DNA of 47,663 nucleotides from Candidatus Harrisonbacteria bacterium (GTDB lineage: Bacteria > Patescibacteriota > Minisyncoccia > UBA6257 > WO2-44-18). Positions 1-47,663 of the stretch are shown piece by piece. The stretch covers positions 1 to 47,663 of the forward strand of contig JACOXP010000008.1 in the NCBI GenBank assembly GCA_016182295.1. The letters are read 5' to 3'. Under the pieces are notes generated by a model. That model did no database searches, was not told the origin of the DNA, and saw only the letters and a list, made by a program, of their open reading frames with translations. Within the stretch, counting starts at the first letter, position 1; every line of letters begins with the position of its first letter. Made by a program: the position numbers and the translations under genes.

Positions 1-22
1 CCCCCATTTCTGCACGATCCAT
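1..22 (-). CDS. 5' end (7 codons, MDRAEMG...) of an unidentified CDS running off the left edge
   Basis: ATG at 22-20 on the minus strand. It is preceded by GGAGG (complement of 28-32) at 5-nt spacing and by a consensus promoter at 57-85. The product cannot be named from 7 codons. Confidence 0.35.
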
Positions 23-56
23 AGTAGCCTCCATTTCTAGCGATGTTCTAGAGAAC

Positions 57-85
57 AGTATAGCCTAAATTGATGAAGATGTCAA
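57..85 (-). promoter_or_regulatory. sigma70-type promoter TTGACA-17nt-TATACT for the left-edge gene
   Basis: The minus strand reads TTGACA (85-80), a 17-nt spacer, then TATACT (62-57), about 25 nt upstream of the GGAGG/ATG. Confidence 0.5.
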
Positions 86-124
86 GGAAATTTCCATGAC
101 AAAATAGTTTATAGGAAAAGTAAT

Positions 125-180
125 AAAAGTGTCACATGACGCAGGGATAAAAAAGAGCCCGACAATTAAGCTTGTCGAGC
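125..180 (-). repeat. Copy 0 of the dispersed hairpin + T-run + CATGAC element (other copies at 46051, 46501, 46914, 47567)
   Basis: Plus strand: AAAAGTGTCACATGACGCAGGGATAAAAAAGAGCCCGAC, then a 9-bp-stem hairpin (157-165 / 172-180). It shares AAAAGTGTCA...ATAAAAAA(G)AGCCCGAC with the copy at 46914. On the minus strand it is a hairpin plus T-run immediately after the stop of the 166-513 ORF. Confidence 0.6.
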
Positions 181-513
181 CCATGATTTTAGTGAGGCCA
201 AGAATTCCTCGATCGCACTGTTATTGTAGCTTTCAAGAGGAAACACCGGTTTACCCCGCTGGATAGCTCGCTCACGATCTCGTTTGGCACCGTTTGAATG
301 TTTCCATCCTGGCAGTAGAACAAATGCTTCGCAAGAGAGATCATAGATAGCGTCGTCCAGAGCGTGATAGTAAGCTTCTGGTGCTTGAGCTAATCGTTCA
401 AATCGAGCTGTGTGGCTATGAGGCGCAAAGAAAGAAAATGTTTCTACTAACGACGAGAAGTTAATTGGCGAGCCTGTTAATTTCGGGTAAAATATAGATA
501 TTATATGTTGAAT
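166..513 (-). pseudogene. DUF4406-like (nucleoside 2-deoxyribosyltransferase-like) reading frame lacking a canonical start codon
   Basis: A 115-codon open frame missing from the ORF track because it has no ATG/GTG/TTG near its 5' end. The translation ..IISIFYPKLTGSPINFSS..FAPHSH..YYHALDDAIYDLSCEAFVLLPGWKHSNGAKRDRERAIQRGKPVF.. matches my memory of the DUF4406 pattern (PMTG...N..F, LLPGW..S.GA..E...A...G.PV). The frame runs into the ileS start region. Stop TAA at 168-166. Confidence 0.4.
465..493 (+). promoter_or_regulatory. Candidate ileS promoter (TTGGCG-17nt-TAAAAT)
   Basis: TTGGCG at 465-470, a 17-nt spacer, TAAAAT at 488-493. The ATG is at 505 with no Shine-Dalgarno sequence, which implies a very short leader. 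Confidence 0.4.
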
Positions 514-3500
514 TTACTGAAATCTTTTAATTTGCCTCAAATTGAGGAGAAAATTCTGAAATTTTGGAAAGAAGGCCGGGTTTTTGAAAGAATCCAAGAA
601 TTACGGAAAAAATCGAAAAAAGCCAAACCCTTTAAATTTTTTGAAGGCCCCCCAACCGCCAATGGGCGGCCGGGCATCCATCACGTGCTCGCTCGTTCTT
701 TCAAGGATGTCATTCCGAGATATAAAACAATGCGCGGGTTTTTTGTCTTAAGGCGCGCCGGTTGGGACACTCACGGTCTACCGGTTGAGCTGGAAGTTGA
801 AAAAAAACTTGGCATTAAAACCAAGCAGGAAATAGAAAAATTCGGAATCGTTGAATTTAATACCCAGGCGAAAATGTCCGTCTGGGCGTATAAAAGCGAT
901 TGGGAAAAATTAACCGAACGGATCGGTTTCTGGCTTGATTTTAACGACCCTTACATTACCTACAACAATCCATACATTGAGAGTTTGTGGTGGATCTTTT
1001 CAGAAATAGAGCGGCGGGGCCATTTAAAAAAACTTCACAAAATCGTTCCCTGGTGTCCGCGTTGCCAAACGCCGCTTTCGAGCCACGAGCTTGGACAGCC
1101 GGGCGCGTATCGGACCACCAAAGATCCTTCCGTCTATATCAAATTAAAAATTAAAAATTCAAAAACCAACGATTGCCTGCTGATCTGGACGACAACGCCC
1201 TGGACTTTGCCTGGCAACGTGGCGGTCGCGGTTAATCCGAAACTCACCTACACAAAATATAAGGTTGGCGGTGAATATCTTTGGAGCTATAACGTTCCCC
1301 CGAAGACCGAAAAGGGAGAACCAGAAGTCGTTGAAAAGCTTTCCGGAAAAAAATTGGCCGGCCTGGAATACGAACCGCCCTATCCGAATGAAGGCGCTCA
1401 TAAAGTCATCGAAGCTGATTTTGTTTCCACGGAGGAAGGAACCGGTCTGGTGCATATTGCGCCGGCTTATGGAGAAGACGATTTGCGCGTCGCCGGCCAT
1501 GGGCCGATTCCAATGAGCGTTGATGATCGGGGGATTATGAAAAAGTCCGCCAGCTGGCGGATTCCCGGAGAAGGAAAATTTGTAAAAGAGGCGGACAGTG
1601 ACATTATCGCCGATCTTGAAAAAAGAAAAATTTTGCATTCAAGCGGTTTAATAGAGCACGAATATCCTTTTTGCTGGCGTTGCTCCACCCCGCTTTTGTA
1701 TTTTGCCCGCAAGTCCTGGTTTATCGTAATGTCGAAACTGCGGAGCGAAATGCTTTCGGCCAACAAAAAAATAAACTGGATTCCGGAGCATATCAAGGAA
1801 GGGAGATTTGGAGAATGGCTGCGCGACCTCAAAGATTGGTCGATTTCCCGCAACCGCTACTGGGGAACGCCGCTGCCGATTTGGGAATGCGAAAAGGACG
1901 AGACGCACCGTTTGTTTATCGGCTCGCTCGAAGATCTGAATAAGCACGCTTTCAATAAAAATCGATTTTTTATCGCCAGACATTCCGAGGCCGAGCATAA
2001 TATTAGCGGCACGTTGGCCAACGGTTCCGAAAGTGGCAATAATGCTTCCAAATTGACCGAGAAAGGCGTCAAACAAGCCGAAAGTATGGCTAAAGAATTC
2101 ACGAAGAAAAAGATAGATGTTATTTATCATTCGCCCTTGGCTCGGACAAAAGAAGTCGCGCAAATTATTGCCAAAGCGACGGGGGCGGAAACCATTGCCG
2201 ATAAAAGATTAACCGAAGTCAACGGAGGGAGTTTCAATAACCGTTCGGTTGGAGAATTCGGCGCGTTTTTCAAAAGCAAGATGGAGAGATTTTCCAAAAC
2301 GCCGCCCGGGGGAGAAAATTACTCCGATATTAAAAAGAGAATGCTTGAAGCGATTCGTGATATTAACCAGAAACACAACGAAAAAAATATATTAATTGTC
2401 AGTCACGGCGACCCGCTTTTTGTGCTTGAGGGCGCAGTACAGGGCCTTTCCAATGAAAAAATATCTGAAATTTCGAGCTTGCCGGTGGCCGGCTGGAAAG
2501 AAATAAGCTCCAATAATTGGCCGCTTAACAAAGACGGCGAACTTGATTTGCACCGGCCGTTCATTGACGCCGTTTGTCTTCAATGCCCCGATTGCGAAGC
2601 GAAAATGAACCGCGTTAAAGATGTTGCCGATGCTTGGTTTGATTCAGGCGCGATGCCTTTTGCCCAGTGGCATTACCCTTTTGAGAATAAACAACTGATC
2701 GACAAAGGCGAGCAGTTTCCGGCTGATTACATAACCGAAGGCATTGACCAGACGCGCGGCTGGTTCTACACGCTTCTCGCGGTTTCTATTCTTTTGAAGC
2801 GGGGCGCGCCGTATAAAAATGTCATTTCGCTCGGATTGTTGCTCGATAAACATGGCCAGAAAATGTCTAAATCCAAAGGCAATATTGTTGATCCATGGGA
2901 AATGATTAATAAATACGGCGCCGACGTTCTTCGTTGGTATTTTTTCACGATCAATCCACCCGGAGAGCCGAAGCGCTTTGACGAAAACGATTTGCGTAAA
3001 ACCGTAAACAAATTGTTTATGATTATTTATAACTCGTTTGTTTTTTACAAAACTTACGGCGAGGGAAGCTCCGAACCAATTCCAGCGCTCGATAATTGGG
3101 TTTTAGCCCGATTGCAGGAAACAATCGCGCAAGTTACCGAAGCGATGGATAAGTACGAAATAGGAGACGCGGCAAAATCAATCGAAAGATTAGTTGATGA
3201 TTTTTCCCGATGGTATATTCGCCGCTCCAGAAAAAATGTTTCCGGCCAAACTTTAAATAAAGTGCTTTCAATGTTGAGCAAATTAATCGCCCCCCTCACC
3301 CCGTTTTTCGCCGACGCTCTTTGGCAGTCTCTTGGCAATCGAGAATCCGTTCATTCTGCCGATTGGCCGGAAGTTGAGAAAAAACTTTTTGATAAAAAAT
3401 TACTGGGAGCAATGGCGGAAGTGAGAAAATTAGCCAGTTTGGCTTTAGCGGAACGAGAAAAAGCGGGCATTAAAGTTCGTCAACCTTTGCGAGAGTTAAG

Positions 3501-3897
3501 AATCAAAAATCAAGAATTAAAAAAATCCGATAAAAGTTTGCTGGATATTTTAGCCGATGAAGTAAATGTAAAAACGGTATCTTTTGATGATAAAATCACC
3601 GCTGAAATCGAGCTCGATCTTAAAATCACTCCGGAGCTCAAAAATGAAGGCATTCTCCGCGACTTGATCCGGATGGTTCAGGGATTGCGGCACGACGCGG
3701 GTTATCAGCCGCATAACAAAATCGCTCTGATGGCGGAATTGCCAAGCGATATTTTCAAAGTAGCGCAGGCGAATCTTGCCGAATTTAAAAAAGCCGTGAA
3801 TGCCCAAGAGGTTGAATTTAAACGAGATAAATTCGACGCTGAAATTTCCACCAATCTTGATGGCCAGAAAATTTGGCTGGCGGTGCGAAAAGTTTAG
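505..3897 (+). CDS. ileS: Isoleucyl-tRNA synthetase (Thermus/archaeal-like type) carrying an internal histidine-phosphatase domain
   Basis: 1130 aa. Class I signatures PPTANGRPGIHH and KMSKSKGN; WDTHGLPVE; WCPRCQTPLS; DWSISRNRYWGTPLPIW; EGIDQTRGWFY. From memory it is colinear with Thermus IleRS except for the 1942-2544 insert. Confidence 0.95.
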   Translation: MLNLLKSFNLPQIEEKILKFWKEGRVFERIQELRKKSKKAKPFKFFEGPPTANGRPGIHHVLARSFKDVIPRYKTMRGFFVLRRAGWDTHGLPVELEVEKKLGIKTKQEIEKFGIVEFNTQAKMSVWAYKSDWEKLTERIGFWLDFNDPYITYNNPYIESLWWIFSEIERRGHLKKLHKIVPWCPRCQTPLSSHELGQPGAYRTTKDPSVYIKLKIKNSKTNDCLLIWTTTPWTLPGNVAVAVNPKLTYTKYKVGGEYLWSYNVPPKTEKGEPEVVEKLSGKKLAGLEYEPPYPNEGAHKVIEADFVSTEEGTGLVHIAPAYGEDDLRVAGHGPIPMSVDDRGIMKKSASWRIPGEGKFVKEADSDIIADLEKRKILHSSGLIEHEYPFCWRCSTPLLYFARKSWFIVMSKLRSEMLSANKKINWIPEHIKEGRFGEWLRDLKDWSISRNRYWGTPLPIWECEKDETHRLFIGSLEDLNKHAFNKNRFFIARHSEAEHNISGTLANGSESGNNASKLTEKGVKQAESMAKEFTKKKIDVIYHSPLARTKEVAQIIAKATGAETIADKRLTEVNGGSFNNRSVGEFGAFFKSKMERFSKTPPGGENYSDIKKRMLEAIRDINQKHNEKNILIVSHGDPLFVLEGAVQGLSNEKISEISSLPVAGWKEISSNNWPLNKDGELDLHRPFIDAVCLQCPDCEAKMNRVKDVADAWFDSGAMPFAQWHYPFENKQLIDKGEQFPADYITEGIDQTRGWFYTLLAVSILLKRGAPYKNVISLGLLLDKHGQKMSKSKGNIVDPWEMINKYGADVLRWYFFTINPPGEPKRFDENDLRKTVNKLFMIIYNSFVFYKTYGEGSSEPIPALDNWVLARLQETIAQVTEAMDKYEIGDAAKSIERLVDDFSRWYIRRSRKNVSGQTLNKVLSMLSKLIAPLTPFFADALWQSLGNRESVHSADWPEVEKKLFDKKLLGAMAEVRKLASLALAEREKAGIKVRQPLRELRIKNQELKKSDKSLLDILADEVNVKTVSFDDKITAEIELDLKITPELKNEGILRDLIRMVQGLRHDAGYQPHNKIALMAELPSDIFKVAQANLAEFKKAVNAQEVEFKRDKFDAEISTNLDGQKIWLAVRKV
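1942..2544 (+). other. In-frame histidine phosphatase (PGAM/His_Phos_1-like) domain inserted in IleRS
   Basis: Motifs RHSEAEHN, LTEKGVKQA, SPLARTKEVA, TEVNGGSF, PPGGENYSDI and IVSHGD lie between GSLEDLN and LDLHRPFIDA. Confidence 0.75.
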
Positions 3898-3933
3898 GAG
3901 TACACTTAAAACAGCTTTTTAAGGAATGGGAAA

Positions 3934-4287
3934 ATGGATGAAAATCCAGATTCTGGCGGGTCTTTGGGCTTATTTTTGTGGGAAACTCTACTGACAATCG
4001 CCGTCTGCCTTTTAGCCGCGGTTGTTATGGTCCGTGTTTTTGGTGGAGCTGCCGGCGCTGTAGTCGCGGCGATCTGGGGAATATTTTGGGGAATTTTTGC
4101 CGGTGTGCGCGTGTCGAGCTCAACTTTGGCGGCGGGATTTCTCGGTTTGATAATAGTGATTATCTGCGGCTTAGTATTTTTCTCATACGACCAGACCAAC
4201 GGTTTGATAGTTGTTATTTTCGCGTCTTTAAGCGCCGCTTCCGCGTTATTTGTGCGCATGCACATTGGAAATAATAAATTTGTTTGA
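3934..4287 (+). CDS. Small integral membrane protein, function unknown
   Basis: 117 aa with 3-4 hydrophobic segments (LLTIAVCLLAAVVMV, AVVAAIWGIFWGIFAGV, FLGLIIVIICGLVFF, LIVVIFASLSAASALF). AAGGAA lies 7 nt upstream of the ATG, and a terminator follows. The overlapping minus-strand ORF 3906-4265 is judged a shadow. Confidence 0.55.
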   Translation: MDENPDSGGSLGLFLWETLLTIAVCLLAAVVMVRVFGGAAGAVVAAIWGIFWGIFAGVRVSSSTLAAGFLGLIIVIICGLVFFSYDQTNGLIVVIFASLSAASALFVRMHIGNNKFV

Positions 4288-4292
4288 ACAAC

Positions 4293-4318
4293 AAAAGACC
4301 CCAGAACTGGGGTCCTTT
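4293..4318. terminator. Bidirectional rho-independent terminator between the membrane protein gene and trpS
   Basis: GACCCCAG-AA-CTGGGGTC hairpin (4297-4314), flanked by AAAA on the left and TTT on the right. On the minus strand it is followed by TTTTGTTGTT. Confidence 0.7.
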
Positions 4319-5303
4319 ATATTGCCAGGCCGATTTTCTCTTTCACCTCCGCTATTTTTTTTCCGGAGATTCTGGCGGCTTGCGCCGAACCGCGCTGGAG
4401 AATTTTTTTAATTTTAGCCGGTTTTTTTAATAATTCCATTTTCTTGCGGCGAAGCGGAGCGAAATGGCTCGCGACTAATTTAGCAAATGCCTTTTTAAAT
4501 TCGAAATAACCCCTGTTGCCGAATTGCCGCTCAATTTTTTCCATCGATTCGCCGGAAAGAGATTTATAAATCATCAGCATATTGGAAACAGCCGGTTTTT
4601 CTTTGGGATTGTACGCGATTTTACTTCCGGAATCGGTCACGGCGCCGCGGATTTTTTGATTGATTACCTCCGGAGAATCGTCAATAAAAAGACAGCCGGC
4701 CGATCGGGACTTGGACATTTTTTTAGTCGGATCATCCAAACTCATGATTCGGGGTGTTTCAGTCATCAATGCTTGCGGCTCCCTAAAAATAGATCCAAAT
4801 TTTTTATTGAATTTGCGCGCCAAAGTGCGAGCGAGTTCCAAGTGTTGAAGTTGGTCTTCTCCAACAGGTACCTGGTTGGCATCGTAGAGCAAGATATCGG
4901 CCGCCATCAATACGGGATAAGTAAACAACCCCACATTGGCCGACTCCTGGTGCGATCCGCTTTTTTCTTTAAACTGCGTCATCCGGCGAAGTTCGCCGAA
5001 GGGCGTAATAGAATTTAAGATCCAACTAAGCTCGGTGTGAGCCGACACTTGCGACTGAAGAAAAATCAGCGATTTTTTTGGATTTAATCCGGCGGCGATA
5101 TAATTCGCGGCCAGTTCAATAATCTGGTGAGGTTTTTCTTTGGGGACGAATTCTTCAGTCAGAGAATGAAGATCGGCAATGAAAAAATGGCAATTATATT
5201 TGCCCGAATTCTGCAGATCGACAAAATTTTTGAGAGCGCCGAGATAATTTCCCAAGTGAAGGCGTCCGGTTGGCTGGATTCCAGAAATAAGAACGGGCTT
5301 CAT
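4317..5303 (-). CDS. trpS: Tryptophanyl-tRNA synthetase
   Basis: 328 aa. SGIQPTGRLHLGNYLG (HIGH region), KMSKS, and the typical TrpRS length. Confidence 0.95.
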   Translation of the reverse strand: MKPVLISGIQPTGRLHLGNYLGALKNFVDLQNSGKYNCHFFIADLHSLTEEFVPKEKPHQIIELAANYIAAGLNPKKSLIFLQSQVSAHTELSWILNSITPFGELRRMTQFKEKSGSHQESANVGLFTYPVLMAADILLYDANQVPVGEDQLQHLELARTLARKFNKKFGSIFREPQALMTETPRIMSLDDPTKKMSKSRSAGCLFIDDSPEVINQKIRGAVTDSGSKIAYNPKEKPAVSNMLMIYKSLSGESMEKIERQFGNRGYFEFKKAFAKLVASHFAPLRRKKMELLKKPAKIKKILQRGSAQAARISGKKIAEVKEKIGLAI

Positions 5304-7018
5304 ACTTCAATTATAACCGGAATAATCATCGGCCGGCGCTGGGTTTTGGTGAAAAGAAGCTGGCCAAGCTGGTCGCGGAACAAAGTTTTGAGATAATCCG
5401 GCTCGATATCGCGATGGCCAGTAACTCGACCCAAAATAGCCCGAATTTTTTTGCGAACGTCATCAAGGAGTCCTTGATTTTCCTTAAGGTAAATGAAACC
5501 GCGGGAAATAATATCCGGATTTTTGAGAAGCCGGCGATTGTGGCGGTCAAGGGTCGTAATGACTACCACCATGCCCTCTTTCGCGAGCAGACGACGGTCG
5601 CGAAGCACAATTTCGCCTACGTCACCGACGCCAAGTCCGTCAACCATCACGTATGACGCGTCAACGGTTTTATCGGTTACTTGAAAAGTATCTTTCGTAA
5701 GTTCGCATACTTGGCCGTTATCCACCAAAATCGCGTTTTCTTTTGGAATACCGACTGATTGAGCGTGCTTGGCGGATGCCGCGCGGAAGAAATAATATCC
5801 GTGCACCGGCACGACGAATTTCGGCTTGGAAAGTTTTATCACCAATTTCAAATCTTCAGCCGGTCCGTGACCGCTGGCGTGGATATCCAGAAATCGGGAA
5901 TTGTAGACCTGATCAACTTGGCGAGCGATGTTATCTTGCAGGGTCTGGACGCTTCGTTCATTGCCCGGAACAACGGAGGAAGAAAAAATCACCATATCGC
6001 TTCTCTTCAAAGTAATATAGCGATGTTCGCCGTTGGCAATTCTGGTAAGGCCGGCGTTTGGTTCGCCTTGTCCGCCAGTGGTTAAAATCATAACTTTGTC
6101 GTCTTTGTGGCTGTTTACTTCTTCCAGTTGGATAAAAATATCCTTTTTGGTTTTGATGTAGCCCATATTCACCGCGATTTGGATATTGTCTTTCATAGTC
6201 CTGCCGTTGAGGGCGATTTTTCGTCCGAGGCGTTCGGCAATTTTAATAATTTCGGCAAGACGCGTTACCAGCGAGCCGAATGTCGCGACAATAATCCGAC
6301 CGTTCGCTTTTTGGAAAAGTTCCTCGAGATTTTTTTCGACAATCCTTTCGGAAGTGGCGTGGCCTTCTTCTTGGGCGTTAGTACTGTCCAAAAAAATCGA
6401 ATGGACCCCCATCTTGCCGATATGCTCAAAAATTTTTAAATGTTCTTTTTCCGGCTTTCCGTTTATGTCAGTTTCCAAACGGAAATCGCCAAAATGGACT
6501 AGTTTGCCGACTGGCGTGTCTAAAATTAATCCGATGGAATCGGGAATGGTGTGGCCGACATCGAAAAACTCGGCTTGAAAGTATTCGCCGATTCGCAATT
6601 TGTCGCCGTTTTTAACAACCTGGAATCTCGGTTTCGGCAGATTGCGGAATTCTTGGAATCGTTTTTCCACCAGCGCCCGCGTGAAAGCGGAGGTGTAAAT
6701 GATCGGATTGCCTATCTTTTCGATTATATAAGGAAGGGAGTGAATGTGATCGTAGTGACCGTGAGTGAGGATCAAGCCGCGGATGTTTTCTCTCTTTTTC
6801 TCTAAGCTCGAAACATTTGGGATAATGTAGTCAATGCCGGGAGTTTCCTCTTCCGGAAACTGGATGCCAACGTCAACCATCACAATCTCGTTGCCGTACT
6901 CAAAATAAGCGCAGTTGCGCCCGACTTCCTCAAGTCCGCCCAAAGGGACAAACTTAAGAACTTCTTTTTCGGAAGAAGCTTCTTTTACTTTTGGTTTGGG
7001 TTTAAGAACTCTAATCAT
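5300..7018 (-). CDS. rnj: Ribonuclease J (metallo-beta-lactamase / beta-CASP)
   Basis: 572 aa. LGGLEEVGRNC.., THGHYDHIH and the beta-CASP region. The stop region overlaps the trpS start by 4 nt. Confidence 0.9.
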   Translation of the reverse strand: MIRVLKPKPKVKEASSEKEVLKFVPLGGLEEVGRNCAYFEYGNEIVMVDVGIQFPEEETPGIDYIIPNVSSLEKKRENIRGLILTHGHYDHIHSLPYIIEKIGNPIIYTSAFTRALVEKRFQEFRNLPKPRFQVVKNGDKLRIGEYFQAEFFDVGHTIPDSIGLILDTPVGKLVHFGDFRLETDINGKPEKEHLKIFEHIGKMGVHSIFLDSTNAQEEGHATSERIVEKNLEELFQKANGRIIVATFGSLVTRLAEIIKIAERLGRKIALNGRTMKDNIQIAVNMGYIKTKKDIFIQLEEVNSHKDDKVMILTTGGQGEPNAGLTRIANGEHRYITLKRSDMVIFSSSVVPGNERSVQTLQDNIARQVDQVYNSRFLDIHASGHGPAEDLKLVIKLSKPKFVVPVHGYYFFRAASAKHAQSVGIPKENAILVDNGQVCELTKDTFQVTDKTVDASYVMVDGLGVGDVGEIVLRDRRLLAKEGMVVVITTLDRHNRRLLKNPDIISRGFIYLKENQGLLDDVRKKIRAILGRVTGHRDIEPDYLKTLFRDQLGQLLFTKTQRRPMIIPVIIEV

Positions 7019-7083
7019 TCAATTGTGTGGGCAGAGAGGGATTCGCCGCCCAAATTTTATTTGGGCGAGCCTCGCCCATCGAT

Positions 7084-7344
7084 TTAATCGATGGGCGGGA
7101 ACCCTTTTTGAAAATATTGTTTTAATTTTCTCCGACCGGCGCCACTTTTCCAATAAAGCTCTCGTTTTTTAGCCTCCTGCAGATTATCGTAGCATTCTGT
7201 AAAAAGAACTTTTAGTGGCCTTCTATGCTTTGTAGCCATAACGTTTCCAGAATTGTGCTCCTTCAACCTCGATCGCACGTCTTTTGTGTGACCGATATAC
7301 GTTTTCTTGTCCTTTAAACTCTGGAGAATGTATGTCCAAAACAT
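7084..7344 (-). CDS. GIY-YIG nuclease family protein (UPF0213-like)
   Basis: 86 aa. TYILQS..KTYIGHTKDVRSRLKEHNSG...KRELYWKSG. The ATG lies 6 nt downstream of the 3' end of tRNA-Leu. Confidence 0.8.
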   Translation of the reverse strand: MFWTYILQSLKDKKTYIGHTKDVRSRLKEHNSGNVMATKHRRPLKVLFTECYDNLQEAKKRELYWKSGAGRRKLKQYFQKGFPPID

Positions 7345-7350
7345 AGTTTG

Positions 7351-7434
7351 TGCCCCCCAGAGGATTTGAACCTCTACACCCTTGCGGGTACACGTACCTG
7401 AAACGTGTGCGTCTGCCGATTCCGCCAGGGGGGC
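7351..7434 (-). tRNA. tRNA-Leu (anticodon CAG), class II long variable arm, no encoded CCA
   Basis: Hand fold: GCCCCCC / GCGG-AATCGGCAG-ACGC / CACGT-TTCAGGT-ACGTG / long variable arm / AGAGG-TTCAAAT-CCTCT / GGGGGGC-A. Confidence 0.85.
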
Positions 7435-7539
7435 TCCACAAAGAAACTCAGATTGCCGATGCCCGCTAATTATTAACTTTATAAGAAATTCAACGTTGCT
7501 TTAATGATATATCCAAACTTATCAAAAGTCAAATTCCGG

Positions 7540-7611
7540 TGCCGGCGGCAAGAATTGAACTTGCGACCTTGGTCTTATGAAAACCCTGCTCTGCCACTGA
7601 GCTACGCCGGC
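7540..7611 (-). tRNA. tRNA with CAU anticodon, elongator type (Met; Ile2-lysidine cannot be excluded)
   Basis: Hand fold: GCCGGCG TA GCTC-AGTGGCA-GAGC A GGGTT-TTCATAA-GACCA AGGTC GCAAG-TTCAATT-CTTGC CGCCGGC A. The 1:72 pair is G:C. There is one G-A mismatch at 27:43. Confidence 0.75.
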
Positions 7612-7631
7612 GACTTTCCTTCGAAAGCATG

Positions 7632-7704
7632 TTGCGGGGACAGGATTTGCACATGTGACCTCCAGGTTATGGGCCTGGCGAGCTAACTACTGCTCTACCC
7701 CGCT
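7632..7704 (-). tRNA. Initiator-like tRNA (CAU) with atypical loops
   Basis: Hand fold: A-GCGGGG TA GAGC-AGTAGTTA-GCTC G CCAGG-CCCATAA-CCTGG AGGTC ACATG-TGCAAAT-CCTGT CCCCGC-A A. Initiator marks present: a 1:72 mismatch (A x A) and A11:U24. Odd features: C33, no GG in the D-loop, G at T-loop position 55, and one T-stem mismatch. Confidence 0.6.
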
Positions 7705-7709
7705 TGCCT

Positions 7710-7738
7710 ATATTATCACAAAAATTGGCCAAAGGCAA
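7710..7738 (-). promoter_or_regulatory. Promoter of the tRNA cluster (TTGCCT-17nt-TAATAT with TGn)
   Basis: The minus strand reads TTGCCT (7738-7733), a 17-nt spacer ending in TGA, then TAATAT (7715-7710). The mature 5' end of the tRNA lies 6 nt downstream. Confidence 0.5.
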
Positions 7739-7778
7739 TGAGCTGATTTTTTGCCGTTTAATGTTAGAATGAAGCTAA

Positions 7779-8510
7779 ATGTCTAAGTTGATAATCGCCA
7801 ACTGGAAAATGAACCCGCGGACGCTTACTGAAGCGAGAGAGCTTGCCAAAGCGAGCGATATTGAAGGTTTAATAATCTGCCCGCCATTTCCTTTTTTGGA
7901 AGAGGTGGGCGCTACTATTAGGAAGGCGAAACTGGGAGCGCAGGACCTTTTTTGGGGGGAGGGGGGCGCTTATACCGGAGAAGTTTCGGCAGACGAACTT
8001 AAAGATATCGGCGTGGAATATGTAATAATCGGACATTCTGAACGTCGTCAAAATTTGGGGGAGACCGATGAAATGGTCGCTAAAAAAATCGCCGCCGCTC
8101 TCAAAGCCGGATTAAAACCGATTTTGTGCGTCGGGGAAACTCGCGCTGAACGAGATGCCGGAAAAACCGGATCAGTAGTGCAGCGGGAATTGGAAACGGG
8201 ACTTTTTTTGACCAAAAATCAGAAGTCGTCAATCGTTGTCGCCTATGAACCAATTTGGGCGATTGGCACCGGTACGCCGGATACCCCCGAAAGCATGCTG
8301 GAAATGGTAGAATTTATAAAGAACGTATTGAACCCTCAATCCCGCGCTTTAACCTTCAGCGTTATTTATGGAGGGTCTGTCACAAGCAAAAACGCGGAAA
8401 GTTTTTTCAGACATAAAGAAATCAACGGCGCGCTGGTCGGCGGCGCCAGTTTAAAAGGAGAAGAAATTAAAAAAATAGTCGAAATAGGAAAAAAATATGA
8501 GTCCCGTTAG
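7779..8510 (+). CDS. tpiA: Triosephosphate isomerase
   Basis: 243 aa. IIANWKMN, IIGHSERR, YEPIWAIGTG, YGGSV. Confidence 0.95.
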   Translation: MSKLIIANWKMNPRTLTEARELAKASDIEGLIICPPFPFLEEVGATIRKAKLGAQDLFWGEGGAYTGEVSADELKDIGVEYVIIGHSERRQNLGETDEMVAKKIAAALKAGLKPILCVGETRAERDAGKTGSVVQRELETGLFLTKNQKSSIVVAYEPIWAIGTGTPDTPESMLEMVEFIKNVLNPQSRALTFSVIYGGSVTSKNAESFFRHKEINGALVGGASLKGEEIKKIVEIGKKYESR

Positions 8511-8617
8511 AACCAACTAAGCTATGAAAATCATAATTAACAAAGTAAAAAGGTCAGATATCAATAAACGCCAGTCGGCCGAGTCACGGTCGCCTTTGGC
8601 GACCTGGTTCTAACGGG

Positions 8618-9382
8618 ATGAGTAAACAAGAATTGGCAAAAAATTGGTTTTGGGTTTTACTGGATATCGCTTTGGTAATCGTGATTGTTTTAGGCGTTGC
8701 GTCCATAAAATCTCTTTGGAAATACGGCCAGTCCGTTTTTCCGGCTCGCACGATTAACGTGAGCGCGGAAGGAAAAGTCGTGGTGGCGCCGGATATCGCG
8801 ACCTTGTCATTTTCCGTTGTTACCGAAGGAGCCGATCCAAGCGTGATTCAAGAGAAGAATACCGAAAAAATTAACAAAGTTATCGAGTTTATAAAAGCCG
8901 AGGGAATTGAATCAAAAGATATAAAAACCAGCGGCTACAACCTTAATCCCGTATATGAATATGACCGATCCAAGCAAAGAAGCGAGATCGTCCGTTATTC
9001 TTTGACCCAAACGGTTATTGTAAAAATTCGCGACTTTGACAAAGTCGGCCCGATAATCGCCGGTCTTACTCCTCGGGGCGTTAATCGAATCAGCGGATTG
9101 AGTTTTGATATTGAAGATCCTGATAAATTCCTGAATGAAGCCCGCAAAGAAGCGTTTGAAAAAGCCCGCGCCAAAGCGGAAACGATGGCGGCGGCGGTGG
9201 GAGTAAGAGTTAAAAGAGTTATAACCTTTAACGAATATGGTGGCGGTTATCCGATTCCTGTTTATGAACGCGCTGTCGCGTTGGGAGTGGGAGGCGATGT
9301 AGCGGCCCCAACACCTCCGACAATCGAGCCGGGAAGCCAAGAAGTGACTGTGCAAGTTAACGTAGTTTACGAAATTTACTAG
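8618..9382 (+). CDS. SIMPL/BP26-family (DUF541) protein with N-terminal membrane anchor
   Basis: 254 aa. TM helix, then VVAPDIATLSFSVVTEG...TSGYNLNPVY...YSLTQTVIVKIRD...IEPGSQEVTVQVNVVYEI, typical of SIMPL proteins. Confidence 0.75.
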   Translation: MSKQELAKNWFWVLLDIALVIVIVLGVASIKSLWKYGQSVFPARTINVSAEGKVVVAPDIATLSFSVVTEGADPSVIQEKNTEKINKVIEFIKAEGIESKDIKTSGYNLNPVYEYDRSKQRSEIVRYSLTQTVIVKIRDFDKVGPIIAGLTPRGVNRISGLSFDIEDPDKFLNEARKEAFEKARAKAETMAAAVGVRVKRVITFNEYGGGYPIPVYERAVALGVGGDVAAPTPPTIEPGSQEVTVQVNVVYEIY

Positions 9383-9383
9383 A

Positions 9384-9974
9384 GTGCAGGAAACTCAGCG
9401 TCCAACGAATCGCCGCCATCTTCGCGAAATAAAACATCATCTTATTCGCAATTTTATTGTTTTTGCGGCGAGCGTGGTTTTGGCGGTGGTTTTTGTGCGA
9501 TCGGGATTGGTTGAAGATCTGCTGATTTACATTCATGACTTTTATATCCTCGGCGCGCTTGTTGCGGGGTTTTTCTTGGCGTTTGTTTTGACTGTCGGTC
9601 CGGCGGCGGCGACTCTCATTGGAATTGGCGAAAATGTTCCAGTGGTGCTAATCGCGTTAATCGGCGCTTTGGGTTCGGTGGTGGCCAACCTCGCGCTTTT
9701 TCAGTTCGTTAAAAAAGAAATTTCCGACGATTTCATAGCTTACTTTGAAAGTACAAGAATGAAACCGCTCGCGGAATTTTTAAAACTCCAAGCTGTTCGG
9801 TGGATTTTACCAATTATCGGAGCGATTATTGTTGCCTCGCCCCTTCCGGACGAAATAGGTCTGGCTATGATCGGAGTATCGAAAATTAAAACTATAATTT
9901 TCGTGCCGGTGATGTATCTGCTTCATTTTTTCGGAATTTTGGTGATAGTTTCCGCCGGACGGGCCATATTTTAG
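9384..9974 (+). CDS. Integral membrane protein, function unknown
   Basis: 196 aa with a GTG start 2 nt after the previous stop and about 5 hydrophobic helices. I recognise no motif. Confidence 0.55.
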   Translation: MQETQRPTNRRHLREIKHHLIRNFIVFAASVVLAVVFVRSGLVEDLLIYIHDFYILGALVAGFFLAFVLTVGPAAATLIGIGENVPVVLIALIGALGSVVANLALFQFVKKEISDDFIAYFESTRMKPLAEFLKLQAVRWILPIIGAIIVASPLPDEIGLAMIGVSKIKTIIFVPVMYLLHFFGILVIVSAGRAIF

Positions 9975-10080
9975 GTTGTGGAAAACATAAGTTGCGCAGT
10001 CCAGGCATATGCTATACTGGAGAATACACGTTGAAATCAGCCAGCCGATAAATAATTTTCGGCGGCGATTCTAATCAAAA

Positions 10081-10108
10081 AGAGCGTTGTGAGGACGCTC
10101 TTTTTGAT
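10081..10108 (+). terminator. Rho-independent terminator upstream of rmuC
   Basis: AGAGCGT-TGTGAGG-ACGCTCT hairpin followed by TTTTTGATTT. Confidence 0.6.
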
Positions 10109-10121
10109 TTATAGTGAGGTT

Positions 10122-11153
10122 ATGGAATTGCTTCTCGGAATAATTTTAGCGGTTGTTGTCGCGGGGTTCGCGATTTTAATTTTACGAAAACCGAAGGAAA
10201 AATCCCCGGACCAATCTTTGCTGATGCTGCAAAATCAAGTAAACGAAATTTCGCGGGTGCTCGATTCCAAACTTGGCGAGTCGGCAAAAGTGATGCAGCA
10301 GCAATTTGGCCAGAGCGCTCGGATCATTCGTGATGTTACGGAAAAACTGACCCGTCTTGATGAAACCAATAAGCAAGTAGTGGGTTTTGCCGACCAACTG
10401 AAAAGTCTGCAGGATATTTTAAAAAATCCCAAACAACGCGGCATTCTCGGCGAGTATTATCTCGAAACAGTTTTGAAAAATGTTTTGCCACCCGGCGCTT
10501 ATCAGATGCAGTATTCTTTCAAAGACGGCGTAATCGTGGACGCGGCGGTTTTTGTCGGCAAGCAGGTGATTCCGGTGGATTCCAAATTCAGTTTAGAAAA
10601 TTACAATCGTTTTCTGGAAGCTCGAGACGACGAAGGCCGAAGAAAACATGAAGTGGCTTTTGTTAACGATCTTAAAAATCGCATTGAGGAGACCTCAAAA
10701 TATGTAAAACCGCAGGAAAATACTACCGATTTCGCTTTTATGTTCATCCCGTCCGAGGCAGTTTATTACGATCTTTTGATCAACAAGGTGGGATCGCTAG
10801 CCGAAGATCGCAATCTGCTGGCGCACGCGGCGCAAAAGAAAGTGGTGGTGGTTTCGCCAACCTCATTTCTAGCTTACCTCCAGACGGTTTTGCAGGGTCT
10901 TCGCAACCAGAAAATTTCTGAACAAGCCCAAGATATTGTCAAACAAGTGGATAATCTGGGCCGCCACCTCATTAAATATGACGATTATATGCAGAGACTT
11001 GGCAAAAATCTCGGCACCAGCGTCAGTATGTATAACAGCGCCTATAAAGAGTTCGCCAAAATTGACAAAGATGTGCTGAAGATCACCGGCGAAGCCATGG
11101 AAATAGAGCCGCAATTGATCGAAAAACCCGCGGAAGTCGAGGAACTTAACTAA
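10122..11153 (+). CDS. rmuC: DNA recombination protein RmuC
   Basis: N-terminal TM segment, coiled-coil region, and a C-terminal nuclease-like core (FAFMFIPSEAVYYDLL, VVVVSPTSFLAYLQ). I moved the start to ATG 10122, which has GAGG 4 nt upstream, because the track's GTG 10089 lies inside the terminator loop. Confidence 0.85.
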   Translation: MELLLGIILAVVVAGFAILILRKPKEKSPDQSLLMLQNQVNEISRVLDSKLGESAKVMQQQFGQSARIIRDVTEKLTRLDETNKQVVGFADQLKSLQDILKNPKQRGILGEYYLETVLKNVLPPGAYQMQYSFKDGVIVDAAVFVGKQVIPVDSKFSLENYNRFLEARDDEGRRKHEVAFVNDLKNRIEETSKYVKPQENTTDFAFMFIPSEAVYYDLLINKVGSLAEDRNLLAHAAQKKVVVVSPTSFLAYLQTVLQGLRNQKISEQAQDIVKQVDNLGRHLIKYDDYMQRLGKNLGTSVSMYNSAYKEFAKIDKDVLKITGEAMEIEPQLIEKPAEVEELN

Positions 11154-11161
11154 TTGATTTC

Positions 11162-11836
11162 GTGCGCGACCAGCAAGTTTTACACGATAAAAAATGGATA
11201 AAATTTTTAAAGCGAACTTGGCTTTTTAAATTCGCGCCGTTTGTTGAATTTGCCCTTGCCGCCGGTTCGATGGCGATGGGTAACGTGCGACCGGAGTCGG
11301 ATTTCGACGTGATAATCGGCGCCCGATCCGGCAGAATTTTTACCGCCAGATTTTTCGCGGTAATCGCTTTCGGCGCGTTTGGCTGGCGGCGAAAAAAAAT
11401 TGACCATCGGGAAGCGGCCGCCGACAAAATTTGCCTCAATCATTTTGTAACACCGGCAAGCTATCGACTTTCGCCGCCCCACAACGCCTATTGGCGGAAA
11501 CTTTATCAAAATTTAGTGCCGCTTTTCGGATCGGATAAAAAAGTAAATGATTTTTTCGCGGCGAATTCCGACTGGCTTGGCAAGGAGATTGCTTACGTTG
11601 ACGATCTTCGACATTATCATCGCCGCAAGTCCTGGCCAGTTCGATTTGTTGAATGGACACTGAGCGGCTGGGCCGGAGATTTTTTAGAAAAGCGACTTCG
11701 CAAAATCCAAATTTCTCGAATCGAAAACGGTATTCAAAAAGAGCTTGGACACAACCCGAGGATTATTTACACCGACCAAGAACTAGAATTTCATCCGGAC
11801 ACAGCCAGAATTGAATTGTTGGAAAGAAGTATGTAG
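11162..11836 (+). CDS. Pol-beta-superfamily nucleotidyltransferase-domain protein, function unknown
   Basis: 224 aa with a GTG start. GSMAMGNVRPESDFDVII fits the G[SG]-x(9-13)-D-x-D nucleotidyltransferase motif. Confidence 0.55.
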   Translation: MRDQQVLHDKKWIKFLKRTWLFKFAPFVEFALAAGSMAMGNVRPESDFDVIIGARSGRIFTARFFAVIAFGAFGWRRKKIDHREAAADKICLNHFVTPASYRLSPPHNAYWRKLYQNLVPLFGSDKKVNDFFAANSDWLGKEIAYVDDLRHYHRRKSWPVRFVEWTLSGWAGDFLEKRLRKIQISRIENGIQKELGHNPRIIYTDQELEFHPDTARIELLERSM

Positions 11837-11880
11837 AATAAGACAAGGTTCTTTTAAACAAAATTTTTCAGGGAGAATGG

Positions 11881-12348
11881 ATGGCAAAATCCAGAATCGA
11901 TCCCCACGAAGAAACGGTTGTTAATGCGCTTACGTACGCTTTTTCCAAAGATGTTCCAAATCATTTCCGAGTGAAGCTTGGAGAGAAATTTTTTCATACA
12001 GTGCCTGGCGGAAAAGTAAATTTAGATTTAGACCCCAAGGGCGTAGATGTATTGATTATATTAAAAAGTGGTTTGGCTATACCATTTCAGATAAAAGCCG
12101 GCAAGCAAACGCTTGGACTTGCCTTACCGATTCCCGAAGTTCAACCAGATCGTATAGAGGGTCGTTTTTATAGATCAATGCGACACAAAGTCAACCGCCA
12201 TCTCAAACTTCATCCAGAAGTGAAAGCGATTTTATTCGTTAAAGACGGCGCTGCCTACCAAGATATTATTCGTGAAATAAACATAGTCATAGAAATTCTT
12301 ATCCGACATCTAATTTGCGATTTTAAAAAACTTTGTGCCGATCTATGA
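11881..12348 (+). CDS. Hypothetical protein (possible PD-(D/E)xK-like core, weak)
   Basis: 155 aa. GGAGAA lies 5 nt upstream of the ATG. GVDVLIIL...PFQIKAG loosely resembles a D...(E/Q)xK nuclease core. The stop is embedded in the hairpin GTGCCGATC-TATGA-GATCGGCAC (12335-12357). Confidence 0.45.
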   Translation: MAKSRIDPHEETVVNALTYAFSKDVPNHFRVKLGEKFFHTVPGGKVNLDLDPKGVDVLIILKSGLAIPFQIKAGKQTLGLALPIPEVQPDRIEGRFYRSMRHKVNRHLKLHPEVKAILFVKDGAAYQDIIREINIVIEILIRHLICDFKKLCADL

Positions 12349-12666
12349 GATCGGCACTTGACTTTCTGTACAATACTTTGATACAGTAAAAACGTACTGA
12401 AATGGTCGCCTGAGGGCGGCCGTTTCTTTTAAAGGGCTTTCTACAAATTTTGGAGCCAAAAAGGCGAACAAAATTTGTCCAGAAAACCTTTACCCCGCAC
12501 CATTTCCTACTATGTTTGATCTACTAACTATATTTTTACGGATAGCACCGCCTAGCGGCTCTGCTTTCCTTTACCCCGTGTCTCCAAGTAAATGGTGCGG
12601 GGTGCTCAATTTTGTAGCTAAATTTTCTTCGCTGCGAATGAGCTCGAAAATTGAGATAAAATTGGC

Positions 12667-13869
12667 ATGTTCGACCTAAAAACACTAAAACGGGCAATTG
12701 ATCAAATTGCCGAAGAAAAAGGAATAGAAGCAGGCAAGATTTTAGAGGCCATCGAGTCGTCTATCGCCGCCGCTTATAAAAGAGAGTATTGCCAGAAAGG
12801 CGAGGTTGTGCGCGCCAAAATGGACATTAAAACCGGCGCTTTAAAATTCTGGAAAGTAAAAACCGTGGTTGATGAAACAACGGTGCGTTTTATTGAGGAG
12901 GGGGAACTCTCTGCCGCTGAAGCTACGGATAGCAGAGGAGGGGAAGCCACCGGCGAAGAGAAATTGCCGCGCTATAATCCGGAGCGTCATCTTACTCTTG
13001 AAGAGGCCAAAAAAGAAAAATCGGGAGCGGTGGTTGGCGAAGAAATAGAATTTCCGCTTGAGGTTAAGGAAGATTTTGGCCGCATCGCCGCTCAGACGGC
13101 TAAACAGGTTATTTTGCAACGTTTGCGCGAGGCCGAGCGCGATTCCGTCCTCAATGAATTTAAAAGCAAGGAGGGCGAGATTGTTAGCGGTATTATCCAG
13201 CGCTTTGAGCGAGGCAATGTTTTTATTGACCTTGGCCGCGCTACCGGAGTGATGTTTCAAAATGAGTCCATCCCAACCGAGCATTATCGAGCGGGCGAAC
13301 GGATGCGCTTTTATGTTTTGGCTGTCCAATCCGATACTCGAATGCCGGGAATAATTTTATCCCGCTCCCACCCGAGATTTGTTAGCAGGCTTTTTTCAAT
13401 TGAGGTGCCGGAAATCGCCGACGGCGTAATTGAAATCAAGGGTATCGCTCGCGAAGCGGGAAGCCGTACTAAAATCGCGGTTGTTTCCAATACCGATGGC
13501 GTGGATCCGGTTGGGTCTTGCGTTGGTCAGAGAGGCACGCGGGTAATGGCGGTTTCCAATGAACTTGGCCAAGAAAAACTGGATATTGTAGAATGGTCTG
13601 AAGATCCGTCAAAGTTTATTTCCAAAGCTATTTCTCCGGCTAAAGTTACCAGCGTTGAGATTTTGCCCCGACGCGAAGCGAGAATTTTCGTGCCGGACGA
13701 TCAGTTGAGTTTGGCAATTGGCAAAGGTGGTCAAAATGTTCGTCTCGCCGCTAAACTTACAGGTTGGAAAATAGACGTTCGCTCGGAAGCCAAACCGGAA
13801 GAATCCCAAGAAGGCGGCGTTGCCGCGGCGGTTCCACCGGAAGAATTGCCGACGAAGTCCGAAGAATAA
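12667..13869 (+). CDS. nusA: Transcription termination/antitermination factor NusA
   Basis: 400 aa. N-terminal domain, then S1 ([21 protein letters not shown]), then two KH domains ([13 protein letters not shown]; [23 protein letters not shown]). Confidence 0.95.
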
Positions 13870-13870
13870 A

Positions 13871-15835
13871 ATGCTTTACTATTTAATCTTCATTCCAATC
13901 GCCATCGCTATTTTATATAGCGGTTATATCATTTCTTGGCTTAAGGGGCGTTCGGCTGGCAATGAAAAGATGCGGGAAATTTCCCGCGCTATTCAGGAAG
14001 GATCGTCCGCTTATTTGAATCGTCAGTATAAAACGGTGGCTTTAGTTGCTATTCCGCTTTTCATTTTAATCAACTTTGGCTTGGGCACTTTGGCGGCCGT
14101 TGGATTTTTAGTAGGAGCTGTCGCTTCGGCGCTTGCCGGTTACATCGGCATGACTATCGCGGTCCGTTCCAACTCCAAAACCACCGAGGCCGCCAGTAAG
14201 GGATTGGCGCCGGCTTTGGCGCTGGCTTTCAAAGCGGGTTCAGTAACCGGCTATTTAGTCGTTGCTCTTGGACTTCTTGCCGTCGCCGGATTTTATTTTT
14301 TAACTAATGACCCCAAAGCTCTAATCGGGCTCGGTTTCGGCGCCAGCTTGATTTCTGTTTTTGCTCGCCTTGGCGGAGGCATTTTTACCAAAGCGGCAGA
14401 TGTTGGCACTGACTTGGTTGGAAAGGTGGAGGCCGGAATTCCGGAAGATGATCCGAGAAATCCGGGAGTTATTGCCGACAATGTCGGCGATAACGTCGGC
14501 GATTGCGCCGGTATGGCCGCCGATCTTTTTGAAACCTACGCCGTAACTTTGACCGCCGCGATGCTTTTAGGCATCGGTATCGGACTTGCCGGCGGCGCTT
14601 TGGCCTTCCCCTTGGTGCTTGGCGGTCTTGCCATAATCGCTTCTATTGTTGGTGGATTTTTTGCGAAGCTTGGAAAAAATCAGTCCATCATGGGCGCTCT
14701 TTATAAAGCGCTCGCCGTTTCACTTATTGTTTCCGTTGGATTATTTTATTGGGCTTCTTCCGTTTTTTTTCCGGAAAACGCCCTGAATATATTTATGGCT
14801 TCGGTTGTCGGATTGGCCGTTACGGTTTTGATGGTTTTGGCGACCGATTATTACACAGCCAAAAAATATCGGCCGGTGCAAAAAATTGTTGAAGCGTCTA
14901 AATCCGGCCACGGCACCAATATTATTATGGGGATTGCCGTCGGAATGGAATCCACTCTTTTGCCGATTTTGATAATCGTTGCCGGAATTTTAGCCGCGTT
15001 TTCCTTTGCCGGCCTTTACGGCATTGCCATTGCCGCGACCGCGATGCTTTCGGTGGCGGGAATTGTTGTTGCCATTGATTCTTTTGGCCCGATTACCGAC
15101 AATGCCGGCGGAATCGCCGAAATGTCCGGCGCTCCGGAAGATGTCCGTAAGGTTACCGACGCTTTGGATGCTGTCGGCAATACCACTAAAGCGGTTACTA
15201 AAGGCTACGCGATCGCTTCGGCTGGACTCGCGGCTTTAGTTTTATTCGCCGGATATGTCGAGGAGCTGGGAGCGTTTATTGAAAACGTTGTTTTTGATTT
15301 GCAAAATCCGAGCGTGATTGTCGGGCTCTTCTTGGGAGCCGCAATCCCGTTTCTTTTTGGTTCAATCGCCATGCGTTCAGTCGGAGAAGCGGCCGGCGCG
15401 GTAGTTGAAGAAATTCGCCGGCAGTTTAGAGAAATTCCTGGTCTGATGGAAGGCAAAGCCAAGCCGGATTACGGCCGCGCCGTTGATATCGTCACTCAAG
15501 CGGCGCTCAAAAAGATGGTTGTGCCTGCGATTTTGCCGGTAGCGGCGGTTTTATTGGTTGGAATCTTTCTTGGAGCTCAAGCTCTCGGCGGCTTCTTGAT
15601 GGGCGCGATTGTTTCCGGTCTTTTCGTGGCGCTTTCAATGACTTCCGGAGGCGCCGCTTGGGACAATGCCAAAAAATCCATTGAAGCCGCTGGACAAAAA
15701 GGCACCGACTGGCACAAGGCGGCTGTCACCGGCGACACGGTTGGCGATCCATATAAAGATACGGCGGGTCCGGCCATTAACCCCCTCATCAAAGTAATTA
15801 ATATCGTGGCCCTTTTGATAGTACCGTTTCTATAA
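13871..15835 (+). CDS. hppA: Membrane-bound proton-translocating pyrophosphatase, K+-independent type
   Basis: 654 aa from ATG 13871; the track ORF starts earlier, inside nus[63 protein letters not shown] carries the Lys that I recall marks K+-independent enzymes. Confidence 0.9.
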
Positions 15836-15838
15836 AAA

Positions 15839-16750
15839 ATGAAATCCTCTTTTAAGAAGTTGCCGGGTTCAAAGATTGAGCTCGAGGTCAGTTTAGATAA
15901 AAAAGAATTCCTGCCTTATTACCAGGCCGTTTATGAACGGACGGTTTCGGAAATTGAAATAAAAGGCTTTCGCAAAGGCGCCGTTCCCAAAGAAATGGCC
16001 GATCGTTTTATAGACAAAGACGAAGTTTTCAATGAGGCGGCTCGAGAAGCGGTGCGCTGGAGTTTGGACGAAATTTCCAAAGATAATGACTGGACGATTA
16101 TCGATCAGCCAAAAATTGAAATTAAGGATTCCGAAGATCTTGGAATTCAATACAAAGCCGAGCTGACCGTTTTTCCGGAAGTGAAACTTGGCAACTACAA
16201 AAAAATCGCCCATCAAGTGATGAAAGGAAAAAAAGAGCAGGTCGTGGAGCAAAAAGAAATTGATCAAACTCTTGAATTCGTCCGCAATTCTCGTAAGACA
16301 GGAGACCAACTTCCTGAATTAAACGACGAATTTGCAAAAAGTTTGGGGAAATTTGAAAATCTTGATCAGCTTAAAAAAAGCGTTGCCGATGGATTGAAGA
16401 TGGAAAGGGATTTGAAGGAGCAGGATCGGCTGCGCATCAAGATGCTCGAAGAAATTGCCAAAGATTCCAAAATTGATATGCCGGAAATTATGGTTGAAAA
16501 AACCGCCGAGAATATTCAACAGCGCGTCGGTCCGATGCTTAAAGCTAACGGAAAATCCGAAGAAGAAATTAAAAAAGAGGTGCGTCGGAGGGCGGAGGAA
16601 AACGTTGCCCAGAATCTGGTGTTATATAAGATAGCCCAGGCGGAGAAGTTAGAACCGAAACCGGAGGAAGTTGACGAAAAAGGAAATTATCAGCATAATT
16701 ACGATGTAATTCAGACGCAAAGGGTATTTGCGTTTCTGGAGCGCCAATAA
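15839..16750 (+). CDS. tig: Trigger factor, short form lacking the FKBP/PPIase domain
   Basis: 303 aa. N-terminal ribosome-binding domain with GFRKGAVP. The C-terminal arm motif [13 protein letters not shown] follows almost directly after the linker. Sits in the conserved tig-clpP arrangement. Confidence 0.8.
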
Positions 16751-16761
16751 ACGATCTAACT

Positions 16762-17367
16762 ATGACAAACAAACAAATTACAAACGACTACTTAGTACCG
16801 ACAGTTATTGAGCGGGTTCCCGGAGGGGAGCGCGCTTACGACATTTACTCCCGACTGCTTAAGGAGCGGATCATTTTTTTGGGCGGTCCGGTGACCGACG
16901 CGATGGCCAATTTGGTAATTGCCCAACTTTTGTTTTTGGAACACGAAGATCCGAAAAAAGATATTAAATTATACATCAACAGCCCGGGCGGATCGGTGAC
17001 CGCCGGAATGGCAATTTACGACGCTATGCAATATGTGAAGCCGGATGTGGCGACGGTTTGCGTTGGCATGGCCGCTTCCATGGCGGCGGTGCTTTTGGCC
17101 GCCGGAAAAAAGGGGAAACGATTCGCTTTGCCGAATTCAGAAGTGCTTTTACACCAAGTGATGGGCGGCGCCGAAGGGCAAGCGGTGGAAATTGAGATTA
17201 CCGCCAAACACATCATCAAAATCAAAGATCGCCTCAGCCAGATTTTAGCGAAGAACACCGGCCAACAATTATCTAAAATCGAGAAAGACACCGATCGCGA
17301 TTTCTATATGAGCGCCGATGAAGCGAAAGATTACGGCATTGTTGACGAAATAATCAAGAAGCGATAA
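16762..17367 (+). CDS. clpP: ATP-dependent Clp protease proteolytic subunit
   Basis: 201 aa. [50 protein letters not shown]. Confidence 0.95.
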
Positions 17368-17381
17368 TTTGAATCCCGTCA

Positions 17382-17412
17382 CCCCTCCGATGTCCATCGG
17401 AGGGGATTTTTA
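17382..17412 (+). terminator. Rho-independent terminator after clpP
   Basis: CCCCTCCGATG-TCC-ATCGGAGGGG followed by ATTTTTATT. Confidence 0.75.
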
Positions 17413-17528
17413 TTGATAAATTTTATTTCGAGGCCCAGCCCCGATAGCATGCTTTCGTTCTCTATTGAAAAATTTGAAGATATGTTGTAGAATGTTTCCG
17501 GAACCTTGATTTCTTAGGGAGGTTGCGA

Positions 17529-18590
17529 ATGAAAATGTTTCGTGCTAACGGCAATGTGTTGTATGCAGCGGACGATGCTCTAGAGGGATCTAAATACAAC
17601 CACTCAACTATCCAATCATTCATAGAAGGCCACATTAATAGTTTTCTTAAGTTTTACCACGATACCACTTACTTGAAAGAAAAATTTCGGATATTCTTGG
17701 AAATTTACTCGAAGATTACGGACTTATCCAATCATGCCATGTTGTTTGCCCACGGATCATCAACTCGTCACTTATTCAAGAAGAATTATTGGCAATATAG
17801 CGATGATGGAACTCAACGACCCATACAAGAGTGGATAGATGCCCATGATGGAAAATATCTTTGTCTTTTTATCTGGTGCTGCAATGGGGCGAATTTCAGG
17901 CCAAGGACCAAAAGATCCCTTTTGATATTTTCCGACGGAATACTGAGCCCCACTCTCTTAAAGAATAAAGCAACAAAAACGGTAGTATTTGAGCCCCTCA
18001 CTGGTAAAGAAATAACTGATAAAAACATTAACGATCTTTTGCTTGCGACTATCGACTTTCTTTCTAAAAACGGACGGCTTTCAATGAAATCAGTTACGCT
18101 CGATGAGCCGGCGTTTAACGAAGATGTGGTTAGAGAAGAAGGGTACAATGTTACGATCGATCCCGAGCCCTCCATCGAGGATTTAATTGAGTTAGGCAAC
18201 TACGATTTTAATGATTGGGCGTTGGTCTGTTACCTTCCCACTCAGAAAATTTGGAGCGGCAACGTCTCTTTAAGATTGCTTTCTTTCGGCGGGGTTCTTA
18301 ATAGCAGTCATTGGCCGAATAGCCAGCAGTGGATAAATGCCGAATTGACAAGAAGGGGGCTGAGACATGCCACATCGAGAGAGCTTCTTGTTCTTGGTAA
18401 AGAGTATCCGAACTTGCCGCCTAAGGGATACGAAATTTACGCACTTGGTTCGACGCAATATGTCTGCAATCTTCGAGCAGTGAACTATTTAAGGCGTCTA
18501 GATAATGGCGATCGACACTTTCTGTCCTCGCAACTTACAGAAGACGCCAGTTTCCCGAACGAAGCCCTTATTCTCGCCGCGCCAATGTAA
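17529..18590 (+). CDS. Hypothetical protein, AT-rich orphan; N-terminal half has a His-Gly...Cys dyad pattern
   Basis: 353 aa from ATG 17529, with AGGGAGG 8 nt upstream; the track's TTG 17523 is less likely. I recognise no family. AMLFAHGSS (His codon at 17751) and YLCLFIWCCNG (Cys codons at 17877-17882) each follow a hydrophobic strand. Confidence 0.6.
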   Translation: MKMFRANGNVLYAADDALEGSKYNHSTIQSFIEGHINSFLKFYHDTTYLKEKFRIFLEIYSKITDLSNHAMLFAHGSSTRHLFKKNYWQYSDDGTQRPIQEWIDAHDGKYLCLFIWCCNGANFRPRTKRSLLIFSDGILSPTLLKNKATKTVVFEPLTGKEITDKNINDLLLATIDFLSKNGRLSMKSVTLDEPAFNEDVVREEGYNVTIDPEPSIEDLIELGNYDFNDWALVCYLPTQKIWSGNVSLRLLSFGGVLNSSHWPNSQQWINAELTRRGLRHATSRELLVLGKEYPNLPPKGYEIYALGSTQYVCNLRAVNYLRRLDNGDRHFLSSQLTEDASFPNEALILAAPM

Positions 18591-18605
18591 ACTTCAAAAC
18601 AAACC

Positions 18606-18634
18606 ATCCCCGACTAATCGGGGATTTTTTTTTA
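18606..18634. terminator. Bidirectional terminator (convergent orphan gene / ASCH gene)
   Basis: ATCCCCGA-CTAA-TCGGGGAT followed by T9. It overlaps the ASCH stop codon. Confidence 0.75.
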
Positions 18635-18964
18635 TTCTAATTCCAAAGCAATAATCCCACACTTATTGATTTTTGTTTTGTAGCCAGGGAAGCTATATAA
18701 CATGGTTTCAATCTCTTTAGCTGTTTTAACGTGCGGATTTAGCTCTGTCGGTTTGTATTTTCGCAATAGCGATCCGATTTTTTTGTAAATTTTTGCTTTT
18801 TTGACGTGCTTCTCAAATTTATCCCTCCCACAGCTTAAAATAACTTTATCGCCGGTTTTGATATTTTTATACTTTTTTGTTGCAGCCCGCGTTTCTATTC
18901 TCTTATTACCTCGCTTTATTGCCTCAAAAATATCCTTGTTGATCCTCCTAAATCTCAATATCAT
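18632..18964 (-). CDS. ASCH-domain (PUA-like fold) protein
   Basis: 110 aa. FEAIKRGNKRIETRAATKKYKNIKTGDKVIL fits the ASCH N-terminal pattern (F..I..G.K..E.R...GD.I.L). Confidence 0.6.
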   Translation of the reverse strand: MILRFRRINKDIFEAIKRGNKRIETRAATKKYKNIKTGDKVILSCGRDKFEKHVKKAKIYKKIGSLLRKYKPTELNPHVKTAKEIETMLYSFPGYKTKINKCGIIALELE

Positions 18965-19055
18965 TTTTCAAAATTAACCGGTGCTTTAAATGAAGTCAAG
19001 TAGTTATTTTTGTTGCGTATAGAAAAATTTTGCGTCCAAATCCCAAAATTTATCA

Positions 19056-19083
19056 ATAAAAAACCCCCACGACTAATCGGGGG
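19056..19083 (-). terminator. Terminator of the lipoprotein gene
   Basis: The minus strand reads CCCCCGATTAGTCGTGGGGG followed by TTTTTTATTG. It has the same CGACTAATCGGGG core as the terminator at 18606. Confidence 0.65.
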
Positions 19084-19110
19084 TTATTGTTTTACCCTTT
19101 TTGGTAATTA

Positions 19111-20013
19111 TTAATTCGGCGGAAGCACCCGTCTGGGTTTTGGTTTCTCGCGCATCTTGCTTTTTTCTCCTCTGGCGTCTTCTCGTGATTTTTCAAAAGC
19201 AGTCCTATTTTTCTTAATCCATGCATACCACTTTAGTAAGTCATTGTCGTTAGGCAACAAAACGGTAGCGGCTTTATACTTTCCAGCGAAACGATGATTG
19301 TAAAGTCTCACACTCGCGTACCCCCTCTCGTCGGTTCGCAAATCACAATCAAACCTCCAATAACATACCGTAACTCTTTCTAATTGATTCTCCTTAATCA
19401 CTCTTAAATAGTAATGGCCCGTCTTGTTGTCAAATCCAATATCATGAAGAGGGAGTTCTTCTTCGAATTTTAGCCACTTAATTCCCCAATTCAGGGGTTT
19501 GGCGACCCAACTCTGACGACCTTCCGTCAATACCAACCTATTCCTTTCTCTATCTAGTTTTAAACCTTCAAGCCACACAATAATAGCGCCTTCGTAAATC
19601 TCACCGGATTTTAAAAAACAGCGAACGGTGGTCTCAATCATTGCGGCGCTAAATACCATCGAGAAATCATTCCAGCTGTCTATTTCTATCTCACACCTTT
19701 CCACACCGGGCAGTTGTTGCTTGATAGTCGTGAAAGAACCAGATAGTCCGTCTGTGAAGTATCCCCAATTTGTTGGAAATGACATTTTAGCCTTTCCATT
19801 TTTGGCGTATTCAGATACCAATTTCTCAAATAATGATTCGTCCGTAGTAGAGTCCTTGTGGGCTTCCATTTCTTCTTCAAAGGTTGAAACTTTGCCGAAT
19901 TCAATACCGCTTTCACAAATTTCAGTTTCAGCCCACGTAGCTTCATCGGTTTTTATAGTGAAACTGCATGAAGCTATTAAAGCGACTACCGAAAAAATAC
20001 CGAAACGTTTCAT
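19111..20013 (-). CDS. Putative lipoprotein, function unknown
   Basis: 300 aa from ATG 20013, with AGGAGG 7 nt upstream. Signal peptide MKRFGIFSVVALIASC with an IASC lipobox. Basic C-terminal tail. Confidence 0.6.
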   Translation of the reverse strand: MKRFGIFSVVALIASCSFTIKTDEATWAETEICESGIEFGKVSTFEEEMEAHKDSTTDESLFEKLVSEYAKNGKAKMSFPTNWGYFTDGLSGSFTTIKQQLPGVERCEIEIDSWNDFSMVFSAAMIETTVRCFLKSGEIYEGAIIVWLEGLKLDRERNRLVLTEGRQSWVAKPLNWGIKWLKFEEELPLHDIGFDNKTGHYYLRVIKENQLERVTVCYWRFDCDLRTDERGYASVRLYNHRFAGKYKAATVLLPNDNDLLKWYAWIKKNRTAFEKSREDARGEKSKMREKPKPRRVLPPN

Positions 20014-20181
20014 CTCAACGCCTCCTTTCAAAGAACCCAAAGACCAGGTTATCAGGAAAAATAGTAATAATCAAATAAATGTACCCTTCCAACACCTTTT
20101 TTATTTGACTTTTTTAGTGGTTTGTGATAGATTACGTGCAGTGTTCTTTCATATTGAAACCTTTTTAGGAGGAGGTGGTTT

Positions 20182-21348
20182 ATGGGAAGGCCTGCGTTTG
20201 GTTTCGGTCGGATGATGATGTGCATTCTCGAGCTCGTAGGTGAAGCGAACGAACTTTCTCTGCCGGTGGAGAAATTACACGAAAAGACCGGCTTAACCAA
20301 GACATCGATTCGGAACTACCTCGATGAACTCAAGGCAAAGGGTTTTATTGAGATTGTTCTTGGCGATGTCCGCGGTCGGGGATTTGCAGTTTCCCGTTTA
20401 ATCGTAAAAAAGCGGGATGGGATCTCAGTTTCGACAGACGATCTTCAGAATCACGAAGCGCTGGATGACAAGCAATCTTTGGTCGCGTCTCGCAAACCGG
20501 AACCCATTCCCGATTCCGCGCCGACAAGGGTTGGAAATCTGAGTCCAGCAGAGCCGTCGTTTTTCGCGGCCCTTCTGGATTACGACAACGTTTTGGGATC
20601 AGCCCGCAATGCGGGTTTTCCGATCTCGTTTTCGCGGCTGCGAGAATTGGTGAGAAAGTTTGGCAAAATTCTTTTTGCCGAAGCTTTTCTCTCTCCGACA
20701 ACCAACCGCCCGGAAATCGTAGCCAAGCTGGACAAGGCAGGATGGACCGTTGTTGCCTGCCCGCCGGAGGCGAAGGATAAGGACAGCGTCGATGCCCACA
20801 TAATCAATCGAGCGCTGAATTATCTCCATCTTTCGTCTCTCGGAGGAGTGGTAGTGATTAGTCGAGATCGGGATTTCATCAACCTCGAGCACTCGGCGGC
20901 CGACGTCCACAAGACCTGCGCGTTTTTGAACGTTGTTGTCGAGAAAGAAAATGTCGAGGGCTATGACGAACAGTCAGGAAACCCGCTCTATGAAAGCGGC
21001 ATGGTCGACAGGTTCGGGAAAGCGATCGAGCAGATTCGCTCGAGCTGGGGCGGCTTGGTTGCCGCAGAGGAAGAGCGAGTTCGTTTCGTCGGGGAGATAA
21101 TCAGGACGATCGCGAATCGGTATTCCAGCGATCATCTTGGCTTCAAGCAGATGCTGTGGTGGCTCTGGGAGTGTCTGAAGCTGAGGTGGGGGCGCATTTT
21201 CGAACGTGAGCATCATCTCAAATCAGCGATGACCGCAATGGTCAATCGCCAAGTGCTCCTCCGTCATGAGGGACATAGCTACGTTTACTACACGCTGAAT
21301 CAGCAGGATAAGTGCGTGGTAAATTCCCTCAACGGAATGAAGGTTTAG
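20182..21348 (+). CDS. Winged-HTH + NYN (LabA-like) ribonuclease-domain protein
   Basis: 388 aa, with AGGAGGAGGTGG upstream. N-terminal wHTH (TGLTKTSIRNYLDELKAKGFIEI). NYN acidic motifs LLDYDNV, DSVDAHII and VISRDRDF (about 20560-20890). Visibly GC-richer than the neighbouring genes. Confidence 0.65.
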   Translation: MGRPAFGFGRMMMCILELVGEANELSLPVEKLHEKTGLTKTSIRNYLDELKAKGFIEIVLGDVRGRGFAVSRLIVKKRDGISVSTDDLQNHEALDDKQSLVASRKPEPIPDSAPTRVGNLSPAEPSFFAALLDYDNVLGSARNAGFPISFSRLRELVRKFGKILFAEAFLSPTTNRPEIVAKLDKAGWTVVACPPEAKDKDSVDAHIINRALNYLHLSSLGGVVVISRDRDFINLEHSAADVHKTCAFLNVVVEKENVEGYDEQSGNPLYESGMVDRFGKAIEQIRSSWGGLVAAEEERVRFVGEIIRTIANRYSSDHLGFKQMLWWLWECLKLRWGRIFEREHHLKSAMTAMVNRQVLLRHEGHSYVYYTLNQQDKCVVNSLNGMKV

Positions 21349-21356
21349 AGTTCTCC

Positions 21357-21384
21357 GCCCCGACGCAACGTCGGGGCTTTTTTA
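21357..21384 (+). terminator. Rho-independent terminator
   Basis: GCCCCGACG-CAA-CGTCGGGGC followed by TTTTTTA. Confidence 0.8.
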
Positions 21385-21414
21385 TTGCCCAAAATCGCGA
21401 TAAAATAGAAGGCA

Positions 21415-22593
21415 ATGAACGATATAGAAAAATTATTAAGCCGAGGAGTGGAAGAAGTAATCGAAAGAACGCATTTGGAAAATCGGCTCAAAAATGGCAA
21501 TAAACTGCGGGTGAAATTTGGCATTGACCCGACGGCGCCGGATTTACATTTGGGCCATACGGTGCCGCTCCGGAAATTGCGCCAATTTCAGGACGCCGGC
21601 CACACCGCGGTTTTGATAATCGGCGATTTTACCGCTCGCGTTGGCGATCCAACCGGAAAATCGGAGGAGCGGAAATCGCTTTCTGCCGATGAGGTCAAAG
21701 CCAATTTGAAAAAGTATCTGCGGCAGGCCGCCAAAGTACTGGACATTAAATTTAACTGGCTTGGCCGGCCGAAAAAAACGCCAAAATTTGAAATTCATTA
21801 CAACAGCCGTTGGTTTGCCAAAGACGGAATCGAAAAAATAATGGCGCTTGCCAAAATCGGCACGCTTAATCAAATGCTTCAGAGAGCGGAATTTAAAAAA
21901 CGCATCGAAGAAGGCGGCGGCGTCTCAATGGTGGAATCGCTCTATCCGCTGATGCAGGGCTATGATTCGGTGATGGTCAAAGCCGACGTGGAGATCGGCG
22001 GCACCGATCAAAAGTTCAACCTTTTAATGGGGCGGCAAGTTCAAAAACACTTTGGAATGCCAGAGCAGGACGTTTTGACACTCCCGCTTCTTGAGGGGAC
22101 GGATGGAGTCAAGAAAATGTCTAAAAGCGCCGGTAATTATATAGCGCTTAACGCCGAACCGAATGATATGTTCGGGAAAATAATGTCCGTTCCGGACAAA
22201 TTGATTGATAAATATTTTATATTGCTTACCGATCGGCAGCGGTCTTCTCAAAATCCCCGCGAAGCGAAATTAGAACTTGCCGAAACCATTGTCGCGATGT
22301 ATTACGACGAGAAAGCAGCTAAAAAAGCTCAAGCAGAATTTGAACGAGTAGTTTCGGAAGGTGGAAAGCCAAACGAAATACCCGTAAAAAAAATAGCAAA
22401 TCGTAAATTGAAACTAAGCGATCTTTTAGTTGAAGTCGGAATGACGCAAAGCAAAAGCGAAGCACGGCGACTCATTGAGCAGGGGGGTGTCAAAATCAAC
22501 GATGAGAAAAAATTAGATCCAGATGAGACTATTGAAATTAAGGCCGAAACTCTGATACAAGTAGGTAGACGACATTTCCTGAAAGTTCATTGA
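21415..22593 (+). CDS. tyrS: Tyrosyl-tRNA synthetase with C-terminal S4 domain
   Basis: 392 aa. GIDPTAPDLHLGH, KMSKSAGN, and a C-terminal S4-like SKSEARRLIEQGGVKIN. Confidence 0.95.
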   Translation: MNDIEKLLSRGVEEVIERTHLENRLKNGNKLRVKFGIDPTAPDLHLGHTVPLRKLRQFQDAGHTAVLIIGDFTARVGDPTGKSEERKSLSADEVKANLKKYLRQAAKVLDIKFNWLGRPKKTPKFEIHYNSRWFAKDGIEKIMALAKIGTLNQMLQRAEFKKRIEEGGGVSMVESLYPLMQGYDSVMVKADVEIGGTDQKFNLLMGRQVQKHFGMPEQDVLTLPLLEGTDGVKKMSKSAGNYIALNAEPNDMFGKIMSVPDKLIDKYFILLTDRQRSSQNPREAKLELAETIVAMYYDEKAAKKAQAEFERVVSEGGKPNEIPVKKIANRKLKLSDLLVEVGMTQSKSEARRLIEQGGVKINDEKKLDPDETIEIKAETLIQVGRRHFLKVH

Positions 22594-22606
22594 AAGGTGA
22601 ATCGAG

Positions 22607-23257
22607 ATGAGTGAAAACCTCGAGCGATTTTTCACCGATTATCTCCAACGTTCGATAATTAAACTAGATAAAGAAATTGGCCGCTTGGAATCCCTGAGGG
22701 ACAAAGGTTCGATATATGACCCGGAGGACCTGAAGCTTTTACTGACGAAAGTAATTCGAGAAGATGAACTACGCCCGATAGAAGAACAAGTTATTTTCTT
22801 GAAAGGCGCAATCCAGGATAAAGCCCGCCTCCTAAAACTTTGGCCTTTTTTCATTAAACAAGCTGTCGTTTGGAATCCCGAGATTGAGCTTGATCTCAGA
22901 ATTGAAAATATGGATATACCGGTTGGGGAATTTCTTGATTTGATCAATTCTCATGACCCGCATATGAATATGATTATTTATCTTACCGAAGAGATAATTA
23001 ACATAGGTTATGACATTCTTGAAGAGCTTAATGAAAACACGATACAAGGCGTTAAAGAAAAGATGTCGGTTGTTCAAAGGGCCTTCACCATTGTCAAAAA
23101 CAGCCGATCCTTTTACGCGGTGTCTACGATTAATGACTTACTGGCTCAAACAATAGAGAAACTGGAAAATGACTACATTCAATTGCGTTACCACTATTCA
23201 ATACGAATGGACTCTATTGATGCGGAGAACGATATGTTACAATGTAAGGGTGATTAA
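22607..23257 (+). CDS. Hypothetical protein (acidic, predicted helical)
   Basis: 216 aa, AT-rich. AAAGGTGAAT lies upstream of the ATG. No recognisable motif. Confidence 0.5.
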   Translation: MSENLERFFTDYLQRSIIKLDKEIGRLESLRDKGSIYDPEDLKLLLTKVIREDELRPIEEQVIFLKGAIQDKARLLKLWPFFIKQAVVWNPEIELDLRIENMDIPVGEFLDLINSHDPHMNMIIYLTEEIINIGYDILEELNENTIQGVKEKMSVVQRAFTIVKNSRSFYAVSTINDLLAQTIEKLENDYIQLRYHYSIRMDSIDAENDMLQCKGD

Positions 23258-23362
23258 ATCTAAGGTTACAACAACAACAATCTTTGTGTGCCCAGCGCGC
23301 TGAGGTTGTGGTTCTCGATTTCCAAGCTAACAAACCCCGACCATCAGCGTCGGGGCTTTTTT
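23220..23362 (+). promoter_or_regulatory. Candidate thr-operon leader: Thr-codon-rich short ORF plus a terminator abutting thrA
   Basis: The short ORF (ATG 23220 or GTG 23250, to TGA 23303) ends ..KVTTTTIFVCPAR, with ACA x4 at 23268-23279 followed by ATC. GGTTGTGGTT (23304-23313) can pair either with the ACA run or with AACCCCGACC (23333-23342), which is the 5' half of the terminator CCCCGAC-N7-GTCGGGG + T6 (23335-23362). The thrA ATG is at 23363. Confidence 0.4.
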
Positions 23363-25672
23363 ATGAAAAAATTTATCAAAATATTGAAATTCGGAGGTTC
23401 GTCGGTCGGTTCGGCTGGACGGATTAAAAACGTTTGCGGAATCATTCGTGATTCTGCCTTGAGTTTGCCGAAAGGCAACCGAATAACCATTGTTGTTTCC
23501 GCCATGCAAGGCATAACGGATAAATTACTGGCATTGGACTTTGATTTTGTAAAAGAAAAACATATTACGGTTGCCAAAGAATTGCGTGTACTGCCGCCAA
23601 CCAATCTACTAGATGAATTGGAAAACGTGATAAAAGCCGCAAAAATTCTAAACAATGTCTCGCCGATAATTTTAGATTTAGTAACCAGTTTCGGCGAACG
23701 GCTTTCGGCCCAGCTTGTTGCCGACTATTTGAATAAAAAAATTCCGGCTATCGCGGTTGACGCTCGGGGATTAATAAAAACTAATGATGATTTTCAAAAC
23801 GCTGCCGTTGATTTTAAAAAAACTAATCTTTGTATAAAAAAGTTTTTTAAGAAGTTGCGGGGAATTCCGGTTGTAACTGGATTTGTCGGTTCAACCGATC
23901 GCGGTCAGACCACCACTCTCGGTCGTGGCGGCTCGGATTACAGCGCTTCCATTTTCGGCGCGGCGCTTGGAGTTAAAGTTATTGAAATTTGGACAGATGC
24001 CAACGGCATTATGACTGCCGATCCGCGAGTAATCGCCGAAGCTTTTACTCTGCCGGAGATTAGTTATGAAGAAGCGTTTGAAATGGCCTACTTCGGCGCC
24101 AAAATCATTCATCCGGCGACTATGTTGCCCGCGATCAAAAGCAGAATCCCAATACTGATTAAAAACACCTTTAACTCGAATCATAACGGCACTTTAATTT
24201 TAAAAAGCCCGAAAAAGAGCGATTGGGGCCTCAAGAACATAACCACCATAGGCAAAATAGCCCTAATCGAGGTTGGCGGAGCTAACTTGGCGGGTCATCC
24301 TGGTGTAGCCGAACGGGTTTTCGGAGCTGTTGCCAAAGGGAAAATCAATGTAATTTTAATTGCCCAGGCCTCCTCTGAACGCGCCATTTGCTTCGCTGTA
24401 AACAGAGACGATACGGAAAAAGCCATTGCCGCGATCGGAAAAGATTTCGTTTCGGAAATCAGCCGGAAAGAAGTGTTTGTGAAAAAATCTGATGGTAAAA
24501 GCGTTATTGCCGTTGTTGGCGATAACATGCGCGGTGTTCCCGGCGTTGCCGGAAGAATTTTTAAAGCTTTGGGTGATAACAATATCAATATCGCCGCGAT
24601 CGCCCAGGGGGGATCGGAACGAAATATTTCTTGTGTTGTCGCGGAAAAAGACAAAACGGCGGCCGTCGCGGCTATTCACAGAGAATTTTTCCAAAAAGAT
24701 CCAGCAATTTTCATCGTGGGAACCGGCAATGTTGGCGGAGAACTAATCCGTCAACTTACCGGCAACCAACTTAAAATTTGCGGGATTGCTAACAGCGAAA
24801 AGATGGTTTTTGATCACAAGGGCATTAATTCCAGTAATTGGAAAAAGGCCTTGCGGCAATCCCAGGATCCGATGAACATCGAAAAATTTCTTGAAAAAGC
24901 GAAATTAGTTTCCGAAAAAAGAATTTTTGTTGATTGCACCGCCAGCGATTCGGTAGCCAGAAGATATGCCGATATCGTTAAATCGGGGTTTCACATCGTT
25001 ACCCCCAATAAAAAAGCCAATGTCTTGCCGATGAAAAATTATTTTAGTCTTCGAAAAGCTCTTGCTGATTGCGCCAAACATTTTTATTACGACGCTAATG
25101 TCGGAGCCGGACTACCTATTATCGAAAGTATTAAAAAAATGATGGCGGCTGGAGATGAAATTAATAAAATTGAAGGCATTTTTTCCGGCACTTTGAGTTA
25201 CCTTTTCAATAATTACAATGGTCGGCAAAAATTTAGCGAGTTGGCGCAGAAAGCCAAAGTGTTGGGGTATACCGAACCGGATCCCCGAGAAGATTTGAGC
25301 GGAAAGGACGTGGGCCGGAAACTGCTGATTCTATCAAGGGAAATCGGCCTACCAGCCGAATCACGCGAAGTTGTTTTGGAAAATTTAGTAAAACCAGACG
25401 CTTATTTCGAATCCCGTTTTCAAAAAGCGAAACGGGCGGGAAAAGTTTTGCGTTACGTCGGATCGATACAAAACGGCAAAATATCGGCGTCGCTCCGAGA
25501 ACTCCCGGCAGACCATCCGTTGGCCAATGTTTCCGGCACGGACAATATTATTGCCATCTGGAGCCGTTACTACAAAACCCCCCTGGTCATAAAAGGCGCC
25601 GGCGCCGGTCGGGAAGTCACCGCCGCGGCGGTATTAAGCGGAATTTTAAAAATAATTCAACAACATGGATAA
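23363..25672 (+). CDS. thrA: Bifunctional aspartokinase / homoserine dehydrogenase
   Basis: 769 aa from ATG 23363; the track ORF extends through the terminator. KFGGSSVG, GRGGSDYSA, ACT region, then GTGNVGG...NKKA...EGIFSGTLSY...EPDPREDLSG. Confidence 0.9.
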   Translation: MKKFIKILKFGGSSVGSAGRIKNVCGIIRDSALSLPKGNRITIVVSAMQGITDKLLALDFDFVKEKHITVAKELRVLPPTNLLDELENVIKAAKILNNVSPIILDLVTSFGERLSAQLVADYLNKKIPAIAVDARGLIKTNDDFQNAAVDFKKTNLCIKKFFKKLRGIPVVTGFVGSTDRGQTTTLGRGGSDYSASIFGAALGVKVIEIWTDANGIMTADPRVIAEAFTLPEISYEEAFEMAYFGAKIIHPATMLPAIKSRIPILIKNTFNSNHNGTLILKSPKKSDWGLKNITTIGKIALIEVGGANLAGHPGVAERVFGAVAKGKINVILIAQASSERAICFAVNRDDTEKAIAAIGKDFVSEISRKEVFVKKSDGKSVIAVVGDNMRGVPGVAGRIFKALGDNNINIAAIAQGGSERNISCVVAEKDKTAAVAAIHREFFQKDPAIFIVGTGNVGGELIRQLTGNQLKICGIANSEKMVFDHKGINSSNWKKALRQSQDPMNIEKFLEKAKLVSEKRIFVDCTASDSVARRYADIVKSGFHIVTPNKKANVLPMKNYFSLRKALADCAKHFYYDANVGAGLPIIESIKKMMAAGDEINKIEGIFSGTLSYLFNNYNGRQKFSELAQKAKVLGYTEPDPREDLSGKDVGRKLLILSREIGLPAESREVVLENLVKPDAYFESRFQKAKRAGKVLRYVGSIQNGKISASLRELPADHPLANVSGTDNIIAIWSRYYKTPLVIKGAGAGREVTAAAVLSGILKIIQQHG

Positions 25673-26672
25673 AAAAATAAAAGTCGGAATTCTCGGAGCG
25701 ACCGGAATGGTTGGGCAAAAATTCATTACTCTCTTGCAAAGCCATCCATGGTTTGAAATTGCGGTGTTAGCCGCTTCCTCGCGATCGGCCGGTAAACTCT
25801 ACAAAGGAACGAAAATTCTATCAGTAGAAGAAAATTTAGAAGAAATTGCCGAAAAAGTTGATTTGGTTTTTTCCGCCATAGACGCGGAAAAGGAATGGGT
25901 TAAAAAAATTGAAGAAAAATACGCCACCGCCGGTGTGGCGGTGGTTTCCAACAATTCCGCTCATCGCTGGACGAAAGACGTGCCGATGATCATGCCGGAA
26001 ATCAACGCGCATCATTTATCTTTGATTGATGAACAAAGAAAAAGTCGTAGCTGGGCAACCGGTCTCATAATCGTTAAACCAAATTGTTCTTTGCAGTCGT
26101 ATCTTCCTGTTGTTCACGCGCTTCGCGAGTTTGAGCCGAAATTTGTTTCGGTCACTACTCTTCAAGCGATTTCCGGAGCGGGAAAAACTTTTGATTCCTG
26201 GCCGGAGATGATTGATAACTGCATACCCTTCATCGGCGGCGAAGAAGAAAAAACTGAAAAAGAACCGCAAAAGATTTTAGGATCGGCTTGCCCCATAATA
26301 TCGGCTACCTGTATCAGGGTGTCGGTTTCAGACGGACATATGGCGAGTGTTGCTATACAATTCGGTAAAAAGCCCAATATTAAGGCAATTTATGAGGCAA
26401 TTGATAACTTCCAAAATCCGTTAAAAGAATTGGGGCTTCCATCCGCTCCGGAAAAATTCATAAAATATTTTGTCGAAAATGACCGTCCGCAAACCAAGCT
26501 GGACAGAAACTACGCGAACGGTATGGGAATTACTTGCGGCAGATTTCGGGAAACGGCGAACGGCGAATGGCGCTTCGTAGCCCTTTCCCATAACACGGTC
26601 CGCGGCGCCGCCGGCGGCAGCATTCTCAATGCCGAACTTCTTTATAAAAAAGGTTTTTTGAAACATCGATGA
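25665..26672 (+). CDS. asd: Aspartate-semialdehyde dehydrogenase
   Basis: 335 aa. VGILGATGMVGQKF, active-site NCS, SGAG, HNTVRGAAGG. Overlaps thrA by 8 nt. Confidence 0.9.
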   Translation: MDKKIKVGILGATGMVGQKFITLLQSHPWFEIAVLAASSRSAGKLYKGTKILSVEENLEEIAEKVDLVFSAIDAEKEWVKKIEEKYATAGVAVVSNNSAHRWTKDVPMIMPEINAHHLSLIDEQRKSRSWATGLIIVKPNCSLQSYLPVVHALREFEPKFVSVTTLQAISGAGKTFDSWPEMIDNCIPFIGGEEEKTEKEPQKILGSACPIISATCIRVSVSDGHMASVAIQFGKKPNIKAIYEAIDNFQNPLKELGLPSAPEKFIKYFVENDRPQTKLDRNYANGMGITCGRFRETANGEWRFVALSHNTVRGAAGGSILNAELLYKKGFLKHR

Positions 26673-27175
26673 AGGGAATCACTTTAATTGGAATGCCAGG
26701 CGTCGGAAAATCAACAATAGGAAAACTGTTGGCGGAGAAATTAAATTATAAATTTATTGATCTTGATGTTTTAATAAAAGAAAAAACTGGAAAAAGTCAC
26801 GCCGATATCATCAAGGAAAGGGGCGAACGAGAGCTCATTAAATTTGAAGGCGAACTTGCTTGCGGTCTTGATTTAACGGAAACGGTTTTTGCTCCCGGCG
26901 GTAGCATTATCTATTTTTATCCAGCAATGGAAAAACTGGAAAAAGAGACCGCTATTATTTATTTAAGTTTGCCGCTTTCGGAAATTGGGAAACGGCTGGC
27001 CGGCAGATTGGAAACTCGAGGAATTGTCGGTCTTACCCGTTGGGGAATCGAAGGGGTTTTTGTTTCCCGCAGCCCGCTCTATCAACTTTTCGCGCGCCAT
27101 GTTGTAGAATGCCAGGGATTAGATGAAGAAAAGATAGCCGACCGCATTTATGCTTTATTACAGCACCAACCATAA
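26669..27175 (+). CDS. P-loop kinase of the shikimate kinase (AroK/AroL) family, sitting in the position expected for homoserine kinase
   Basis: 168 aa. GMPGVGKSTIGKLLA Walker A, FIDLD, APGGSII, SRSPLY. ATGA overlap with asd and a 26-nt overlap with thrC. Confidence 0.7.
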   Translation: MKGITLIGMPGVGKSTIGKLLAEKLNYKFIDLDVLIKEKTGKSHADIIKERGERELIKFEGELACGLDLTETVFAPGGSIIYFYPAMEKLEKETAIIYLSLPLSEIGKRLAGRLETRGIVGLTRWGIEGVFVSRSPLYQLFARHVVECQGLDEEKIADRIYALLQHQP

Positions 27176-28388
27176 TTCAGATCGAGTGGATTTTAAGACG
27201 GCGCTTTTGCGCGGCTTGGCGCCCGATGGCGGACTTTATATGCCGGAATCGTTTCCGGAGCTTAGGAAAACAAAAGGCGCGAGTCAAAATTTTAGCGAAA
27301 CCCTAGCGCCATTCTTAGATATTCCAAAAACGGAAATCGCCAGAATCGTTGATGAATCCTTCGTTTTCCCGGTGCCTTCAAAAAAACTTTTCGGAGAGAT
27401 ATCAATTTTGGAGCTTTTCCACGGACCAACGCTCTCTTTTAAAGATTTCGGCGCGCGTTTTATGGCGCGAGCAATGAACTATTACTTGCAACGTAAAAAT
27501 GAGCAATTAACCATTATCGTCGCTACTTCTGGAGATACCGGCAGCGCTGTTGCTAGCGGGTTTTACGGTCTTTCCAATATCAGGGTTGTTGTTTTATATC
27601 CATCGAAACGAATTAGCGAATTGCAAGAAAAACAAATATCCACTTTCGGCGGAAATATTGCCGCGGTGGAAGTGGCGGGGGATTTTGACGATTGCCAAAG
27701 ATTAGCCAAGCAAGCGCTTTCCGATGAAAATTTGCGCGAAGAGATAAATTTATCTTCCGCTAATTCCATAAACATCGGACGCTTATTGCCGCAGATGTTT
27801 TATTATTTCAAAGGTTTTCAATCCGGAGCGAGTTTCGTTGTTCCTTCGGGAAATTTCGGTAATCTTACCGCCGGGCTTTTTGCTAAAAAAATCGGACTAC
27901 CGGTCAAGAAATTCATCGCCGCGATAAATGAAAATAGCGTCATTCCAGAATTTTTAGCGACGGGGAAATTAATCGAAAGAAAAACCAGAATGACAATATC
28001 GAACGCGATGGATGTCGGCAAGCCAAGCAATTGGGCGCGCATTACCGATCTTTATCAAGGCGACCGCTTGGCGATGAAAAAAGATCTGGAAGCGATTGCC
28101 ATCAGTGAAGCCGAAACCAAGAAAACTATCAGCGAGGTTTATAAAAATTACGGATATGTCGTCGATCCCCACACTGCCGTCGGCGTCGCCGCCGCTTTTC
28201 GGCAGCCGCCGGGAGAACCGAAAATTGTCTTGGCGACAGCCCATCCCGCGAAGTTTCCGAAAATCGTGGAATCCGCTATCGGCGAAAAAGTGAATATTCC
28301 GAACGCGCTTAACGAGGTCCTAAATAAGGAGAAGCGCAGCGTATTGATAAAGCCGGACTACCCCGCCCTTAAAGAGCTGCTTGCCTAA
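27150..28388 (+). CDS. thrC: Threonine synthase
   Basis: 412 aa. N-terminus LLRGLAPDGGLYMP, PLP-lysine motif PTLSFKDFG, SGDTGSA. Confidence 0.9.
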   Translation: MLYYSTNHNSDRVDFKTALLRGLAPDGGLYMPESFPELRKTKGASQNFSETLAPFLDIPKTEIARIVDESFVFPVPSKKLFGEISILELFHGPTLSFKDFGARFMARAMNYYLQRKNEQLTIIVATSGDTGSAVASGFYGLSNIRVVVLYPSKRISELQEKQISTFGGNIAAVEVAGDFDDCQRLAKQALSDENLREEINLSSANSINIGRLLPQMFYYFKGFQSGASFVVPSGNFGNLTAGLFAKKIGLPVKKFIAAINENSVIPEFLATGKLIERKTRMTISNAMDVGKPSNWARITDLYQGDRLAMKKDLEAIAISEAETKKTISEVYKNYGYVVDPHTAVGVAAAFRQPPGEPKIVLATAHPAKFPKIVESAIGEKVNIPNALNEVLNKEKRSVLIKPDYPALKELLA

Positions 28389-28447
28389 CTTTGTCGGAAG
28401 CTTTAGTATTGCTTCCAGACCTTTGTATAATTAAAGGAGAATCTATT

Positions 28448-29101
28448 ATGGCCGCCACGAAAAAAAGAAAAGGTTTGTTTTTGGTGTTTGAGGGCTGTGA
28501 GGGAGTCGGCAAGACCACCCAAGCTAAGCTTTTACGTGATTGGCTTACAAGCAACGGTTATAAATCAGTTCTTACAAAAGAGCCGGGCGGCGATGAGGGA
28601 ATTTGCAGCGATATCAGAAAAATTTTGTTGAATGAAAAGTACGGAAAAAGCATGGATTATGTTGCCGAGTTTTTGCTTTTTGAATCAGACAGAGCCCAGC
28701 ATGTCGGCAAAATTATCAAACCAGCTTTGGAAATGGGTCACACAGTTATCAGCGACCGATACAGCGCCGGCACTTTCGCTTATCAATGCGTTGCCAGAAA
28801 AGTTTGTGATATTCCGGAATTTCGAACGATTGATAATTTCGCGACTCGCAAGCTAGAACCCAGTCATATTTTTTGGATGGATCTCGATCCGGCCATAGGT
28901 TTGAAACGTAACGTGGCCATAGGAAAACGAGATCGATTCGAAAAAGAAAAACTGTCTTTTCATCAGGCGGTTCGCCGGGGATACGAAGAATATTTTGAAT
29001 ACGTTGCCCCTCGCAATCGCTGGACAAAACTTGACGCTAGCCTGCCGATTGATGAAATTCATTGGAAAATACGTGAAATACTGGAAAAGCGGTTCCTCTA
29101 G
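28448..29101 (+). CDS. tmk: Thymidylate kinase
   Basis: 217 aa from ATG 28448, with AAAGGAG 8 nt upstream. FLVFEGCEGVGKTTQ, DR(Y/F) region SDRYSAGTFAYQ. Confidence 0.9.
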   Translation: MAATKKRKGLFLVFEGCEGVGKTTQAKLLRDWLTSNGYKSVLTKEPGGDEGICSDIRKILLNEKYGKSMDYVAEFLLFESDRAQHVGKIIKPALEMGHTVISDRYSAGTFAYQCVARKVCDIPEFRTIDNFATRKLEPSHIFWMDLDPAIGLKRNVAIGKRDRFEKEKLSFHQAVRRGYEEYFEYVAPRNRWTKLDASLPIDEIHWKIREILEKRFL

Positions 29102-29264
29102 GAACCGCTTTTTTCTATCTTGGAGTATATTTACGACCTCGCTCGAACCTACTTTATCAGAAAATCCTGACGTTGAATAGTGCCGCGCCGCAGGCGCGGC
29201 ACAAAAACCGCAACGGCTCGCGGGCAAAAAATTTCCTCCCCCTCACCCCCTCCATTTTTTGCCC
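29086..29264. repeat. Left arm of a ~180-nt imperfect inverted repeat
   Basis: Reverse complement of 30746-30930. Contents, in order: the tmk terminator hairpin; TTTTTTCTATCTTGGAG; GTATATTTACGACCTCGCTCGAACCTA; the GC hairpin GTGCCGCGCC-GCA-GGCGCGGCAC; and the stem GGGCAAAAAAT/ATTTTTTGCCC around a C-rich loop. Confidence 0.85.
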
Positions 29265-29318
29265 GATAGATAACTTGACATTTGTTTTGAGAAAATATAT
29301 TTGGTATAATTCCATAAT

Positions 29319-30734
29319 ATGAACAATCAAAAAGGTTTTATAAATGTAGTCGTGATTATTATGGTGCTGGTCGTGGTTAGCATTGCTGGTTATTATTTTA
29401 TTGTTTCCAAAAAAGCAATCCAACCACCTATTACAATAACTGAAACGACTCAGGATCTTAACCAACCGACAACTCCAACACCAACTCCAACTCCAACGCC
29501 TACATCACCAGAGACCACATTTACACTCAAGAGCAAATATTTACAAAACGATCCAACGGCTCAAGCGATGGCGTCGGGTAAAATGAATAAATATAATATC
29601 AGAACGTTTTCATCGATTTATGGCGAGAAAGGACCCTATAGCACTGATAATTTTGCGTATAAATTTCTTAGTGCACTAAGAATGTTAGGTTATACACGGG
29701 GTTATAAAACCGTAGGCGGTCAATATATTGCAGAACAATATTTAAATAGAGCTCAGCGGTTCAATAACTTGACATCCTCTCCTTTTATTGACGGGTCTAT
29801 TCTGAAAATCATTGACTCAGAGTTTGCGGAAAGAGAAAATCTTGATAGAAATCTTGCTCTTAACTTTCCACTTTACAATCATCTCGCAGATCATCCCTTA
29901 AATGAACCAACCAGCGAACACGTTACGGCTTTATTGTCAGCGGTTTTCGGTGAACTCCCCGCCAATTTAGCAGTCTGGAGTGAAAAGAATTTTAAGGATT
30001 TTTATATAAGACAATTCGGTCAAAGAATTAAAAACGCTGACAGTCCTGATTATCAAATTTGTGAAAGTGCTATTTACCCCGAATTTGGAATGGATTGTGC
30101 TATAGGAGTATATTTCGGCACTCCTTTAATTAACAAAGTTCCAGCTAATTCGCCCCAAAACGATGATTTTTCATTTGCCTCGCTGGCGCTTCATGAGTAT
30201 GCCCACTATCTAGACCAGAAATTATATAGCCCAGAATCAGGTACATCCAAAGGAGTTATAGACACAGCAGGTTTTTACAATATCTCTTACGATACTTCAG
30301 ATCCGGCCCCTGGAGGTGTACGTGAATTTGCCTATAGGCGTCCACAAAATGTTAAAAATGAATTTGTTTCAAGTTATGCTCAGGGTTGGAAACGTACAGT
30401 AAATGGAAAAGATTATTTTAGTGCCGCTGAAGATTTTGCAGAATCATTTTCATTATATGTAACCGACGGGAAAGTCTTTAGGAAATTGGCTGAATCAAGC
30501 GATGCATTAAGGCAAAAGTACGATTGGTTGAAAATTAATGTTTTCAACGGCCGAGAATATCAAAGTGGCGACATCCAGAGTGTTACTATCCTCAAACAGC
30601 AACCTAATTTGGTAGGAGATGAGCTCGTGAGACAGGCTACAGGCGCTTTCAATGTCGTCGATTATTCTACGTCATTGCCAAATTTTGTTTGGAACTATAA
30701 GTTTCTTAATGGGTCTTTAGTTCCTAAACCTTAA
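29319..30734 (+). CDS. Signal-anchored secreted protein with a TP-repeat linker and a HExxH zinc-metallopeptidase-like domain
   Basis: 471 aa. N-terminal hydrophobic anchor (KGFINVVVIIMVLVVVSIAGYYF), a TPTPTPTPTPT linker, LALHEYAHYLD (HEYAH at 30192-30206) and a downstream AEDFAESFSLYV, which resembles the MtfA/M90-type gluzincin pattern. TGGTATAAT sits 8 nt upstream of the ATG and there is no Shine-Dalgarno sequence. Confidence 0.65.
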   Translation: MNNQKGFINVVVIIMVLVVVSIAGYYFIVSKKAIQPPITITETTQDLNQPTTPTPTPTPTPTSPETTFTLKSKYLQNDPTAQAMASGKMNKYNIRTFSSIYGEKGPYSTDNFAYKFLSALRMLGYTRGYKTVGGQYIAEQYLNRAQRFNNLTSSPFIDGSILKIIDSEFAERENLDRNLALNFPLYNHLADHPLNEPTSEHVTALLSAVFGELPANLAVWSEKNFKDFYIRQFGQRIKNADSPDYQICESAIYPEFGMDCAIGVYFGTPLINKVPANSPQNDDFSFASLALHEYAHYLDQKLYSPESGTSKGVIDTAGFYNISYDTSDPAPGGVREFAYRRPQNVKNEFVSSYAQGWKRTVNGKDYFSAAEDFAESFSLYVTDGKVFRKLAESSDALRQKYDWLKINVFNGREYQSGDIQSVTILKQQPNLVGDELVRQATGAFNVVDYSTSLPNFVWNYKFLNGSLVPKP

Positions 30735-30745
30735 AAAAATCGTTT

Positions 30746-30930
30746 GGGCAAAAAATGGAGGGGTTTTAGGGGAGGAAATTTTTTGCCCGCGAGCCGACGG
30801 GTTTTCCTGCCCGCCCCGCAAAGCGGGGCGGGCACTGGTTTTCGTTAGCAATTTTTGATAAAATAGGTTCGAGCGAGGTCGTAAATATACTCCAAGATAG
30901 AAAAAAGCGGTTCCTAGAGGAACCGCTTTT
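30746..30930. repeat. Right arm of the ~180-nt imperfect inverted repeat
   Basis: Reverse complement of 29086-29264. It has the same blocks, except that the GC hairpin is a different sequence (TGCCCGCCCCGC-AAA-GCGGGGCGGGCA) and the loop of the terminal hairpin is inverted (TAGA versus TCTA). Confidence 0.85.
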
Positions 30931-30938
30931 TTCTATCT

Positions 30939-31013
30939 TGGAGCGGGCGAGGGGAATCGAACCCCCATCTTGACATTGGCAATGTCATATAATAGCCACT
31001 ATACGACGCCCGC
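30939..31013 (-). tRNA. tRNA-Gly (anticodon GCC) with encoded CCA
   Basis: Hand fold: GCGGGCG TC GTAT-AGTGGCTA-TTAT A TGACA-TTGCCAA-TGTCA AGAT GGGGG-TTCGATT-CCCCT CGCCCGC T CCA. Confidence 0.85.
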
Positions 31014-31035
31014 GTTCAAAACTTTCATAAACATT

Positions 31036-31716
31036 TTATAAGTTAATGCCAAATAAATCAATCCATTTAAACACCTTCCGTTTTAGATAACTGTCGCTAA
31101 AACTAACCATGCAAATGCCGTTTTTCAATCTCGTAGTAGGGTGATGACCTCTTATAAATTGAGTTTTGTAAAATTGAATAAGCGGTATATTGGTGACCCG
31201 AGACCAAAAACTAACGCAACGTTGTTCATCGAGATCTGGATAAAGTATCAAACCAATTTTAATTTTAATTTTCTTGATCCGCAATGTTTTGGTGAGAAAG
31301 CGCACATATAAAGCGATCATTCTATGATCCGTATTAGACAATCTTATTACCCATTTACTCTTGTTATCTCCTTCTCCCCAGTAAAGCATAAGGCCCGCAA
31401 CAAACAGCGGGTTTTTTAATAGGTTGGGAAATTCTTTTATTGCTTCGTCGTCCGCAGTTGCATAATACTTGTTCCATTTAACGGCATTAATGGCAACCAG
31501 CTTTCTGATTCTTATTGAAGCTTTCTTGCGATTTTTCTTATCAAGCAATTCTTTTACCTTTTGTGAACCCTTGTCGTTTTTGAACCAACCGGCCAAGGTT
31601 CCCTTAGGAATACCCAAAGCTCTAACTATTTCGTTATAGCTTTTATTTCTCCTTCGTAATTCTACGGCTTTTTCTTTATCTTTCCGCATAAAAAAGAACC
31701 GCTGTGATTTGTACAC
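31036..31716 (-). CDS. HTH + LAGLIDADG-like homing-endonuclease-family protein (free-standing)
   Basis: 226 aa (GTG 31716; alternative ATG at 31689). N-terminal HTH SYNEIVRALGIPKGTLAGWF. FVAGLMLYWGEGDNKS resembles a single LAGLIDADG motif. AT-rich. Confidence 0.55.
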   Translation of the reverse strand: MYKSQRFFFMRKDKEKAVELRRRNKSYNEIVRALGIPKGTLAGWFKNDKGSQKVKELLDKKNRKKASIRIRKLVAINAVKWNKYYATADDEAIKEFPNLLKNPLFVAGLMLYWGEGDNKSKWVIRLSNTDHRMIALYVRFLTKTLRIKKIKIKIGLILYPDLDEQRCVSFWSRVTNIPLIQFYKTQFIRGHHPTTRLKNGICMVSFSDSYLKRKVFKWIDLFGINL

Positions 31717-31757
31717 CTGATGATAGCATAGCCGTTCAGTTTTTACCCGTGAATAAC

Positions 31758-31943
31758 TTACTCGGTAGTTGGCGGCGGGCCGGATGGCCCTTTTACCGAA
31801 GGCGCTGAAGTCGGCCCCTCAAACCCGGGCGCTCCTTGGCTTGGAGATTGGACTGGAATGTTGAAAAGCACATAGCTCGCGACCAATCCAAAAATTACCA
31901 ATAAGACGAAAACTATTTTGAAAAGACCCTTGGCTGTTTTCAT
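31758..31943 (-). CDS. Small membrane-anchored Pro/Gly-rich protein
   Basis: 61 aa. TM helix IVFVLLVIFGLVASYVLF followed by a PSQGAPGFEGPTSAPSVKGPSGPPPTTE tail. Divergent from ftsH. No Shine-Dalgarno sequence seen. Confidence 0.4.
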   Translation of the reverse strand: MKTAKGLFKIVFVLLVIFGLVASYVLFNIPVQSPSQGAPGFEGPTSAPSVKGPSGPPPTTE

Positions 31944-31987
31944 CTTGATTAAGATAATATAATATAGTTATAGTATAACGCAACTGT

Positions 31988-33832
31988 ATGAAAGTTAAAC
32001 AATCTTTTTATTCAAACATAATTTGGGCGGTGCTGGTCTTAATGACGCTCTCGGTGGCCTTTTCCTTTCTACTGGGATCGCAGGAGGAAATTGCCAAATT
32101 GAGTATCAATGACTTAGTCAATAAAATTAACGCCGGCGAAGTGAAGGAAATCATTGTTAATGGAGACGATCTCTCGATTATTCTTACCGATGATAGCAAA
32201 GGAACGGCCAGAAAGGAGAGCGAAGCCGGCTTCACCGAAACTTTAAACAATTTCGGAGTGAGTCAAGCCGCCTTGCAGAACGTCAATTTGATCGTTGAGG
32301 ATGAATCGGGTTTGCGCTTCTGGGCCAGTATTCTTATACCGACCCTTTTGCCTTTAATAATCATTATAGTTTTGTTCCTGTTCATTTTCCGTCGCGCTCA
32401 ATCCGGCGCCAGCCAAGCGTTTACTTTCGGCCGGGCTAATATTCGGCTTTTCACCCATCAGAAAGACAAAGCGACTTTCAAAGACATCGCCGGTCTTAAA
32501 GAGGCCAAGCAAGAACTTGAGGAAGTCGTGGATTTTCTTAAAAATCCTAAAAAGTATATCGAAATTGGAGCTCGTATTCCTCGTGGCGTGCTTTTGATGG
32601 GTCCGCCCGGAACCGGTAAAACCCTGCTTGCCCGCGCCGTTGCCGGAGAAGCTGCCGTGCCGTTTTTCCACATTTCCGCCTCCGAATTCGTGGAAATGTT
32701 TGTTGGAGTGGGCGCCGCCCGCACCCGGGACGCTTTTGCTACCGCCAAGAAAGCCGCTCCCGCGATTTTATTCATTGACGAAATTGACGCCGTTGGTCGG
32801 GAACGGGGAGCCGGAGTAGGCGGCGGCCATGACGAACGTGAGCAAACGCTTAATCAAATTCTCGTCGAGATGGATGGATTTGACCGAGATACGCGCGTGA
32901 TAGTTCTTGCGGCCACCAATCGCCCCGATATTTTGGACAGGGCGCTATTGCGGCCAGGCCGCTTCGATCGCCGCGTGATTCTGGATATGCCGGACATCAA
33001 TGATCGCGAAGAAATCCTAAAAATTCACGCCCGCGGCAAGTTATTGGCCAAAGAAGTGGATCTCCGCAAGGTGGCTATCCGTACGCCAGGTTTTTCTGGC
33101 GCTGATCTTGCTAATTTGATGAACGAGGGGGCGATTTTTTCCGCGCGCCAGAATCACAAACAAATCGGACAGCAAGCGCTCCTTGAATCGATCGAGAAAG
33201 TTATTTTGGGACCAGAGCGAAAGGGACGCACTATTTCCGAAAAAGAAAGAAAAATCACCGCCTATCACGAGGCCGGTCACGCGTTGGTGGCAGCCAGTTT
33301 GAAAGACGCCGATCCGGTTCAAAAGGTTTCCATAATCAGTCGCGGGCCGGCCGGGGGATATACTTTGAAATTGCCGATAGAGGAAATGCGTTTGCGTAGC
33401 CGATCCCAATTTATGACGGAGCTTGCGGCGATGCTTGGCGGTTATGCTTCCGAGAAAGAAATTTTTGGAGATATCAGCACCGGCGCTTCCAATGACATTA
33501 AAGAGGCCTCGGAGTTGGCGCGGCGATTGGTGACTAAATATGGAATGAGCGAAAAGCTTGGCCCGATAACTTTCGGGAAAAATGAAGAGCTGGTATTTTT
33601 GGGCAAGGAAATTTCCGCCGAGAAAAATTATTCGGAAAAAGTGGCCGCTGAAATTGACGAGGAGGTGAACGGATTTATCACCCGGGCTTTTGAAACCGCC
33701 AAAAAAGTAATTTCCGTCCGCAGAAAAGTGTTGGATAAAATAGCGGGGGAGCTTATAAAAAAAGAAACTTTGGAACAAGAAGAATTCAACAATTTGCTTA
33801 AACCTTTCAAATTGAAGCCGCTTACGTTATAA
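31988..33832 (+). CDS. ftsH: ATP-dependent zinc metalloprotease FtsH
   Basis: 614 aa. [29 protein letters not shown], second region of homology [20 protein letters not shown], zinc motif HEAGHAL. Confidence 0.95.
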
Positions 33833-33856
33833 TGCTGGTGTCCGAAGGGACATTAA

Positions 33857-33928
33857 CGGCCTGTAGCTCAGTGGTAGAGCAGTGATCTTATAAGTCACGG
33901 GTCGCAGGTTCGATCCCTGCCAGGCCGA
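33857..33928 (+). tRNA. tRNA-Ile with a genomically encoded UAU anticodon
   Basis: Hand fold: CGGCCTG TA GCTC-AGTGGTA-GAGC A GTGAT-CTTATAA-GTCAC GGGTC GCAGG-TTCGATC-CCTGC CAGGCCG A. The anticodon loop CTTATAA gives TAT at positions 34-36. Confidence 0.8.
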
Positions 33929-33995
33929 CACTTGACAAAAGCCTTTTTATATGGTAACTTAACAATCAGAACACCTTTTATTTGAAGGAGGGTTT

Positions 33996-34163
33996 ATGTT
34001 AAGGGCAAGGGAAGCGGAAGTTCGAATCATGAGAGGGATGAGGGTGATGAGCCCTCGTCAGCTCGAGCAAAAAATCTTGATGGAGCGGCGCTCGGAGCGC
34101 ACCGCAGAAAACGTCAAGCTTCTCCAGAAGGCCGTTCTCGCGGTCCTTCTGAAGATCGCCTGA
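33996..34163 (+). CDS. Small basic protein (55 aa), unannotated in the ORF track
   Basis: Translation MLRAREAEVRIMRGMRVMSPRQLEQKILMERRSERTAENVKLLQKAVLAVLLKIA. GAAGGAGGG lies 5 nt upstream. TTGACA-17nt-TAACTT is at 33932-33960. It has its own terminator at 34184-34218 and is GC-richer than its surroundings. Confidence 0.5.
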   Translation: MLRAREAEVRIMRGMRVMSPRQLEQKILMERRSERTAENVKLLQKAVLAVLLKIA

Positions 34164-34183
34164 AACCCCCTCCCTCCGAACGA

Positions 34184-34218
34184 CTCCCCAACGTGAATAC
34201 GTTGGGGAGTTTAATTTT
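34184..34218 (+). terminator. Rho-independent terminator
   Basis: CTCCCCAACG-TGAATA-CGTTGGGGAG followed by TTTAATTTT. Confidence 0.75.
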
Positions 34219-34264
34219 CCACAACTATTCCTTTTTTCATAAAATTGTTATAATATATCCGCCA

Positions 34265-36409
34265 ATGCTGAAACTCGAAACTGAGTTAGCAAAAATTAAA
34301 GGCATCCCGCCCAGATTTTTGGCCAAGTTGGATAAACTTAAAATCAAAACGGTCAAGGATCTTTTGTGGCACTTTCCGTTTCGTTACGAAGATTTTTCCC
34401 AAGTCGTGAAAATTGCCGATTTGAAAGCAAATCAAACCGCCACCGTCAGGGGAATTATTAAACACGTCGGCATGAGGCGTTCCTGGCGGCGAAAAATGAT
34501 GATTGTTGAAGCGATAATCGCTGATGAAACCGCGGGTATCAAAGCAATCTGGTTCAATCAGCCATATATTGCCAGATCGTTGCAGATCGGCCGTCGAATT
34601 AATTTTGCCGGAAAAGTTATTTTTTCAAACGAGGAACTTTGTTTTCAAAGCCCATCCTATGAAATTACCGGATTAACCGCCGAAACGAAACACACCGGTG
34701 GTTTGATCGCGGTCTATCCGGAAACCCGAGGCCTGACTTCTAAAGGATTGCGGTTTCTCATCGCCGCCATTTTTAAAAATTTACAGCCAATTTCGGATTT
34801 TGTTCCGAAAGAAATTTTAGCCGAAGGAAATTTCCCCAATCTATCCGATTCGCTTCATTTAATCCATTTTCCTAAAAACGCCACTGATACTGAAAAAGCG
34901 AGACAACGATTCGCCTTCGCCGACCTCTTTTTATTGCAATTGGTTAACCAGGTGAACCGCTTACGTCTCGCGCGAGAAAAAGCGCCGCCGTTAAAAGTTG
35001 ATAGACAATTTGTCGAATCGGCTATTGCCACTTTGCCGTTTGAATTGACCGGCGCTCAAAAAAGAAGCATTGATGAAATTCTGGAAGATTTGCAAAAACC
35101 TCAGCCGATGAACCGACTCTTGCAAGGCGATGTCGGATCCGGCAAAACCGCCGTGGCGGCGATTGCGGCGCTGGTGGCTGCCGAGAACGGCAAACAAACC
35201 GCCTTTATGGCGCCAACCGAAGTGCTTGCCAACCAGCATTATAAAACCCTGACTACAATTTTCCGAAGTTCTTCAATCGGCATCGGTATCTTAACCGGCA
35301 GCGAAGCCAAAGCTTTTTACGGCGATGGTCTTGAGGGGAAAGTTGGCCGATTCGAATTATTAGAAGATATCGCTAACGGGAAAATAAAATTAATTTTGGG
35401 AACTCATGCTCTTATTTCTTCCAGCGAATCTAAAAAATCGGTTCAGTTTCATGATTTGGCCCTTGCTATTGTTGATGAACAGCATCGCTTCGGAGTTGAC
35501 CAGCGAGCAGCGTTGGTTAAGCAAGAAATTCATCCCGGCGCTGAAACCACCGTCCATTTTCTTTCTATGAGCGCCACACCAATCCCGCGCACCTTAGCCC
35601 TTTCAATATTTGGCGATCTTGATCTCTCGATAATCGATGAGATGCCTAAAGGTAGAAAAGAAGTTATTACTAAAATCGTTTCTCCATCGAATCGTGTCAA
35701 AGCCCACGCTTTTATCCGCGAAGAAGTTAAAAATGGCAGACAGATTTTTGTTATCTGTCCGAGAATTTCCGCCGCTGAAAATTCCGATGAAAAAATGGAC
35801 GAGCGCAAACGCCTTTGGGCGGAAGTTAAAAATGTTACCGAAGAATACGAGCGGCTTTCCAAGAAGGTTTTTCCCGAGTTGCGAGTGGCAATGCTTCACG
35901 GCCGGATGAAATCATTGGAGAAAAATAAAATTATGTCGGAATTCGCTTTGGGAAATTACGACATAATGGTTTCCACTTCCGTTATCGAAGTCGGCGTTGA
36001 TGTGCCTAACGCCACTATTATGGTAATTGAGGGAGCCGACCGATTTGGGCTAGCCCAGCTTTATCAATTCCGGGGACGCGTTGGCCGCGGCGAGCACCAA
36101 TCTTACTGTCTGCTTTTTACTGATTCTTCCTCCTCGACTACCTTGAACCGCCTAGACGCTCTTTTGAAAGCGAAAAACGGATTCGAGCTCGCCGAAAAAG
36201 ATTTGGCGATTCGCGGACCGGGAGAATTCATTGGCGATAAACAAACTGGAATGCCCGATTTGGCGATGAAGGCGCTCAATAATATTCAATTGGTAAAAAC
36301 CGCCCGAACCGCTGCTGTCAAAGTGCTCAAAACCGACGCTTCTTTAACCAAGTACCCCCAACTAAAAAACCAATTGATAGCCTTCCGAAACCAGATCCAT
36401 TTTGAATAA
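34265..36409 (+). CDS. recG: ATP-dependent DNA helicase RecG
   Basis: 714 aa from ATG 34265; the track ORF extends through the terminator. Wedge domain, GDVGSGKTAVA, DEQHRFG, TATPIPRTL, QLYQFRGRVGRG. Confidence 0.9.
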   Translation: MLKLETELAKIKGIPPRFLAKLDKLKIKTVKDLLWHFPFRYEDFSQVVKIADLKANQTATVRGIIKHVGMRRSWRRKMMIVEAIIADETAGIKAIWFNQPYIARSLQIGRRINFAGKVIFSNEELCFQSPSYEITGLTAETKHTGGLIAVYPETRGLTSKGLRFLIAAIFKNLQPISDFVPKEILAEGNFPNLSDSLHLIHFPKNATDTEKARQRFAFADLFLLQLVNQVNRLRLAREKAPPLKVDRQFVESAIATLPFELTGAQKRSIDEILEDLQKPQPMNRLLQGDVGSGKTAVAAIAALVAAENGKQTAFMAPTEVLANQHYKTLTTIFRSSSIGIGILTGSEAKAFYGDGLEGKVGRFELLEDIANGKIKLILGTHALISSSESKKSVQFHDLALAIVDEQHRFGVDQRAALVKQEIHPGAETTVHFLSMSATPIPRTLALSIFGDLDLSIIDEMPKGRKEVITKIVSPSNRVKAHAFIREEVKNGRQIFVICPRISAAENSDEKMDERKRLWAEVKNVTEEYERLSKKVFPELRVAMLHGRMKSLEKNKIMSEFALGNYDIMVSTSVIEVGVDVPNATIMVIEGADRFGLAQLYQFRGRVGRGEHQSYCLLFTDSSSSTTLNRLDALLKAKNGFELAEKDLAIRGPGEFIGDKQTGMPDLAMKALNNIQLVKTARTAAVKVLKTDASLTKYPQLKNQLIAFRNQIHFE

Positions 36410-36411
36410 TT

Positions 36412-37875
36412 CTAAGTTCTGGACTTTGGAGTTACCCAGAAACCGAGTTTGAATTTACCGCCCAGCATTAGGCGGGTGTGGGCTTCCAGCGCCGGAAGAG
36501 AGCCAAGAAGAACCATAACTAAAGGCGTGAGCAGCCACTGCACAAGATACCAAACGTAATGAAACGGCCGGAACCAATCCGGTTTTTTAGGCAAAAGCGC
36601 CAACGCCAAGACGGCCGAAGTGGCAATGCCGATACTTGCCACGGCCATAATCAAACGGGTGACGTTGGGGAGATTGTAAGCTAGGACGGTATAGTTAAAC
36701 GCCTGTCCGCCAAGAAGCAGTGGCAGCCAGCCGAGCGCGAAGATAATAAAAGCGTTGGTAGCCCAGGAGTGCATTCCCTCAATTTGCTGGAAAACCCAGA
36801 AAAATTTTTTTCGAAGAGGTATTAAACGGTTTTTGGAAAATTCGCGCATAATAAACGGAATATTCTCCGCTCCGTAAGCCCAGCGCCGCTGTTGTTTATA
36901 AGTGTTAACCATTGTTTTCCAAAAAGACGGAGCGACATTGGCATCCATGGAGATTGGATACAAAAGCGGGGTTACCCGCCAATCGCCGTTGTAATGCAAG
37001 TAACACTGCCAGAAAATTCTTGAATCTTCCGAAACCACATTTTTTTGCCAAAAACCGATTTCCACCAGCGCTTTAAACGGCATGGAATGGGAGGAAAAAG
37101 TTACCAATCGGTCGGGGCGGGTCTGGACAATCAATTGCCAAAAAGTCGCGGAATAGGCGACTACTCGGGCCGGCGCCGGCGCTTGATAAATATTGTTGGT
37201 AAAAAGCGGAATTGGCTGAAAACTGGAGCGTTGCGGATTTTCGCAATTAAAGAAATTCCAGGCGAGACAGCCGAAATAGTCGGGAAAAACCTGCGTGTCC
37301 ACGTCAAAAACCGAAACCAGAACGTTTTCGTAAGGAATTTTTAATTGATCAACAACCTTTTTAGCTTCATTGCCGGCCCAAGCGCTGTTTGACCCCTTTC
37401 CCGGAATTTCTCCGGTTAATCCGGCGGGATGGTGGGTGGCAAAAATTTTATAAAATTCGTCCTTATATTCCCCCGCGAGCCGATCAGCGATTTCGTTAGA
37501 TGCGGCGCCGGCCTTTTCTTCCGCCGCAATCACGACCAGAAAGCGATCCTTTGGATATTTATTATTTTTTAAACTTTCCAACGTTTCCTTAACCAACGCA
37601 TGTGGCTCCTGATACATCGGAAGGATAATCAGATGATAAATGTCGCGCCAGTTAGTGCCTTCTAATTTTCCAATCCAGTCAGTTTTGAGATTTTGCTTCA
37701 TGCGGCGATAGCCGTCGCGAAGATGAATGATTAAATAAATTGTCCTAAGCAGCCAATAGATGTCGAAAAGAATTATAAAAACGGCCACTATTGCCGGCAG
37801 TTGCCAAGAGAAAACAATTACTAAGATTAAAGTTAACCAAGCTAACACGCCTGGAATAATTTCCAGCTGCCTCAT
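36412..37875 (-). CDS. Polytopic family-2 glycosyltransferase (processive synthase-like)
   Basis: 487 aa. N- and C-terminal TM helices, ILPMYQEP, FDVDT (DxD) and QQRRWAYG (QxxRW). Confidence 0.7.
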   Translation of the reverse strand: MRQLEIIPGVLAWLTLILVIVFSWQLPAIVAVFIILFDIYWLLRTIYLIIHLRDGYRRMKQNLKTDWIGKLEGTNWRDIYHLIILPMYQEPHALVKETLESLKNNKYPKDRFLVVIAAEEKAGAASNEIADRLAGEYKDEFYKIFATHHPAGLTGEIPGKGSNSAWAGNEAKKVVDQLKIPYENVLVSVFDVDTQVFPDYFGCLAWNFFNCENPQRSSFQPIPLFTNNIYQAPAPARVVAYSATFWQLIVQTRPDRLVTFSSHSMPFKALVEIGFWQKNVVSEDSRIFWQCYLHYNGDWRVTPLLYPISMDANVAPSFWKTMVNTYKQQRRWAYGAENIPFIMREFSKNRLIPLRKKFFWVFQQIEGMHSWATNAFIIFALGWLPLLLGGQAFNYTVLAYNLPNVTRLIMAVASIGIATSAVLALALLPKKPDWFRPFHYVWYLVQWLLTPLVMVLLGSLPALEAHTRLMLGGKFKLGFWVTPKSRT

Positions 37876-37906
37876 AAGTCAGCTTATTGAAACACAGTTT
37901 TGGATT

Positions 37907-38296
37907 TTAGAAAAGATTCAGAGAATAAGCACCGCCGCCGAGAGTCGCCAAAACTAAACCAGCCGAAAGAAGCAATAAGTCGAGCTCAAAACCGCCAACC
38001 AATTTTTGACCGCGCGTTATTTTCCAGATAGTTGCCACGAGCATATTGAAAGCAAGCAAGATGCCGGCTAATTGAACGGCAATTCCCAAAATAATAGCCA
38101 CGCCGCCGAGCGTCTCAACTAATGCGACTATGGTGCCCCAAAAAGCGCCGGGTTTAAAACCCATCATTGTGAAATTTTCCGAATTGGCTTTAAGATTTTT
38201 TAATTTCGGCCAGCCGTGAGCGAGAAAAATCGCTCCAAAAACAAAACGAAGCACTAAAAGCGCCCATTCGCTGAAGATAGCAAGTATTGTAAGCAT
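37907..38296 (-). CDS. DoxX-family membrane protein
   Basis: 129 aa with four TM segments. LLVLRFVFGAIFLAHGWPKL is typical of DoxX. Confidence 0.75.
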   Translation of the reverse strand: MLTILAIFSEWALLVLRFVFGAIFLAHGWPKLKNLKANSENFTMMGFKPGAFWGTIVALVETLGGVAIILGIAVQLAGILLAFNMLVATIWKITRGQKLVGGFELDLLLLSAGLVLATLGGGAYSLNLF

Positions 38297-38324
38297 ATTT
38301 TTTTAAATCACCCGACCTTTCGGT

Positions 38325-38798
38325 CTATTTATAGTTTAACATACCGCGATTTTTTTGAACGAATCTTTTCACGGCCGCGATCTGCTTATTGTTGGGGTGG
38401 GCCCTGGATCTTTTAATTTTAATCAATTCAACAGCTTTTTCAGCAGAAAGCTTGTTGTTAAGGGCGAGGTAGGCGGCAACCAGGGTAGGGGCCCGGCCAT
38501 GACCATGCTCGCAATGAACATAAATTTTTTCTCCAGATTTCAGGACGTGGTGAATAAAAGCCACGCCTATGGAAAATTGTTTTGGAGTGGGGGGCAGGTG
38601 ATTTTTGACTGGTATCCAAAGGTAAAATTCTGCCCCAAAGGGCGCGTCAATTTTCTTTTCTTCCAAAGAAAGATCGGCATGAATGCCTTTTTTCAGCAGT
38701 GCTTTGTTAAAATGAGTGGTGCAGCAAAGATTAGTGCCGATATATATTTGGGGAGCGATCTTGGAGTATTCAAAAGAAAGTTTATCGTGTTTTTTCAT
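38325..38798 (-). CDS. Dual-specificity / Cys-based protein phosphatase
   Basis: 157 aa. VHCEHGHGRAPT matches the HCxxGxxR(S/T) P-loop. Confidence 0.75.
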   Translation of the reverse strand: MKKHDKLSFEYSKIAPQIYIGTNLCCTTHFNKALLKKGIHADLSLEEKKIDAPFGAEFYLWIPVKNHLPPTPKQFSIGVAFIHHVLKSGEKIYVHCEHGHGRAPTLVAAYLALNNKLSAEKAVELIKIKRSRAHPNNKQIAAVKRFVQKNRGMLNYK

Positions 38799-38815
38799 GA
38801 TACAATAATTATATA

Positions 38816-40255
38816 ATGCTTAAGTTCTTAATCCCAATCGTTATCGGCGCGGTTGTTCTGGTAGGTGGATATTTTCTAATAAATCAGCTTAGACAATACC
38901 AACTTCCGAAAGGGGATACCAAGCGATTGGCCCCTGATTTTACTTTGCGGGATTTCGACGGCAAAGACGTTTCATTAGCCGATTTTCGCGGGCGGCCAAT
39001 AATGATCGATTTTTGGGCGGCTTGGTGCGTTTTTTGCGAAACTGAATTTCCGGAAATTCAAAAAGCTTACGAAAGTTATAAAGACCGCGGTTTAATAGTA
39101 ATCGGTATTCATAGAACAGAAACCGAAAATCCGGATATAGGCTTGCGGTTTGCCGAAAGATTAGGTATTAAATTCGTTTTATTGAAAGACGAAACCGGCG
39201 AAATTTATCAAAAATATGGGCAAGGCGTGCAAGCTATGCCAATGTCCTTTTTTGTCGATAAAGACAACATAATTCAAGAAACTATTTTCGGCCCGAAGGA
39301 TCGCGAAAAGATCATCGCCGGTCTTAAAAAAATTATTGTTGACTATCCCGTCACAACAGGAGAGGGGGATGAGGAACCGGTAATAAGTGAAAGAGAAATT
39401 TTTGTTACGGATGGGTCCAAGCACTCCATACCGCTTGAAGAAATTCTTTCCGGCGGTCCACCAAAAGACGGCATTCCCTCTATTGATAAGCCCAAATTCG
39501 TTTCCGTAAAAGAAGCGAGTGATTTTTTGAAAGAGGATCGTCTGGGCCTGGCCGTCAATTACAAAGGAATTAATAGGTTTTACCCTTATCAAATTTTGGT
39601 TTGGCACGAAATTGTAAATGATATTATTGCCGGTGATCCAATTTTAGCAACCTATTGCCCGCTTTGCGGCACGGGTATTGTTTTTTCTAGAGAAATTAAC
39701 GGTGAGGCGGTGGAATTCGGAGTTTCCGGTCTTTTGCACAATAACAATCTTTTGATGTATGACCGGAAAACGGATAGCTTATGGAGCCAAGTTTTAGGGG
39801 AGGCGGTCGTTGGAGAATTAACCGGTCGCAAACTTCAGATTATTCCAAGCGCCAATGTTTTATGGAGCGATTGGAAGAAACAAAATCCTGGCGGAGAAGT
39901 TTTGTCGCGGGATACTGGATTTATTCGTGATTATGATTACGATCCTTACGGCGGTTATTATTCTGACAGAAGCATTTATTTCCCGGTTGATGTCGAAGAC
40001 GACCGACTCCATCCAAAGACTATAGTGATAGGAATTATAGTAAACAAAATAGCCAAAGCTTATCCAAGCAAAGAAGTAATTAATGAAAAAGTTGTGAACG
40101 ATAAAATTGGCGGGATTGATATAAAAATCGAATTTAACGAAACAACAAAAGAAATTTTAGTAAAAGATATTAATGGAAGGTCGATAGATAAAATCGAGGC
40201 CTTTTGGTTTTCTTGGGTGAACGCTTACCCCGATACGCTTTTATGGAAACCTTAA
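38816..40255 (+). CDS. Membrane-anchored TlpA/ResA-like thioredoxin fused to a DUF3179 domain
   Basis: 479 aa. TM helix, then DFWAAWCVFCETEFPE (CxxC), then DGIPSIDKPKF...YPYQILVWHEIVND...ATYCPLCGTG...SLWSQVLGEAV, as I remember the DUF3179 signature. Confidence 0.7.
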   Translation: MLKFLIPIVIGAVVLVGGYFLINQLRQYQLPKGDTKRLAPDFTLRDFDGKDVSLADFRGRPIMIDFWAAWCVFCETEFPEIQKAYESYKDRGLIVIGIHRTETENPDIGLRFAERLGIKFVLLKDETGEIYQKYGQGVQAMPMSFFVDKDNIIQETIFGPKDREKIIAGLKKIIVDYPVTTGEGDEEPVISEREIFVTDGSKHSIPLEEILSGGPPKDGIPSIDKPKFVSVKEASDFLKEDRLGLAVNYKGINRFYPYQILVWHEIVNDIIAGDPILATYCPLCGTGIVFSREINGEAVEFGVSGLLHNNNLLMYDRKTDSLWSQVLGEAVVGELTGRKLQIIPSANVLWSDWKKQNPGGEVLSRDTGFIRDYDYDPYGGYYSDRSIYFPVDVEDDRLHPKTIVIGIIVNKIAKAYPSKEVINEKVVNDKIGGIDIKIEFNETTKEILVKDINGRSIDKIEAFWFSWVNAYPDTLLWKP

Positions 40256-41004
40256 CTATTGAAACTTTAAGTTTGGTGCCAGCAGCTTTTTTGGCGGGGC
40301 TGCTAACTTTTCTTGCTCCTTGTACCTTGCCGCTGGTGCCGGCCTATCTCGGATTTATCAGCGGTGTTTCGTTGTCGCAGTCAGGAGAGGCCCCGGCCAA
40401 AAGAAAAATTTTAATCAACGCCCTTCTGTACATTCTGGGATTCAGCTTGGTTTTTATTATTTTTGGAGCGTTAGCCGGTTTTGTGGGAGCGGCGCTCGTG
40501 CCTTTCAGAATTTGGCTTACTAGAATCGGAGGCGTTTTAATTATTTTATTCGGCCTTTATCTAATGGGAATCTTGAAAATTCCGCTCTTTCCAGTTAAGC
40601 TTTCGGCCAAACTTTCTTCTCGCGTTAAGAACAAAGGTCCGTTAGCTTCTTTTATTTTTGGTTCGGTTTTTGCAGCCGGTTGGACGCCTTGCGTTGGGCC
40701 GATTGTCGGATCAATTCTACTCCTTGCTTCGACAAGCGCCACTGTTGTAAGTGGTACCTTTCTTTTGGGGATATTTTCTTTGGGTCTCGCCATCCCGTTT
40801 TTCTTAAGCGCCGTGTTCATTTCCCAGATTTCTCGCCTGATGGGTAAAATATCAAAATATTTGCGGTGGATTGAATTTCCTGCTGGCTTGCTTCTGATTA
40901 TTCTTGGCTACCTACTTTTATCGAATAACCTTTACATTCTAATACCGCTGGGGTATAAATTGTTTGAGTTCATTGATTATCAGCGAATTCTTGAATTTCT
41001 ATAA
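40243..41004 (+). CDS. ccdA: Cytochrome c biogenesis / thiol-disulfide transporter CcdA (DsbD-core family)
   Basis: 253 aa from ATG 40243, overlapping the upstream stop. LAGLLTFLAPCTLPLVPAY and AAGWTPCVGP are the two conserved Cys motifs. Six TM helices. Confidence 0.8.
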   Translation: METLTIETLSLVPAAFLAGLLTFLAPCTLPLVPAYLGFISGVSLSQSGEAPAKRKILINALLYILGFSLVFIIFGALAGFVGAALVPFRIWLTRIGGVLIILFGLYLMGILKIPLFPVKLSAKLSSRVKNKGPLASFIFGSVFAAGWTPCVGPIVGSILLLASTSATVVSGTFLLGIFSLGLAIPFFLSAVFISQISRLMGKISKYLRWIEFPAGLLLIILGYLLLSNNLYILIPLGYKLFEFIDYQRILEFL

Positions 41005-41006
41005 TT

Positions 41007-41081
41007 GGTCCTATCGTCTAGCCTGGTCTAGGACGCCTCCCTTTCACGGAGGAAACACGGGTTCGAATCCCGTTGGGACTA
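41007..41081 (+). tRNA. tRNA-Glu (anticodon UUC)
   Basis: GGTCCTA TC GTCTAGCCTGGTCTAGGAC G CCTCC-CTTTCAC-GGAGG AAAC ACGGG-TTCGAAT-CCCGT TGGGACT A. It starts 2 nt after the ccdA stop and ends 3 nt before the tsaD ATG. Confidence 0.85.
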
Positions 41082-41084
41082 CAA

Positions 41085-42092
41085 ATGCGTATTTTAGCCA
41101 TTGAGACAAGTTGTGACGAAACCTCCGTCGCTTTAGTCGATTGTAAGGGAACTTTAAAGAACCCCAAGTTTAAGGTTTTAAAAAACCTTGTTTCTTCGCA
41201 AATTAAGGTTCACCGGCCTTTTGGAGGGGTGGTGCCAACTTTGGCAAAAAGAGAACACCAGAAAAATCTACCTAAAATTATCGGGAAAATTGTAAATCGT
41301 AAATTGAAAATAGACGTGATTGCGATTACTGTCGGTCCGGGTCTCGAGCCGGCGCTTTGGGCGGGAATCGAATTCGCCAAAGATCTGGCAAAAAAATTAA
41401 AAAAACCGCTTATCGGCGCCAACCACATGGAGGGACACCTTTATTCAAACTGGTTGGAAAATCCATCCGTGAAATTCCCAGCCGTCGCGCTTGTGGTCAG
41501 CGGGGGCCACACGATTCTCCTCAAGATGGATTCACTGACCAAATGGAAAAAACTTGGAGAGACGCGCGATGACGCGGCCGGCGAAGCGTTTGATAAGGTG
41601 GCGCGGCTTTTGGGTTTGCCATATCCGGGGGGACCGGAAATACAAAAACTCGCTTCCAAAGGAAATCCGGCGGCGGTCAAATTTCCGCGCCCGATGCTCA
41701 CCGACAAAAATTTTGACTTTAGTTTCTCCGGTCTTAAAACTTCAGTTCTTTATTACTTGCGCGCTAACCCATTAGTGGCCAGCAATCATACTCAAGCGGC
41801 TGATATAGCTGCCAGTTTCCAGCAGGCGATTGTGGATGTTTTAGCTGGTAAAACGGTTCGCGCCGCCAGGCGATCCGGCGCCAAATCCGTTCTTTTATGC
41901 GGAGGAGTTTCGGCCAACAAACCTCTGCGCGAGGGTTTGGGATCTCACATTCGGAATTTAGGAATGAAATTTTTTGTGCCTGATTTTGAATACAACACCG
42001 ACAACGCGGCGATGATTGCCGCCGCCGCGTATATTCAAAAACTTCGCGGGAAGAAACTAAAAATCACCGCCCAATCCAACCTTAATTTGTAG
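41085..42092 (+). CDS. tsaD: tRNA N6-adenosine threonylcarbamoyltransferase TsaD (Kae1/Gcp)
   Basis: 335 aa from ATG 41085; the track ORF starts inside the tRNA. ILAIETSCDETS, GANHMEGH, VVSGGHT, GEAFDKVARLLGLPYPGGP, GGVSAN. Confidence 0.9.
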   Translation: MRILAIETSCDETSVALVDCKGTLKNPKFKVLKNLVSSQIKVHRPFGGVVPTLAKREHQKNLPKIIGKIVNRKLKIDVIAITVGPGLEPALWAGIEFAKDLAKKLKKPLIGANHMEGHLYSNWLENPSVKFPAVALVVSGGHTILLKMDSLTKWKKLGETRDDAAGEAFDKVARLLGLPYPGGPEIQKLASKGNPAAVKFPRPMLTDKNFDFSFSGLKTSVLYYLRANPLVASNHTQAADIAASFQQAIVDVLAGKTVRAARRSGAKSVLLCGGVSANKPLREGLGSHIRNLGMKFFVPDFEYNTDNAAMIAAAAYIQKLRGKKLKITAQSNLNL

Positions 42093-42249
42093 GTGTGGAT
42101 AACTTGAGTTGCGCGACGGCGTTACCGTGTTATCATCACTATTAGTAAATTCAAAACTAAATATCGAGTTCTCGCATATCGCGAGAAAATAATGCGGACG
42201 AAATGTTCGCAAATGTAAGTCTGTTCCAGTTCTTTCCTTCAACATTTAA

Positions 42250-42279
42250 GGGCGACCCCAGGTCGCCCTTTTTCTTTTG
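42250..42279 (+). terminator. Rho-independent terminator 26 nt upstream of valS
   Basis: GGGCGACC-CCA-GGTCGCCC followed by TTTTTCTTTTG. Confidence 0.75.
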
Positions 42280-42304
42280 TCTAAAAATTTATAGAATAAG
42301 TGAG

Positions 42305-44437
42305 ATGAAAGAGCTTCCATCCGCTTACGATCCGAAATCCACCGAAAGCCGAATTTATGAGCTTTGGGAGAAATCGGGATATTTTAACCCTAATAATTTA
42401 AAAAAAACCAAGAAGCCGTTTTCCATTCAGTTGCCGCCGCCCAATGTGACCGGATCGCTTCACATGGGTCACGCCTTAAACGCTACCATCAGCGATATTT
42501 TAATTCGTTGGCACCGAGCGCGAGGATATAAAGCCGTCTGGTTTCCCGGCACTGATCATGCCGGTATCGCCACCCAGAACGTTGTTGAGAAACAACTTAA
42601 GAAGGAAGGCAAAAGTCGTTTTGACCTTGGTAGAGAAAAGTTTATTGAGCGTGTTTGGGAATGGAAAAATCAGTACGGCAACATCATTATCGACCAGCTT
42701 AAAAAACTAGGCGCTTCCTGCGATTGGTCGCGGTTGCGTTTCACCATGGACCCGCAATACGCTGAATGGGTTAAGAGAGCGTTTAGTCATTACTACGAAA
42801 AAGGATTGATTTACCGCGGCAAACGGGTGATCAGCTGGTGCGTTAGATGCCAGACCTCGCTTTCGGATTTGGAAATTGAATACCAACCAGAGAAGGCCAA
42901 GCTCTACTATATAAAGTACCCCGTTGGCGATTCCTACATAACGGTAGCAACTACCAGACCGGAGACAATGCTTGGCGATGCCGCGGTGGCCGTTAACCCA
43001 GAAGACAAACGTTATAAAAATTTCATCGGCAAAAAAGCAACGTTGCCGATTCAGAATCGGGAAATTCCGATTGTCGCCGACGAAGCGGTGGAAATGGAAT
43101 TTGGCACCGGCGCTGTCAAAGTGACGCCGGCTCATGATATGCTGGACGCCGAAATTGGCGAGCGTCACAAACTTCCCCAACGTCAAGTAATAAATGAACG
43201 TGGGAAAATGACCGCCGAGGCCGGAAAAGAATTCGCGGGTTTGAAAGTTTTGGAAGCTCGCGAAAAAGTAATCGAAAAATTAAAAGCCCTCGGCCTGATT
43301 GAAAAAACGGAAGAACTCGATCACAACTTGGCTGTTTGCTATCGCTGCGGCGGCACGATCGAGCCGCTTTTGAGCGATCAATGGTTTTTGAAAATGGGCG
43401 AGCTTGCCAAAAAAACTCTCAAAGCGGTAAAATCTGGAAAAACCAAAATAATTCCCAAGAATTTTGAAAAATTATTATTTCAATGGCTTAATCCGTCAAC
43501 CGGCGAGATAAAAGATTGGTGCATTTCTCGCCAGATTTGGTGGGGACATCGTTTGCCGGTTTGGTTCCATGAACCGAAATGCGTTCCTAAAAAAGGACAT
43601 GAGGGAGACGTCGTTAAGTGCAAAGATATGGTAGTGGCCGCCGAAGCTTCCGTTTGCGAACACTGCGACGCCAAATTTATTCAATCTGAAGATGTTTTGG
43701 ATACCTGGTTTTCTTCGGCGTTGTGGCCCTTCGCCGGTCTTTCTGAAAAAGACCAAAAAGATTTTTATCCTTCAAATGTTTTGATTACCGCCCGTGACAT
43801 TATCAATTTATGGGTGGCGAGGATGATTTTTTCCGGATTGGAATTTAAAGGGAAAGTTCCGTTTCCGGAAGCGCTGATTCACGCGACTATTTTAACCAAA
43901 GAAGGAAAAAGAATGTCTAAGAGCTTAGGAACGGGGATTGACCCGTTGATGCTTATAGACAAGTACGGCGCTGACGCCACCCGTTTCGGCATTGTCTGGC
44001 AGGCGATGGGCAATCAAGATATTCACTGGGATGAGACCGCCGCGCAGGCCGGAAAGAAGTTCGCCAACAAATTATGGAATATAGCCAGATTTATCCAGGG
44101 ACGGACGGAGATTTTTGATAAGACCCCCGAAACAAAAAACCTCGAAGATTTAAATATCTTAAAAAAGCTGAAAGCGCTTCAAAAATCCACGGATAAAAAA
44201 ATTCAGAATTACGAATTCGGGCAAGCGTTGCACGAGATTTATGACTTTGTCTGGCATGACTTGGCCGATAAATACATCGAACACGCCAAATCCCGCGAAG
44301 ATGAAAATGCTAAAATTACTTTAGGGTTCATATTGGGCGAAACGCTGAAACTGCTTCACCCATTTATGCCATTTGTCACCGAAGAGCTTTGGCAGCAAAT
44401 CATTGGCAAAAATTTGCTCTTGGTGAACGGCGAATAA
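42305..44437 (+). CDS. valS: Valyl-tRNA synthetase, short form without the C-terminal coiled-coil
   Basis: 710 aa from ATG 42305. PPPNVTGSLHMGHAL, editing-domain TTRPETMLGD and GTGAVKVTPAHD, KMSKSLGT. It ends soon after the anticodon-binding helices. Confidence 0.9.
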   Translation: MKELPSAYDPKSTESRIYELWEKSGYFNPNNLKKTKKPFSIQLPPPNVTGSLHMGHALNATISDILIRWHRARGYKAVWFPGTDHAGIATQNVVEKQLKKEGKSRFDLGREKFIERVWEWKNQYGNIIIDQLKKLGASCDWSRLRFTMDPQYAEWVKRAFSHYYEKGLIYRGKRVISWCVRCQTSLSDLEIEYQPEKAKLYYIKYPVGDSYITVATTRPETMLGDAAVAVNPEDKRYKNFIGKKATLPIQNREIPIVADEAVEMEFGTGAVKVTPAHDMLDAEIGERHKLPQRQVINERGKMTAEAGKEFAGLKVLEAREKVIEKLKALGLIEKTEELDHNLAVCYRCGGTIEPLLSDQWFLKMGELAKKTLKAVKSGKTKIIPKNFEKLLFQWLNPSTGEIKDWCISRQIWWGHRLPVWFHEPKCVPKKGHEGDVVKCKDMVVAAEASVCEHCDAKFIQSEDVLDTWFSSALWPFAGLSEKDQKDFYPSNVLITARDIINLWVARMIFSGLEFKGKVPFPEALIHATILTKEGKRMSKSLGTGIDPLMLIDKYGADATRFGIVWQAMGNQDIHWDETAAQAGKKFANKLWNIARFIQGRTEIFDKTPETKNLEDLNILKKLKALQKSTDKKIQNYEFGQALHEIYDFVWHDLADKYIEHAKSREDENAKITLGFILGETLKLLHPFMPFVTEELWQQIIGKNLLLVNGE

Positions 44438-45123
44438 TGCTTCTGACAAACCTTTTTTTAATCGGTCTCGGACTTCTGCCCGGATTGGTCTGGCTCATTT
44501 TTTATTTGAGGGAAGACACTCGCCATCCCGAACCGCGAAAGCTGATTTTTTACACCTTTCTTGCCGGCGCCTTGGTTACTGTTTTCGTACTTCAGTTTCA
44601 ATATCAAATTCATTTGGGCATCACCTCCGGCGGATTGCATCCTTATGGAATAGTTTCTTTTCTCTTTCTCGCGGTCGTTGAAGAAGTTTTTAAATTTCTG
44701 GCCGTTTATCTGGTGGTCAGTAGAAGAAAAGAATTCGACGAGCCGATCGACGCCATGATTTATATGGTTGTCGCCGCTCTTGGATTTGCCACAGTTGAGA
44801 ATGTCGCTTCGGTTTTCAACGCCGGCGGAGTTTTCCCCAGCCCCGGGCCGATCGAGACCACTATTTTGCGTTTTGTCGGCGCCACCTTGCTTCACACTCT
44901 TTCTTCCGGTTTGGTCGGTTATTATTGGGGAAAAGCTCTGGCGAAGGGAAAGAAGCCCTTAAAAGCTATCGCTGGCGGCCTGTTGTTAGCAACTTTATTG
45001 CATGCCTTTTTCAACTTCCTTATAATTAGATCAGAGCCCATCGCGCTCCCGTTGATCTTCCTTCTCTTTTTCGCGCTGTTTGTCTTAAGCGATTTTGAGA
45101 AGTTGAAGCGCGTTTCACCATAG
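44437..45123 (+). CDS. prsW: PrsW-family intramembrane metalloprotease
   Basis: 228 aa from ATG 44437 (TAATG overlap with valS). FYLREDTRHPEP, EEVFKFLAV, GFATVENV, HTLSSGLVGY. Confidence 0.8.
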   Translation: MLLTNLFLIGLGLLPGLVWLIFYLREDTRHPEPRKLIFYTFLAGALVTVFVLQFQYQIHLGITSGGLHPYGIVSFLFLAVVEEVFKFLAVYLVVSRRKEFDEPIDAMIYMVVAALGFATVENVASVFNAGGVFPSPGPIETTILRFVGATLLHTLSSGLVGYYWGKALAKGKKPLKAIAGGLLLATLLHAFFNFLIIRSEPIALPLIFLLFFALFVLSDFEKLKRVSP

Positions 45124-45125
45124 CT

Positions 45126-45605
45126 ATGGAAAATTTAAATTTAGAAAACGAGGAAGAAAAAAAATTAGAAACCGATCAGGGATTCGAGCCCGATGTTGAA
45201 TTAGTCAAATCCGACGGCTCGGCTTTGAAAACCAAAAAACACGACGTCGAAGAAGATTTTTTTGACGACACCGAAGGCCAGCTTATGGTTGATCTTTATC
45301 AAACTCCGGATGAAATAATTTTGGAAACACCGGTAGCGGGAGTGAAGCCGGAGGATCTGGACATCGCCATTACTAATGAATCAGTAACCATTAAGGGAAA
45401 AAGAGAAAAAGAACGGCGCGTGAAAGACGAAGATTATTTTTACCAAGAATGTTATTGGGGCCGTTTTTCCAGATCGATTGTTTTGCCGCAGGAAGTTGAC
45501 GCCGAAAAAGCCGAAGCCGCCATTAAAGCTGGCGTGCTGACTATCAAATTGCCCAAACTCAATCGTCAAAGAACCAAAAAAATCAGGATCCGTTACGAAG
45601 AATAA
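45126..45605 (+). CDS. Hsp20/alpha-crystallin small heat-shock protein
   Basis: 159 aa. Alpha-crystallin core DLYQTPDEIILETPVAGVKPEDLDI...GVLTIKLPK. Confidence 0.85.
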   Translation: MENLNLENEEEKKLETDQGFEPDVELVKSDGSALKTKKHDVEEDFFDDTEGQLMVDLYQTPDEIILETPVAGVKPEDLDIAITNESVTIKGKREKERRVKDEDYFYQECYWGRFSRSIVLPQEVDAEKAEAAIKAGVLTIKLPKLNRQRTKKIRIRYEE

Positions 45606-45630
45606 AAAATCCCGATTTGTGAAATCGGGA
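45603..45630 (-). terminator. Terminator of the first small minus-strand gene; abuts the hsp20 stop
   Basis: The minus strand reads TCCCGATTT-CAC-AAATCGGGA followed by TTTTTTATT. Confidence 0.65.
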
Positions 45631-45641
45631 AGCATAGCAGT

Positions 45642-45902
45642 TTAATCACCGCAATGCTTTTCAACTACTGCCTTAATAACGGGGTAATCTTCCGGCTTGT
45701 ACGACGCGGGCACACTGTAATGATAAGTGTTTTTTTTCGGATGATAGGCCAAATCCATAATTGCCAAACCGCGCCAGGCTAGTTCCGTATTGATCTCGGT
45801 TTTTATCATCCTCAGCCTTCTTTCTAACTCAGTTCGTTCCGAGATTTCCATGTCTGGGGTTAGGTTAAAAGATTGTACGATTCTGTGTTCCACTACGGTC
45901 AT
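45642..45902 (-). CDS. Hypothetical small protein (86 aa)
   Basis: ATG 45902 with AAGGAAA 7 nt upstream; the track's GTG 45992 lacks a Shine-Dalgarno sequence. No recognisable motif. Confidence 0.5.
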   Translation of the reverse strand: MTVVEHRIVQSFNLTPDMEISERTELERRLRMIKTEINTELAWRGLAIMDLAYHPKKNTYHYSVPASYKPEDYPVIKAVVEKHCGD

Positions 45903-46050
45903 AGACGTTTCCTTAATGGAAGAATCAAAATATGCTATTGCCAAGGTAGCAAATCCCCGCTTTCGCGTAAAGCTACGGCGGGCAAAGCCCACGGTTGGTT
46001 ATTGAAAAAGTAGAAGCGCTGTGCCCGTCCGTAGCTCGAAGAGCGAAGGA

Positions 46051-46096
46051 GGGTCATGGGAAATAAGGATAAAAAATAGCTAGCAATTGCTAGCTA
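46051..46096 (-). repeat. Copy 1 of the hairpin + T-run + CCCATGAC element
   Basis: Plus strand: GGGTCATGGGAAATAAGGATAAAAAA, then the perfect palindrome TAGCTAGCAATTGCTAGCTA, which overlaps the stop of the 46094-46426 gene. Confidence 0.65.
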
Positions 46097-46426
46097 CGAG
46101 ATGACTTTGACTGGCTCAACTTCAACCCAGTGATAATCAAGAACAGGTGTTGACGGAGGGGTTTTGTGGAGATGTTTACGGAAGTGATGCAACTGAATTT
46201 TTGGCCGTTCTTTGGCGGTAAAAAGAAACATACCCTGAAAAATAAATTTGCTTGGGTGTGCTAGTACGTAATTAAAAGCTTTTTCCAATGCTCCCCGTAA
46301 ATTTCCGGCTTCAACAAGCGGCATTTCCTCCGAGGCCAAATCTAAATAAGAATCGTAACTCTCGCCATCGTACTGGGGTTCTGTCCACTTCAAGTTATAA
46401 AAACGATGACTAGCTTTGAAAATCAT
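46094..46426 (-). CDS. Hypothetical small protein (110 aa)
   Basis: ATG 46426 with GGGGAG 8 nt upstream. The track's ATG 46507 lies inside the conserved repeat. No recognisable motif. Confidence 0.5.
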   Translation of the reverse strand: MIFKASHRFYNLKWTEPQYDGESYDSYLDLASEEMPLVEAGNLRGALEKAFNYVLAHPSKFIFQGMFLFTAKERPKIQLHHFRKHLHKTPPSTPVLDYHWVEVEPVKVIS

Positions 46427-46500
46427 TATTTTACTCCCCTCTGTAAAGGTTCTATTAACAGAATAACTAATCCCTGTGGGATAATCAACAAAGAATAGAA

Positions 46501-46545
46501 GTGTCATGGGTCATGAGGAATAGAAAAGAGCCGCGTTTGCGGCTC
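46501..46545 (-). repeat. Copy 2 of the hairpin + T-run + CCCATGAC element
   Basis: Plus strand: GTGTCATGGGTCATGAGGAATAGAAAA, then the hairpin GAGCCGC-GTTT-GCGGCTC, 12 nt after the stop of the 46557-46841 gene. Confidence 0.6.
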
Positions 46546-46556
46546 GAGCAAGGAGA

Positions 46557-46841
46557 TTATTGGCCGTAGCGACCGGTACCCGTTAGCCATTCAAGGTCAT
46601 CGCGAAGTTTGGCTTCATCTGCTTCTTTCTTGAACTGATCGTTGAATTGCTTGATTTTCTTCTTTGAGACCGGAGGATGAGTGGATGCGTAATTTCTCCG
46701 AAGCTCCTTGGCAGTTGCATCGGATAGATCGTTTACGATGGCATACATTGCATGATCACCGCCTGCGTCGCGATGCTGATTATAGTGTCCTTGCAAGAAA
46801 TTAAGATTCTTCAATTTCGCACAGTGTTGACATTTTGCCAT
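46557..46841 (-). CDS. Hypothetical small protein (94 aa), Cys/His-rich N-terminus
   Basis: GGAGGT lies 6 nt upstream of the ATG. The protein starts MAKCQHCAKLKNLNFLQGHYNQH. I recognise no family. Confidence 0.5.
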   Translation of the reverse strand: MAKCQHCAKLKNLNFLQGHYNQHRDAGGDHAMYAIVNDLSDATAKELRRNYASTHPPVSKKKIKQFNDQFKKEADEAKLRDDLEWLTGTGRYGQ

Positions 46842-46913
46842 GATATACCTCCAGTTGGTTGAAACGATCTATAGAAAAATTAACAGATCCGTGTGTATGG
46901 GTCAATAAGCAAC

Positions 46914-46969
46914 AAAAGTGTCATGGGAAATAAGAATAAAAAAAGCCCGACCCATCAAGAATCGGACTT
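46914..46969 (-). repeat. Copy 3 of the hairpin + T-run + CCCATGAC element
   Basis: Plus strand: AAAAGTGTCATGGGAAATAAGAATAAAAAAAGCCCGA-CCCATCAAGAA-TCGGACT. The flanks are identical to copy 0 at 125-163. Confidence 0.65.
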
Positions 46970-47055
46970 GGCGAAAAAATTATTTTTGGTTTTTCGTTCC
47001 GCATGAAATTTTTCTGGAGCTTGCGATGATAAATCCCTAGTGTTATAATTAAAAA

Positions 47056-47298
47056 ATGGTAAAAGTTACTTTGCCGGAAACTGAATATAAGCAGCTAAAG
47101 CGTCAGGCAGACGCCTATAAAAAAATGGCCACCAAATTATTTGAATTGGCCATTAAAGACCCCGTTGAAAATGTAGTTGAAGATTTTCGTAGAACCGATT
47201 TGTATACACAGGAATTTTTGAAAGATTTGGAATCTGGGCTGCAAAAATCTTCGTATATCAGAAATTATGGAAATAAAACCCCTGCGAAGCGATCTTAA
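47056..47298 (+). CDS. Putative antitoxin of a type II TA pair
   Basis: 80 aa. It overlaps the downstream RelE-like gene by 32 nt. TGTTATAAT sits 6 nt upstream of the ATG. The family is not recognised, so the call rests on context. Confidence 0.5.
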   Translation: MVKVTLPETEYKQLKRQADAYKKMATKLFELAIKDPVENVVEDFRRTDLYTQEFLKDLESGLQKSSYIRNYGNKTPAKRS

Positions 47299-47518
47299 AG
47301 CGTTTCTGCTTCGCCGCGGTTTAAAACAAAAGTGGGGGAAAGCTGAACAGTTCTTTAAACGAAGTATTCGCCACCCCTCGTTAAATGTAGAGTTAATGGA
47401 ACCGAAATGGCGGGGCATTTATTCCTTCCGAATAGATAAAAAATATCGAGCATTATTTTTTATTTCAGAAAACGTAGCAGAAGTGTTTCAAATTACAAAG
47501 CATTATCGGAAAAGTTAG
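47267..47518 (+). CDS. RelE/ParE-superfamily toxin (YoeB/RelE-like)
   Basis: 83 aa. ...PSLNVELMEPKWRGIYSFRIDKKYRALFFISENVAEVFQITKHY fits the RelE-fold C-terminal pattern (G.yS.RI...yR..f.......i..I..HY). Confidence 0.6.
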   Translation: MEIKPLRSDLKAFLLRRGLKQKWGKAEQFFKRSIRHPSLNVELMEPKWRGIYSFRIDKKYRALFFISENVAEVFQITKHYRKS

Positions 47519-47566
47519 ATTAGAAAAGCAGAATCCCAGCTTAATGGAAGCGGGAAAAAATATAAG

Positions 47567-47618
47567 AGATGTCATGGGGGATAAAAATAAAAAGGAGCGC
47601 CCCTTATTGAGACGCTCG
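47567..47618 (-). repeat. Copy 4 of the hairpin + T-run + CCCATGAC element
   Basis: Plus strand: GAGATGTCATGGGGGATAAAAATAAAAAG, then the hairpin GAGCG-CCCCTTATTGAGA-CGCTC. It probably terminates a minus-strand gene that ends near the right edge. Confidence 0.55.
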
Positions 47619-47663
47619 CGCACCAGATGTTTTACTTGGCGAGTGCATTTGCAAGTACTGTAA

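Follow-up and report, generated by a model that had tools for sequence, protein, structure and literature searches.

The ileS gene of a Candidatus Harrisonbacteria bacterium (GCA_016182295.1, contig JACOXP010000008.1) raises the question of why an isoleucyl-tRNA synthetase (IleRS) should carry what looks like a whole second enzyme within its chain. Few enzymes have been studied as closely as aminoacyl-tRNA synthetases, and each of their accessory catalytic domains, editing domains among them, has brought to light a further layer of quality control in translation. The original prediction for this locus, which was analysed as a window of 47,663 nt, placed a complete histidine-phosphatase domain in frame within an IleRS of the Thermus/archaeal type (type 2), and this was borne out by Pfam, the IleRS equivalog TIGR00392, structure alignment and Foldseek. 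We propose, with a probability of about 60%, that the protein represents a lineage-wide variant of type 2 IleRS with a catalytically competent phosphatase nested in CP3, and that the two form a conserved two-enzyme unit acting on an IleRS-related substrate.

The host enzyme was characterized first by its domains, which are collected with the other features in Table 1. The window IleRS scored 854.5 bits against TIGR00392 (cutoff 621.4), in two matched stretches that flank the insert. Foldseek gave the full-length protein a TM of 0.81 to 8c8v and 0.89 to 1ile, and AF2 predicted it with a mean pLDDT of 89.4 and a pTM of 0.82, the blocks of the insert lying mostly at 91-96. The class I signature motif is of the G/AXHH type, which is known in many IleRS2 (PMC10485003), and G/AxHH was present in 105 of the 120 homologs examined. 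The loop of the synthetic site reads KMSKS in 115 of these homologs and KMSKT in the other 5. Residues 202-388 align to the editing-domain structures 1wk8, 1wny and 1ue0 (E=3e-34 to 5e-32) and are the putative CP1 editing domain. As judged from the sequence, the signature motif, the KMSKS loop, the editing-domain region and the anticodon-binding domains are all retained. The MupA/MupB models of mupirocin resistance (NF000257/NF000258) gave 742.4 and 740.3 bits, both below the cutoff of 1900, which places the window IleRS outside these families.

Table 1. Positions in the window of the ileS gene and of the features of its product.
Feature	Position	Strand	Basis
ileS, 1130-aa type 2 isoleucyl-tRNA synthetase with nested phosphatase	505..3897	+	ORF, TIGR00392, Foldseek, AF2
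Class I signature motif, non-canonical GIHH (G/AXHH type), aa 57-60	673..684	+	translation
CP2-CP3 linker LKDWSISRNRYWG	1828..1866	+	translation; homology to ScIleRS 453-ARDWNVSRNRYWG-465
CP3 zinc knuckle, first half, WECEKDETH	1882..1908	+	aligned to Tth Cys461/Cys464
Insert as first delimited, aa 480-680, KHAFNK...NKDGEL	1942..2544	+	in frame, no stops
Pfam His_Phos_1 domain, aa 489-657	1969..2475	+	PF00300, E=3.6e-33 in whole protein
RHS (RHG-type) motif: Arg492, nucleophile His493	1978..1986	+	aligned to RHxE of PspA 4ij5 and PhoE 1ebb
Arg547, second phosphate-pocket arginine	2143..2145	+	120/120 homologs; retained throughout nested and upstream forms
Glu571, general acid (proton donor)	2215..2217	+	119/120 homologs; all ileS-linked forms have E or D
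His634, second catalytic histidine (IVSHGD)	2404..2406	+	120/120 homologs; kept by all forms
CP3 zinc knuckle, second half, CPDC, Cys694 and Cys697	2584..2595	+	aligned to Tth Cys502/Cys504 segment
KMSKS loop of synthetic site, aa 786-790	2860..2874	+	translation
Anticodon-binding domain, Pfam Anticodon_1	3091..3492	+	PF08264, E=4.4e-31
Type 2 IleRS C-terminal domain, Pfam DUF5915	3547..3894	+	PF19302, E=3.2e-15

The insertion point was fixed by alignment to solved IleRS structures, those of PmIleRS2 (8c8w) and T. thermophilus (1ile). Residues 12-483 of the window IleRS align to residues 12-479 of 8c8w and residues 677-1040 to residues 483-866, and the flanks of the insert correspond to residues 480 and 488 of 1ile; therefore about 193 extra residues (aa ~484-676) replace a CP3 link of 3-7 residues. 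The normal spacing of the two flanking segments had been put at 15-25 aa in the original prediction, and the alignments correct this figure to a shorter one. The phosphatase had also been described as nested in the catalytic body; the site is the zinc knuckle of CP3, outside the Rossmann core itself. CP3 is the connective peptide between the linker of the CCA pocket and the Rossmann (HUP) core's second half, and the insert begins some 30 residues beyond that linker, whose yeast counterpart (ScIleRS 453-ARDWNVSRNRYWG-465) lines the pocket for the tRNA CCA end and reveromycin (PMC7955072). In the first half of the knuckle, C462 is kept in 104/120 homologs, and the second Cys is replaced in the window IleRS, the column of E466 being Cys in 93/120. 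Cys694 and Cys697 of the second half are both present in 120/120.

The interval 1942-2544, first delimited as the insert, does translate in frame and without stops to residues 480-680. The motifs from which it had been recognized are all present, namely RHSEAEHN (aa 492-499), LTEKGVKQA (aa 517-525), SPLARTKEVA (aa 543-552), TEVNGGSF (aa 570-577), PPGGENYSDI (aa 600-609) and IVSHGD (aa 631-636), and the stated match in composition to the host gene was found as well (GC of 0.441 for the insert, 0.453 for the rest of ileS and 0.447 for the window). The excised insert matched His_Phos_1 (PF00300) with E=1e-34 (120.3 bits, cutoff 21.7) over profile positions 2-171 of 194. Modelled alone by AF2 it gave a pLDDT of 88.7 and a pTM of 0.87, and the confident prediction is of an alpha/beta lobe that folds on its own. 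The fold is PGAM-like, with TM values of 0.75-0.81 to PspA, GpgP, PhoE and CobC.

The fold did not translate into membership of a known function. No NCBIfam equivalog (dPGM, PspA, CobC, SixA and others) reached its cutoff for the insert. The best dPGM model, dPGM_arch, gave 99.5 bits against 225 and TIGR01258 gave 31.4 against 81.7, and therefore "PGAM-like" names the fold only and not mutase membership; with every equivalog score far under cutoff, a dPGM role was rejected. PspA (85.5 against 350), CobC TIGR03162 (83.4 against 162.9) and SixA (34.1 against 74.5) behaved in the same way.

The catalytic signature of the insert is intact. Among the 120 closest database homologs (54-70% identity), R492, H493, R547 and H634 were found in all and E571 in 119, which marks the signature as under purifying selection. 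The catalytic residues were likewise kept in the genome-collection loci, over 55 nested forms and 20 upstream ones. The position after the catalytic His is Ser in the window protein (RHS instead of RHG), the sole Ser among the 55 nested domains aligned. In the genome-collection species set the mean identity was 49% for the insert and 64% for the IleRS body; the insert is thus constrained yet not frozen. Taken as a sequence, the insert is a complete and apparently active branch-1 histidine phosphatase.

This architecture is not peculiar to the window. PF00300 is carried in the same arrangement by 120/120 of the closest database relatives, and within a set of 80 genome-collection loci the nested form turned up in the genomes of 54 other species (55 genes). 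A public ortholog of the window IleRS is KKW47148.1. A survey of 76 informative Patescibacteria-type genes returned 56 with the phosphatase nested at the identical site and 20 in which a phosphatase of the same clade, a separate gene of ~190 aa, lies directly 5' of an insert-less ileS. The stop-start gap between the upstream phosphatase and ileS was -11 to +30 nt in 15 of the 20 loci (median +1), and this abutting or overlapping of the ileS start codon implies that the two genes are coupled in translation and their products made at about 1:1. Independent metagenome examples of the upstream format were provided by L001 and L003 (overlapping genes) and by L002, the L001 pair consisting of a 194-aa phosphatase and a 960-aa IleRS, and IleRS of the upstream type scored 692 and 988 bits, as bona fide ileS products. 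An insert-only word-index search returned 16 matches and no nested homologs; it revealed free-standing relatives and is unusable for architecture counts.

In a neighbour-joining tree all ileS-linked phosphatases formed one clade, separate from generic His_Phos_1. In this tree as in that of IleRS the nested and upstream forms are intermingled, suggesting that the two formats are interchangeable and interconvert; the neighbour-joining trees are too coarse to order one format before the other. Some IleRS hold 2 to 4 tandem phosphatase copies, with catalytic residues intact. Every phosphatase-bearing host among the 20 long representatives checked was an IleRS, and no other aaRS or other architecture was found as a host in this set. 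Representatives of 850-980 aa, in which the domain sits ~230 residues early, were considered as editing-domain-less variants and rejected, being N-terminally truncated and colinear with the window IleRS. Clade members with informative Patescibacteria context were never found away from ileS except for one partial fusion protein, P0125 (locus L004), which has a Glycos_transf_4 domain as its fusion partner and does not adjoin ileS. Locus L012 contains a tandem ileS pair, whose second copy is a clearly decayed paralog with RPG instead of RHG. A route by tandem duplication and complementary degeneration, prompted by this pair, was rejected, as no supporting remnants were seen in upstream-type loci.

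The nested or upstream linkage, the shared clade, the tandem amplification and the IleRS-only hosts therefore make phosphatase and IleRS look like an obligate two-enzyme unit. Such a "Rosetta stone" pattern, running in two directions, argues strongly on comparative grounds that the two are functional partners, in a partnership without a described counterpart. That the nested phosphatase is new to the literature, as first supposed, was supported by a full-text search, including papers on IleRS structure and evolution, in which no phosphatase-IleRS partnership was described. An insert both common and already annotated across characterised IleRS families would have counted against the original prediction; this one is common, being found widely in Patescibacteria, but lacks annotation and characterisation alike. 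Its sequences became public years ago under names that say little about it, solely "isoleucine--tRNA ligase", "hypothetical protein" or "class I tRNA ligase family protein", and these current labels hide the second, phosphatase domain.

In the proposed two-enzyme unit, the phosphatase comes in either of two interchangeable formats, as a nested domain (sometimes in 2 to 4 tandem copies) or as a separate upstream gene. From the chemistry of the family, attack of His493 on a phosphomonoester would yield a phospho-histidine intermediate, the phosphate would be held by Arg492, Arg547 and His634, and Glu571 would protonate the leaving group. The substrate might be a small nucleotide-like phosphomonoester that is bound by, made by or inhibits IleRS. 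With similarly low certainty, an adenosine nucleotide with a 5', 3' or 2' phosphate and the phosphorylated 3' end of tRNA-Ile can be named as candidates, and tethering may serve to keep the phosphatase stoichiometric with, and near, the synthetic site. Across a large part of the Patescibacteria, which are tiny and uncultured, the phosphatase is kept with IleRS, whether nested in CP3, as a coupled upstream gene or in tandem. The answer would be either a new step tied to isoleucine charging or tRNA-Ile handling, or a case of genome-reduced symbionts fitting unrelated essential enzymes one inside the other.

A rival reading is a passenger enzyme, a housekeeping phosphatase with a role unrelated to aminoacylation (generic for sugar phosphates, phosphoserine or nucleotides) for which ileS is an expression platform and the CP3 loop a permissive site. 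The closest solved relatives of the insert are metabolite phosphatases, and CP3 topology differs among IleRSs (PMC7191050), which suggests that the region tolerates change. The 2-4 active tandem copies look like a dosage effect and fit a dosage benefit better than they fit one precisely docked active site. IleRS and phosphatase distances showed only modest co-divergence (Spearman 0.28). Around ileS lies a cluster of housekeeping genes that is inherited vertically (L20, IF3, SmpB, ArgRS, IleRS, RecO), so part of the phosphatase-ileS linkage could be synteny by descent; the recurrent neighbours of the module were only housekeeping genes (L20, IF3, SmpB, ArgRS, RecO and a class II aaRS). However, the linkage spans two IleRS clades that are only ~36-40% identical and outlasts repeated changes of format between nested and upstream, and 15/20 upstream genes appear to be translationally coupled to ileS. 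Furthermore, barring the one partial fusion, no clade member with informative context was found elsewhere in Patescibacteria genomes, nor was any other essential gene or aaRS found to host the domain. We regard a passenger as possible but unlikely.

The same neighbourhoods were searched for a conserved kinase, nucleotidyltransferase or toxin adjoining the module, and none was found. Rfam revealed no T-box or other regulatory leader 5' of ileS, only six tRNAs being matched. The window also encodes a membrane H+-pyrophosphatase. Because the window has this enzyme of its own, a pyrophosphatase role for the insert is unlikely to be needed.

A more specific form of the two-enzyme unit would make the phosphatase a third catalytic site of IleRS, beside the synthetic and editing sites, acting on an IleRS ligand. 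It could heal a phosphorylated or pyrophosphorylated CCA end of tRNA-Ile ahead of charging, or, where the active site opens, destroy a phosphorylated inhibitor or by-product of the adenosine-nucleotide type; in the lineages whose phosphatase gene lies upstream, a non-covalent phosphatase-IleRS complex would carry out this reaction. We consider this version doubtful and put it forward tentatively. If true, it would mean a previously unrecognized quality-control or repair step built into an aaRS and specific to a single amino acid system within a major radiation of bacteria.

End-healing of tRNA coupled to aminoacylation, which would be analogous in purpose to reversing the CCA pyrophosphorylation of the toxSAS type, was also weighed as an explanation in its own right. 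The position of the insert in CP3, ~30 residues past the linker of the CCA-end pocket, is consistent with it, and 1:1 stoichiometry with the synthetase would be sensible for a synthetase-bound substrate. The ileS-linked phosphatases are also more basic, at +8.5 per 100 aa for upstream and +4.3 for nested forms, compared with +2.1 for generic relatives and +2.2 for the IleRS body. On the other hand, the structural neighbours are small-molecule enzymes, and the histidine phosphatase superfamily is not known to include an enzyme that acts on RNA 3' ends. There is no obvious reason why tRNA-Ile alone should need healing. The context is not a conflict island, and at E<=0.01 neither the insert nor two free-standing relatives matched any anti-phage defence profile of PADLOC-DB 2.0. 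Such a role is improbable on balance.

A protein phosphatase that keeps IleRS or a partner dephosphorylated, for example as protection from kinases of the HipA type, by which class I synthetases are inactivated, is very unlikely. The superfamily does include the protein phosphatases SixA, Sts-1 and PGAM5, the insert has the weak SixA match given above (34 bits against a cutoff of 74.5), and an eraser tethered in cis would protect completely. The top structural matches, however, are metabolite phosphatases, with SixA, Sts and PGAM5 not among them, the neighbourhood has no conserved kinase, PADLOC gave no matches, and a catalytic eraser needs neither 1:1 stoichiometry nor tandem amplification. 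Finally, a chimeric assembly or a decaying domain kept as a structural spacer, which the RHS motif and the missing Cys of the knuckle in the window protein and the decayed L012 paralog might suggest, is effectively refuted for the family as a whole by the essentially invariant catalytic residues, the host-like composition, the confidently predicted fold and the identical architecture and site in well over 100 independent assemblies, a recurrence that excludes an assembly chimera.

The proposed two-enzyme unit can be compared with known systems on both of its sides. The window IleRS is colinear over its whole body with Priestia megaterium IleRS2 (8c8u/8c8v/8c8w) and T. thermophilus IleRS (1ile), with E ~1e-234, and shares with type 2 IleRS the DUF5915 C-terminal domain, the KMSKS loop and the G/AXHH-type signature. 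It differs from PmIleRS2 and 1ile in the phosphatase of ~193 residues that stands in place of their short CP3 link. Residues ~866-937 of 8c8w are without an aligned counterpart in the window IleRS, and this absent stretch is probably the INS subdomain named in a 2026 preprint.

The structures nearest to the insert are those of small-molecule phosphatases, namely PspA (4ij5), PhoE/YhfR (1h2e, 1ebb) and GpgP Rv2419c (4pz9), as well as the riboflavin-pathway HFP (9mmh) and CobC (6nru), and the fold is common to all of them (TM 0.75-0.81). The catalytic Arg-His/Arg/Glu/His constellation of PspA and PhoE aligns with that of the insert. Small branch-1 phosphatases are similar to it in size (~190-210 aa), but identity is just 20-25%. 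The motifs K-x-PPGGEN, VKKR and HGDPLW of the insert are shared only with the ileS-linked clade, unlike PspA, PhoE, GpgP, HFP and CobC. Also unlike small branch-1 phosphatases, the ileS-linked phosphatase was never solitary away from ileS in informative loci.

Two curated families provide the closest parallels in architecture. NF040702 (ileS_w_GNAT, NCBIfam) is a precedent for an IleRS with an extra enzyme domain; the extra domain is a GNAT and not a phosphatase, and the window IleRS scored 286.6 bits against 1999, over the shared IleRS segments only. NF005567, the actinobacterial bifunctional RNase H/acid phosphatase, joins RNase HI to a CobC-like His_Phos_1 domain, which the insert matches at 80 bits; the partner enzyme differs and the score is below the cutoff of 326 bits. 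The phosphatase of NF005567 occupies positions ~175-330 of 378 and so has the look of a C-terminal fusion, in contrast to the nested insertion of the window IleRS.

The ileS product passed the IleRS equivalog TIGR00392 with 854.5 bits against a cutoff of 621.4, and the match fell into two stretches, the first ending at about residue 486 and the second restarting at about residue 680. In Pfam, tRNA-synt_1 was split, Anticodon_1 and DUF5915 were present, and His_Phos_1 was found between the halves (residues 489-657; E = 3.6e-33 when the whole protein was scanned, 1e-34 for the excised segment alone), as expected from the original prediction of a histidine phosphatase inside IleRS. All six phosphatase motifs quoted there were found at the places named. 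The domain has every catalytic element expected of branch-1 histidine phosphatases. The insert also resembled its host gene in composition, as claimed, with a GC content of 0.441 vs 0.453 for the remaining ileS. In alignments to solved structures, residues 12-483 correspond to 12-479 of PmIleRS2 (8c8w), residues 677-1040 to 483-866 of 8c8w, and the flanks of the insert to residues 480 and 488 of T. thermophilus IleRS. Therefore, about 193 residues stand in for a link of 3-7 residues; the claim of one insert of about 200 residues in a colinear IleRS was borne out, but the normal link is shorter than the 15-25 residues assumed. At aa ~1035-1040 the window protein lacks an equivalent of residues ~866-937 of 8c8w (~70 residues). 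These probably represent INS, an insertion in ARD2 that a preprint of 2026 on the evolution of IleRS domains describes, and the window IleRS therefore appears to be without INS.

The catalytic HUP core of PmIleRS2 consists of residues 40-168 and 513-632 (PMC10485003), and therefore the insert lies in a connective peptide between them, outside the Rossmann fold itself. The cysteines flanking the insert, C462 on the N-terminal side and C694/C697 on the C-terminal side, align with T. thermophilus IleRS in the region of Cys461/464 and Cys502/504. This element is known as the CP3 subdomain (residues 473-534 of CaIleRS and 459-526 of ScIleRS), and in T. thermophilus it has a zinc motif (PMC7191050). 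It is preceded by the CP2-CP3 linker (ScIleRS 453-ARDWNVSRNRYWG-465), which lines the tRNA CCA-end/reveromycin pocket (PMC7955072); the window counterpart, LKDWSISRNRYWG (aa 442-454), is about 30 residues ahead of the insert. The CP3 knuckle of the window protein is without its second Cys (WECEKDETH), the E466 column being Cys in 93 of 120 homologs, and its phosphatase motif reads RHS instead of RHG, the sole S at that position among 55 nested domains aligned. In the window protein, zinc binding or phosphatase activity could be altered by either substitution. The class I signature of the window IleRS is GIHH, of the non-canonical G/AXHH form that is tied to mupirocin hyper-resistance in IleRS2 (PMC10485003); 105 of 120 close homologs carry G/AxHH and 11 the canonical HxGH.

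The best 120 database relatives (54-70% identity, 1119-1219 aa) all contained PF00300 together with the IleRS domains, and the named members came from Patescibacteria/Parcubacteria-type MAGs. In their MAFFT alignment R492, H493, R547 and H634 were conserved in 120/120 and E571 in 119/120, and T518, G521, S543, G575, E604 and R612 were also invariant. Mean identity to the window protein was 49% for the insert, 64% for the IleRS body, 75% for the HUP core and 49% for the C-terminal domain, so that purifying selection on the insert is of a degree usual for a peripheral domain. The full-length AlphaFold2 model (62-sequence alignment) had a mean pLDDT of 89.4 and a pTM of 0.82, with insert blocks mostly at 91-96. 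Its IleRS body matched IleRS2 structures with TM 0.81-0.89, and a structure search with the full-length model found no PDB entry sharing the architecture. Modelled by itself, the insert reached a pLDDT of 88.7 and a pTM of 0.87 and is thus predicted to fold autonomously. Its closest structures were compact metabolite phosphatases, namely PspA, GpgP Rv2419c, the riboflavin-pathway HFP 9mmh, PhoE and CobC (TM 0.75-0.81). The insert was a member of none of the curated equivalogs dPGM, PspA, CobC and SixA.

A search with the insert only returned free-standing His_Phos_1 proteins of ~190 aa (38-52% identity) which share the motifs K-x-PPGGEN, VKKR and ILIVSHGDPLW with the insert subfamily. On their contigs, these genes are directly upstream of insert-less type-2 ileS; among the metagenome loci, the end of the phosphatase gene runs 11 nt into ileS in L001 and 4 nt in L003, and lies ~2 kb upstream in L002. 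A GTDB-based collection in which each bacterial or archaeal species is represented by a single genome was scanned with an alignment of four free-standing proteins, and the 80 resulting loci were classified by tblastn/blastp along with the window and four metagenome loci. In this sample, which is biased by the patterns used for searching and should not be read as a census, the phosphatase was nested at the same site in 56 cases (a count that takes in the window gene and the second ileS of L012) and encoded upstream of an insert-less ileS in 20. Three loci were uninformative (two at contig ends, one partial), and seven were distant non-Patescibacteria relatives with no ileS nearby (28-36% identical to P0124, the free-standing protein used as query), including Clostridium, Cohnella, Tepidibacter, Dadabacteria and Aenigmatarchaeota. 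Overall, the original observation was borne out and its interpretation supported; the insert is not peculiar to one genome but widespread in one radiation. From phosphatase stop to ileS start the distance was -11 to +30 nt in 15 of the 20 upstream cases (median +1, several 4-nt overlaps) and 43 nt to 2.3 kb in the other five. Two upstream-type IleRS were scored, at 692 and 988 bits, and are genuine ileS products. One contig titled Acutalibacteraceae (Firmicutes; L047, JBAIWZ010000138.1) encodes a Patescibacteria-type nested IleRS ~50% identical to the window protein and is probably mis-binned.

Neighbour-joining trees, which are coarse for that reason, placed the ileS-linked phosphatases in one clade apart from the generic outgroup, with nested and upstream forms interleaved. 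The IleRS-body tree (also neighbour-joining) contained one divergent, wholly upstream-type clade (~36-41% identity to the window IleRS) and a mostly nested main clade with upstream cases dispersed through it. The phosphatase-ileS link was therefore kept through several format changes; IleRS and phosphatase distances correlated modestly (Spearman 0.28). The phosphatase appears to be obligately tied to IleRS, the sole counter-example seen being P0125 (L004, 2-946), a clade member 52% identical to the insert and joined to a membrane domain of the Glycos_transf_4 (MraY/WecA-like) family, on a partial contig where the downstream gene is not ileS.

When 1.84 billion cluster representatives were searched exhaustively, 1213 matched at E<=1e-10, and the best 150 of these mixed nested forms, fragments and free-standing forms. 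Some IleRS (P0198, P0262, P0165, P0225, P0158 and P0268) carry tandem His_Phos_1 domains, two in, for example, 1419-aa and 1379-aa proteins and at least four in one fragment, and P0200 and P0275 are free-standing two-domain proteins of ~410 aa. R, H, R, E and H were kept in nearly every tandem copy. All 20 long proteins examined were IleRS or IleRS fragments, with no other aaRS host among them. In one genome (L012), two ileS genes stand in tandem (4516-8061 and 8065-11109), and each contains a nested phosphatase. The downstream copy looks decayed (321 bits vs the 621 cutoff, RPG for RHG, NINH for the signature motif), and the pair may be a snapshot of duplication then degeneration.

By family chemistry, His493 would form the phospho-enzyme intermediate, Arg492, Arg547 and His634 would bind phosphate, and Glu571 would be the general acid. 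Since the linkage is kept in two genetic formats, a functional phosphatase-IleRS partnership is likely. We favor a phosphomonoesterase functionally coupled to IleRS, with a probability of about 0.6 for the coupling; its substrate would be a small ligand resembling a nucleotide, or the tRNA end, but confidence in any specific substrate is low. Tandem amplification would suit a dosage benefit and speaks for the rival reading of an unrelated passenger enzyme, which is rather improbable beside the retained linkage. A tRNA-end or nucleotide substrate of the coupled enzyme is plausible because the insert adjoins the CCA-pocket linker and because ileS-linked phosphatases carry raised positive charge (per 100 aa, +8.5 in upstream and +4.3 in nested forms vs +2.1 in generic relatives); tRNA 3'-end healing specifically is doubtful. 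The structural neighbours of the insert are small-molecule phosphatases, and a protein phosphatase is very improbable; with the active-site columns so conserved, an artefact or dead relic is scarcely credible. Removal of PPi is unlikely, since a membrane H+-PPase is encoded in the window. A defence or immunity role is opposed by the housekeeping translation cluster around the module (L20, IF3, SmpB, ArgRS / IleRS / RecO), the absence of a conserved kinase or toxin from the neighbourhoods compared, and the lack of a PADLOC match for the module.

Positions of the features in the window
Feature	Position	Strand	Remark
ileS, 1130 aa	505-3897	+	ORF call
Class I signature	673-684	+	
CP3 knuckle	1882-1908	+	
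Excised phosphatase segment	1942-2544		
RHS motif	1978-1986	+	
Two overlapping ORFs, 117-119 aa	3906-4287	opposite	just downstream of ileS
TrpRS	4317-5303	-	
RNase J	5300-7018	-	
CAU tRNA	7538-7611	-	
CAU tRNA, adjoining	7631-7704	-	
Triosephosphate isomerase	7779-8510	+	
Membrane H+-pyrophosphatase	13820-15835	+	
tRNA-Ile, anticodon UAU	33857-33929	+	
Class I aaRS, 744 aa	42203-44437	+	LeuRS-type editing-domain match, no phosphatase

Bacteria normally decode AUA by a CAU tRNA modified to lysidine, and a tRNA-Ile with a UAU anticodon is, to our knowledge, unusual in them; it may bear on tRNA recognition by the IleRS of this lineage. Of the two overlapping ORFs, the one on the + strand encodes a strongly hydrophobic product, perhaps a small membrane protein.

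The original prediction knew of no described phosphatase in an aaRS, and we likewise found nothing relevant in full-text searches of the literature on IleRS or aaRS with histidine phosphatase, phosphoglycerate mutase or His_Phos_1, or in CPR/Patescibacteria/Parcubacteria. The phosphatase is unmentioned in the 2026 preprint and in the 2023 PmIleRS2 structure paper (PMC10485003). Nested-type orthologs are named in public records only as "Isoleucine--tRNA ligase", "hypothetical protein" or "class I tRNA ligase family protein" (e.g., KKW47148.1, OGZ01657.1, TSC89743.1 and OGY58935.1). The new comparative evidence is the pair of genetic formats with linkage retained. NCBIfam holds a precedent for an extra enzyme domain in IleRS (NF040702, with a GNAT domain) and a curated phosphatase fusion (NF005567, RNase H/acid phosphatase), but the window protein belongs to neither. 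The phosphatase-bearing IleRS falls within a kind already known, the multi-domain aaRS that carry an accessory catalytic domain.

Follow-up and report, generated by a model that had tools for sequence, protein, structure and literature searches.

The gene at positions 26669–27175 of the window (the whole stretch of DNA that was analysed, 47,663 nt) is, with a probability that we put at roughly 80% from its sequence and surroundings, the homoserine kinase of a self-contained thr operon made up of a leader, thrA, asd, the kinase gene, and thrC. We favor this reading because the closest curated family model is NF040667 and not a shikimate kinase (SK) model, because the gene keeps the thrB slot in three cluster arrangements of CPR bacteria, because essential SK residues are changed throughout its clade, and because the operon appears to carry a Thr-codon leader attenuator. 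An earlier note on this DNA had proposed a non-orthologous homoserine kinase, and on this evidence the proposal is the best-supported reading. The idea of an SK-like homoserine kinase has already been published and was validated for Desulfovibrio; the kinase described here is most likely a further, mis-annotated case. A literature search found nothing relevant on a homoserine kinase or threonine synthesis in CPR bacteria or on the shikimate pathway in Patescibacteria.

All genes and leader elements of the operon lie on the forward (+) strand. The first gene, thrA (23363–25672), codes for a fused aspartate kinase/homoserine dehydrogenase (NF006959 AK-HSDH I, 843.4 bits, cut-off 726) with the Pfam domains AA_kinase, two ACT, NAD_binding_3, and Homoserine_dh. 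The mechanically called open reading frame starts at a GTG codon and spans 23288–25672. This GTG was rejected as the start of thrA, since the extension would contain the terminator described below and since alignments to the family models begin only near residue 31 of the mechanical open reading frame, five residues past Met26; the true start is therefore probably the ATG at 23363. The second gene, asd (25665–26672), encodes an aspartate-semialdehyde dehydrogenase of the asd_EA type (NF006416, 414.7 bits, cut-off 232; TIGR00978, 319.9 bits, cut-off 301.2). It is followed by the gene for a 168-aa P-loop kinase with the SK fold (Pfam SKI PF01202), the proposed ATP:L-homoserine O-phosphotransferase, and by thrC (27150–28388), a gene for a long, E. 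coli-type threonine synthase containing the domains Thr_synth_N and THR4_C (TIGR00260, 295.6 bits, cut-off 167; 333 bits against E. coli ThrC by tblastn). Two observations back the start of thrC: Thr_synth_N matches from residue 3 onwards, and the N-terminus is collinear with that of E. coli ThrC. The four genes had been described as chained by overlaps, and all three overlaps read as claimed: 8 nt between thrA and asd (ATGGATAA at 25665–25672, asd ATG/thrA TAA), ATGA between asd and the kinase gene (26669–26672, kinase ATG/asd TGA), and 26 nt between the kinase gene and thrC (27150–27175). In a sequencing-run search the locus was found in only four groundwater DNA metagenomes and in none of the RNA runs.

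Aspartate kinase, aspartate-semialdehyde dehydrogenase, homoserine dehydrogenase, and threonine synthase are all encoded here and pass curated equivalog or subfamily cut-offs. The substrate of ThrC is O-phospho-L-homoserine, and the homoserine kinase reaction is the sole step from aspartate to threonine without a recognised gene in the window. That the window holds neither a GHMP kinase nor a gene of the aromatic pathway was borne out by tblastn with E. coli ThrB (E≤1e-5) and with E. coli AroA/B/C/E/K/L, respectively, together with Pfam scans of 35 open reading frames. The kinase would catalyze the same reaction as ThrB (E. coli b0003), and its gene occupies the same slot 5′ of thrC as in E. 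coli thrLABC; unlike GHMP ThrB, however, it has an unrelated fold and sequence, without any similarity by tblastn or Pfam. A His_Phos_1 domain inside IleRS was considered as a phosphoglycerate mutase-like ThrB substitute and rejected, TIGR02535 being a different family, which we take to comprise cofactor-independent, metalloenzyme-type mutases. The window has no TIGR02535-type gene, and the kinase belongs to another protein family than the phosphoglycerate mutase-like TIGR02535/BT2402, which was proposed to replace ThrB in Bacteroides (GapMind, PMC7311316) and failed to complement thrB (PMC7311316).

The 168-aa open reading frame is a real gene: it has 765 homologues at E≤1e-5, and its AlphaFold (AF2) model reaches a pLDDT of 95.3. 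The description of its product as an AroK-like protein was confirmed by the open reading frame itself, by the match to PF01202, and by the motifs GMPGVGKST (aa 8–16), DLD (31–33), and SRSPLY (133–138), to which ELIKFEGE (55–62) and PGGS (76–79) can be added. CPR bacteria are thought to depend on a host for many metabolites, and with this in mind the gene could be read as a decaying or non-functional remnant, with threonine or O-phosphohomoserine supplied by the host. We regard this as extremely improbable: nothing interrupts the open reading frame; 35 relatives, about 50% identical, share an invariant P-loop, DLD, PGGS, and R134; the structure is predicted with confidence; each of the four partner enzymes is complete and scores over its curated cut-off; and a regulatory leader is maintained in eight loci.

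The family models place the protein closer to a homoserine kinase than to shikimate kinases. Its top NCBIfam match is NF040667 'homoserine kinase' (hom_kin_desulfo; E 5.9e-35), to which it aligns over the full length (model positions 2–162 of 163) with 120.6 bits, below the curated cut-off of 197 bits. The strongest SK model, AroL NF002988, yields 75.4 bits against a cut-off of 161, and the protein reaches the cut-off of none of the curated SK models in NCBIfam. NF040667 is matched by all 35 members of the clade, with a best E-value of 1.8e-42 versus 4.1e-26 for any SK model. Ten diverse relatives from outside CPR score 157–183 bits on NF040667, all below 197, and about 100 bits on SK models; the model is narrow since it is of the 'exception' type.

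NF040667 represents the type of DvMF_0971, an SK-like protein annotated as shikimate kinase that is the homoserine kinase of Desulfovibrio vulgaris Miyazaki F (Price et al. 2018, PMC5764234). DvMF_0971 mutants are rescued by threonine, and DvMF_0971 complements an E. coli thrB− strain (PMC5764234). Like this type, the kinase has the SK fold and about 165 aa and would stand in place of a GHMP ThrB. In contrast to DvMF_0971, it scores below the 197-bit cut-off, falls into a separate CPR clade with a putative role, and is encoded inside a translationally coupled thr operon; the locus tag of DvMF_0971 is far from the tags of hom and thrC (PMC5764234). The kinase would represent a divergent, CPR-specific branch of the subfamily that includes DvMF_0971, a link made through the NF040667 profile.

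We considered that the protein could be a genuine shikimate kinase (AroK/AroL, EC 2.7.1.71) whose position in a thr operon is incidental. Its 92.8 bits on Pfam SKI (cut-off 22.1) are over the gathering threshold, its fold is indistinguishable from SK structures, including that of M. tuberculosis SK (MtSK; TM up to 0.87), and most named homologues in NCBI and JGI bear the name shikimate kinase. With canonical AroK/AroL (MtSK 1WE2/2IYQ, HpSK, and E. coli AroK/AroL, for example) it further shares the P-loop, the DxD motif, the LID arginine, and the equivalent of R136. The Walker A motif G8-MPGVGKS-T16 (26690–26716) has M9, P10, G13, K14, and S15 invariant in 35 sequences, and the P-loop lysine is kept in all 112 subfamily sequences. 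D33 (26765–26767) corresponds to MtSK D34/HpSK D33, which in shikimate kinases contacts the hydroxyl to be phosphorylated; it is retained, with aspartate in 111 of the 112 sequences. Also retained are R117 (27017–27019) of the LID loop T-R-G-I-V-G, equivalent to MtSK R117/HpSK R116 (Arg in 29/36 CPR and 76/76 non-CPR sequences), and R134 (27068–27070) of S-R-S-P-L-Y, equivalent to the carboxylate-binding MtSK R136/HpSK R132 (Arg in 112/112). Homoserine, too, bears a carboxylate.

Other positions differ from AroK/AroL. The alignment with MtSK bore out that the GGG loop (MtSK G79–G81) reads GGS in this protein (G77-G78-S79, 26897–26905); its third position is Ser in 112/112 sequences of the 'GGS' subfamily and Gly in four canonical SKs. 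The same alignment upheld the claim that the arginine of the E-F-R-x-x-E helix is missing and that the segment reads ELIKFEGE instead: the position of the essential shikimate-carboxylate arginine, MtSK R58/HpSK R57, is taken by I57 (26837–26839). None of 36 CPR sequences has the equivalent arginine, and 8 of 76 non-CPR relatives keep it; specificity may therefore be determined by something other than its loss. At the position of F49, the aromatic platform of MtSK, the kinase has I48, and the residue is aliphatic or Ala across the CPR clade. R58 (MtSK) and G79–G81 are reported to be strictly conserved among SKs, and in HpSK the exchanges D33A, D33E, and F48A inactivate the enzyme, while R57A and R57K leave 2% activity and shikimate is not bound (PMC3306394).

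The protein lacks R58 and the third Gly of GGG, the R57A/K mutants of HpSK are essentially dead, and every curated SK cut-off is missed. Neither the window nor the CPR loci contain an aro gene. A shikimate kinase would also leave unexplained why the gene's place between asd and thrC is conserved, with translational overlaps, and the leader in front of the operon is a Thr and not an aromatic one. To our knowledge, aromatic amino acid biosynthesis is generally absent from CPR genomes. Taken with these points, a genuine shikimate kinase is very unlikely.

For the homoserine kinase reading, the residues suggest the following mechanism. The phosphoryl-transfer machinery would be kept (Walker A Lys14, D31/D33, LID Arg117, and one carboxylate-binding arginine, R134), and the substrate pocket would be remodelled by the loss of the second carboxylate-binding arginine (I57), an aliphatic residue in place of the aromatic platform (I48), and the change from GGG to GGS. 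The kinase would then phosphorylate the γ-hydroxyl of L-homoserine rather than the 3-OH of shikimate, and O-phosphohomoserine would pass to ThrC.

The clade of the kinase is a CPR-specific branch of the very large GGS subfamily, which comprises at least 7,878 protein clusters and has relatives in at least 535 sequence stretches of GTDB species-representative genomes, ranging over Clostridia, Planctomycetota, Spirochaetes, Desulfobacterota-type lineages, CPR, and some archaea. In a rough neighbor-joining tree (40 bootstraps, four SK outgroups, DvMF_0971 itself absent) all 40 bootstraps recovered the CPR clade as monophyletic, and 36 of the 40 separated the GGS subfamily from the four canonical SKs. 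CPR-clade sequences are about 38% identical to the other sampled subfamily members and 20–38% identical to the four canonical SKs. A search with the Planctomycetota relative nearest to the NF040667 cut-off gave 120 listed matches, all close relatives (71–99% identity); among these listed matches every taxon given was planctomycetal and every name given was 'shikimate kinase'. A metagenome scan with the single kinase protein returned 13 matches, weak or partial, and no usable CPR contexts; matches were few because the derived patterns were too specific.

Whether relatives are linked to thr genes, too, was answered differently inside and outside CPR. The kinase gene lies in a thr cluster in 11 of 15 distinct CPR genomes. 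Three arrangements were seen, namely the fused thrA-asd-kinase-thrC, a split hom, ask, kinase, thrC order (an Uhrbacteria genome), and versions with inserted genes, and across all three the thrB slot immediately 5′ of thrC is held by the kinase gene. Overlaps of 1–26 nt between the kinase gene and thrC are recurrent in CPR loci. No GHMP kinase was detected in the fetched CPR loci (tblastn; precomputed Pfam for loci from contig look-ups), and no aro gene in any CPR locus (±8–10 kb around the relatives). The earlier note was right that a full branch from aspartate to threonine is present; calling it unexpected for a CPR-like genome is somewhat too strong, since at least 10 further CPR genomes have the same cluster. 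Among about 75 subfamily members from outside CPR, none showed thr linkage, bar one weak homoserine dehydrogenase match at +8.5 kb. The only aro matches near non-CPR relatives were two weak AroA-like ones (probably MurA) and one AroB; the commonest neighbors were RidA-like (14/78), MurA-like (12/78), and flavin-reductase-like (10/78). Since thr genes are not nearby there, function cannot be transferred from context outside CPR.

These contexts bear on a further alternative, in which the protein is an SK-fold kinase for another small hydroxy-acid or metabolite, or a promiscuous enzyme with a threonine-independent second role, homoserine being phosphorylated elsewhere or as a side activity. In 4 of the 15 CPR genomes (L005, L108, L110, and L112) the kinase gene stands alone, with no thr gene within 8–10 kb, and two of these orphan copies share a position in a tig-clpP-tyrS backbone, as if the kinase had been kept without thrA, asd, or thrC. 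Another locus, L007, has thrA and asd and lacks thrC downstream. The missing thr linkage of the non-CPR members, with their different commonest neighbors, and the missed NF040667 cut-off point the same way. Against this, the validated Desulfovibrio enzyme is, by its locus tags, likewise not thr-linked (PMC5764234), so absent linkage is uninformative, and the orphan copies may have thr genes elsewhere in the genome. The window offers no alternative candidate for the missing step, R134 and D33 are retained, which fits a substrate carrying a hydroxyl and a single carboxylate, and the coupling to thrC by overlaps is conserved. On balance we consider another substrate or a second role unlikely and retain the homoserine kinase reading.

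Upstream of thrA we identified a candidate thr leader peptide open reading frame (23250–23303), which reads M-I-K-S-K-V-T-T-T-T-I-F-V-C-P-A-R-stop from a GTG at 23250 and ends with a TGA at 23301–23303; translation could also begin at an in-frame ATG at 23220, giving a range of 17–27 aa. It contains four consecutive in-frame ACA (Thr) codons (23268–23279), the proposed regulatory codons. In-frame runs of at least four ACN codons occur only twice in the whole window on both strands, and when the 200 nt 5′ of thrA were dinucleotide-shuffled 2000 times, the run observed in the window was reached 5 times. In each of six loci tested, the Thr-codon run was reached by at most 5/2000 shuffles.

The leader RNA has a predicted hairpin 1:2 (23273–23313), whose 5′ arm overlaps the Thr codons and whose 3′ arm covers the leader stop codon. 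A folded segment of 113 nt (23258–23370, including the spacer and the first thrA bases) has a minimum free energy of −32.7 kcal/mol (z=−2.65 versus shuffles). A terminator-like hairpin, CCCCGACC..GUCGGGG (23335–23355; stem ΔG −12.3), is followed by C and U6, and the whole element (23335–23362) ends one base before the thrA AUG. In the window, the modelled probability of the terminator was 0.86 for the free RNA, at most 0.02 when the RNA under a ribosome stalled at the Thr codons was masked, and 0.95 with the ribosome at the leader stop. The attenuator modelling consists of equilibrium partition functions only. A ribosome stalled at the leader Thr codons would, according to this model, favor an antiterminator over the terminator abutting the thrA start.

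A leader open reading frame with a Thr run and a terminator 5′ of thrA were found in 8/8 fused-thrA loci examined. Besides the window these are L001, L107, L109, L111, L113, L114, and L115, with runs of 4–10 Thr, and in all eight a GC-rich hairpin is followed directly or within two bases by a run of four to seven U's. In equilibrium folding the terminator switched clearly in the window, L109, L111, and L114, switched only partially in L107, L113, and L115, and did not switch in L001. No Rfam family matched the leader at the gathering threshold or at E≤10, including Thr_leader (presumably RF00506). From the modelling, leader and terminator appear to form a thrL-type attenuator exerting ribosome-mediated control of the operon. 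As in E. coli thrL, a short Thr-codon-rich open reading frame and, after it, a rho-independent terminator lie 5′ of thrA, with predicted ribosome-dependent alternative pairings. Unlike E. coli thrL, the leader has Thr codons only, without a run of Ile codons, the terminator sits right next to the thrA AUG, and there is no sequence or covariance-model similarity, which makes the element analogous and not homologous to the enterobacterial one. A Thr-codon leader attenuator would tie the operon, and therefore the kinase, to threonine supply. The proposed Thr-leader attenuator at fused-thrA CPR operons is the new element of this analysis; no report of leader-peptide attenuation in CPR/Patescibacteria was found in the literature.

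A wider proposition is that the whole GGS subfamily consists of pan-prokaryotic homoserine kinases mis-annotated as shikimate kinase and that, in addition, the Thr-leader attenuator regulates threonine synthesis in CPR. Taken as a whole we hold it tentatively, at slightly below even odds. If the GGS subfamily were made up of homoserine kinases, part of the 'missing ThrB' gaps in prototrophs could be explained, and the CPR operons would be the first operon-level evidence for this.

If the assignment of the kinase is right, the name shikimate kinase is wrong for hundreds of CPR proteins and perhaps for thousands of proteins in other phyla, and metabolic reconstructions wrongly score genomes as threonine auxotrophs for want of a homoserine kinase and, at the same time, credit them with a stray step of the aromatic pathway. 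The residue signature (GGS, no R58 arginine, no aromatic platform, D34 and R136 retained) is a testable hypothesis for how an SK scaffold could be retuned from shikimate to homoserine. The Thr-leader attenuator would bring a classic proteobacterial mechanism to ultra-small genomes and would be independent evidence for the product of the operon. CPR bacteria are usually portrayed as relying on other organisms for their amino acids; here, a groundwater CPR lineage would retain a complete and regulated route from aspartate to threonine.

The genes thrA, asd, kinase and thrC on the forward strand of the window are chained by overlaps. According to the ORF listing, a thrA-like ORF ending at 25672 is followed by asd (25665–26672), the ORF of the 168-aa kinase (26669–27175) and thrC (27150–28388). 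The gene chain described in the earlier note was confirmed in the raw sequence: thrA and asd share ATGGATAA at 25665–25672, within which asd starts and thrA stops, ATGA at 26669–26672 joins asd and the kinase ORF, and the kinase overlaps thrC by 26 nt. All three neighbours of the kinase score above curated cut-offs, namely thrA with NF006959 (AK-HSDH I; 843 bits, cut-off 726), asd with TIGR00978 (320 bits, cut-off 301) and thrC with TIGR00260 (296 bits, cut-off 167). The mechanical GTG start of thrA at 23288 was rejected, because a terminator lies inside this extension and the match to the family models begins only near residue 31; the real start is likely the ATG at 23363. Downstream of thrC, a dTMP kinase gene (28391–29101, forward strand) follows after a gap of 2 nt in the mechanical ORF, which begins with TTG 28391. 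Since its family model aligns from residue 27 only, translation probably begins at the in-frame ATG 28448. This gene may be transcribed together with the thr operon.

The 168-aa protein matches Pfam SKI with 92.8 bits and contains the motifs GMPGVGKST, DLD, PGGS, ELIKFEGE and SRSPLY exactly as first read. Its best NCBIfam match is NF040667 ("hom_kin_desulfo"; 120.6 bits, E 5.9e-35, model positions 2–162 of 163); the AroL model gives 75.4 bits. NF040667 is matched by 35 of 35 aligned clade members, with a best E of 1.8e-42 versus 4.1e-26 for the best shikimate kinase (SK) model. The model describes enzymes of the type of DvMF_0971 from Desulfovibrio and has a narrow "exception" cut-off of 197 bits. 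As the window kinase scores below this value, it is a relative of the family and not a curated member.

It has already been published that an SK-like protein can be a homoserine kinase. Three threonine-rescued mutants of D. vulgaris Miyazaki F were thrC, hom and DvMF_0971 (Price et al. 2018, PMC5764234), the last of which had carried a shikimate kinase annotation and shares 27% identity with E. coli SK II. The same strain has a separate, essential, true shikimate kinase, and DvMF_0971 rescued an E. coli thrB− strain (PMC5764234). The window kinase is most likely a divergent, mis-annotated member of this known kind of homoserine kinase. Judging by locus tags (PMC5764234), the DvMF_0971 gene is unlinked to thr genes, whereas the window kinase lies within a thr operon.

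We considered whether the protein could be a true shikimate kinase. Its AlphaFold model (pLDDT 95.3) reaches TM values of up to 0.87 to SK structures. Residues were mapped by a HMMER alignment to the M. tuberculosis enzyme (MtSK) and by a 116-sequence alignment including 36 sequences of the CPR clade and 76 non-CPR sequences of the GGS subfamily, in which the third Gly of the SK GGG loop is Ser. The P-loop Lys (window K14) and MtSK R136 (window R134) are retained in all 36 CPR and all 76 non-CPR sequences; MtSK D34 (window D33) is retained in 36/36 CPR sequences, and the non-CPR sequences have 75 Asp and 1 Glu. The LID residue MtSK R117 (also R117 in the window) is Arg in 29/36 and 76/76, respectively. 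That the gene is a relic has next to no probability. The shikimate ligands are altered as had been proposed: GGG has become GGS, with MtSK G81 corresponding to S79 and Ser found in 36/36 CPR and 76/76 non-CPR sequences, and the position of MtSK R58 is I57, with Arg in 0/36 CPR and 8/76 non-CPR sequences. MtSK F49 corresponds to I48 and is aliphatic or Ala in the CPR clade and aliphatic in the other GGS sequences. In the H. pylori enzyme, R57A and R57K left 2% activity with undetectable shikimate binding, and F48A was inactive (Cheng et al., PMC3306394). The window kinase would have kept one carboxylate anchor as well as the apparatus for phosphoryl transfer, and the part of the pocket gripping the shikimate ring and carboxylate may have been remade for a smaller, linear hydroxy-amino acid. 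The noted absence of a GHMP kinase and of any other aromatic-pathway gene from the window held when 35 ORFs were scanned with Pfam and NCBIfam; in tblastn of the window with E. coli ThrB, AroA, AroB, AroC, AroE, AroK and AroL, the SK-like gene was the sole match. A true shikimate kinase is very improbable.

A scan of species-representative genomes found kinase relatives in 535 sequence stretches. The best 80 of these are mostly non-CPR (37–45% identity) and come from Lachnospiraceae, Oscillospiraceae, Ruminococcus, Roseburia, Treponema, Planctomycetota, Desulfobulbaceae, Myxococcota and two archaeal MAGs; all have GMPGxGKST and the GGS loop. Ten diverse representatives score 157–183 bits with NF040667 versus about 100 on SK models. 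A second protein search around one planctomycete member gave at least 7,878 protein clusters at E<=1e-10, and among the matches listed the name was "shikimate kinase" wherever one was given. In a rough NJ tree, the CPR kinases form one clade (40/40 bootstraps), and the GGS subfamily is separated from four canonical SKs, E. coli AroK and AroL, MtSK and Erwinia SK (36/40). Mean identity is 52% within CPR, 38% between CPR and non-CPR GGS sequences and 28% between CPR and canonical SKs.

The gene context was compared in 15 distinct CPR genomes, and the kinase lies within a thr cluster in 11 of them (loci are numbered L001 onward, with coordinates per locus). Eight have fused thrA, then asd, kinase and thrC, in some with an inserted gene, which is DUF559 in L113, a GT87 glycosyltransferase in L109 and a small MarR/HTH-family gene in L114. 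Unfused hom and ask precede kinase and thrC in the Uhrbacteria locus L003, and in L046 the contig ends directly after the kinase. In the Paceibacter MAG locus L007, thrA and asd are present, about 2.8 kb of unrelated ORFs (4845–7675) split asd from the kinase, one of them a 352-aa ORF overlapping the kinase start by 4 nt, and no thrC is found downstream of the kinase. Kinase/thrC overlaps of 1–26 nt recur among the CPR loci, and none of those examined contains a GHMP kinase.

The kinase stands alone in the other four CPR genomes, with no thr genes within 8–10 kb (L005 10001–10537, L108 8001–8504, L110 8001–8504, L112 8001–8522). In L108 and L110 it directly follows tyrS, within a tig-clpP-tyrS backbone shared with the window; it looks as though the kinase had remained in place there, thrA, asd and thrC being lost, absent or relocated. 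These unlinked copies are the main misfit with a strictly threonine-dedicated role. Thr linkage was found in 0 of about 75 non-CPR relatives. By eye from the sequences, and not by Pfam, a RidA/YjgF-like gene was recognized directly upstream on the same strand in 14/78 non-CPR loci (L008–L086; mostly Lachnospiraceae, median gap −26 nt), a MurA-like gene after the kinase in 12/78 and a flavin-reductase-like gene before it in 10/78. Missing thr linkage is not evidence against homoserine kinase function, because the validated Desulfovibrio gene, judging by its locus tags, is unlinked too. That the protein is an SK-fold kinase acting on another or an additional substrate is rather unlikely.

The spacer upstream of thrA in the window (105 nt) contains a small ORF, a hairpin and a terminator-like hairpin. 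The leader ORF (forward strand, GTG 23250 or ATG 23220 to TGA 23303) has four consecutive ACA codons (23268–23279); the first hairpin spans about 23273–23313 and the second 23335–23355, and the U6 run behind the second stops one base short of the thrA AUG. The same layout was found in 7/7 other fused-thrA loci examined, and all eight have runs of 4–10 Thr codons. The leader regions are 23220–23362 (+) in the window, L001 6382–6507, L107 3901–4074, L109 4345–4501, L111 4198–4345, L113 3672–3821, L114 3350–3512 and L115 4311–4467. The peptides read MKIIATTTTAAVSSIFAGVF (L001), ..IITTTTTRFPAGEF (L107), MRFSLTTTTATTTTQSVVGEF (L109), MNKVIFTTTTTTTSLQPRS (L111), ..NTNTATTTTTM (L113), MERFATATTTTTTRTYR (L114) and MRFSTTTTTTTTTTQNDLRGC (L115), each of these seven ORFs being followed by a GC hairpin and U-run 7–47 nt before thrA. 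Dinucleotide shuffling was applied to six loci, and at each of them the observed Thr-codon run was reached in at most 5 of 2000 shuffles; only two runs of such length occur on both strands of the whole window.

Terminator probabilities were predicted by equilibrium folding with the RNA under the ribosome masked. For free RNA, stalling on the first or middle Thr codon and a ribosome at the leader stop, they are 0.86, 0.02 or less and 0.95 in the window, 0.88, 0.03–0.04 and 0.95 in L111, 0.00, 0.00 and 0.99 in L109, and 0.00, 0.00 and 0.98 in L114. Predicted terminator loss with the ribosome on Thr codons is clear in four loci, partial in L113, L115 and L107 and none in L001. The leader reads as a putative thrL-type attenuator, analogous and not homologous to enterobacterial thrL. 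An Rfam search of the leader gave no family match, and our literature search turned up no description of leader-peptide attenuation in Patescibacteria/CPR. The Thr leader is independent evidence for threonine as the operon product.

The window is a compact housekeeping stretch, and four groundwater metagenome runs contain the locus. Besides the thr cluster it contains ileS, trpS, RNase J, tpiA, rmuC, nusA, H+-PPase, tig, clpP, tyrS, tmk, ftsH, recG, tsaD, valS, hsp20 and six tRNAs. The closest taxon-named kinase homologues are all from Patescibacteria/CPR (Harrisonbacteria, Paceibacteria, Uhrbacteria), and these genomes share the nusA-PPase-tig-clpP-tyrS-thr backbone. Several further features were observed. 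The isoleucyl-tRNA synthetase (505–3897, +; TIGR00392, 854 bits), one continuous 1130-aa ORF, has an embedded histidine-phosphatase/dPGM-like domain of about 170 aa (Pfam His_Phos_1, aa 489–657), which separates the N-terminal half of the catalytic core from the remainder of the enzyme. The valyl-tRNA synthetase (42203–44437, +) has just 744 aa. A tRNA-Ile with anticodon UAU lies directly 3' of ftsH (33857–33929, +), which is uncommon, since AUA is usually read in bacteria by a modified CAU tRNA; two adjoining tRNA genes with anticodon CAU are located at 7538–7704 (−). A single 479-aa ORF (38816–40255, +), adjoining a DsbD-type membrane protein gene, combines an AhpC/TSA peroxiredoxin-like domain (aa 38–155) with DUF3179 (aa 217–474).

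The non-orthologous homoserine kinase proposed in the earlier note is the most likely reading, considering the NF040667 match, the thr context, the altered pocket and the Thr leader. With a probability of roughly 0.8, the window gene would encode the homoserine kinase for a complete Asp-to-Thr operon under attenuator control, carried by a CPR bacterium from groundwater. Beyond the published central idea, the new elements are the CPR clade, the operon context, the Thr leader and how far the probable mis-annotation extends.

Follow-up and report, generated by a model that had tools for sequence, protein, structure and literature searches.

A tRNA-Ile gene with a genomically encoded UAU anticodon is present on contig C11 of a Candidatus Harrisonbacteria assembly, a stretch of 47,663 nucleotides analyzed over its whole length (hereafter the window). 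Comparison of the gene and its surroundings with those of related genomes suggests that its product is very probably functional, decoding AUA and replacing the lysidine system, i.e., tRNA-Ile2(CAU) together with TilS (Table 1). The metagenome-assembled genome of this ultra-small Patescibacteria (CPR) bacterium (632 kb, 19 contigs, 44% G+C, estimated to be 91% complete with 1.2% contamination) carries 43 tRNA genes, including one Ile(GAU), one Ile(UAU) and three CAU tRNAs, and tRNA-Ile(UAU) is the only candidate AUA reader among them.

Table 1 Coordinates of the tRNA-Ile(UAU) gene and of associated features (positions refer to the window unless another contig is named)
Feature	Position	Strand	Evidence and remarks
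tRNA-Ile(UAU)	33857..33929	+	73 nt; ARAGORN, Rfam, cloverleaf, covariation among 11 orthologs
Promoter-like TTCAAA-16-TATAAT	33806..33833	+	Inside the end of ftsH, ~24 nt 5' of the tRNA; consensus match only
ftsH	31988..33832	+	NCBIfam FtsH, 774 bits; upstream neighbor of the tRNA, gap of 24 nt
recG	34193..36409	+	NCBIfam RecG, 798 bits; downstream neighbor, common to several relatives (tblastn on their loci)
Type-2 (eukaryote-like) IleRS, presumed charging enzyme	505..3897	+	TIGR00392, 854 bits; MupA/MupB-like matches
Elongator-type tRNA(CAU), presumed tRNA-Met reading AUG	7538..7611	-	ARAGORN
Initiator-type tRNA(CAU)	7631..7704	-	A1xA72 mismatch, A11:T24 (ARAGORN drawing)
TsaD (t6A37 synthesis)	41073..42092	+	PF00814, 290 bits at 41172-42020
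Third CAU tRNA, Ile2-like	contig C5, 10383-10453 (= L104:984-1054)	-	61 bits as tRNA

The gene was assigned anticodon tat and isotype Ile by ARAGORN, which called six tRNAs in the window, and its full-model match to RF00005 at 33857-33928 (71 bits, E = 1.2e-13) is the top tRNA score of the window. According to the sequence and the ARAGORN drawing, the acceptor stem has 7 bp and begins with the pair C1-G72, the D-loop is AGTGGTA, GG included, the anticodon loop CTTATAA and the T-loop TTCGATC, while the discriminator is A73 and CCA is not encoded. The encoded UAU anticodon, the canonical cloverleaf and the loop motifs given in the preliminary description are seen in the sequence and the drawing, and ARAGORN and Rfam place the anticodon in an identical register. 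In an alignment of 11 orthologs from the same order, 99% of the stem cells are paired, against 32-43% in a control in which the partner was slid by 1-3 columns, compensatory changes altering both sides occur at 13 of the 21 stem pairs, and CTTATA is invariant. Since the stems pair and covary in the orthologs as opposed to the slid controls, these comparisons indicate that the gene is real and its cloverleaf under purifying selection. Of the other tRNAs of the genome, tRNA-Ile(GAU) is the nearest, the two being 77% identical overall and sharing an identical D-arm, A73 and A37-A38; it is on these sequence features that charging with Ile is predicted. The promoter-like element upstream fits the consensus at 10 of 12 positions, three such sites being present in the region versus 0.7 expected from shuffles.

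A count of AUA codons, suggested in the preliminary description, found AUA to be frequent and aligned with Ile. Across 557 long, non-overlapping ORFs, 95% of which contain it, AUA amounts to 19% of the Ile codons and to 15.0 per 1000 codons overall, a level that would rank as high usage by Muraski et al. 2025 (PMC12514573). At the AUA columns of ftsH and recG, homologs have Ile in 53%, Leu in 14%, Val in 10% and Met in 4% of cases (a partly circular measure, as the same genetic code was applied in translating the relatives); AUU and AUC columns have a profile like that of AUA, and AUG columns have Met in 50%. These data indicate that AUA is an ordinary Ile codon in this genome, and, being frequent, it needs an efficient reader, for which tRNA-Ile(UAU) is the only evident candidate.

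The search for tilS, likewise proposed at the outset, found the gene neither in this genome nor in 40 others from its order. In the genome itself, TIGR02432, the model of the TilS N-terminus, and PF01171 gave sub-threshold matches only, of which the one common to both profiles is MnmA by NCBIfam and the other lies in a glycosyltransferase-like ORF. A decayed tilS was also rejected, as tblastn with five Patescibacteria TilS proteins left no trace of a gene or remnant (best E = 0.28). The genome being 91% complete, a missing tilS there is no proof on its own, and the argument rests on the relatives: no TilS over the cut-off was found in any of 41 genomes of the order (this one, 20 of the same family and 20 of other families), many of them 98-100% complete. 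TiaS was rejected as an alternative C34 modifier, since PF08489 was detected in 0 of these 41 genomes and, as a positive control, in four archaea. In turn, at least 23 of the 41 were verified to carry tRNA-Ile(tat).

The distribution of the two systems in a sample of 401 Patescibacteria genomes is mutually exclusive. TilS is found over the cut-off in 148 genomes (37%) and a real tRNA(UAU) in about 226 (~56%), after dropping matches without a complementary anticodon stem, while the two occur together in 0 of 401; both the stem check and the cross-tabulation of TilS against tRNA(UAU) were made by eye, and the sampled genomes are related to one another and hence not independent observations. About 27 genomes, several of them less than 90% complete, have neither. 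In the class to which this genome belongs, four TilS-positive genomes stand against 16 with UAU among the 20 listed. The tRNA(UAU) matches came from two patterns, one for A38-type tRNAs (139 genomes; one in the reversed-pattern control) and one with C, U or G at position 38 (95 genomes; six in the reversed-pattern control). Used alone, the A38 pattern overlooks C38 and U38 forms and produces a spurious group of some 115 genomes lacking both systems; the covariance model identified tRNA-Ile(tat) with C38 in four of five A38-pattern-negative relatives, and the second pattern added about 88 genomes, although the patterns still miss variants. The preliminary description had called encoded UAU isoacceptors rare, which holds among textbook bacteria and not in Patescibacteria, where they are common.

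Sub-cut-off TilS-like matches (about 1e-10 to 1e-15) were observed in G176, G266, G362, G401, G426, G092 and G196, most of which carry tRNA(UAU). The only genomes combining tRNA(UAU) with such matches are G176, G266 and G362 (about 1e-14), and G196, whose 86.8-bit fragments come near the cut-off; the matches may represent a PP-loop paralog or a decaying tilS. Position 38 of tRNA-Ile(UAU) splits by lineage into A38 (CTTATAA, as in this genome) and C38/U38 (CTTATAC/T). In Escherichia coli, IleRS uses position 38 as an identity element, and this split may hence mirror differences in IleRS.

The CAU tRNAs of TilS-positive Patescibacteria fall into three types: initiator, a tilS-adjacent type ('c') and a type 'a', presumed to be Ile2. 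In the window, the elongator-type tRNA(CAU) is nearest to type 'c' (71.6% identity) and the initiator-type gene has 78.5% identity to the initiator type of the TilS-positive relatives; the single elongator CAU tRNA reported earlier for the window was correctly recognized, the third CAU tRNA of the genome being on another contig. The initiator-type gene has several oddities, namely the A1xA72 mismatch, C33 instead of the near-universal U, and the T-loop TGCAAAT with G at position 55.

The third CAU tRNA bears on a further point of the preliminary description, according to which tilS together with a bona fide tRNA-Ile2(CAU) would reduce the UAU gene to an extra copy: one Ile2-like tRNA(CAU) does exist, on contig C5, and no tilS accompanies it. 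This copy is without G18G19 and has A54 in place of T54, while its orthologs in G001 and G015 are canonical. The G015 copy finds its best and full-length match in E. coli in a CAT-anticodon tRNA-Ile (PGAP name; ileX/ileY type) with 84% identity, present in 5421 of 5426 genomes, whereas BLAST against E. coli of the divergent contig C5 copy and of the elongator CAU tRNA of the window returned no match. The exact anticodon arm of the Ile2-like tRNA occurs in nine of the 41 TilS-less genomes of the order. A replacement of the tRNA-Ile2(CAU) gene by a TAT gene is thus not what is seen here, as an Ile2-like CAU copy persists without TilS, and the lack of a CAU tRNA-Ile2 gene is not clearly a strict criterion for TilS-independent AUA decoding. 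Without modification, the CAU form would be expected to receive Met and to read AUG (Muramatsu 1988, as cited in PMC13752280), and the contig C5 tRNA may for this reason be a relic that does no harm, or serve as an additional tRNA-Met.

Among the enzymes that could act on the anticodon loop, TsaC is encoded on contig C16 (PF01300, 138 bits) and TsaD in the window, which makes t6A at position 37 of tRNA-Ile(UAU) plausible, and A37 would probably be modified in this way. MnmG was not found in the genome, the sole match to MnmE covers the GTPase domain only, and MnmA is present by NCBIfam. Since MnmE and MnmG were not found, U34 would be unlikely to bear an xm5 group, and wobble uridines may, given MnmA, be thiolated without it. 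The same lack of MnmE and MnmG, together with the split codon box, makes modification of U34 by another enzyme conceivable. There is some chance, albeit a minor one, that U34 carries a modification made by an enzyme so far unlinked to AUA decoding, or that the Ile2-like tRNA(CAU) is the substrate of a novel C34 modifier. If this were true, more than half of the Patescibacteria, a very large phylum, would distinguish AUA from AUG by chemical or ribosomal means that have yet to be described.

A reading in which AUA is decoded mainly by the Ile2-like tRNA(CAU) through a C34 modifier unrelated to TilS and TiaS, with the UAU tRNA as an auxiliary, would account for the retention of the Ile2-like gene, for its exact anticodon arm in nine TilS-less relatives and for the 84% identity of the G015 copy to the E. 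coli CAT-anticodon tRNA-Ile. We consider it quite unlikely, as the Ile2-like CAU tRNA has a patchy occurrence while almost all TilS-less genomes have the UAU tRNA, the missing G18G19 and T54 of the copy in this genome suggest relaxed constraint, no candidate enzyme was found, and the strict exclusion between TilS and tRNA(UAU) is what functional replacement predicts.

The gene order around ftsH gives further support to replacement. In all 11 TilS-positive Patescibacteria genomes examined (loci L038-L043 and L117-L124), tilS immediately precedes ftsH, and clusters of three to four CAU tRNAs are often found ahead of tilS. In the window, the slot directly upstream of ftsH is assembled and contains no tilS. 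In turn, the gene preceding tRNA(UAU) is ftsH at 12 of the 14 loci from the order and at 9 of the 30 from the phylum sample. This arrangement bears on the possibility that the UAU tRNA is an extra isoacceptor and that tilS resides in the unassembled 9% of the genome, acting on the Ile2-like CAU tRNA of contig C5. The incompleteness of the genome and the existence of that tRNA would allow for it, and bacteria with both tilS and a tRNA-Ile(TAT) gene, such as Lactobacillus plantarum and L. casei, are on record (Taniguchi et al. 2013, PMC3575796). However, with the tilS slot assembled and empty of tilS, no TilS over the cut-off in any of the 41 members of the order, of which many reach 98-100% completeness, and the combination of TilS over the cut-off with a real tRNA(UAU) missing from all 401, such a scenario is extremely unlikely.

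The tRNA-Ile(UAU) probably descends from the tRNA-Ile2(CAU) lineage. The mean identity of 34 UAU tRNAs is 70.4% to type 'a', compared with 72.4% to each other, 61.9% to the elongator type and 56.6% to the initiator type, although similarity among tRNAs is weak evidence and no proof of descent, the values for the own tRNA-Ile(GAU) being comparable (69-77%). In the TilS-positive genome G048 (L123), a type 'a' CAU tRNA is located directly downstream of ftsH, i.e., in the slot of the UAU tRNA here. Together with the 70.4% identity to type 'a', this position fits a history in which a C34-to-U change in the tRNA-Ile2(CAU) lineage, at or near the ftsH locus, would have been followed by loss of tilS.

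Two last alternatives carry practically no weight. That the gene is a relic, a contaminant or the cargo of a mobile element outside the core translation set could be argued from the metagenomic origin of the assembly and its 1.2% estimated contamination, but the gene sits on a contig of 47.7 kb with ftsH ending 24 nt ahead of it and recG following, keeps these neighbors at 12 of 14 loci from the order, preserves its fold by compensatory changes, and is the sole candidate AUA reader among 43 tRNAs. AUA codes for Met in many mitochondria, and a reassigned stop codon is known in other Patescibacteria lineages. Such precedents, and the fact that an unmodified U34 would read AUG too, are what speaks for charging of tRNA(UAU) with an amino acid other than Ile (e.g., Met) and a reassignment of AUA, against which stand the AUA columns with Ile in 53% and Met in 4%, like those of AUU and AUC, the nearest paralog being a tRNA-Ile(GAU) with 77% identity, an identical D-arm, A73 and A37-A38, and the existence of separate elongator and initiator tRNA-Met genes.

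If the tRNA-Ile(UAU) replaces the lysidine system, it would be charged with Ile by the type-2 IleRS of the same window, as proposed for Bifidobacterium and Neorickettsia. This enzyme has a DUF5915 C-terminus and no Pfam match to zf-FPG_IleRS, and its nearest structures in the PDB are of type 2 (8c8w/1ile, 784 bits) versus 312 bits for the type-1 enzyme of S. aureus (1ffy), so that the analogy with Mycoplasma mobile made in the preliminary description fails at the level of IleRS. The IleRS of M. mobile is of type 1 and recognizes U34 by means of Arg865, a residue of its zinc-binding domain (Taniguchi et al. 2013, PMC3575796). There being no zinc-binding domain here to hold Arg865, recognition of this kind cannot apply and that mechanism was ruled out; the type-1 architecture with a zinc-binding domain, which would carry the Arg at the position of E. 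coli Trp905, was not found in this IleRS. The type of IleRS was also rejected as a correlate of TilS loss, since type 2 is phylum-wide, with DUF5915 in 373 of 401 genomes, TilS-positive and TilS-negative alike. The type-2 enzyme is therefore a shared background of the phylum that does not track TilS loss and may be permissive for the switch.

DUF5915 E-values are generally stronger in TilS-positive genomes (1e-25 to 1e-45) and often 1e-10 to 1e-20 in UAU genomes, a gap which could stem from divergence between lineages or from adaptation at the anticodon-binding end. A complete His_Phos_1 (PGAM-like) domain (Pfam, 115 bits) is inserted in frame within the catalytic body of the IleRS (aa 489-657, window 1969-2475), and the IleRS reading frames of family f39, which has UAU, measure about 1270-1550 aa.

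TilS-independent decoding of AUA is already known, and this gene is a further case, of the type-2 IleRS variety. Its closest known counterpart, judging by sequence features, is Bifidobacterium/Neorickettsia rather than M. mobile. The TilS-less Bifidobacterium and Neorickettsia have a eukaryote-type IleRS and tRNA-Ile(UAU) (Taniguchi et al. 2013, PMC3575796) and have in common with the present case an encoded TAT anticodon, the absence of tilS, a type-2 IleRS and the retention of Ile as the meaning of AUA, both systems being known from sequence. They differ from it in phylum, in the linkage of the tRNA to ftsH and the histidine-phosphatase insert of the IleRS seen here, and in that the trait is found in isolated genera there and in more than half of the sampled phylum here. 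With M. mobile the window shares a tRNA-Ile(UAU) replacing the lysidine system, the absence of tilS and a small genome and, by analogy, possibly also an unmodified U34 and a ribosome that helps to reject AUG. As in M. mobile, either competition from tRNA-Met or discrimination by the ribosome, or the two combined, would reserve AUG for Met. The window differs from M. mobile in the type of IleRS and in the lack of the zinc-binding domain, and the recognition of U34 must differ as well.

That a UAU tRNA-Ile can read AUA in a bacterium is a trait shared with the lactobacilli and with a laboratory case, the suppressor with UAU tRNA-Ile of a tilS deletion in B. subtilis (Kohrer et al. 2014, PMC3919564). 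L. plantarum and L. casei keep tilS beside tRNA-Ile(UAU) (PMC3575796), unlike the phylum sample, in which no TilS-positive genome has a real tRNA(UAU). An encoded U34 reading AUA along with an IleRS of eukaryotic or archaeal type is also a likeness to other domains of life. In eukaryotes, pseudouridylation of U34 and U36 gives the minor tRNA-Ile the anticodon pseudouridine-A-pseudouridine, and tRNA-Ile(UAU) is found in Nanoarchaeum and Korarchaeum, archaea that have no TiaS.

TilS has been discussed as an antibacterial target, and no literature was found tying lysidine or TilS to any CPR group. The enzyme, generally regarded as essential in bacteria, was present in 98% of bacterial genomes in a 2018 survey (PMC6063277), and tRNA-Ile(UAU) is on record for nine bacterial species in Taniguchi et al. 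2013 (PMC3575796) and 19 in tRNADB-CE (PMC4013482), and was termed "rare cases" in a 2026 paper (PMC13752280). The scale observed in Patescibacteria contrasts with this view of a near-universal TilS and a rare UAU anticodon, and makes the window one instance of a lineage-wide exception. New here are the exclusion table, the arrangements tilS-ftsH versus ftsH-tRNA(UAU), the intermediate-like arrangement of G048, the A38/C38 split, and the orphan Ile2-like tRNA. The phylum constitutes a natural experiment on how a type-2 IleRS accepts U34 and how misreading of AUG is avoided, and also, through tilS-ftsH versus ftsH-tRNA(UAU), on the switch itself. For annotation, E. coli rules are unfit for the CAU and UAU tRNAs of these genomes.

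Both states were observed within one GTDB genus: G371 has tRNA-Ile(UAU) on contig C16 (L114, c4752-4828) and no TilS, versus G078 (contig C8; L113, L115 and L116), with TilS and no UAU match. A reconstruction of the switch from this pair was given up, as synteny stops at the tRNA in spite of 81% identity in the adjoining protein, and the difference could represent a recent switch or a binning artefact. Finally, between the tRNA and recG of the window lies a 55-aa Arg-rich ORF (33996-34163, forward strand) with a strong GGAGG ribosome-binding site, followed on its 3' side by a 13-bp hairpin at 34182-34211; the annotated start of recG may be too early, as the family match begins at residue 26.

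Follow-up and report, generated by a model that had tools for sequence, protein, structure and literature searches.

Small-gene cassettes bounded by secA-tail relics in a Candidatus Harrisonbacteria genome

The window (the whole 47,663-nt stretch of Candidatus Harrisonbacteria DNA that was analyzed) ends in a cassette-like array of small genes, and the conserved core of its boundary element is the last codons of secA (K-C-H-G-x-stop) with the stop codon, an A-run and a terminator hairpin. Judged from their sequence, the relics at these boundaries are displaced, decayed copies of the secA 3' end. We think it probable that recombination at this core stacked up relic-bounded cassettes with a mimic of the secA tail, as tandem accretion at the secA 3' end. 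In our best reading, the array process is a variant of the tandem accretion seen at the 3' ends of genes, working like the PeSL modules of phages; we found in the literature no account of the secA SEC-C tail as a target or of such gene capture.

Layout of the array

The initial annotation described units of 410–650 nt, each with one small ORF or a toxin-antitoxin (TA) pair; the units measure 450, 413, and 653 nt and hold minus-strand genes of 86, 110, and 94 aa and a plus-strand TA-like pair (Table 1). The small-gene units are self-contained, with separators consisting of a hairpin, a T-run, and TTATTTCCCATGACAC. The TA-like pair is indeed present, but its assignment to the RelE type stands less firmly, since the toxin ORF bears only a weak resemblance to RelE/HigB/YoeB (Pfam E 0.0015, which misses the cut-off; PDB YoeB E 0.15). 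The array flanks are cellular core genes (ileS, hsp20, argS, and recO), and no array gene matches a PHROG family.

Table 1. Array features by position in the window
Feature	Positions	Strand	Basis or reading
hsp20	45126..45605	+	ORF; left array boundary
Hairpin between A-run and T-run	45610..45630		Terminator-like site; sequence
Cassette gene 1, 86 aa	45642..45902	-	ORF; no Pfam or PHROG family
secA-tail relic 1, most decayed	45988..46066	+	P-T-V-G-Y-*-K-K-*-K ... G-H-G-K-stop
Terminator hairpin of cassette gene 2	46076..46097	-	Predicted; on the plus strand, A-run and hairpin past relic 1 stop
Cassette gene 2, 110 aa	46094..46426	-	ORF; no Pfam or PHROG family
secA-tail relic 2	46469..46516	+	N-P-C-G-I-I-N-K-E-*-K-C-H-G-S-stop
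Terminator hairpin of cassette gene 3	46528..46545	-	Predicted
Cassette gene 3, 94 aa	46557..46841	-	ORF; no Pfam or PHROG family
secA-tail relic 3	46874..46933	+	E-K-L-T-D-P-C-V-W-V-N-K-Q-Q-K-C-H-G-K-stop
Gene-less module, 81 nt	46933..47013		A-run, hairpin 46943-46969, AT-rich tail
Toxin-antitoxin-like cassette	47021..47518	+	Same direction as relics
TA promoter-like site TTGCGA N17 TATAAT	47021-47049	+	Promoter scan
Antitoxin-like ORF, 80 aa	47056-47298	+	ORF
RelE/YoeB-like ORF (weakly), 83 aa	47267-47518	+	ORF
secA-tail relic 4, best preserved	47531..47584	+	E-S-Q-L-N-G-S-G-K-K-Y-K-R-C-H-G-G-stop
Terminator hairpin	47595-47617	-	Predicted
Last codons of unassembled cassette gene 'X'	47632-47663	-	...TVLANALAK*; sequence
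Decayed relic 5 with A-run and hairpin	124..182	+	K-C-H-M-T-Q-G-stop at 127-150
Promoter region and first codons of unassembled gene 'Y'	1..101	-	MDRAEMG..., start at 22

A 33-nt element profile run against the whole 632-kb genome recovers four strong copies (46047-46076, 46496-46526, 46914-46943, and 47564-47593; E 1e-3 to 2e-4, or 1e-5 to 1e-6 with model R1) at the four places first reported. Model R1 also finds the fifth copy that had been noticed near the window start, in decayed form (124-154); its flanks, described as identical to those of copy 3, are near-identical (AAAAGTGTCA; ATAAAAAAAGCCCGAC vs ATAAAAAAGAGCCCGAC). The remaining matches all lie at two other contig ends (C15 36615-37950 and C17 70-1212), and every element copy of the genome falls at one of four contig ends, each a branch point of the k=99 assembly graph. 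Core-gene terminators gave no match to the 33-nt profile anywhere in the genome, and the cassette genes are accessory (two have homologs in 2/301 and 4/301 genomes of the order), so the motif is not one that occurs only at ordinary core-gene terminators. Cassette gene 3 has a homolog in only 1 of 300 other genomes of the order.

For all four strong copies, a minus-strand terminator-like hairpin followed by a T-run is predicted immediately upstream (46097-46076, 46545-46528, 46969-46943, and 47617-47595), as the initial annotation had proposed. Flanked by A/T runs, the hairpin resembles a two-way terminator that closes the cassette gene antisense to the relic, and that at 45610..45630 could terminate both hsp20 (plus strand) and the 86-aa cassette gene (minus strand). 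In copies 2 and 3, TTGAYY N17 TAnnnT boxes stand 12 nt past the core. The next cassette gene has its -35/-10-like boxes either on the antisense of the relic's upstream codons or within an adjoining, conserved 140-nt long form of the element (discussed below). The element is thus predicted to be a composite of stem-loop terminator and sigma-70-like promoter, repeated among small genes that belong to no family. As each unit has predicted -35/-10-like boxes, a Shine-Dalgarno sequence, and a terminator-like hairpin of its own, each appears self-expressed and insulated. A generic promoter scan returned the TA promoter only, and the cassette promoters were read from the sequence.

Correspondence of the core with the secA 3' end

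The core, first taken for a new motif, proves to be the secA tail by its reading frame, a profile of secA ends, and a SEC-C match. All co-oriented copies in the genome (11/11) read C/G-H-G/R-x-stop in one frame, on the strand opposite to the cassette genes, and past C-H-G-x-stop the plus strand runs into an A-run and then a hairpin. Real secA 3' ends have the same plan, a SEC-C zinc finger ending ...GSGKKYKRCHGx* and then a terminator. Relics extend over up to about 20 SEC-C codons ending in K-C-H-G-x-stop, followed by the A-run and hairpin. Hairpin sequences vary because each relic retains a former secA-type terminator of its own.

A profile built from the real secA ends of nine other genomes only ranks relics 4 (E=2.3e-5) and 3 (E=0.015) first and second across the 632 kb, and array copies make up 9 of its 11 best matches. 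Relic 4 is also matched by Pfam SEC-C (E=0.002) and is 26/27 and 34/39 identical to the real secA ends of relatives G010 and G009, respectively; relic 2 aligns with the G010 secA end over 53 nt, the final 15 of them identical. Conversely, model R1 matches the true secA terminus in G009 and G010 and a site directly behind secA in G006.

The reported similarity of copies 2 and 3 through a TTGA.. -35-like box is real, but it is the antisense of upstream SEC-C codons (D-P-C-...-K-C-H-G). The antisense of relic 2 contains the boxes of cassette gene 2 (TTGATT N17 TATTCT), and that of relic 3 contains TTGACC N17 TAATTT upstream of cassette gene 3. Relic 1 is interrupted by a 35-nt GC-rich insert (46017-46051), and a homologous split relic is found at C15 37091-37148. 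The relic 5 hairpin is predicted to terminate a start-less DUF4406-like ORF (166-513, minus strand). Next to it, gene Y has a -35 box TTGACA (85-80) and a -10 box TATACT (62-57), and a 20-bp palindrome, GTCAAGGAAATTTCCATGAC (81-100), composed of two inverted secA-core-like halves, overlaps this -35 box.

Arrays in relatives and the long form

No secA was found on the 19 contigs of this genome, and its arrays are headed by hsp20 or argS, where secA would be expected. As neither array stands beside secA, we infer serial insertion at secA from relatives, four of which (L034, G006, G003 on its contig C25, and G616) have an array headed by an intact secA. In L034, secA is followed by three antisense cassettes with short and long relic forms, and comparison of this layout with the window places hsp20 in the position of the real secA. 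The same layout directly follows the real secA in G006. In G003, the order behind secA is relic, relic, ParDE pair, relic, the ParDE pair matching the TA cassette of the window in position and orientation, while G005 has three cargo-less relics behind secA. The closed genome G616 contains six loci, one array behind secA and five ectopic, and a 74-aa cassette found behind secA in L034 recurs in an ectopic array of G616. Relic decay in the window rises toward hsp20, the reverse of a simple "newest next to target" order.

Scanning related bins with the motif model, as had been suggested, gave element matches in 49 of 401 genomes of the class. Named MAGs have 20 stretches with a 21-nt inner segment of the element; all are Patescibacteria save one labelled only "bacterium".

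The long form is conserved over ~140 nt across families and contains two inverted secA-tail mimics, whose arms are 85% complementary (34–53% when slid). These properties, together with a mini form with only 24 nt between the arms, an IS30 copy inserted into one element, and dispersal of multiple copies at six loci in the closed genome, would also suit a non-autonomous MITE-like element that transposes into terminator regions, its terminal inverted repeats merely resembling the secA tail and the small genes being bystanders. We regard this as decidedly unlikely: no target-site duplications are visible at the ends inspected, copies are confined to small accessory gene arrays and co-oriented within each, short forms consist of a single arm together with a terminator and a stop codon in frame with secA, the element has no associated transposase, and its 21-nt inner segment has 0 matches in IMG/VR viral contigs.

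The spacing of the motif recalls instead a purely regulatory module, an operator or UP-like site through which one regulator would serve all small genes, with the secA resemblance and the assembly breaks as side effects of repetition. The distance between a motif copy and the -35-like box is fixed (12 nt in short forms; 7–10 nt, in inverted orientation, in long forms), the palindrome of core-like halves overlaps the gene Y -35 box, and ArsR- or TrpR-like regulators adjoin two arrays. An operator, however, needs neither an in-frame stop after C-H-G-x (11/11 copies) nor identity with real secA ends; the relics decay freely beyond the core, no compensatory changes were seen between the long-form arms, and the same relics stand cargo-less behind secA in G005, which makes this explanation highly improbable. 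The candidate operator sequence under such a reading is TTTCCCATGACA.

Recombination at the core and comparison with known systems

Both window ends are k=99 assembly-graph branch nodes, with positions 1-99 identical to the end of contig C15 and the final 99 nt identical to the start of contig C17. Junctions were mapped from assembly-graph ends, where strain mixing is possible; on this basis, the flanks of shared blocks switch at 47564/47565 in the relic 4 region, which is 5 nt ahead of TGT; at 134/135, following TGTCA; and at the stop codon position 46933, in each case within about 10–20 nt of the TGTCATGG core. The C15 homology with the relic 5 region stops at 134/135, inside TGTCA, and the gene-less module (46933..47013) is 98.8% identical to C15 36546-36626, the homology beginning at the relic 3 stop codon. 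The G003 array and C17 share a 78-aa gene together with its own terminator hairpin, the homology ending at the relic. Element copies are exchange points between otherwise unrelated sequences. Both functions first suggested for the boundary, recombination site and terminator-promoter module, find support: it coincides with recombination junctions and carries terminator and promoter signals.

Under the accretion model, small circular or incoming DNA units carrying a secA-tail mimic would recombine at or beside the core AAR-TGT-CAT-GG, their partner being the real secA tail or a relic already in place. Each insertion would bring a new stop and terminator and displace the old one outward, and the relics could then offer secondary sites for docking or exchange; this would account for arrays distant from secA and for blocks common to several arrays. 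The agent could be the host's one tyrosine (Xer-type) recombinase, an integrase acting in trans, or short-homology recombination.

This genome contains one tyrosine recombinase gene (PF00589), on contig C1, as do 19 of 21 other array-bearing genomes, never on an array contig; none was found in the other two. No serine recombinase was found in genome G000, none of the arrays examined contains or adjoins a recombinase gene, and no integrase lies at either end of arrays on contiguous contigs of relatives. Over C15, rc(C11), and C17 the GC skew does not change sign, and neither array coincides with a switch.

Tandem accretion at a 3' end is known from the integrase-less CIMEs together with ICESt1/ICESt3 at the fda 3' end in Streptococcus thermophilus, and from SCC composite islands at the rlmH (orfX) 3' end in staphylococci. 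As in those systems, direct repeats of a conserved protein gene's 3' end delimit successive units, insertion would restore the gene end and displace the old one, and units occur without a recombinase. The arrays described here differ in that the target is the secA SEC-C tail and that the units are single tiny genes (0.4–0.65 kb) with their own promoter and a common two-way terminator, both predicted. Many ectopic loci have such arrays as well, many units come with a conserved module containing two inverted target mimics, and no cognate integrase was found anywhere in these genomes.

In T4-type phages, PeSLs combine a terminator stem-loop with a sigma-70-type promoter between the small ORFan genes of hyperplastic regions, and they mediate indels and mini-circles (Arbiol et al. 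2010; Comeau et al. 2014; PMC2839356, PMC4122927). The composite element here, likewise placed between small ORFan genes, similarly serves as a point of exchange between unrelated genes, but it lies on a cellular (Patescibacteria) chromosome and has its origin in the coding end of an essential gene of the host, and its activity is predicted whereas that of PeSLs was shown experimentally. Shuffling of the PeSL kind could operate without a site-specific enzyme or dedicated attachment site, the relics being terminator-promoter modules whose 30–60 nt of similarity lets general recombination (RecA, possibly after DNA uptake) swap, insert, and delete genes. Stem-loop and promoter between small ORFan genes in variable regions fit the PeSL definition (PMC2839356, PMC4122927), no recombinase lies near any array, relic similarity reaches up to 20 codons, and junctions spread over about 20 nt (47564/65, 134/135, 46933) with no one fixed base. 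Yet similarity between neighboring relics is low and gapped beyond an 8–11-nt core, which is short for RecA-type exchange, and general recombination leaves unexplained why the module copies the secA end, why arrays in several genomes begin exactly at the real secA stop, and why the inverted pair of tail mimics is conserved. We therefore view it as possible but rather doubtful.

The array also invites comparison with attC sites, CALIN arrays, and the folded attP of CTX-type IMEX that exploit host Xer (reviewed in PMC5357621). Shared with these are arrays of small cassettes including TA modules, no recombinase inside cassettes, and, between cassettes, an imperfect inverted repeat of about 60–150 nt both arms of which imitate the docking site; as for IMEX, the sole tyrosine recombinase of the genome is of housekeeping type. 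There are, however, no IntI and no R''/R' cores here, and the arms show no compensatory changes. Integron cassettes are mostly promoterless and depend on a common Pc promoter, whereas those described here appear self-expressed, and the arrays are not at a GC-skew switch, unlike the IMEX dif site near the replication terminus.

The initial annotation likened the array to sedentary integrons while noting neither canonical attC cores nor an integrase in the window, and both absences held. A search of both strands of 45601-47663 for inverted cores (R'' RYYYAAC and R' GTTRRRY, 40–130 nt apart) found 0 pairs against 0.5 expected in shuffles, and the only PF00589 gene of the genome lies outside the window; what stands is a cassette-like array with a conserved boundary element that is not a canonical integron. 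A classical sedentary array with its integrase beyond the contig end would account for the single small ORF per unit, the embedded TA module, and the imperfect inverted repeats between ORFs. The missing core pairs, the cassettes' own promoter-like boxes and terminators, the placement of the single tyrosine recombinase on another contig (here and in 19/21 genomes, with none found in 2/21), and the lack of an integrase at either array end in relatives' contiguous contigs render it exceedingly improbable.

An integrase-less, integron-like form of gene capture is unlikely, though less so. Mobile one-gene units would carry the 140-nt module with its two inverted secA-tail mimics, which, when single-stranded or extruded, would fold to reproduce the docking site, in the manner of integron attC sites and CTX-phage attP, and the single Xer-type recombinase would insert the unit at the secA tail or an earlier relic. 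As the docking site would be the essential, ultra-conserved zinc-finger codons of secA, it would work phylum-wide.

To our knowledge, ultra-small bacteria of the candidate phyla have very few recognizable mobile elements, and their acquisition of accessory genes is largely obscure. The accumulation of relic-bounded one-gene cassettes in many Patescibacteria genomes, with no recombinase gene nearby, points to a gene-capture process. The repeats also break metagenome assemblies: both contig ends are such breaks and secA is lost from the bin, so annotators will miss these arrays and may miscall relic frames as genes. This locus and the matching loci across the class present a recurrent, simple architecture for keeping and exchanging tiny genes and TA modules; its anchor is the set of codons most conserved in an essential gene, and no recombinase is present in cis. 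A site-specific process would mean a new attachment site and perhaps a new role for a housekeeping recombinase; a homology-driven one would be the first cellular counterpart of phage PeSL shuffling known to us.

The boundary element and the secA terminus

Directly after hsp20, the window, which is one entire contig (C11) of a 632-kb genome in 19 contigs, carries four units; read on the minus strand, each closes with a hairpin followed by a T-run and (A/T)TTCTTATTTCCCATGACAC. A scan of the whole genome with a 33-nt profile of this element confirmed the four boundaries described in the initial annotation and also its fifth copy, which is decayed, close to the left end (see the table), and ORF calling bore out its list of ORFs. 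All further matches lie at two contig ends, the right one of C15 and the left one of C17, and the element is absent from core-gene terminators elsewhere in the 632 kb. The hairpins beside the copies are predicted to be intrinsic-terminator-like sites on the minus strand; an Rfam search with the elements matched no family.

Coordinates of the profile matches at the relics and of associated features in the window, two other contigs of the same genome (C15, C17), and stretches of relatives' DNA (L013, L034)
Feature	Source	Position	Strand	Details
Relic 1	Window	46047-76	+	...G-H-G-K-*
Relic 2	Window	46496-526	+	N-P-C-G-I-I-N-K-E-*-K-C-H-G-S-*
Relic 3	Window	46914-43	+	E-K-L-T-D-P-C-V-W-V-N-K-Q-Q-K-C-H-G-K-*
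Relic 4	Window	47564-93	+	E-S-Q-L-N-G-S-G-K-K-Y-K-R-C-H-G-G-*
Relic 5	Window	124-154		Decayed
Insert in relic 1	Window	46017-46051		35 nt, GC-rich, hairpin-forming; between K and C/G codons
Homologous insert	C15	37106-37140		Same place in a C15 relic
81-nt module	Window	46933-47013		A-run, hairpin, AT-rich tail; no ORF
Second copy of module	C15	36546-36626		98.8% identity
Short form	C17	579
Gene Y palindrome	Window	81-100		20 bp, GTCAAGGAAATTTCCATGAC; overlaps -35 box of gene Y
Expanded palindrome	C15	37975-38005		Perfect 14+3+14
DUF4406-like frame	Window	166-513	-	No ATG, GTG or TTG start; ATA-TCT-ATA-TTT (I-S-I-F) at N-terminal consensus position
ParE-type toxin, second TA cassette	C15	36633-36842	-	Stops ...GDWRVVYEVL*, where relic K-C-Y-E-R-* begins
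DUF1653 gene	C17	940-1212		secA direction; ends inside relic, last codons ...GDLRGNKQ* are relic codons
23-residue peptide	L034	6870-6941	-	Hydrophobic; own TATAAT promoter
IS30-family transposase	L013	9540-10535		With inverted ends; between inverted core and -35 box of long form; L013 is on G003 contig C1

The conserved core seen in the initial annotation is not a new motif. Judged by sequence comparison, it is SecA's C-terminal zinc finger (SEC-C), and hairpin, T-run, and core together are a former secA terminus viewed from the opposite strand. This identification is based on several observations. The plus strand of every copy holds one frame, C-H-G-x-stop, with the stop at the fifth codon in all 11 co-oriented copies of the genome, those of C15 and C17 included, and Pfam SEC-C matches the 21-codon frame of relic 4. 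A nucleotide profile was built solely from the 3' ends of genuine secA genes in nine other genomes; across the 632-kb genome, it ranks relic 4 first (E=2.3e-5) and relic 3 second (E=0.015), and array copies make up nine of its 11 best matches. Relic 4 is identical to the secA ends of two relatives at 26/27 (G010) and 34/39 (G009) positions. Conversely, a model built from the window's element matches the true secA terminus in these same relatives, or a site directly behind secA in a third (G006). Finally, real secA ends in the family of the window genome have the relic layout of stop codon, A-run, and hairpin. The similarity between copies that the initial annotation followed into a -35-like box is present, and is simply the upstream codons, D-P-C...K-C-H-G, read in antisense. 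Inspection also led us to reject the core as the -35 box of its own promoter, as spacing to -10-like hexamers is inconsistent among copies.

No SecA motor domain (PF07517) was found in the bin (19 contigs, 91% complete). The gene is probably on a short contig lost from the bin, plausibly because its 3' end belongs to the same repeat family as the relics.

Junctions and forms of the relics

The last 99 nt are exactly common to the plus strand of the window and the minus strand of C17, and likewise to the minus strand of the window and the plus strand of C15; both shared ends are k=99 assembly-graph branch nodes. At the right end, relic 4 shows no relation to the C17 relic as far as 47564, and from 47565 (AGAGATGTCATGG...) the two match exactly via the hairpin into gene X, an unassembled cassette gene for which a metagenome scan gave no match. 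At the left end, homology to C15 runs from gene Y, an unassembled gene starting there, through its promoter and ends at 134/135, inside TGTCA. The third case is the duplicated 81-nt module, in which homology begins at the relic stop codon; the module may represent a cassette that holds no gene, or encode a small RNA. Homology thus breaks independently three times (47564/47565, 134/135, and 46933) within ~20 nt of the core, and shared blocks switch partners there.

GC skew has one sign along C15, the reverse complement of C11, and C17, which fits this contig order; most simply, the genome would carry two arrays separated by ~45 kb, with at least the Y-start and X-end blocks in common. As no skew switch occurs, we rejected the idea that the arrays lie at dif or the terminus of replication. 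Four more contig-end pairs (C1/C9, C2/C19, C8/C12, and C9/C12) have exactly 99 terminal bases in common, and the secA-relic profile matched none of them, so further repeat families break this assembly. Each half of the gene Y palindrome resembles the secA core (TGTCATGGAAA); the palindrome might serve as an operator, or consist of two inverted cores that abut.

The relics occur in two forms. In the short form (copies 2 and 3, one C17 copy, and copies in the relatives G003 and G616), an antisense TTGAYY-N17-TAnnnT lies 12 nt after the core. The long form, ~140 nt and conserved across families, consists of a sense relic in reverse complement (P-C-G-W-L-L-K-K-Q-K-C-H-G), a conserved stretch that is not secA (...TTATTTTAAGCC...), a second, inverted and stop-less tail mimic (W-S-N-Y-R-K-C-H-G), and an A-run with the predicted promoter of the next gene. 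Its arms are 85% complementary, versus 34–53% when slid against each other, so the inverted pair of tail mimics is real. Nothing in the sequences points to selection for base pairing of the arms. With no compensatory changes in 19 arm pairs, and with only one of three folded long forms beating its shuffles (z = -3.8, -0.8, and -1.3), we rejected a structure-selected RNA; the same results neither favour nor oppose a folded DNA site.

Besides the insert in relic 1 and its C15 homolog, GC-rich mini-hairpins are found at three different positions among aligned long-form copies (L013, L028, and L059). These appear to be a family of very small insertions in their own right.

Arrays and cargo in relatives

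In relatives, the arrays begin at secA itself. In L034, behind an 841-aa secA ending in ...GSGKKYKRCHGK*, come a hairpin and a convergent ORF of 23 codons, then a relic (K-Y-K-K-C-H-G-A-*) with a hairpin and a convergent 74-aa gene, and then a long form ending in P-C-G-W-L-L-K-K-Q-K-C-H-G-A-* and a convergent 73-aa gene. Given that the first of these units encodes only a 23-residue peptide, cassettes can be extremely small. In G006, the secA stop is immediately followed by a relic, and two more units are present; G005 has three cargo-less relics behind secA. On contig C25 of G003, secA is followed by two relics, a ParDE pair oriented like secA, and one more relic, an order that parallels the TA pair and relic 4 of the window.

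Other arrays are ectopic: five copies between unrelated core genes on G003 contig C1, one of them interrupted by IS30, which cuts a cassette gene off from some of its upstream region; an array flanked by an arsR-like gene and sufS (L022); and one in a Yanofskybacteria MAG (L028). In the closed genome G616, an array lies immediately behind secA, with five further loci around the chromosome. In a class-level survey, 49 of 401 genomes had at least one match and 14 at least two. A 21-nt inner segment was found in 20 stretches of named MAGs (~1 expected by chance), all from Patescibacteria except one labelled just "bacterium", and had no match in viral contigs.

The cassette genes are accessory, as homologs of two of them are rare in the order: the 94-aa gene has homologs in 2 and the C17 78-aa gene in 4 of 301 genomes. 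The latter recurs in the G003 array with 67% identity and the same terminator hairpin, homology stopping at the relic, and the 74-aa gene of L034 is also part of an ectopic G616 array. Two cassette genes have distant homologs (in G002, G008, and G200) that lack relic flanks; cassette genes therefore exist outside the cassette system too. The three small window proteins belong to no Pfam or PHROG family, and a phage origin of the cargo was rejected, as none of 10 cassette proteins matched PHROG. The ORFs of the TA pair, annotated initially as RelE-type, hold up, and the toxin is only weakly RelE/HigB/YoeB-like; an exact look-up of this protein in public assemblies returned no record.

Relics also touch coding regions. 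Based on its stop at the relic start and on a G003 homolog behind secA that is ~22 residues longer, the C15 ParE-type toxin gene appears truncated by recombination at a relic. The start of the C17 DUF1653 gene is preceded by a short relic (R-C-H-R-K-*), itself directly after the argS stop; relics thus provide 5' and 3' ends of sense-direction genes as well. The DUF4406-like frame may be a pseudogene or use a non-canonical start.

A possible mode of array growth

The unit boundaries are secA-end relics with terminator-like hairpins and promoter-like boxes. The array is not an integron, because attC cores are absent from it, IntI is absent from the genome, and each cassette is driven by its own predicted promoter. 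The initial annotation had likewise seen neither canonical attC cores nor an integrase; our attC core search was negative, and the sole tyrosine recombinase is on another contig. The inverted pair of target mimics recalls both integron attC sites and the attP of CTX-type elements, which is folded and uses the host Xer (PMC5357621), in resemblance only. Relic arrays have the same footprint as CIME/SCC-type tandem accretion at a gene 3' end, but differ in their one-gene units, ectopic arrays, and inverted-mimic module, and in that no cognate integrase was found. Full-text literature searches turned up no paper that treats the 3' end of secA as a site of insertion.

No recombinase gene lies beside any array examined; one tyrosine recombinase is encoded elsewhere in the window genome and in 19 of 21 other array-bearing genomes, with none found in two. 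This absence, like the scatter of the junctions, would be accounted for by the main rival explanation, homologous exchange as in the promoter-early stem-loop (PeSL) modules of T4-type phages (PMC2839356, PMC4122927), which work like the relics. However, such exchange leaves unexplained both the copying of secA by the module and the start of arrays at the secA stop, and relics, unlike PeSL modules, are found in a cellular genome and derive from a host gene end. We instead propose recombination between the secA tail, or a relic, and units that bear a mimic of this tail. Every insertion would supply a new stop and terminator and displace the old one, and the relics so formed may then serve as secondary sites.
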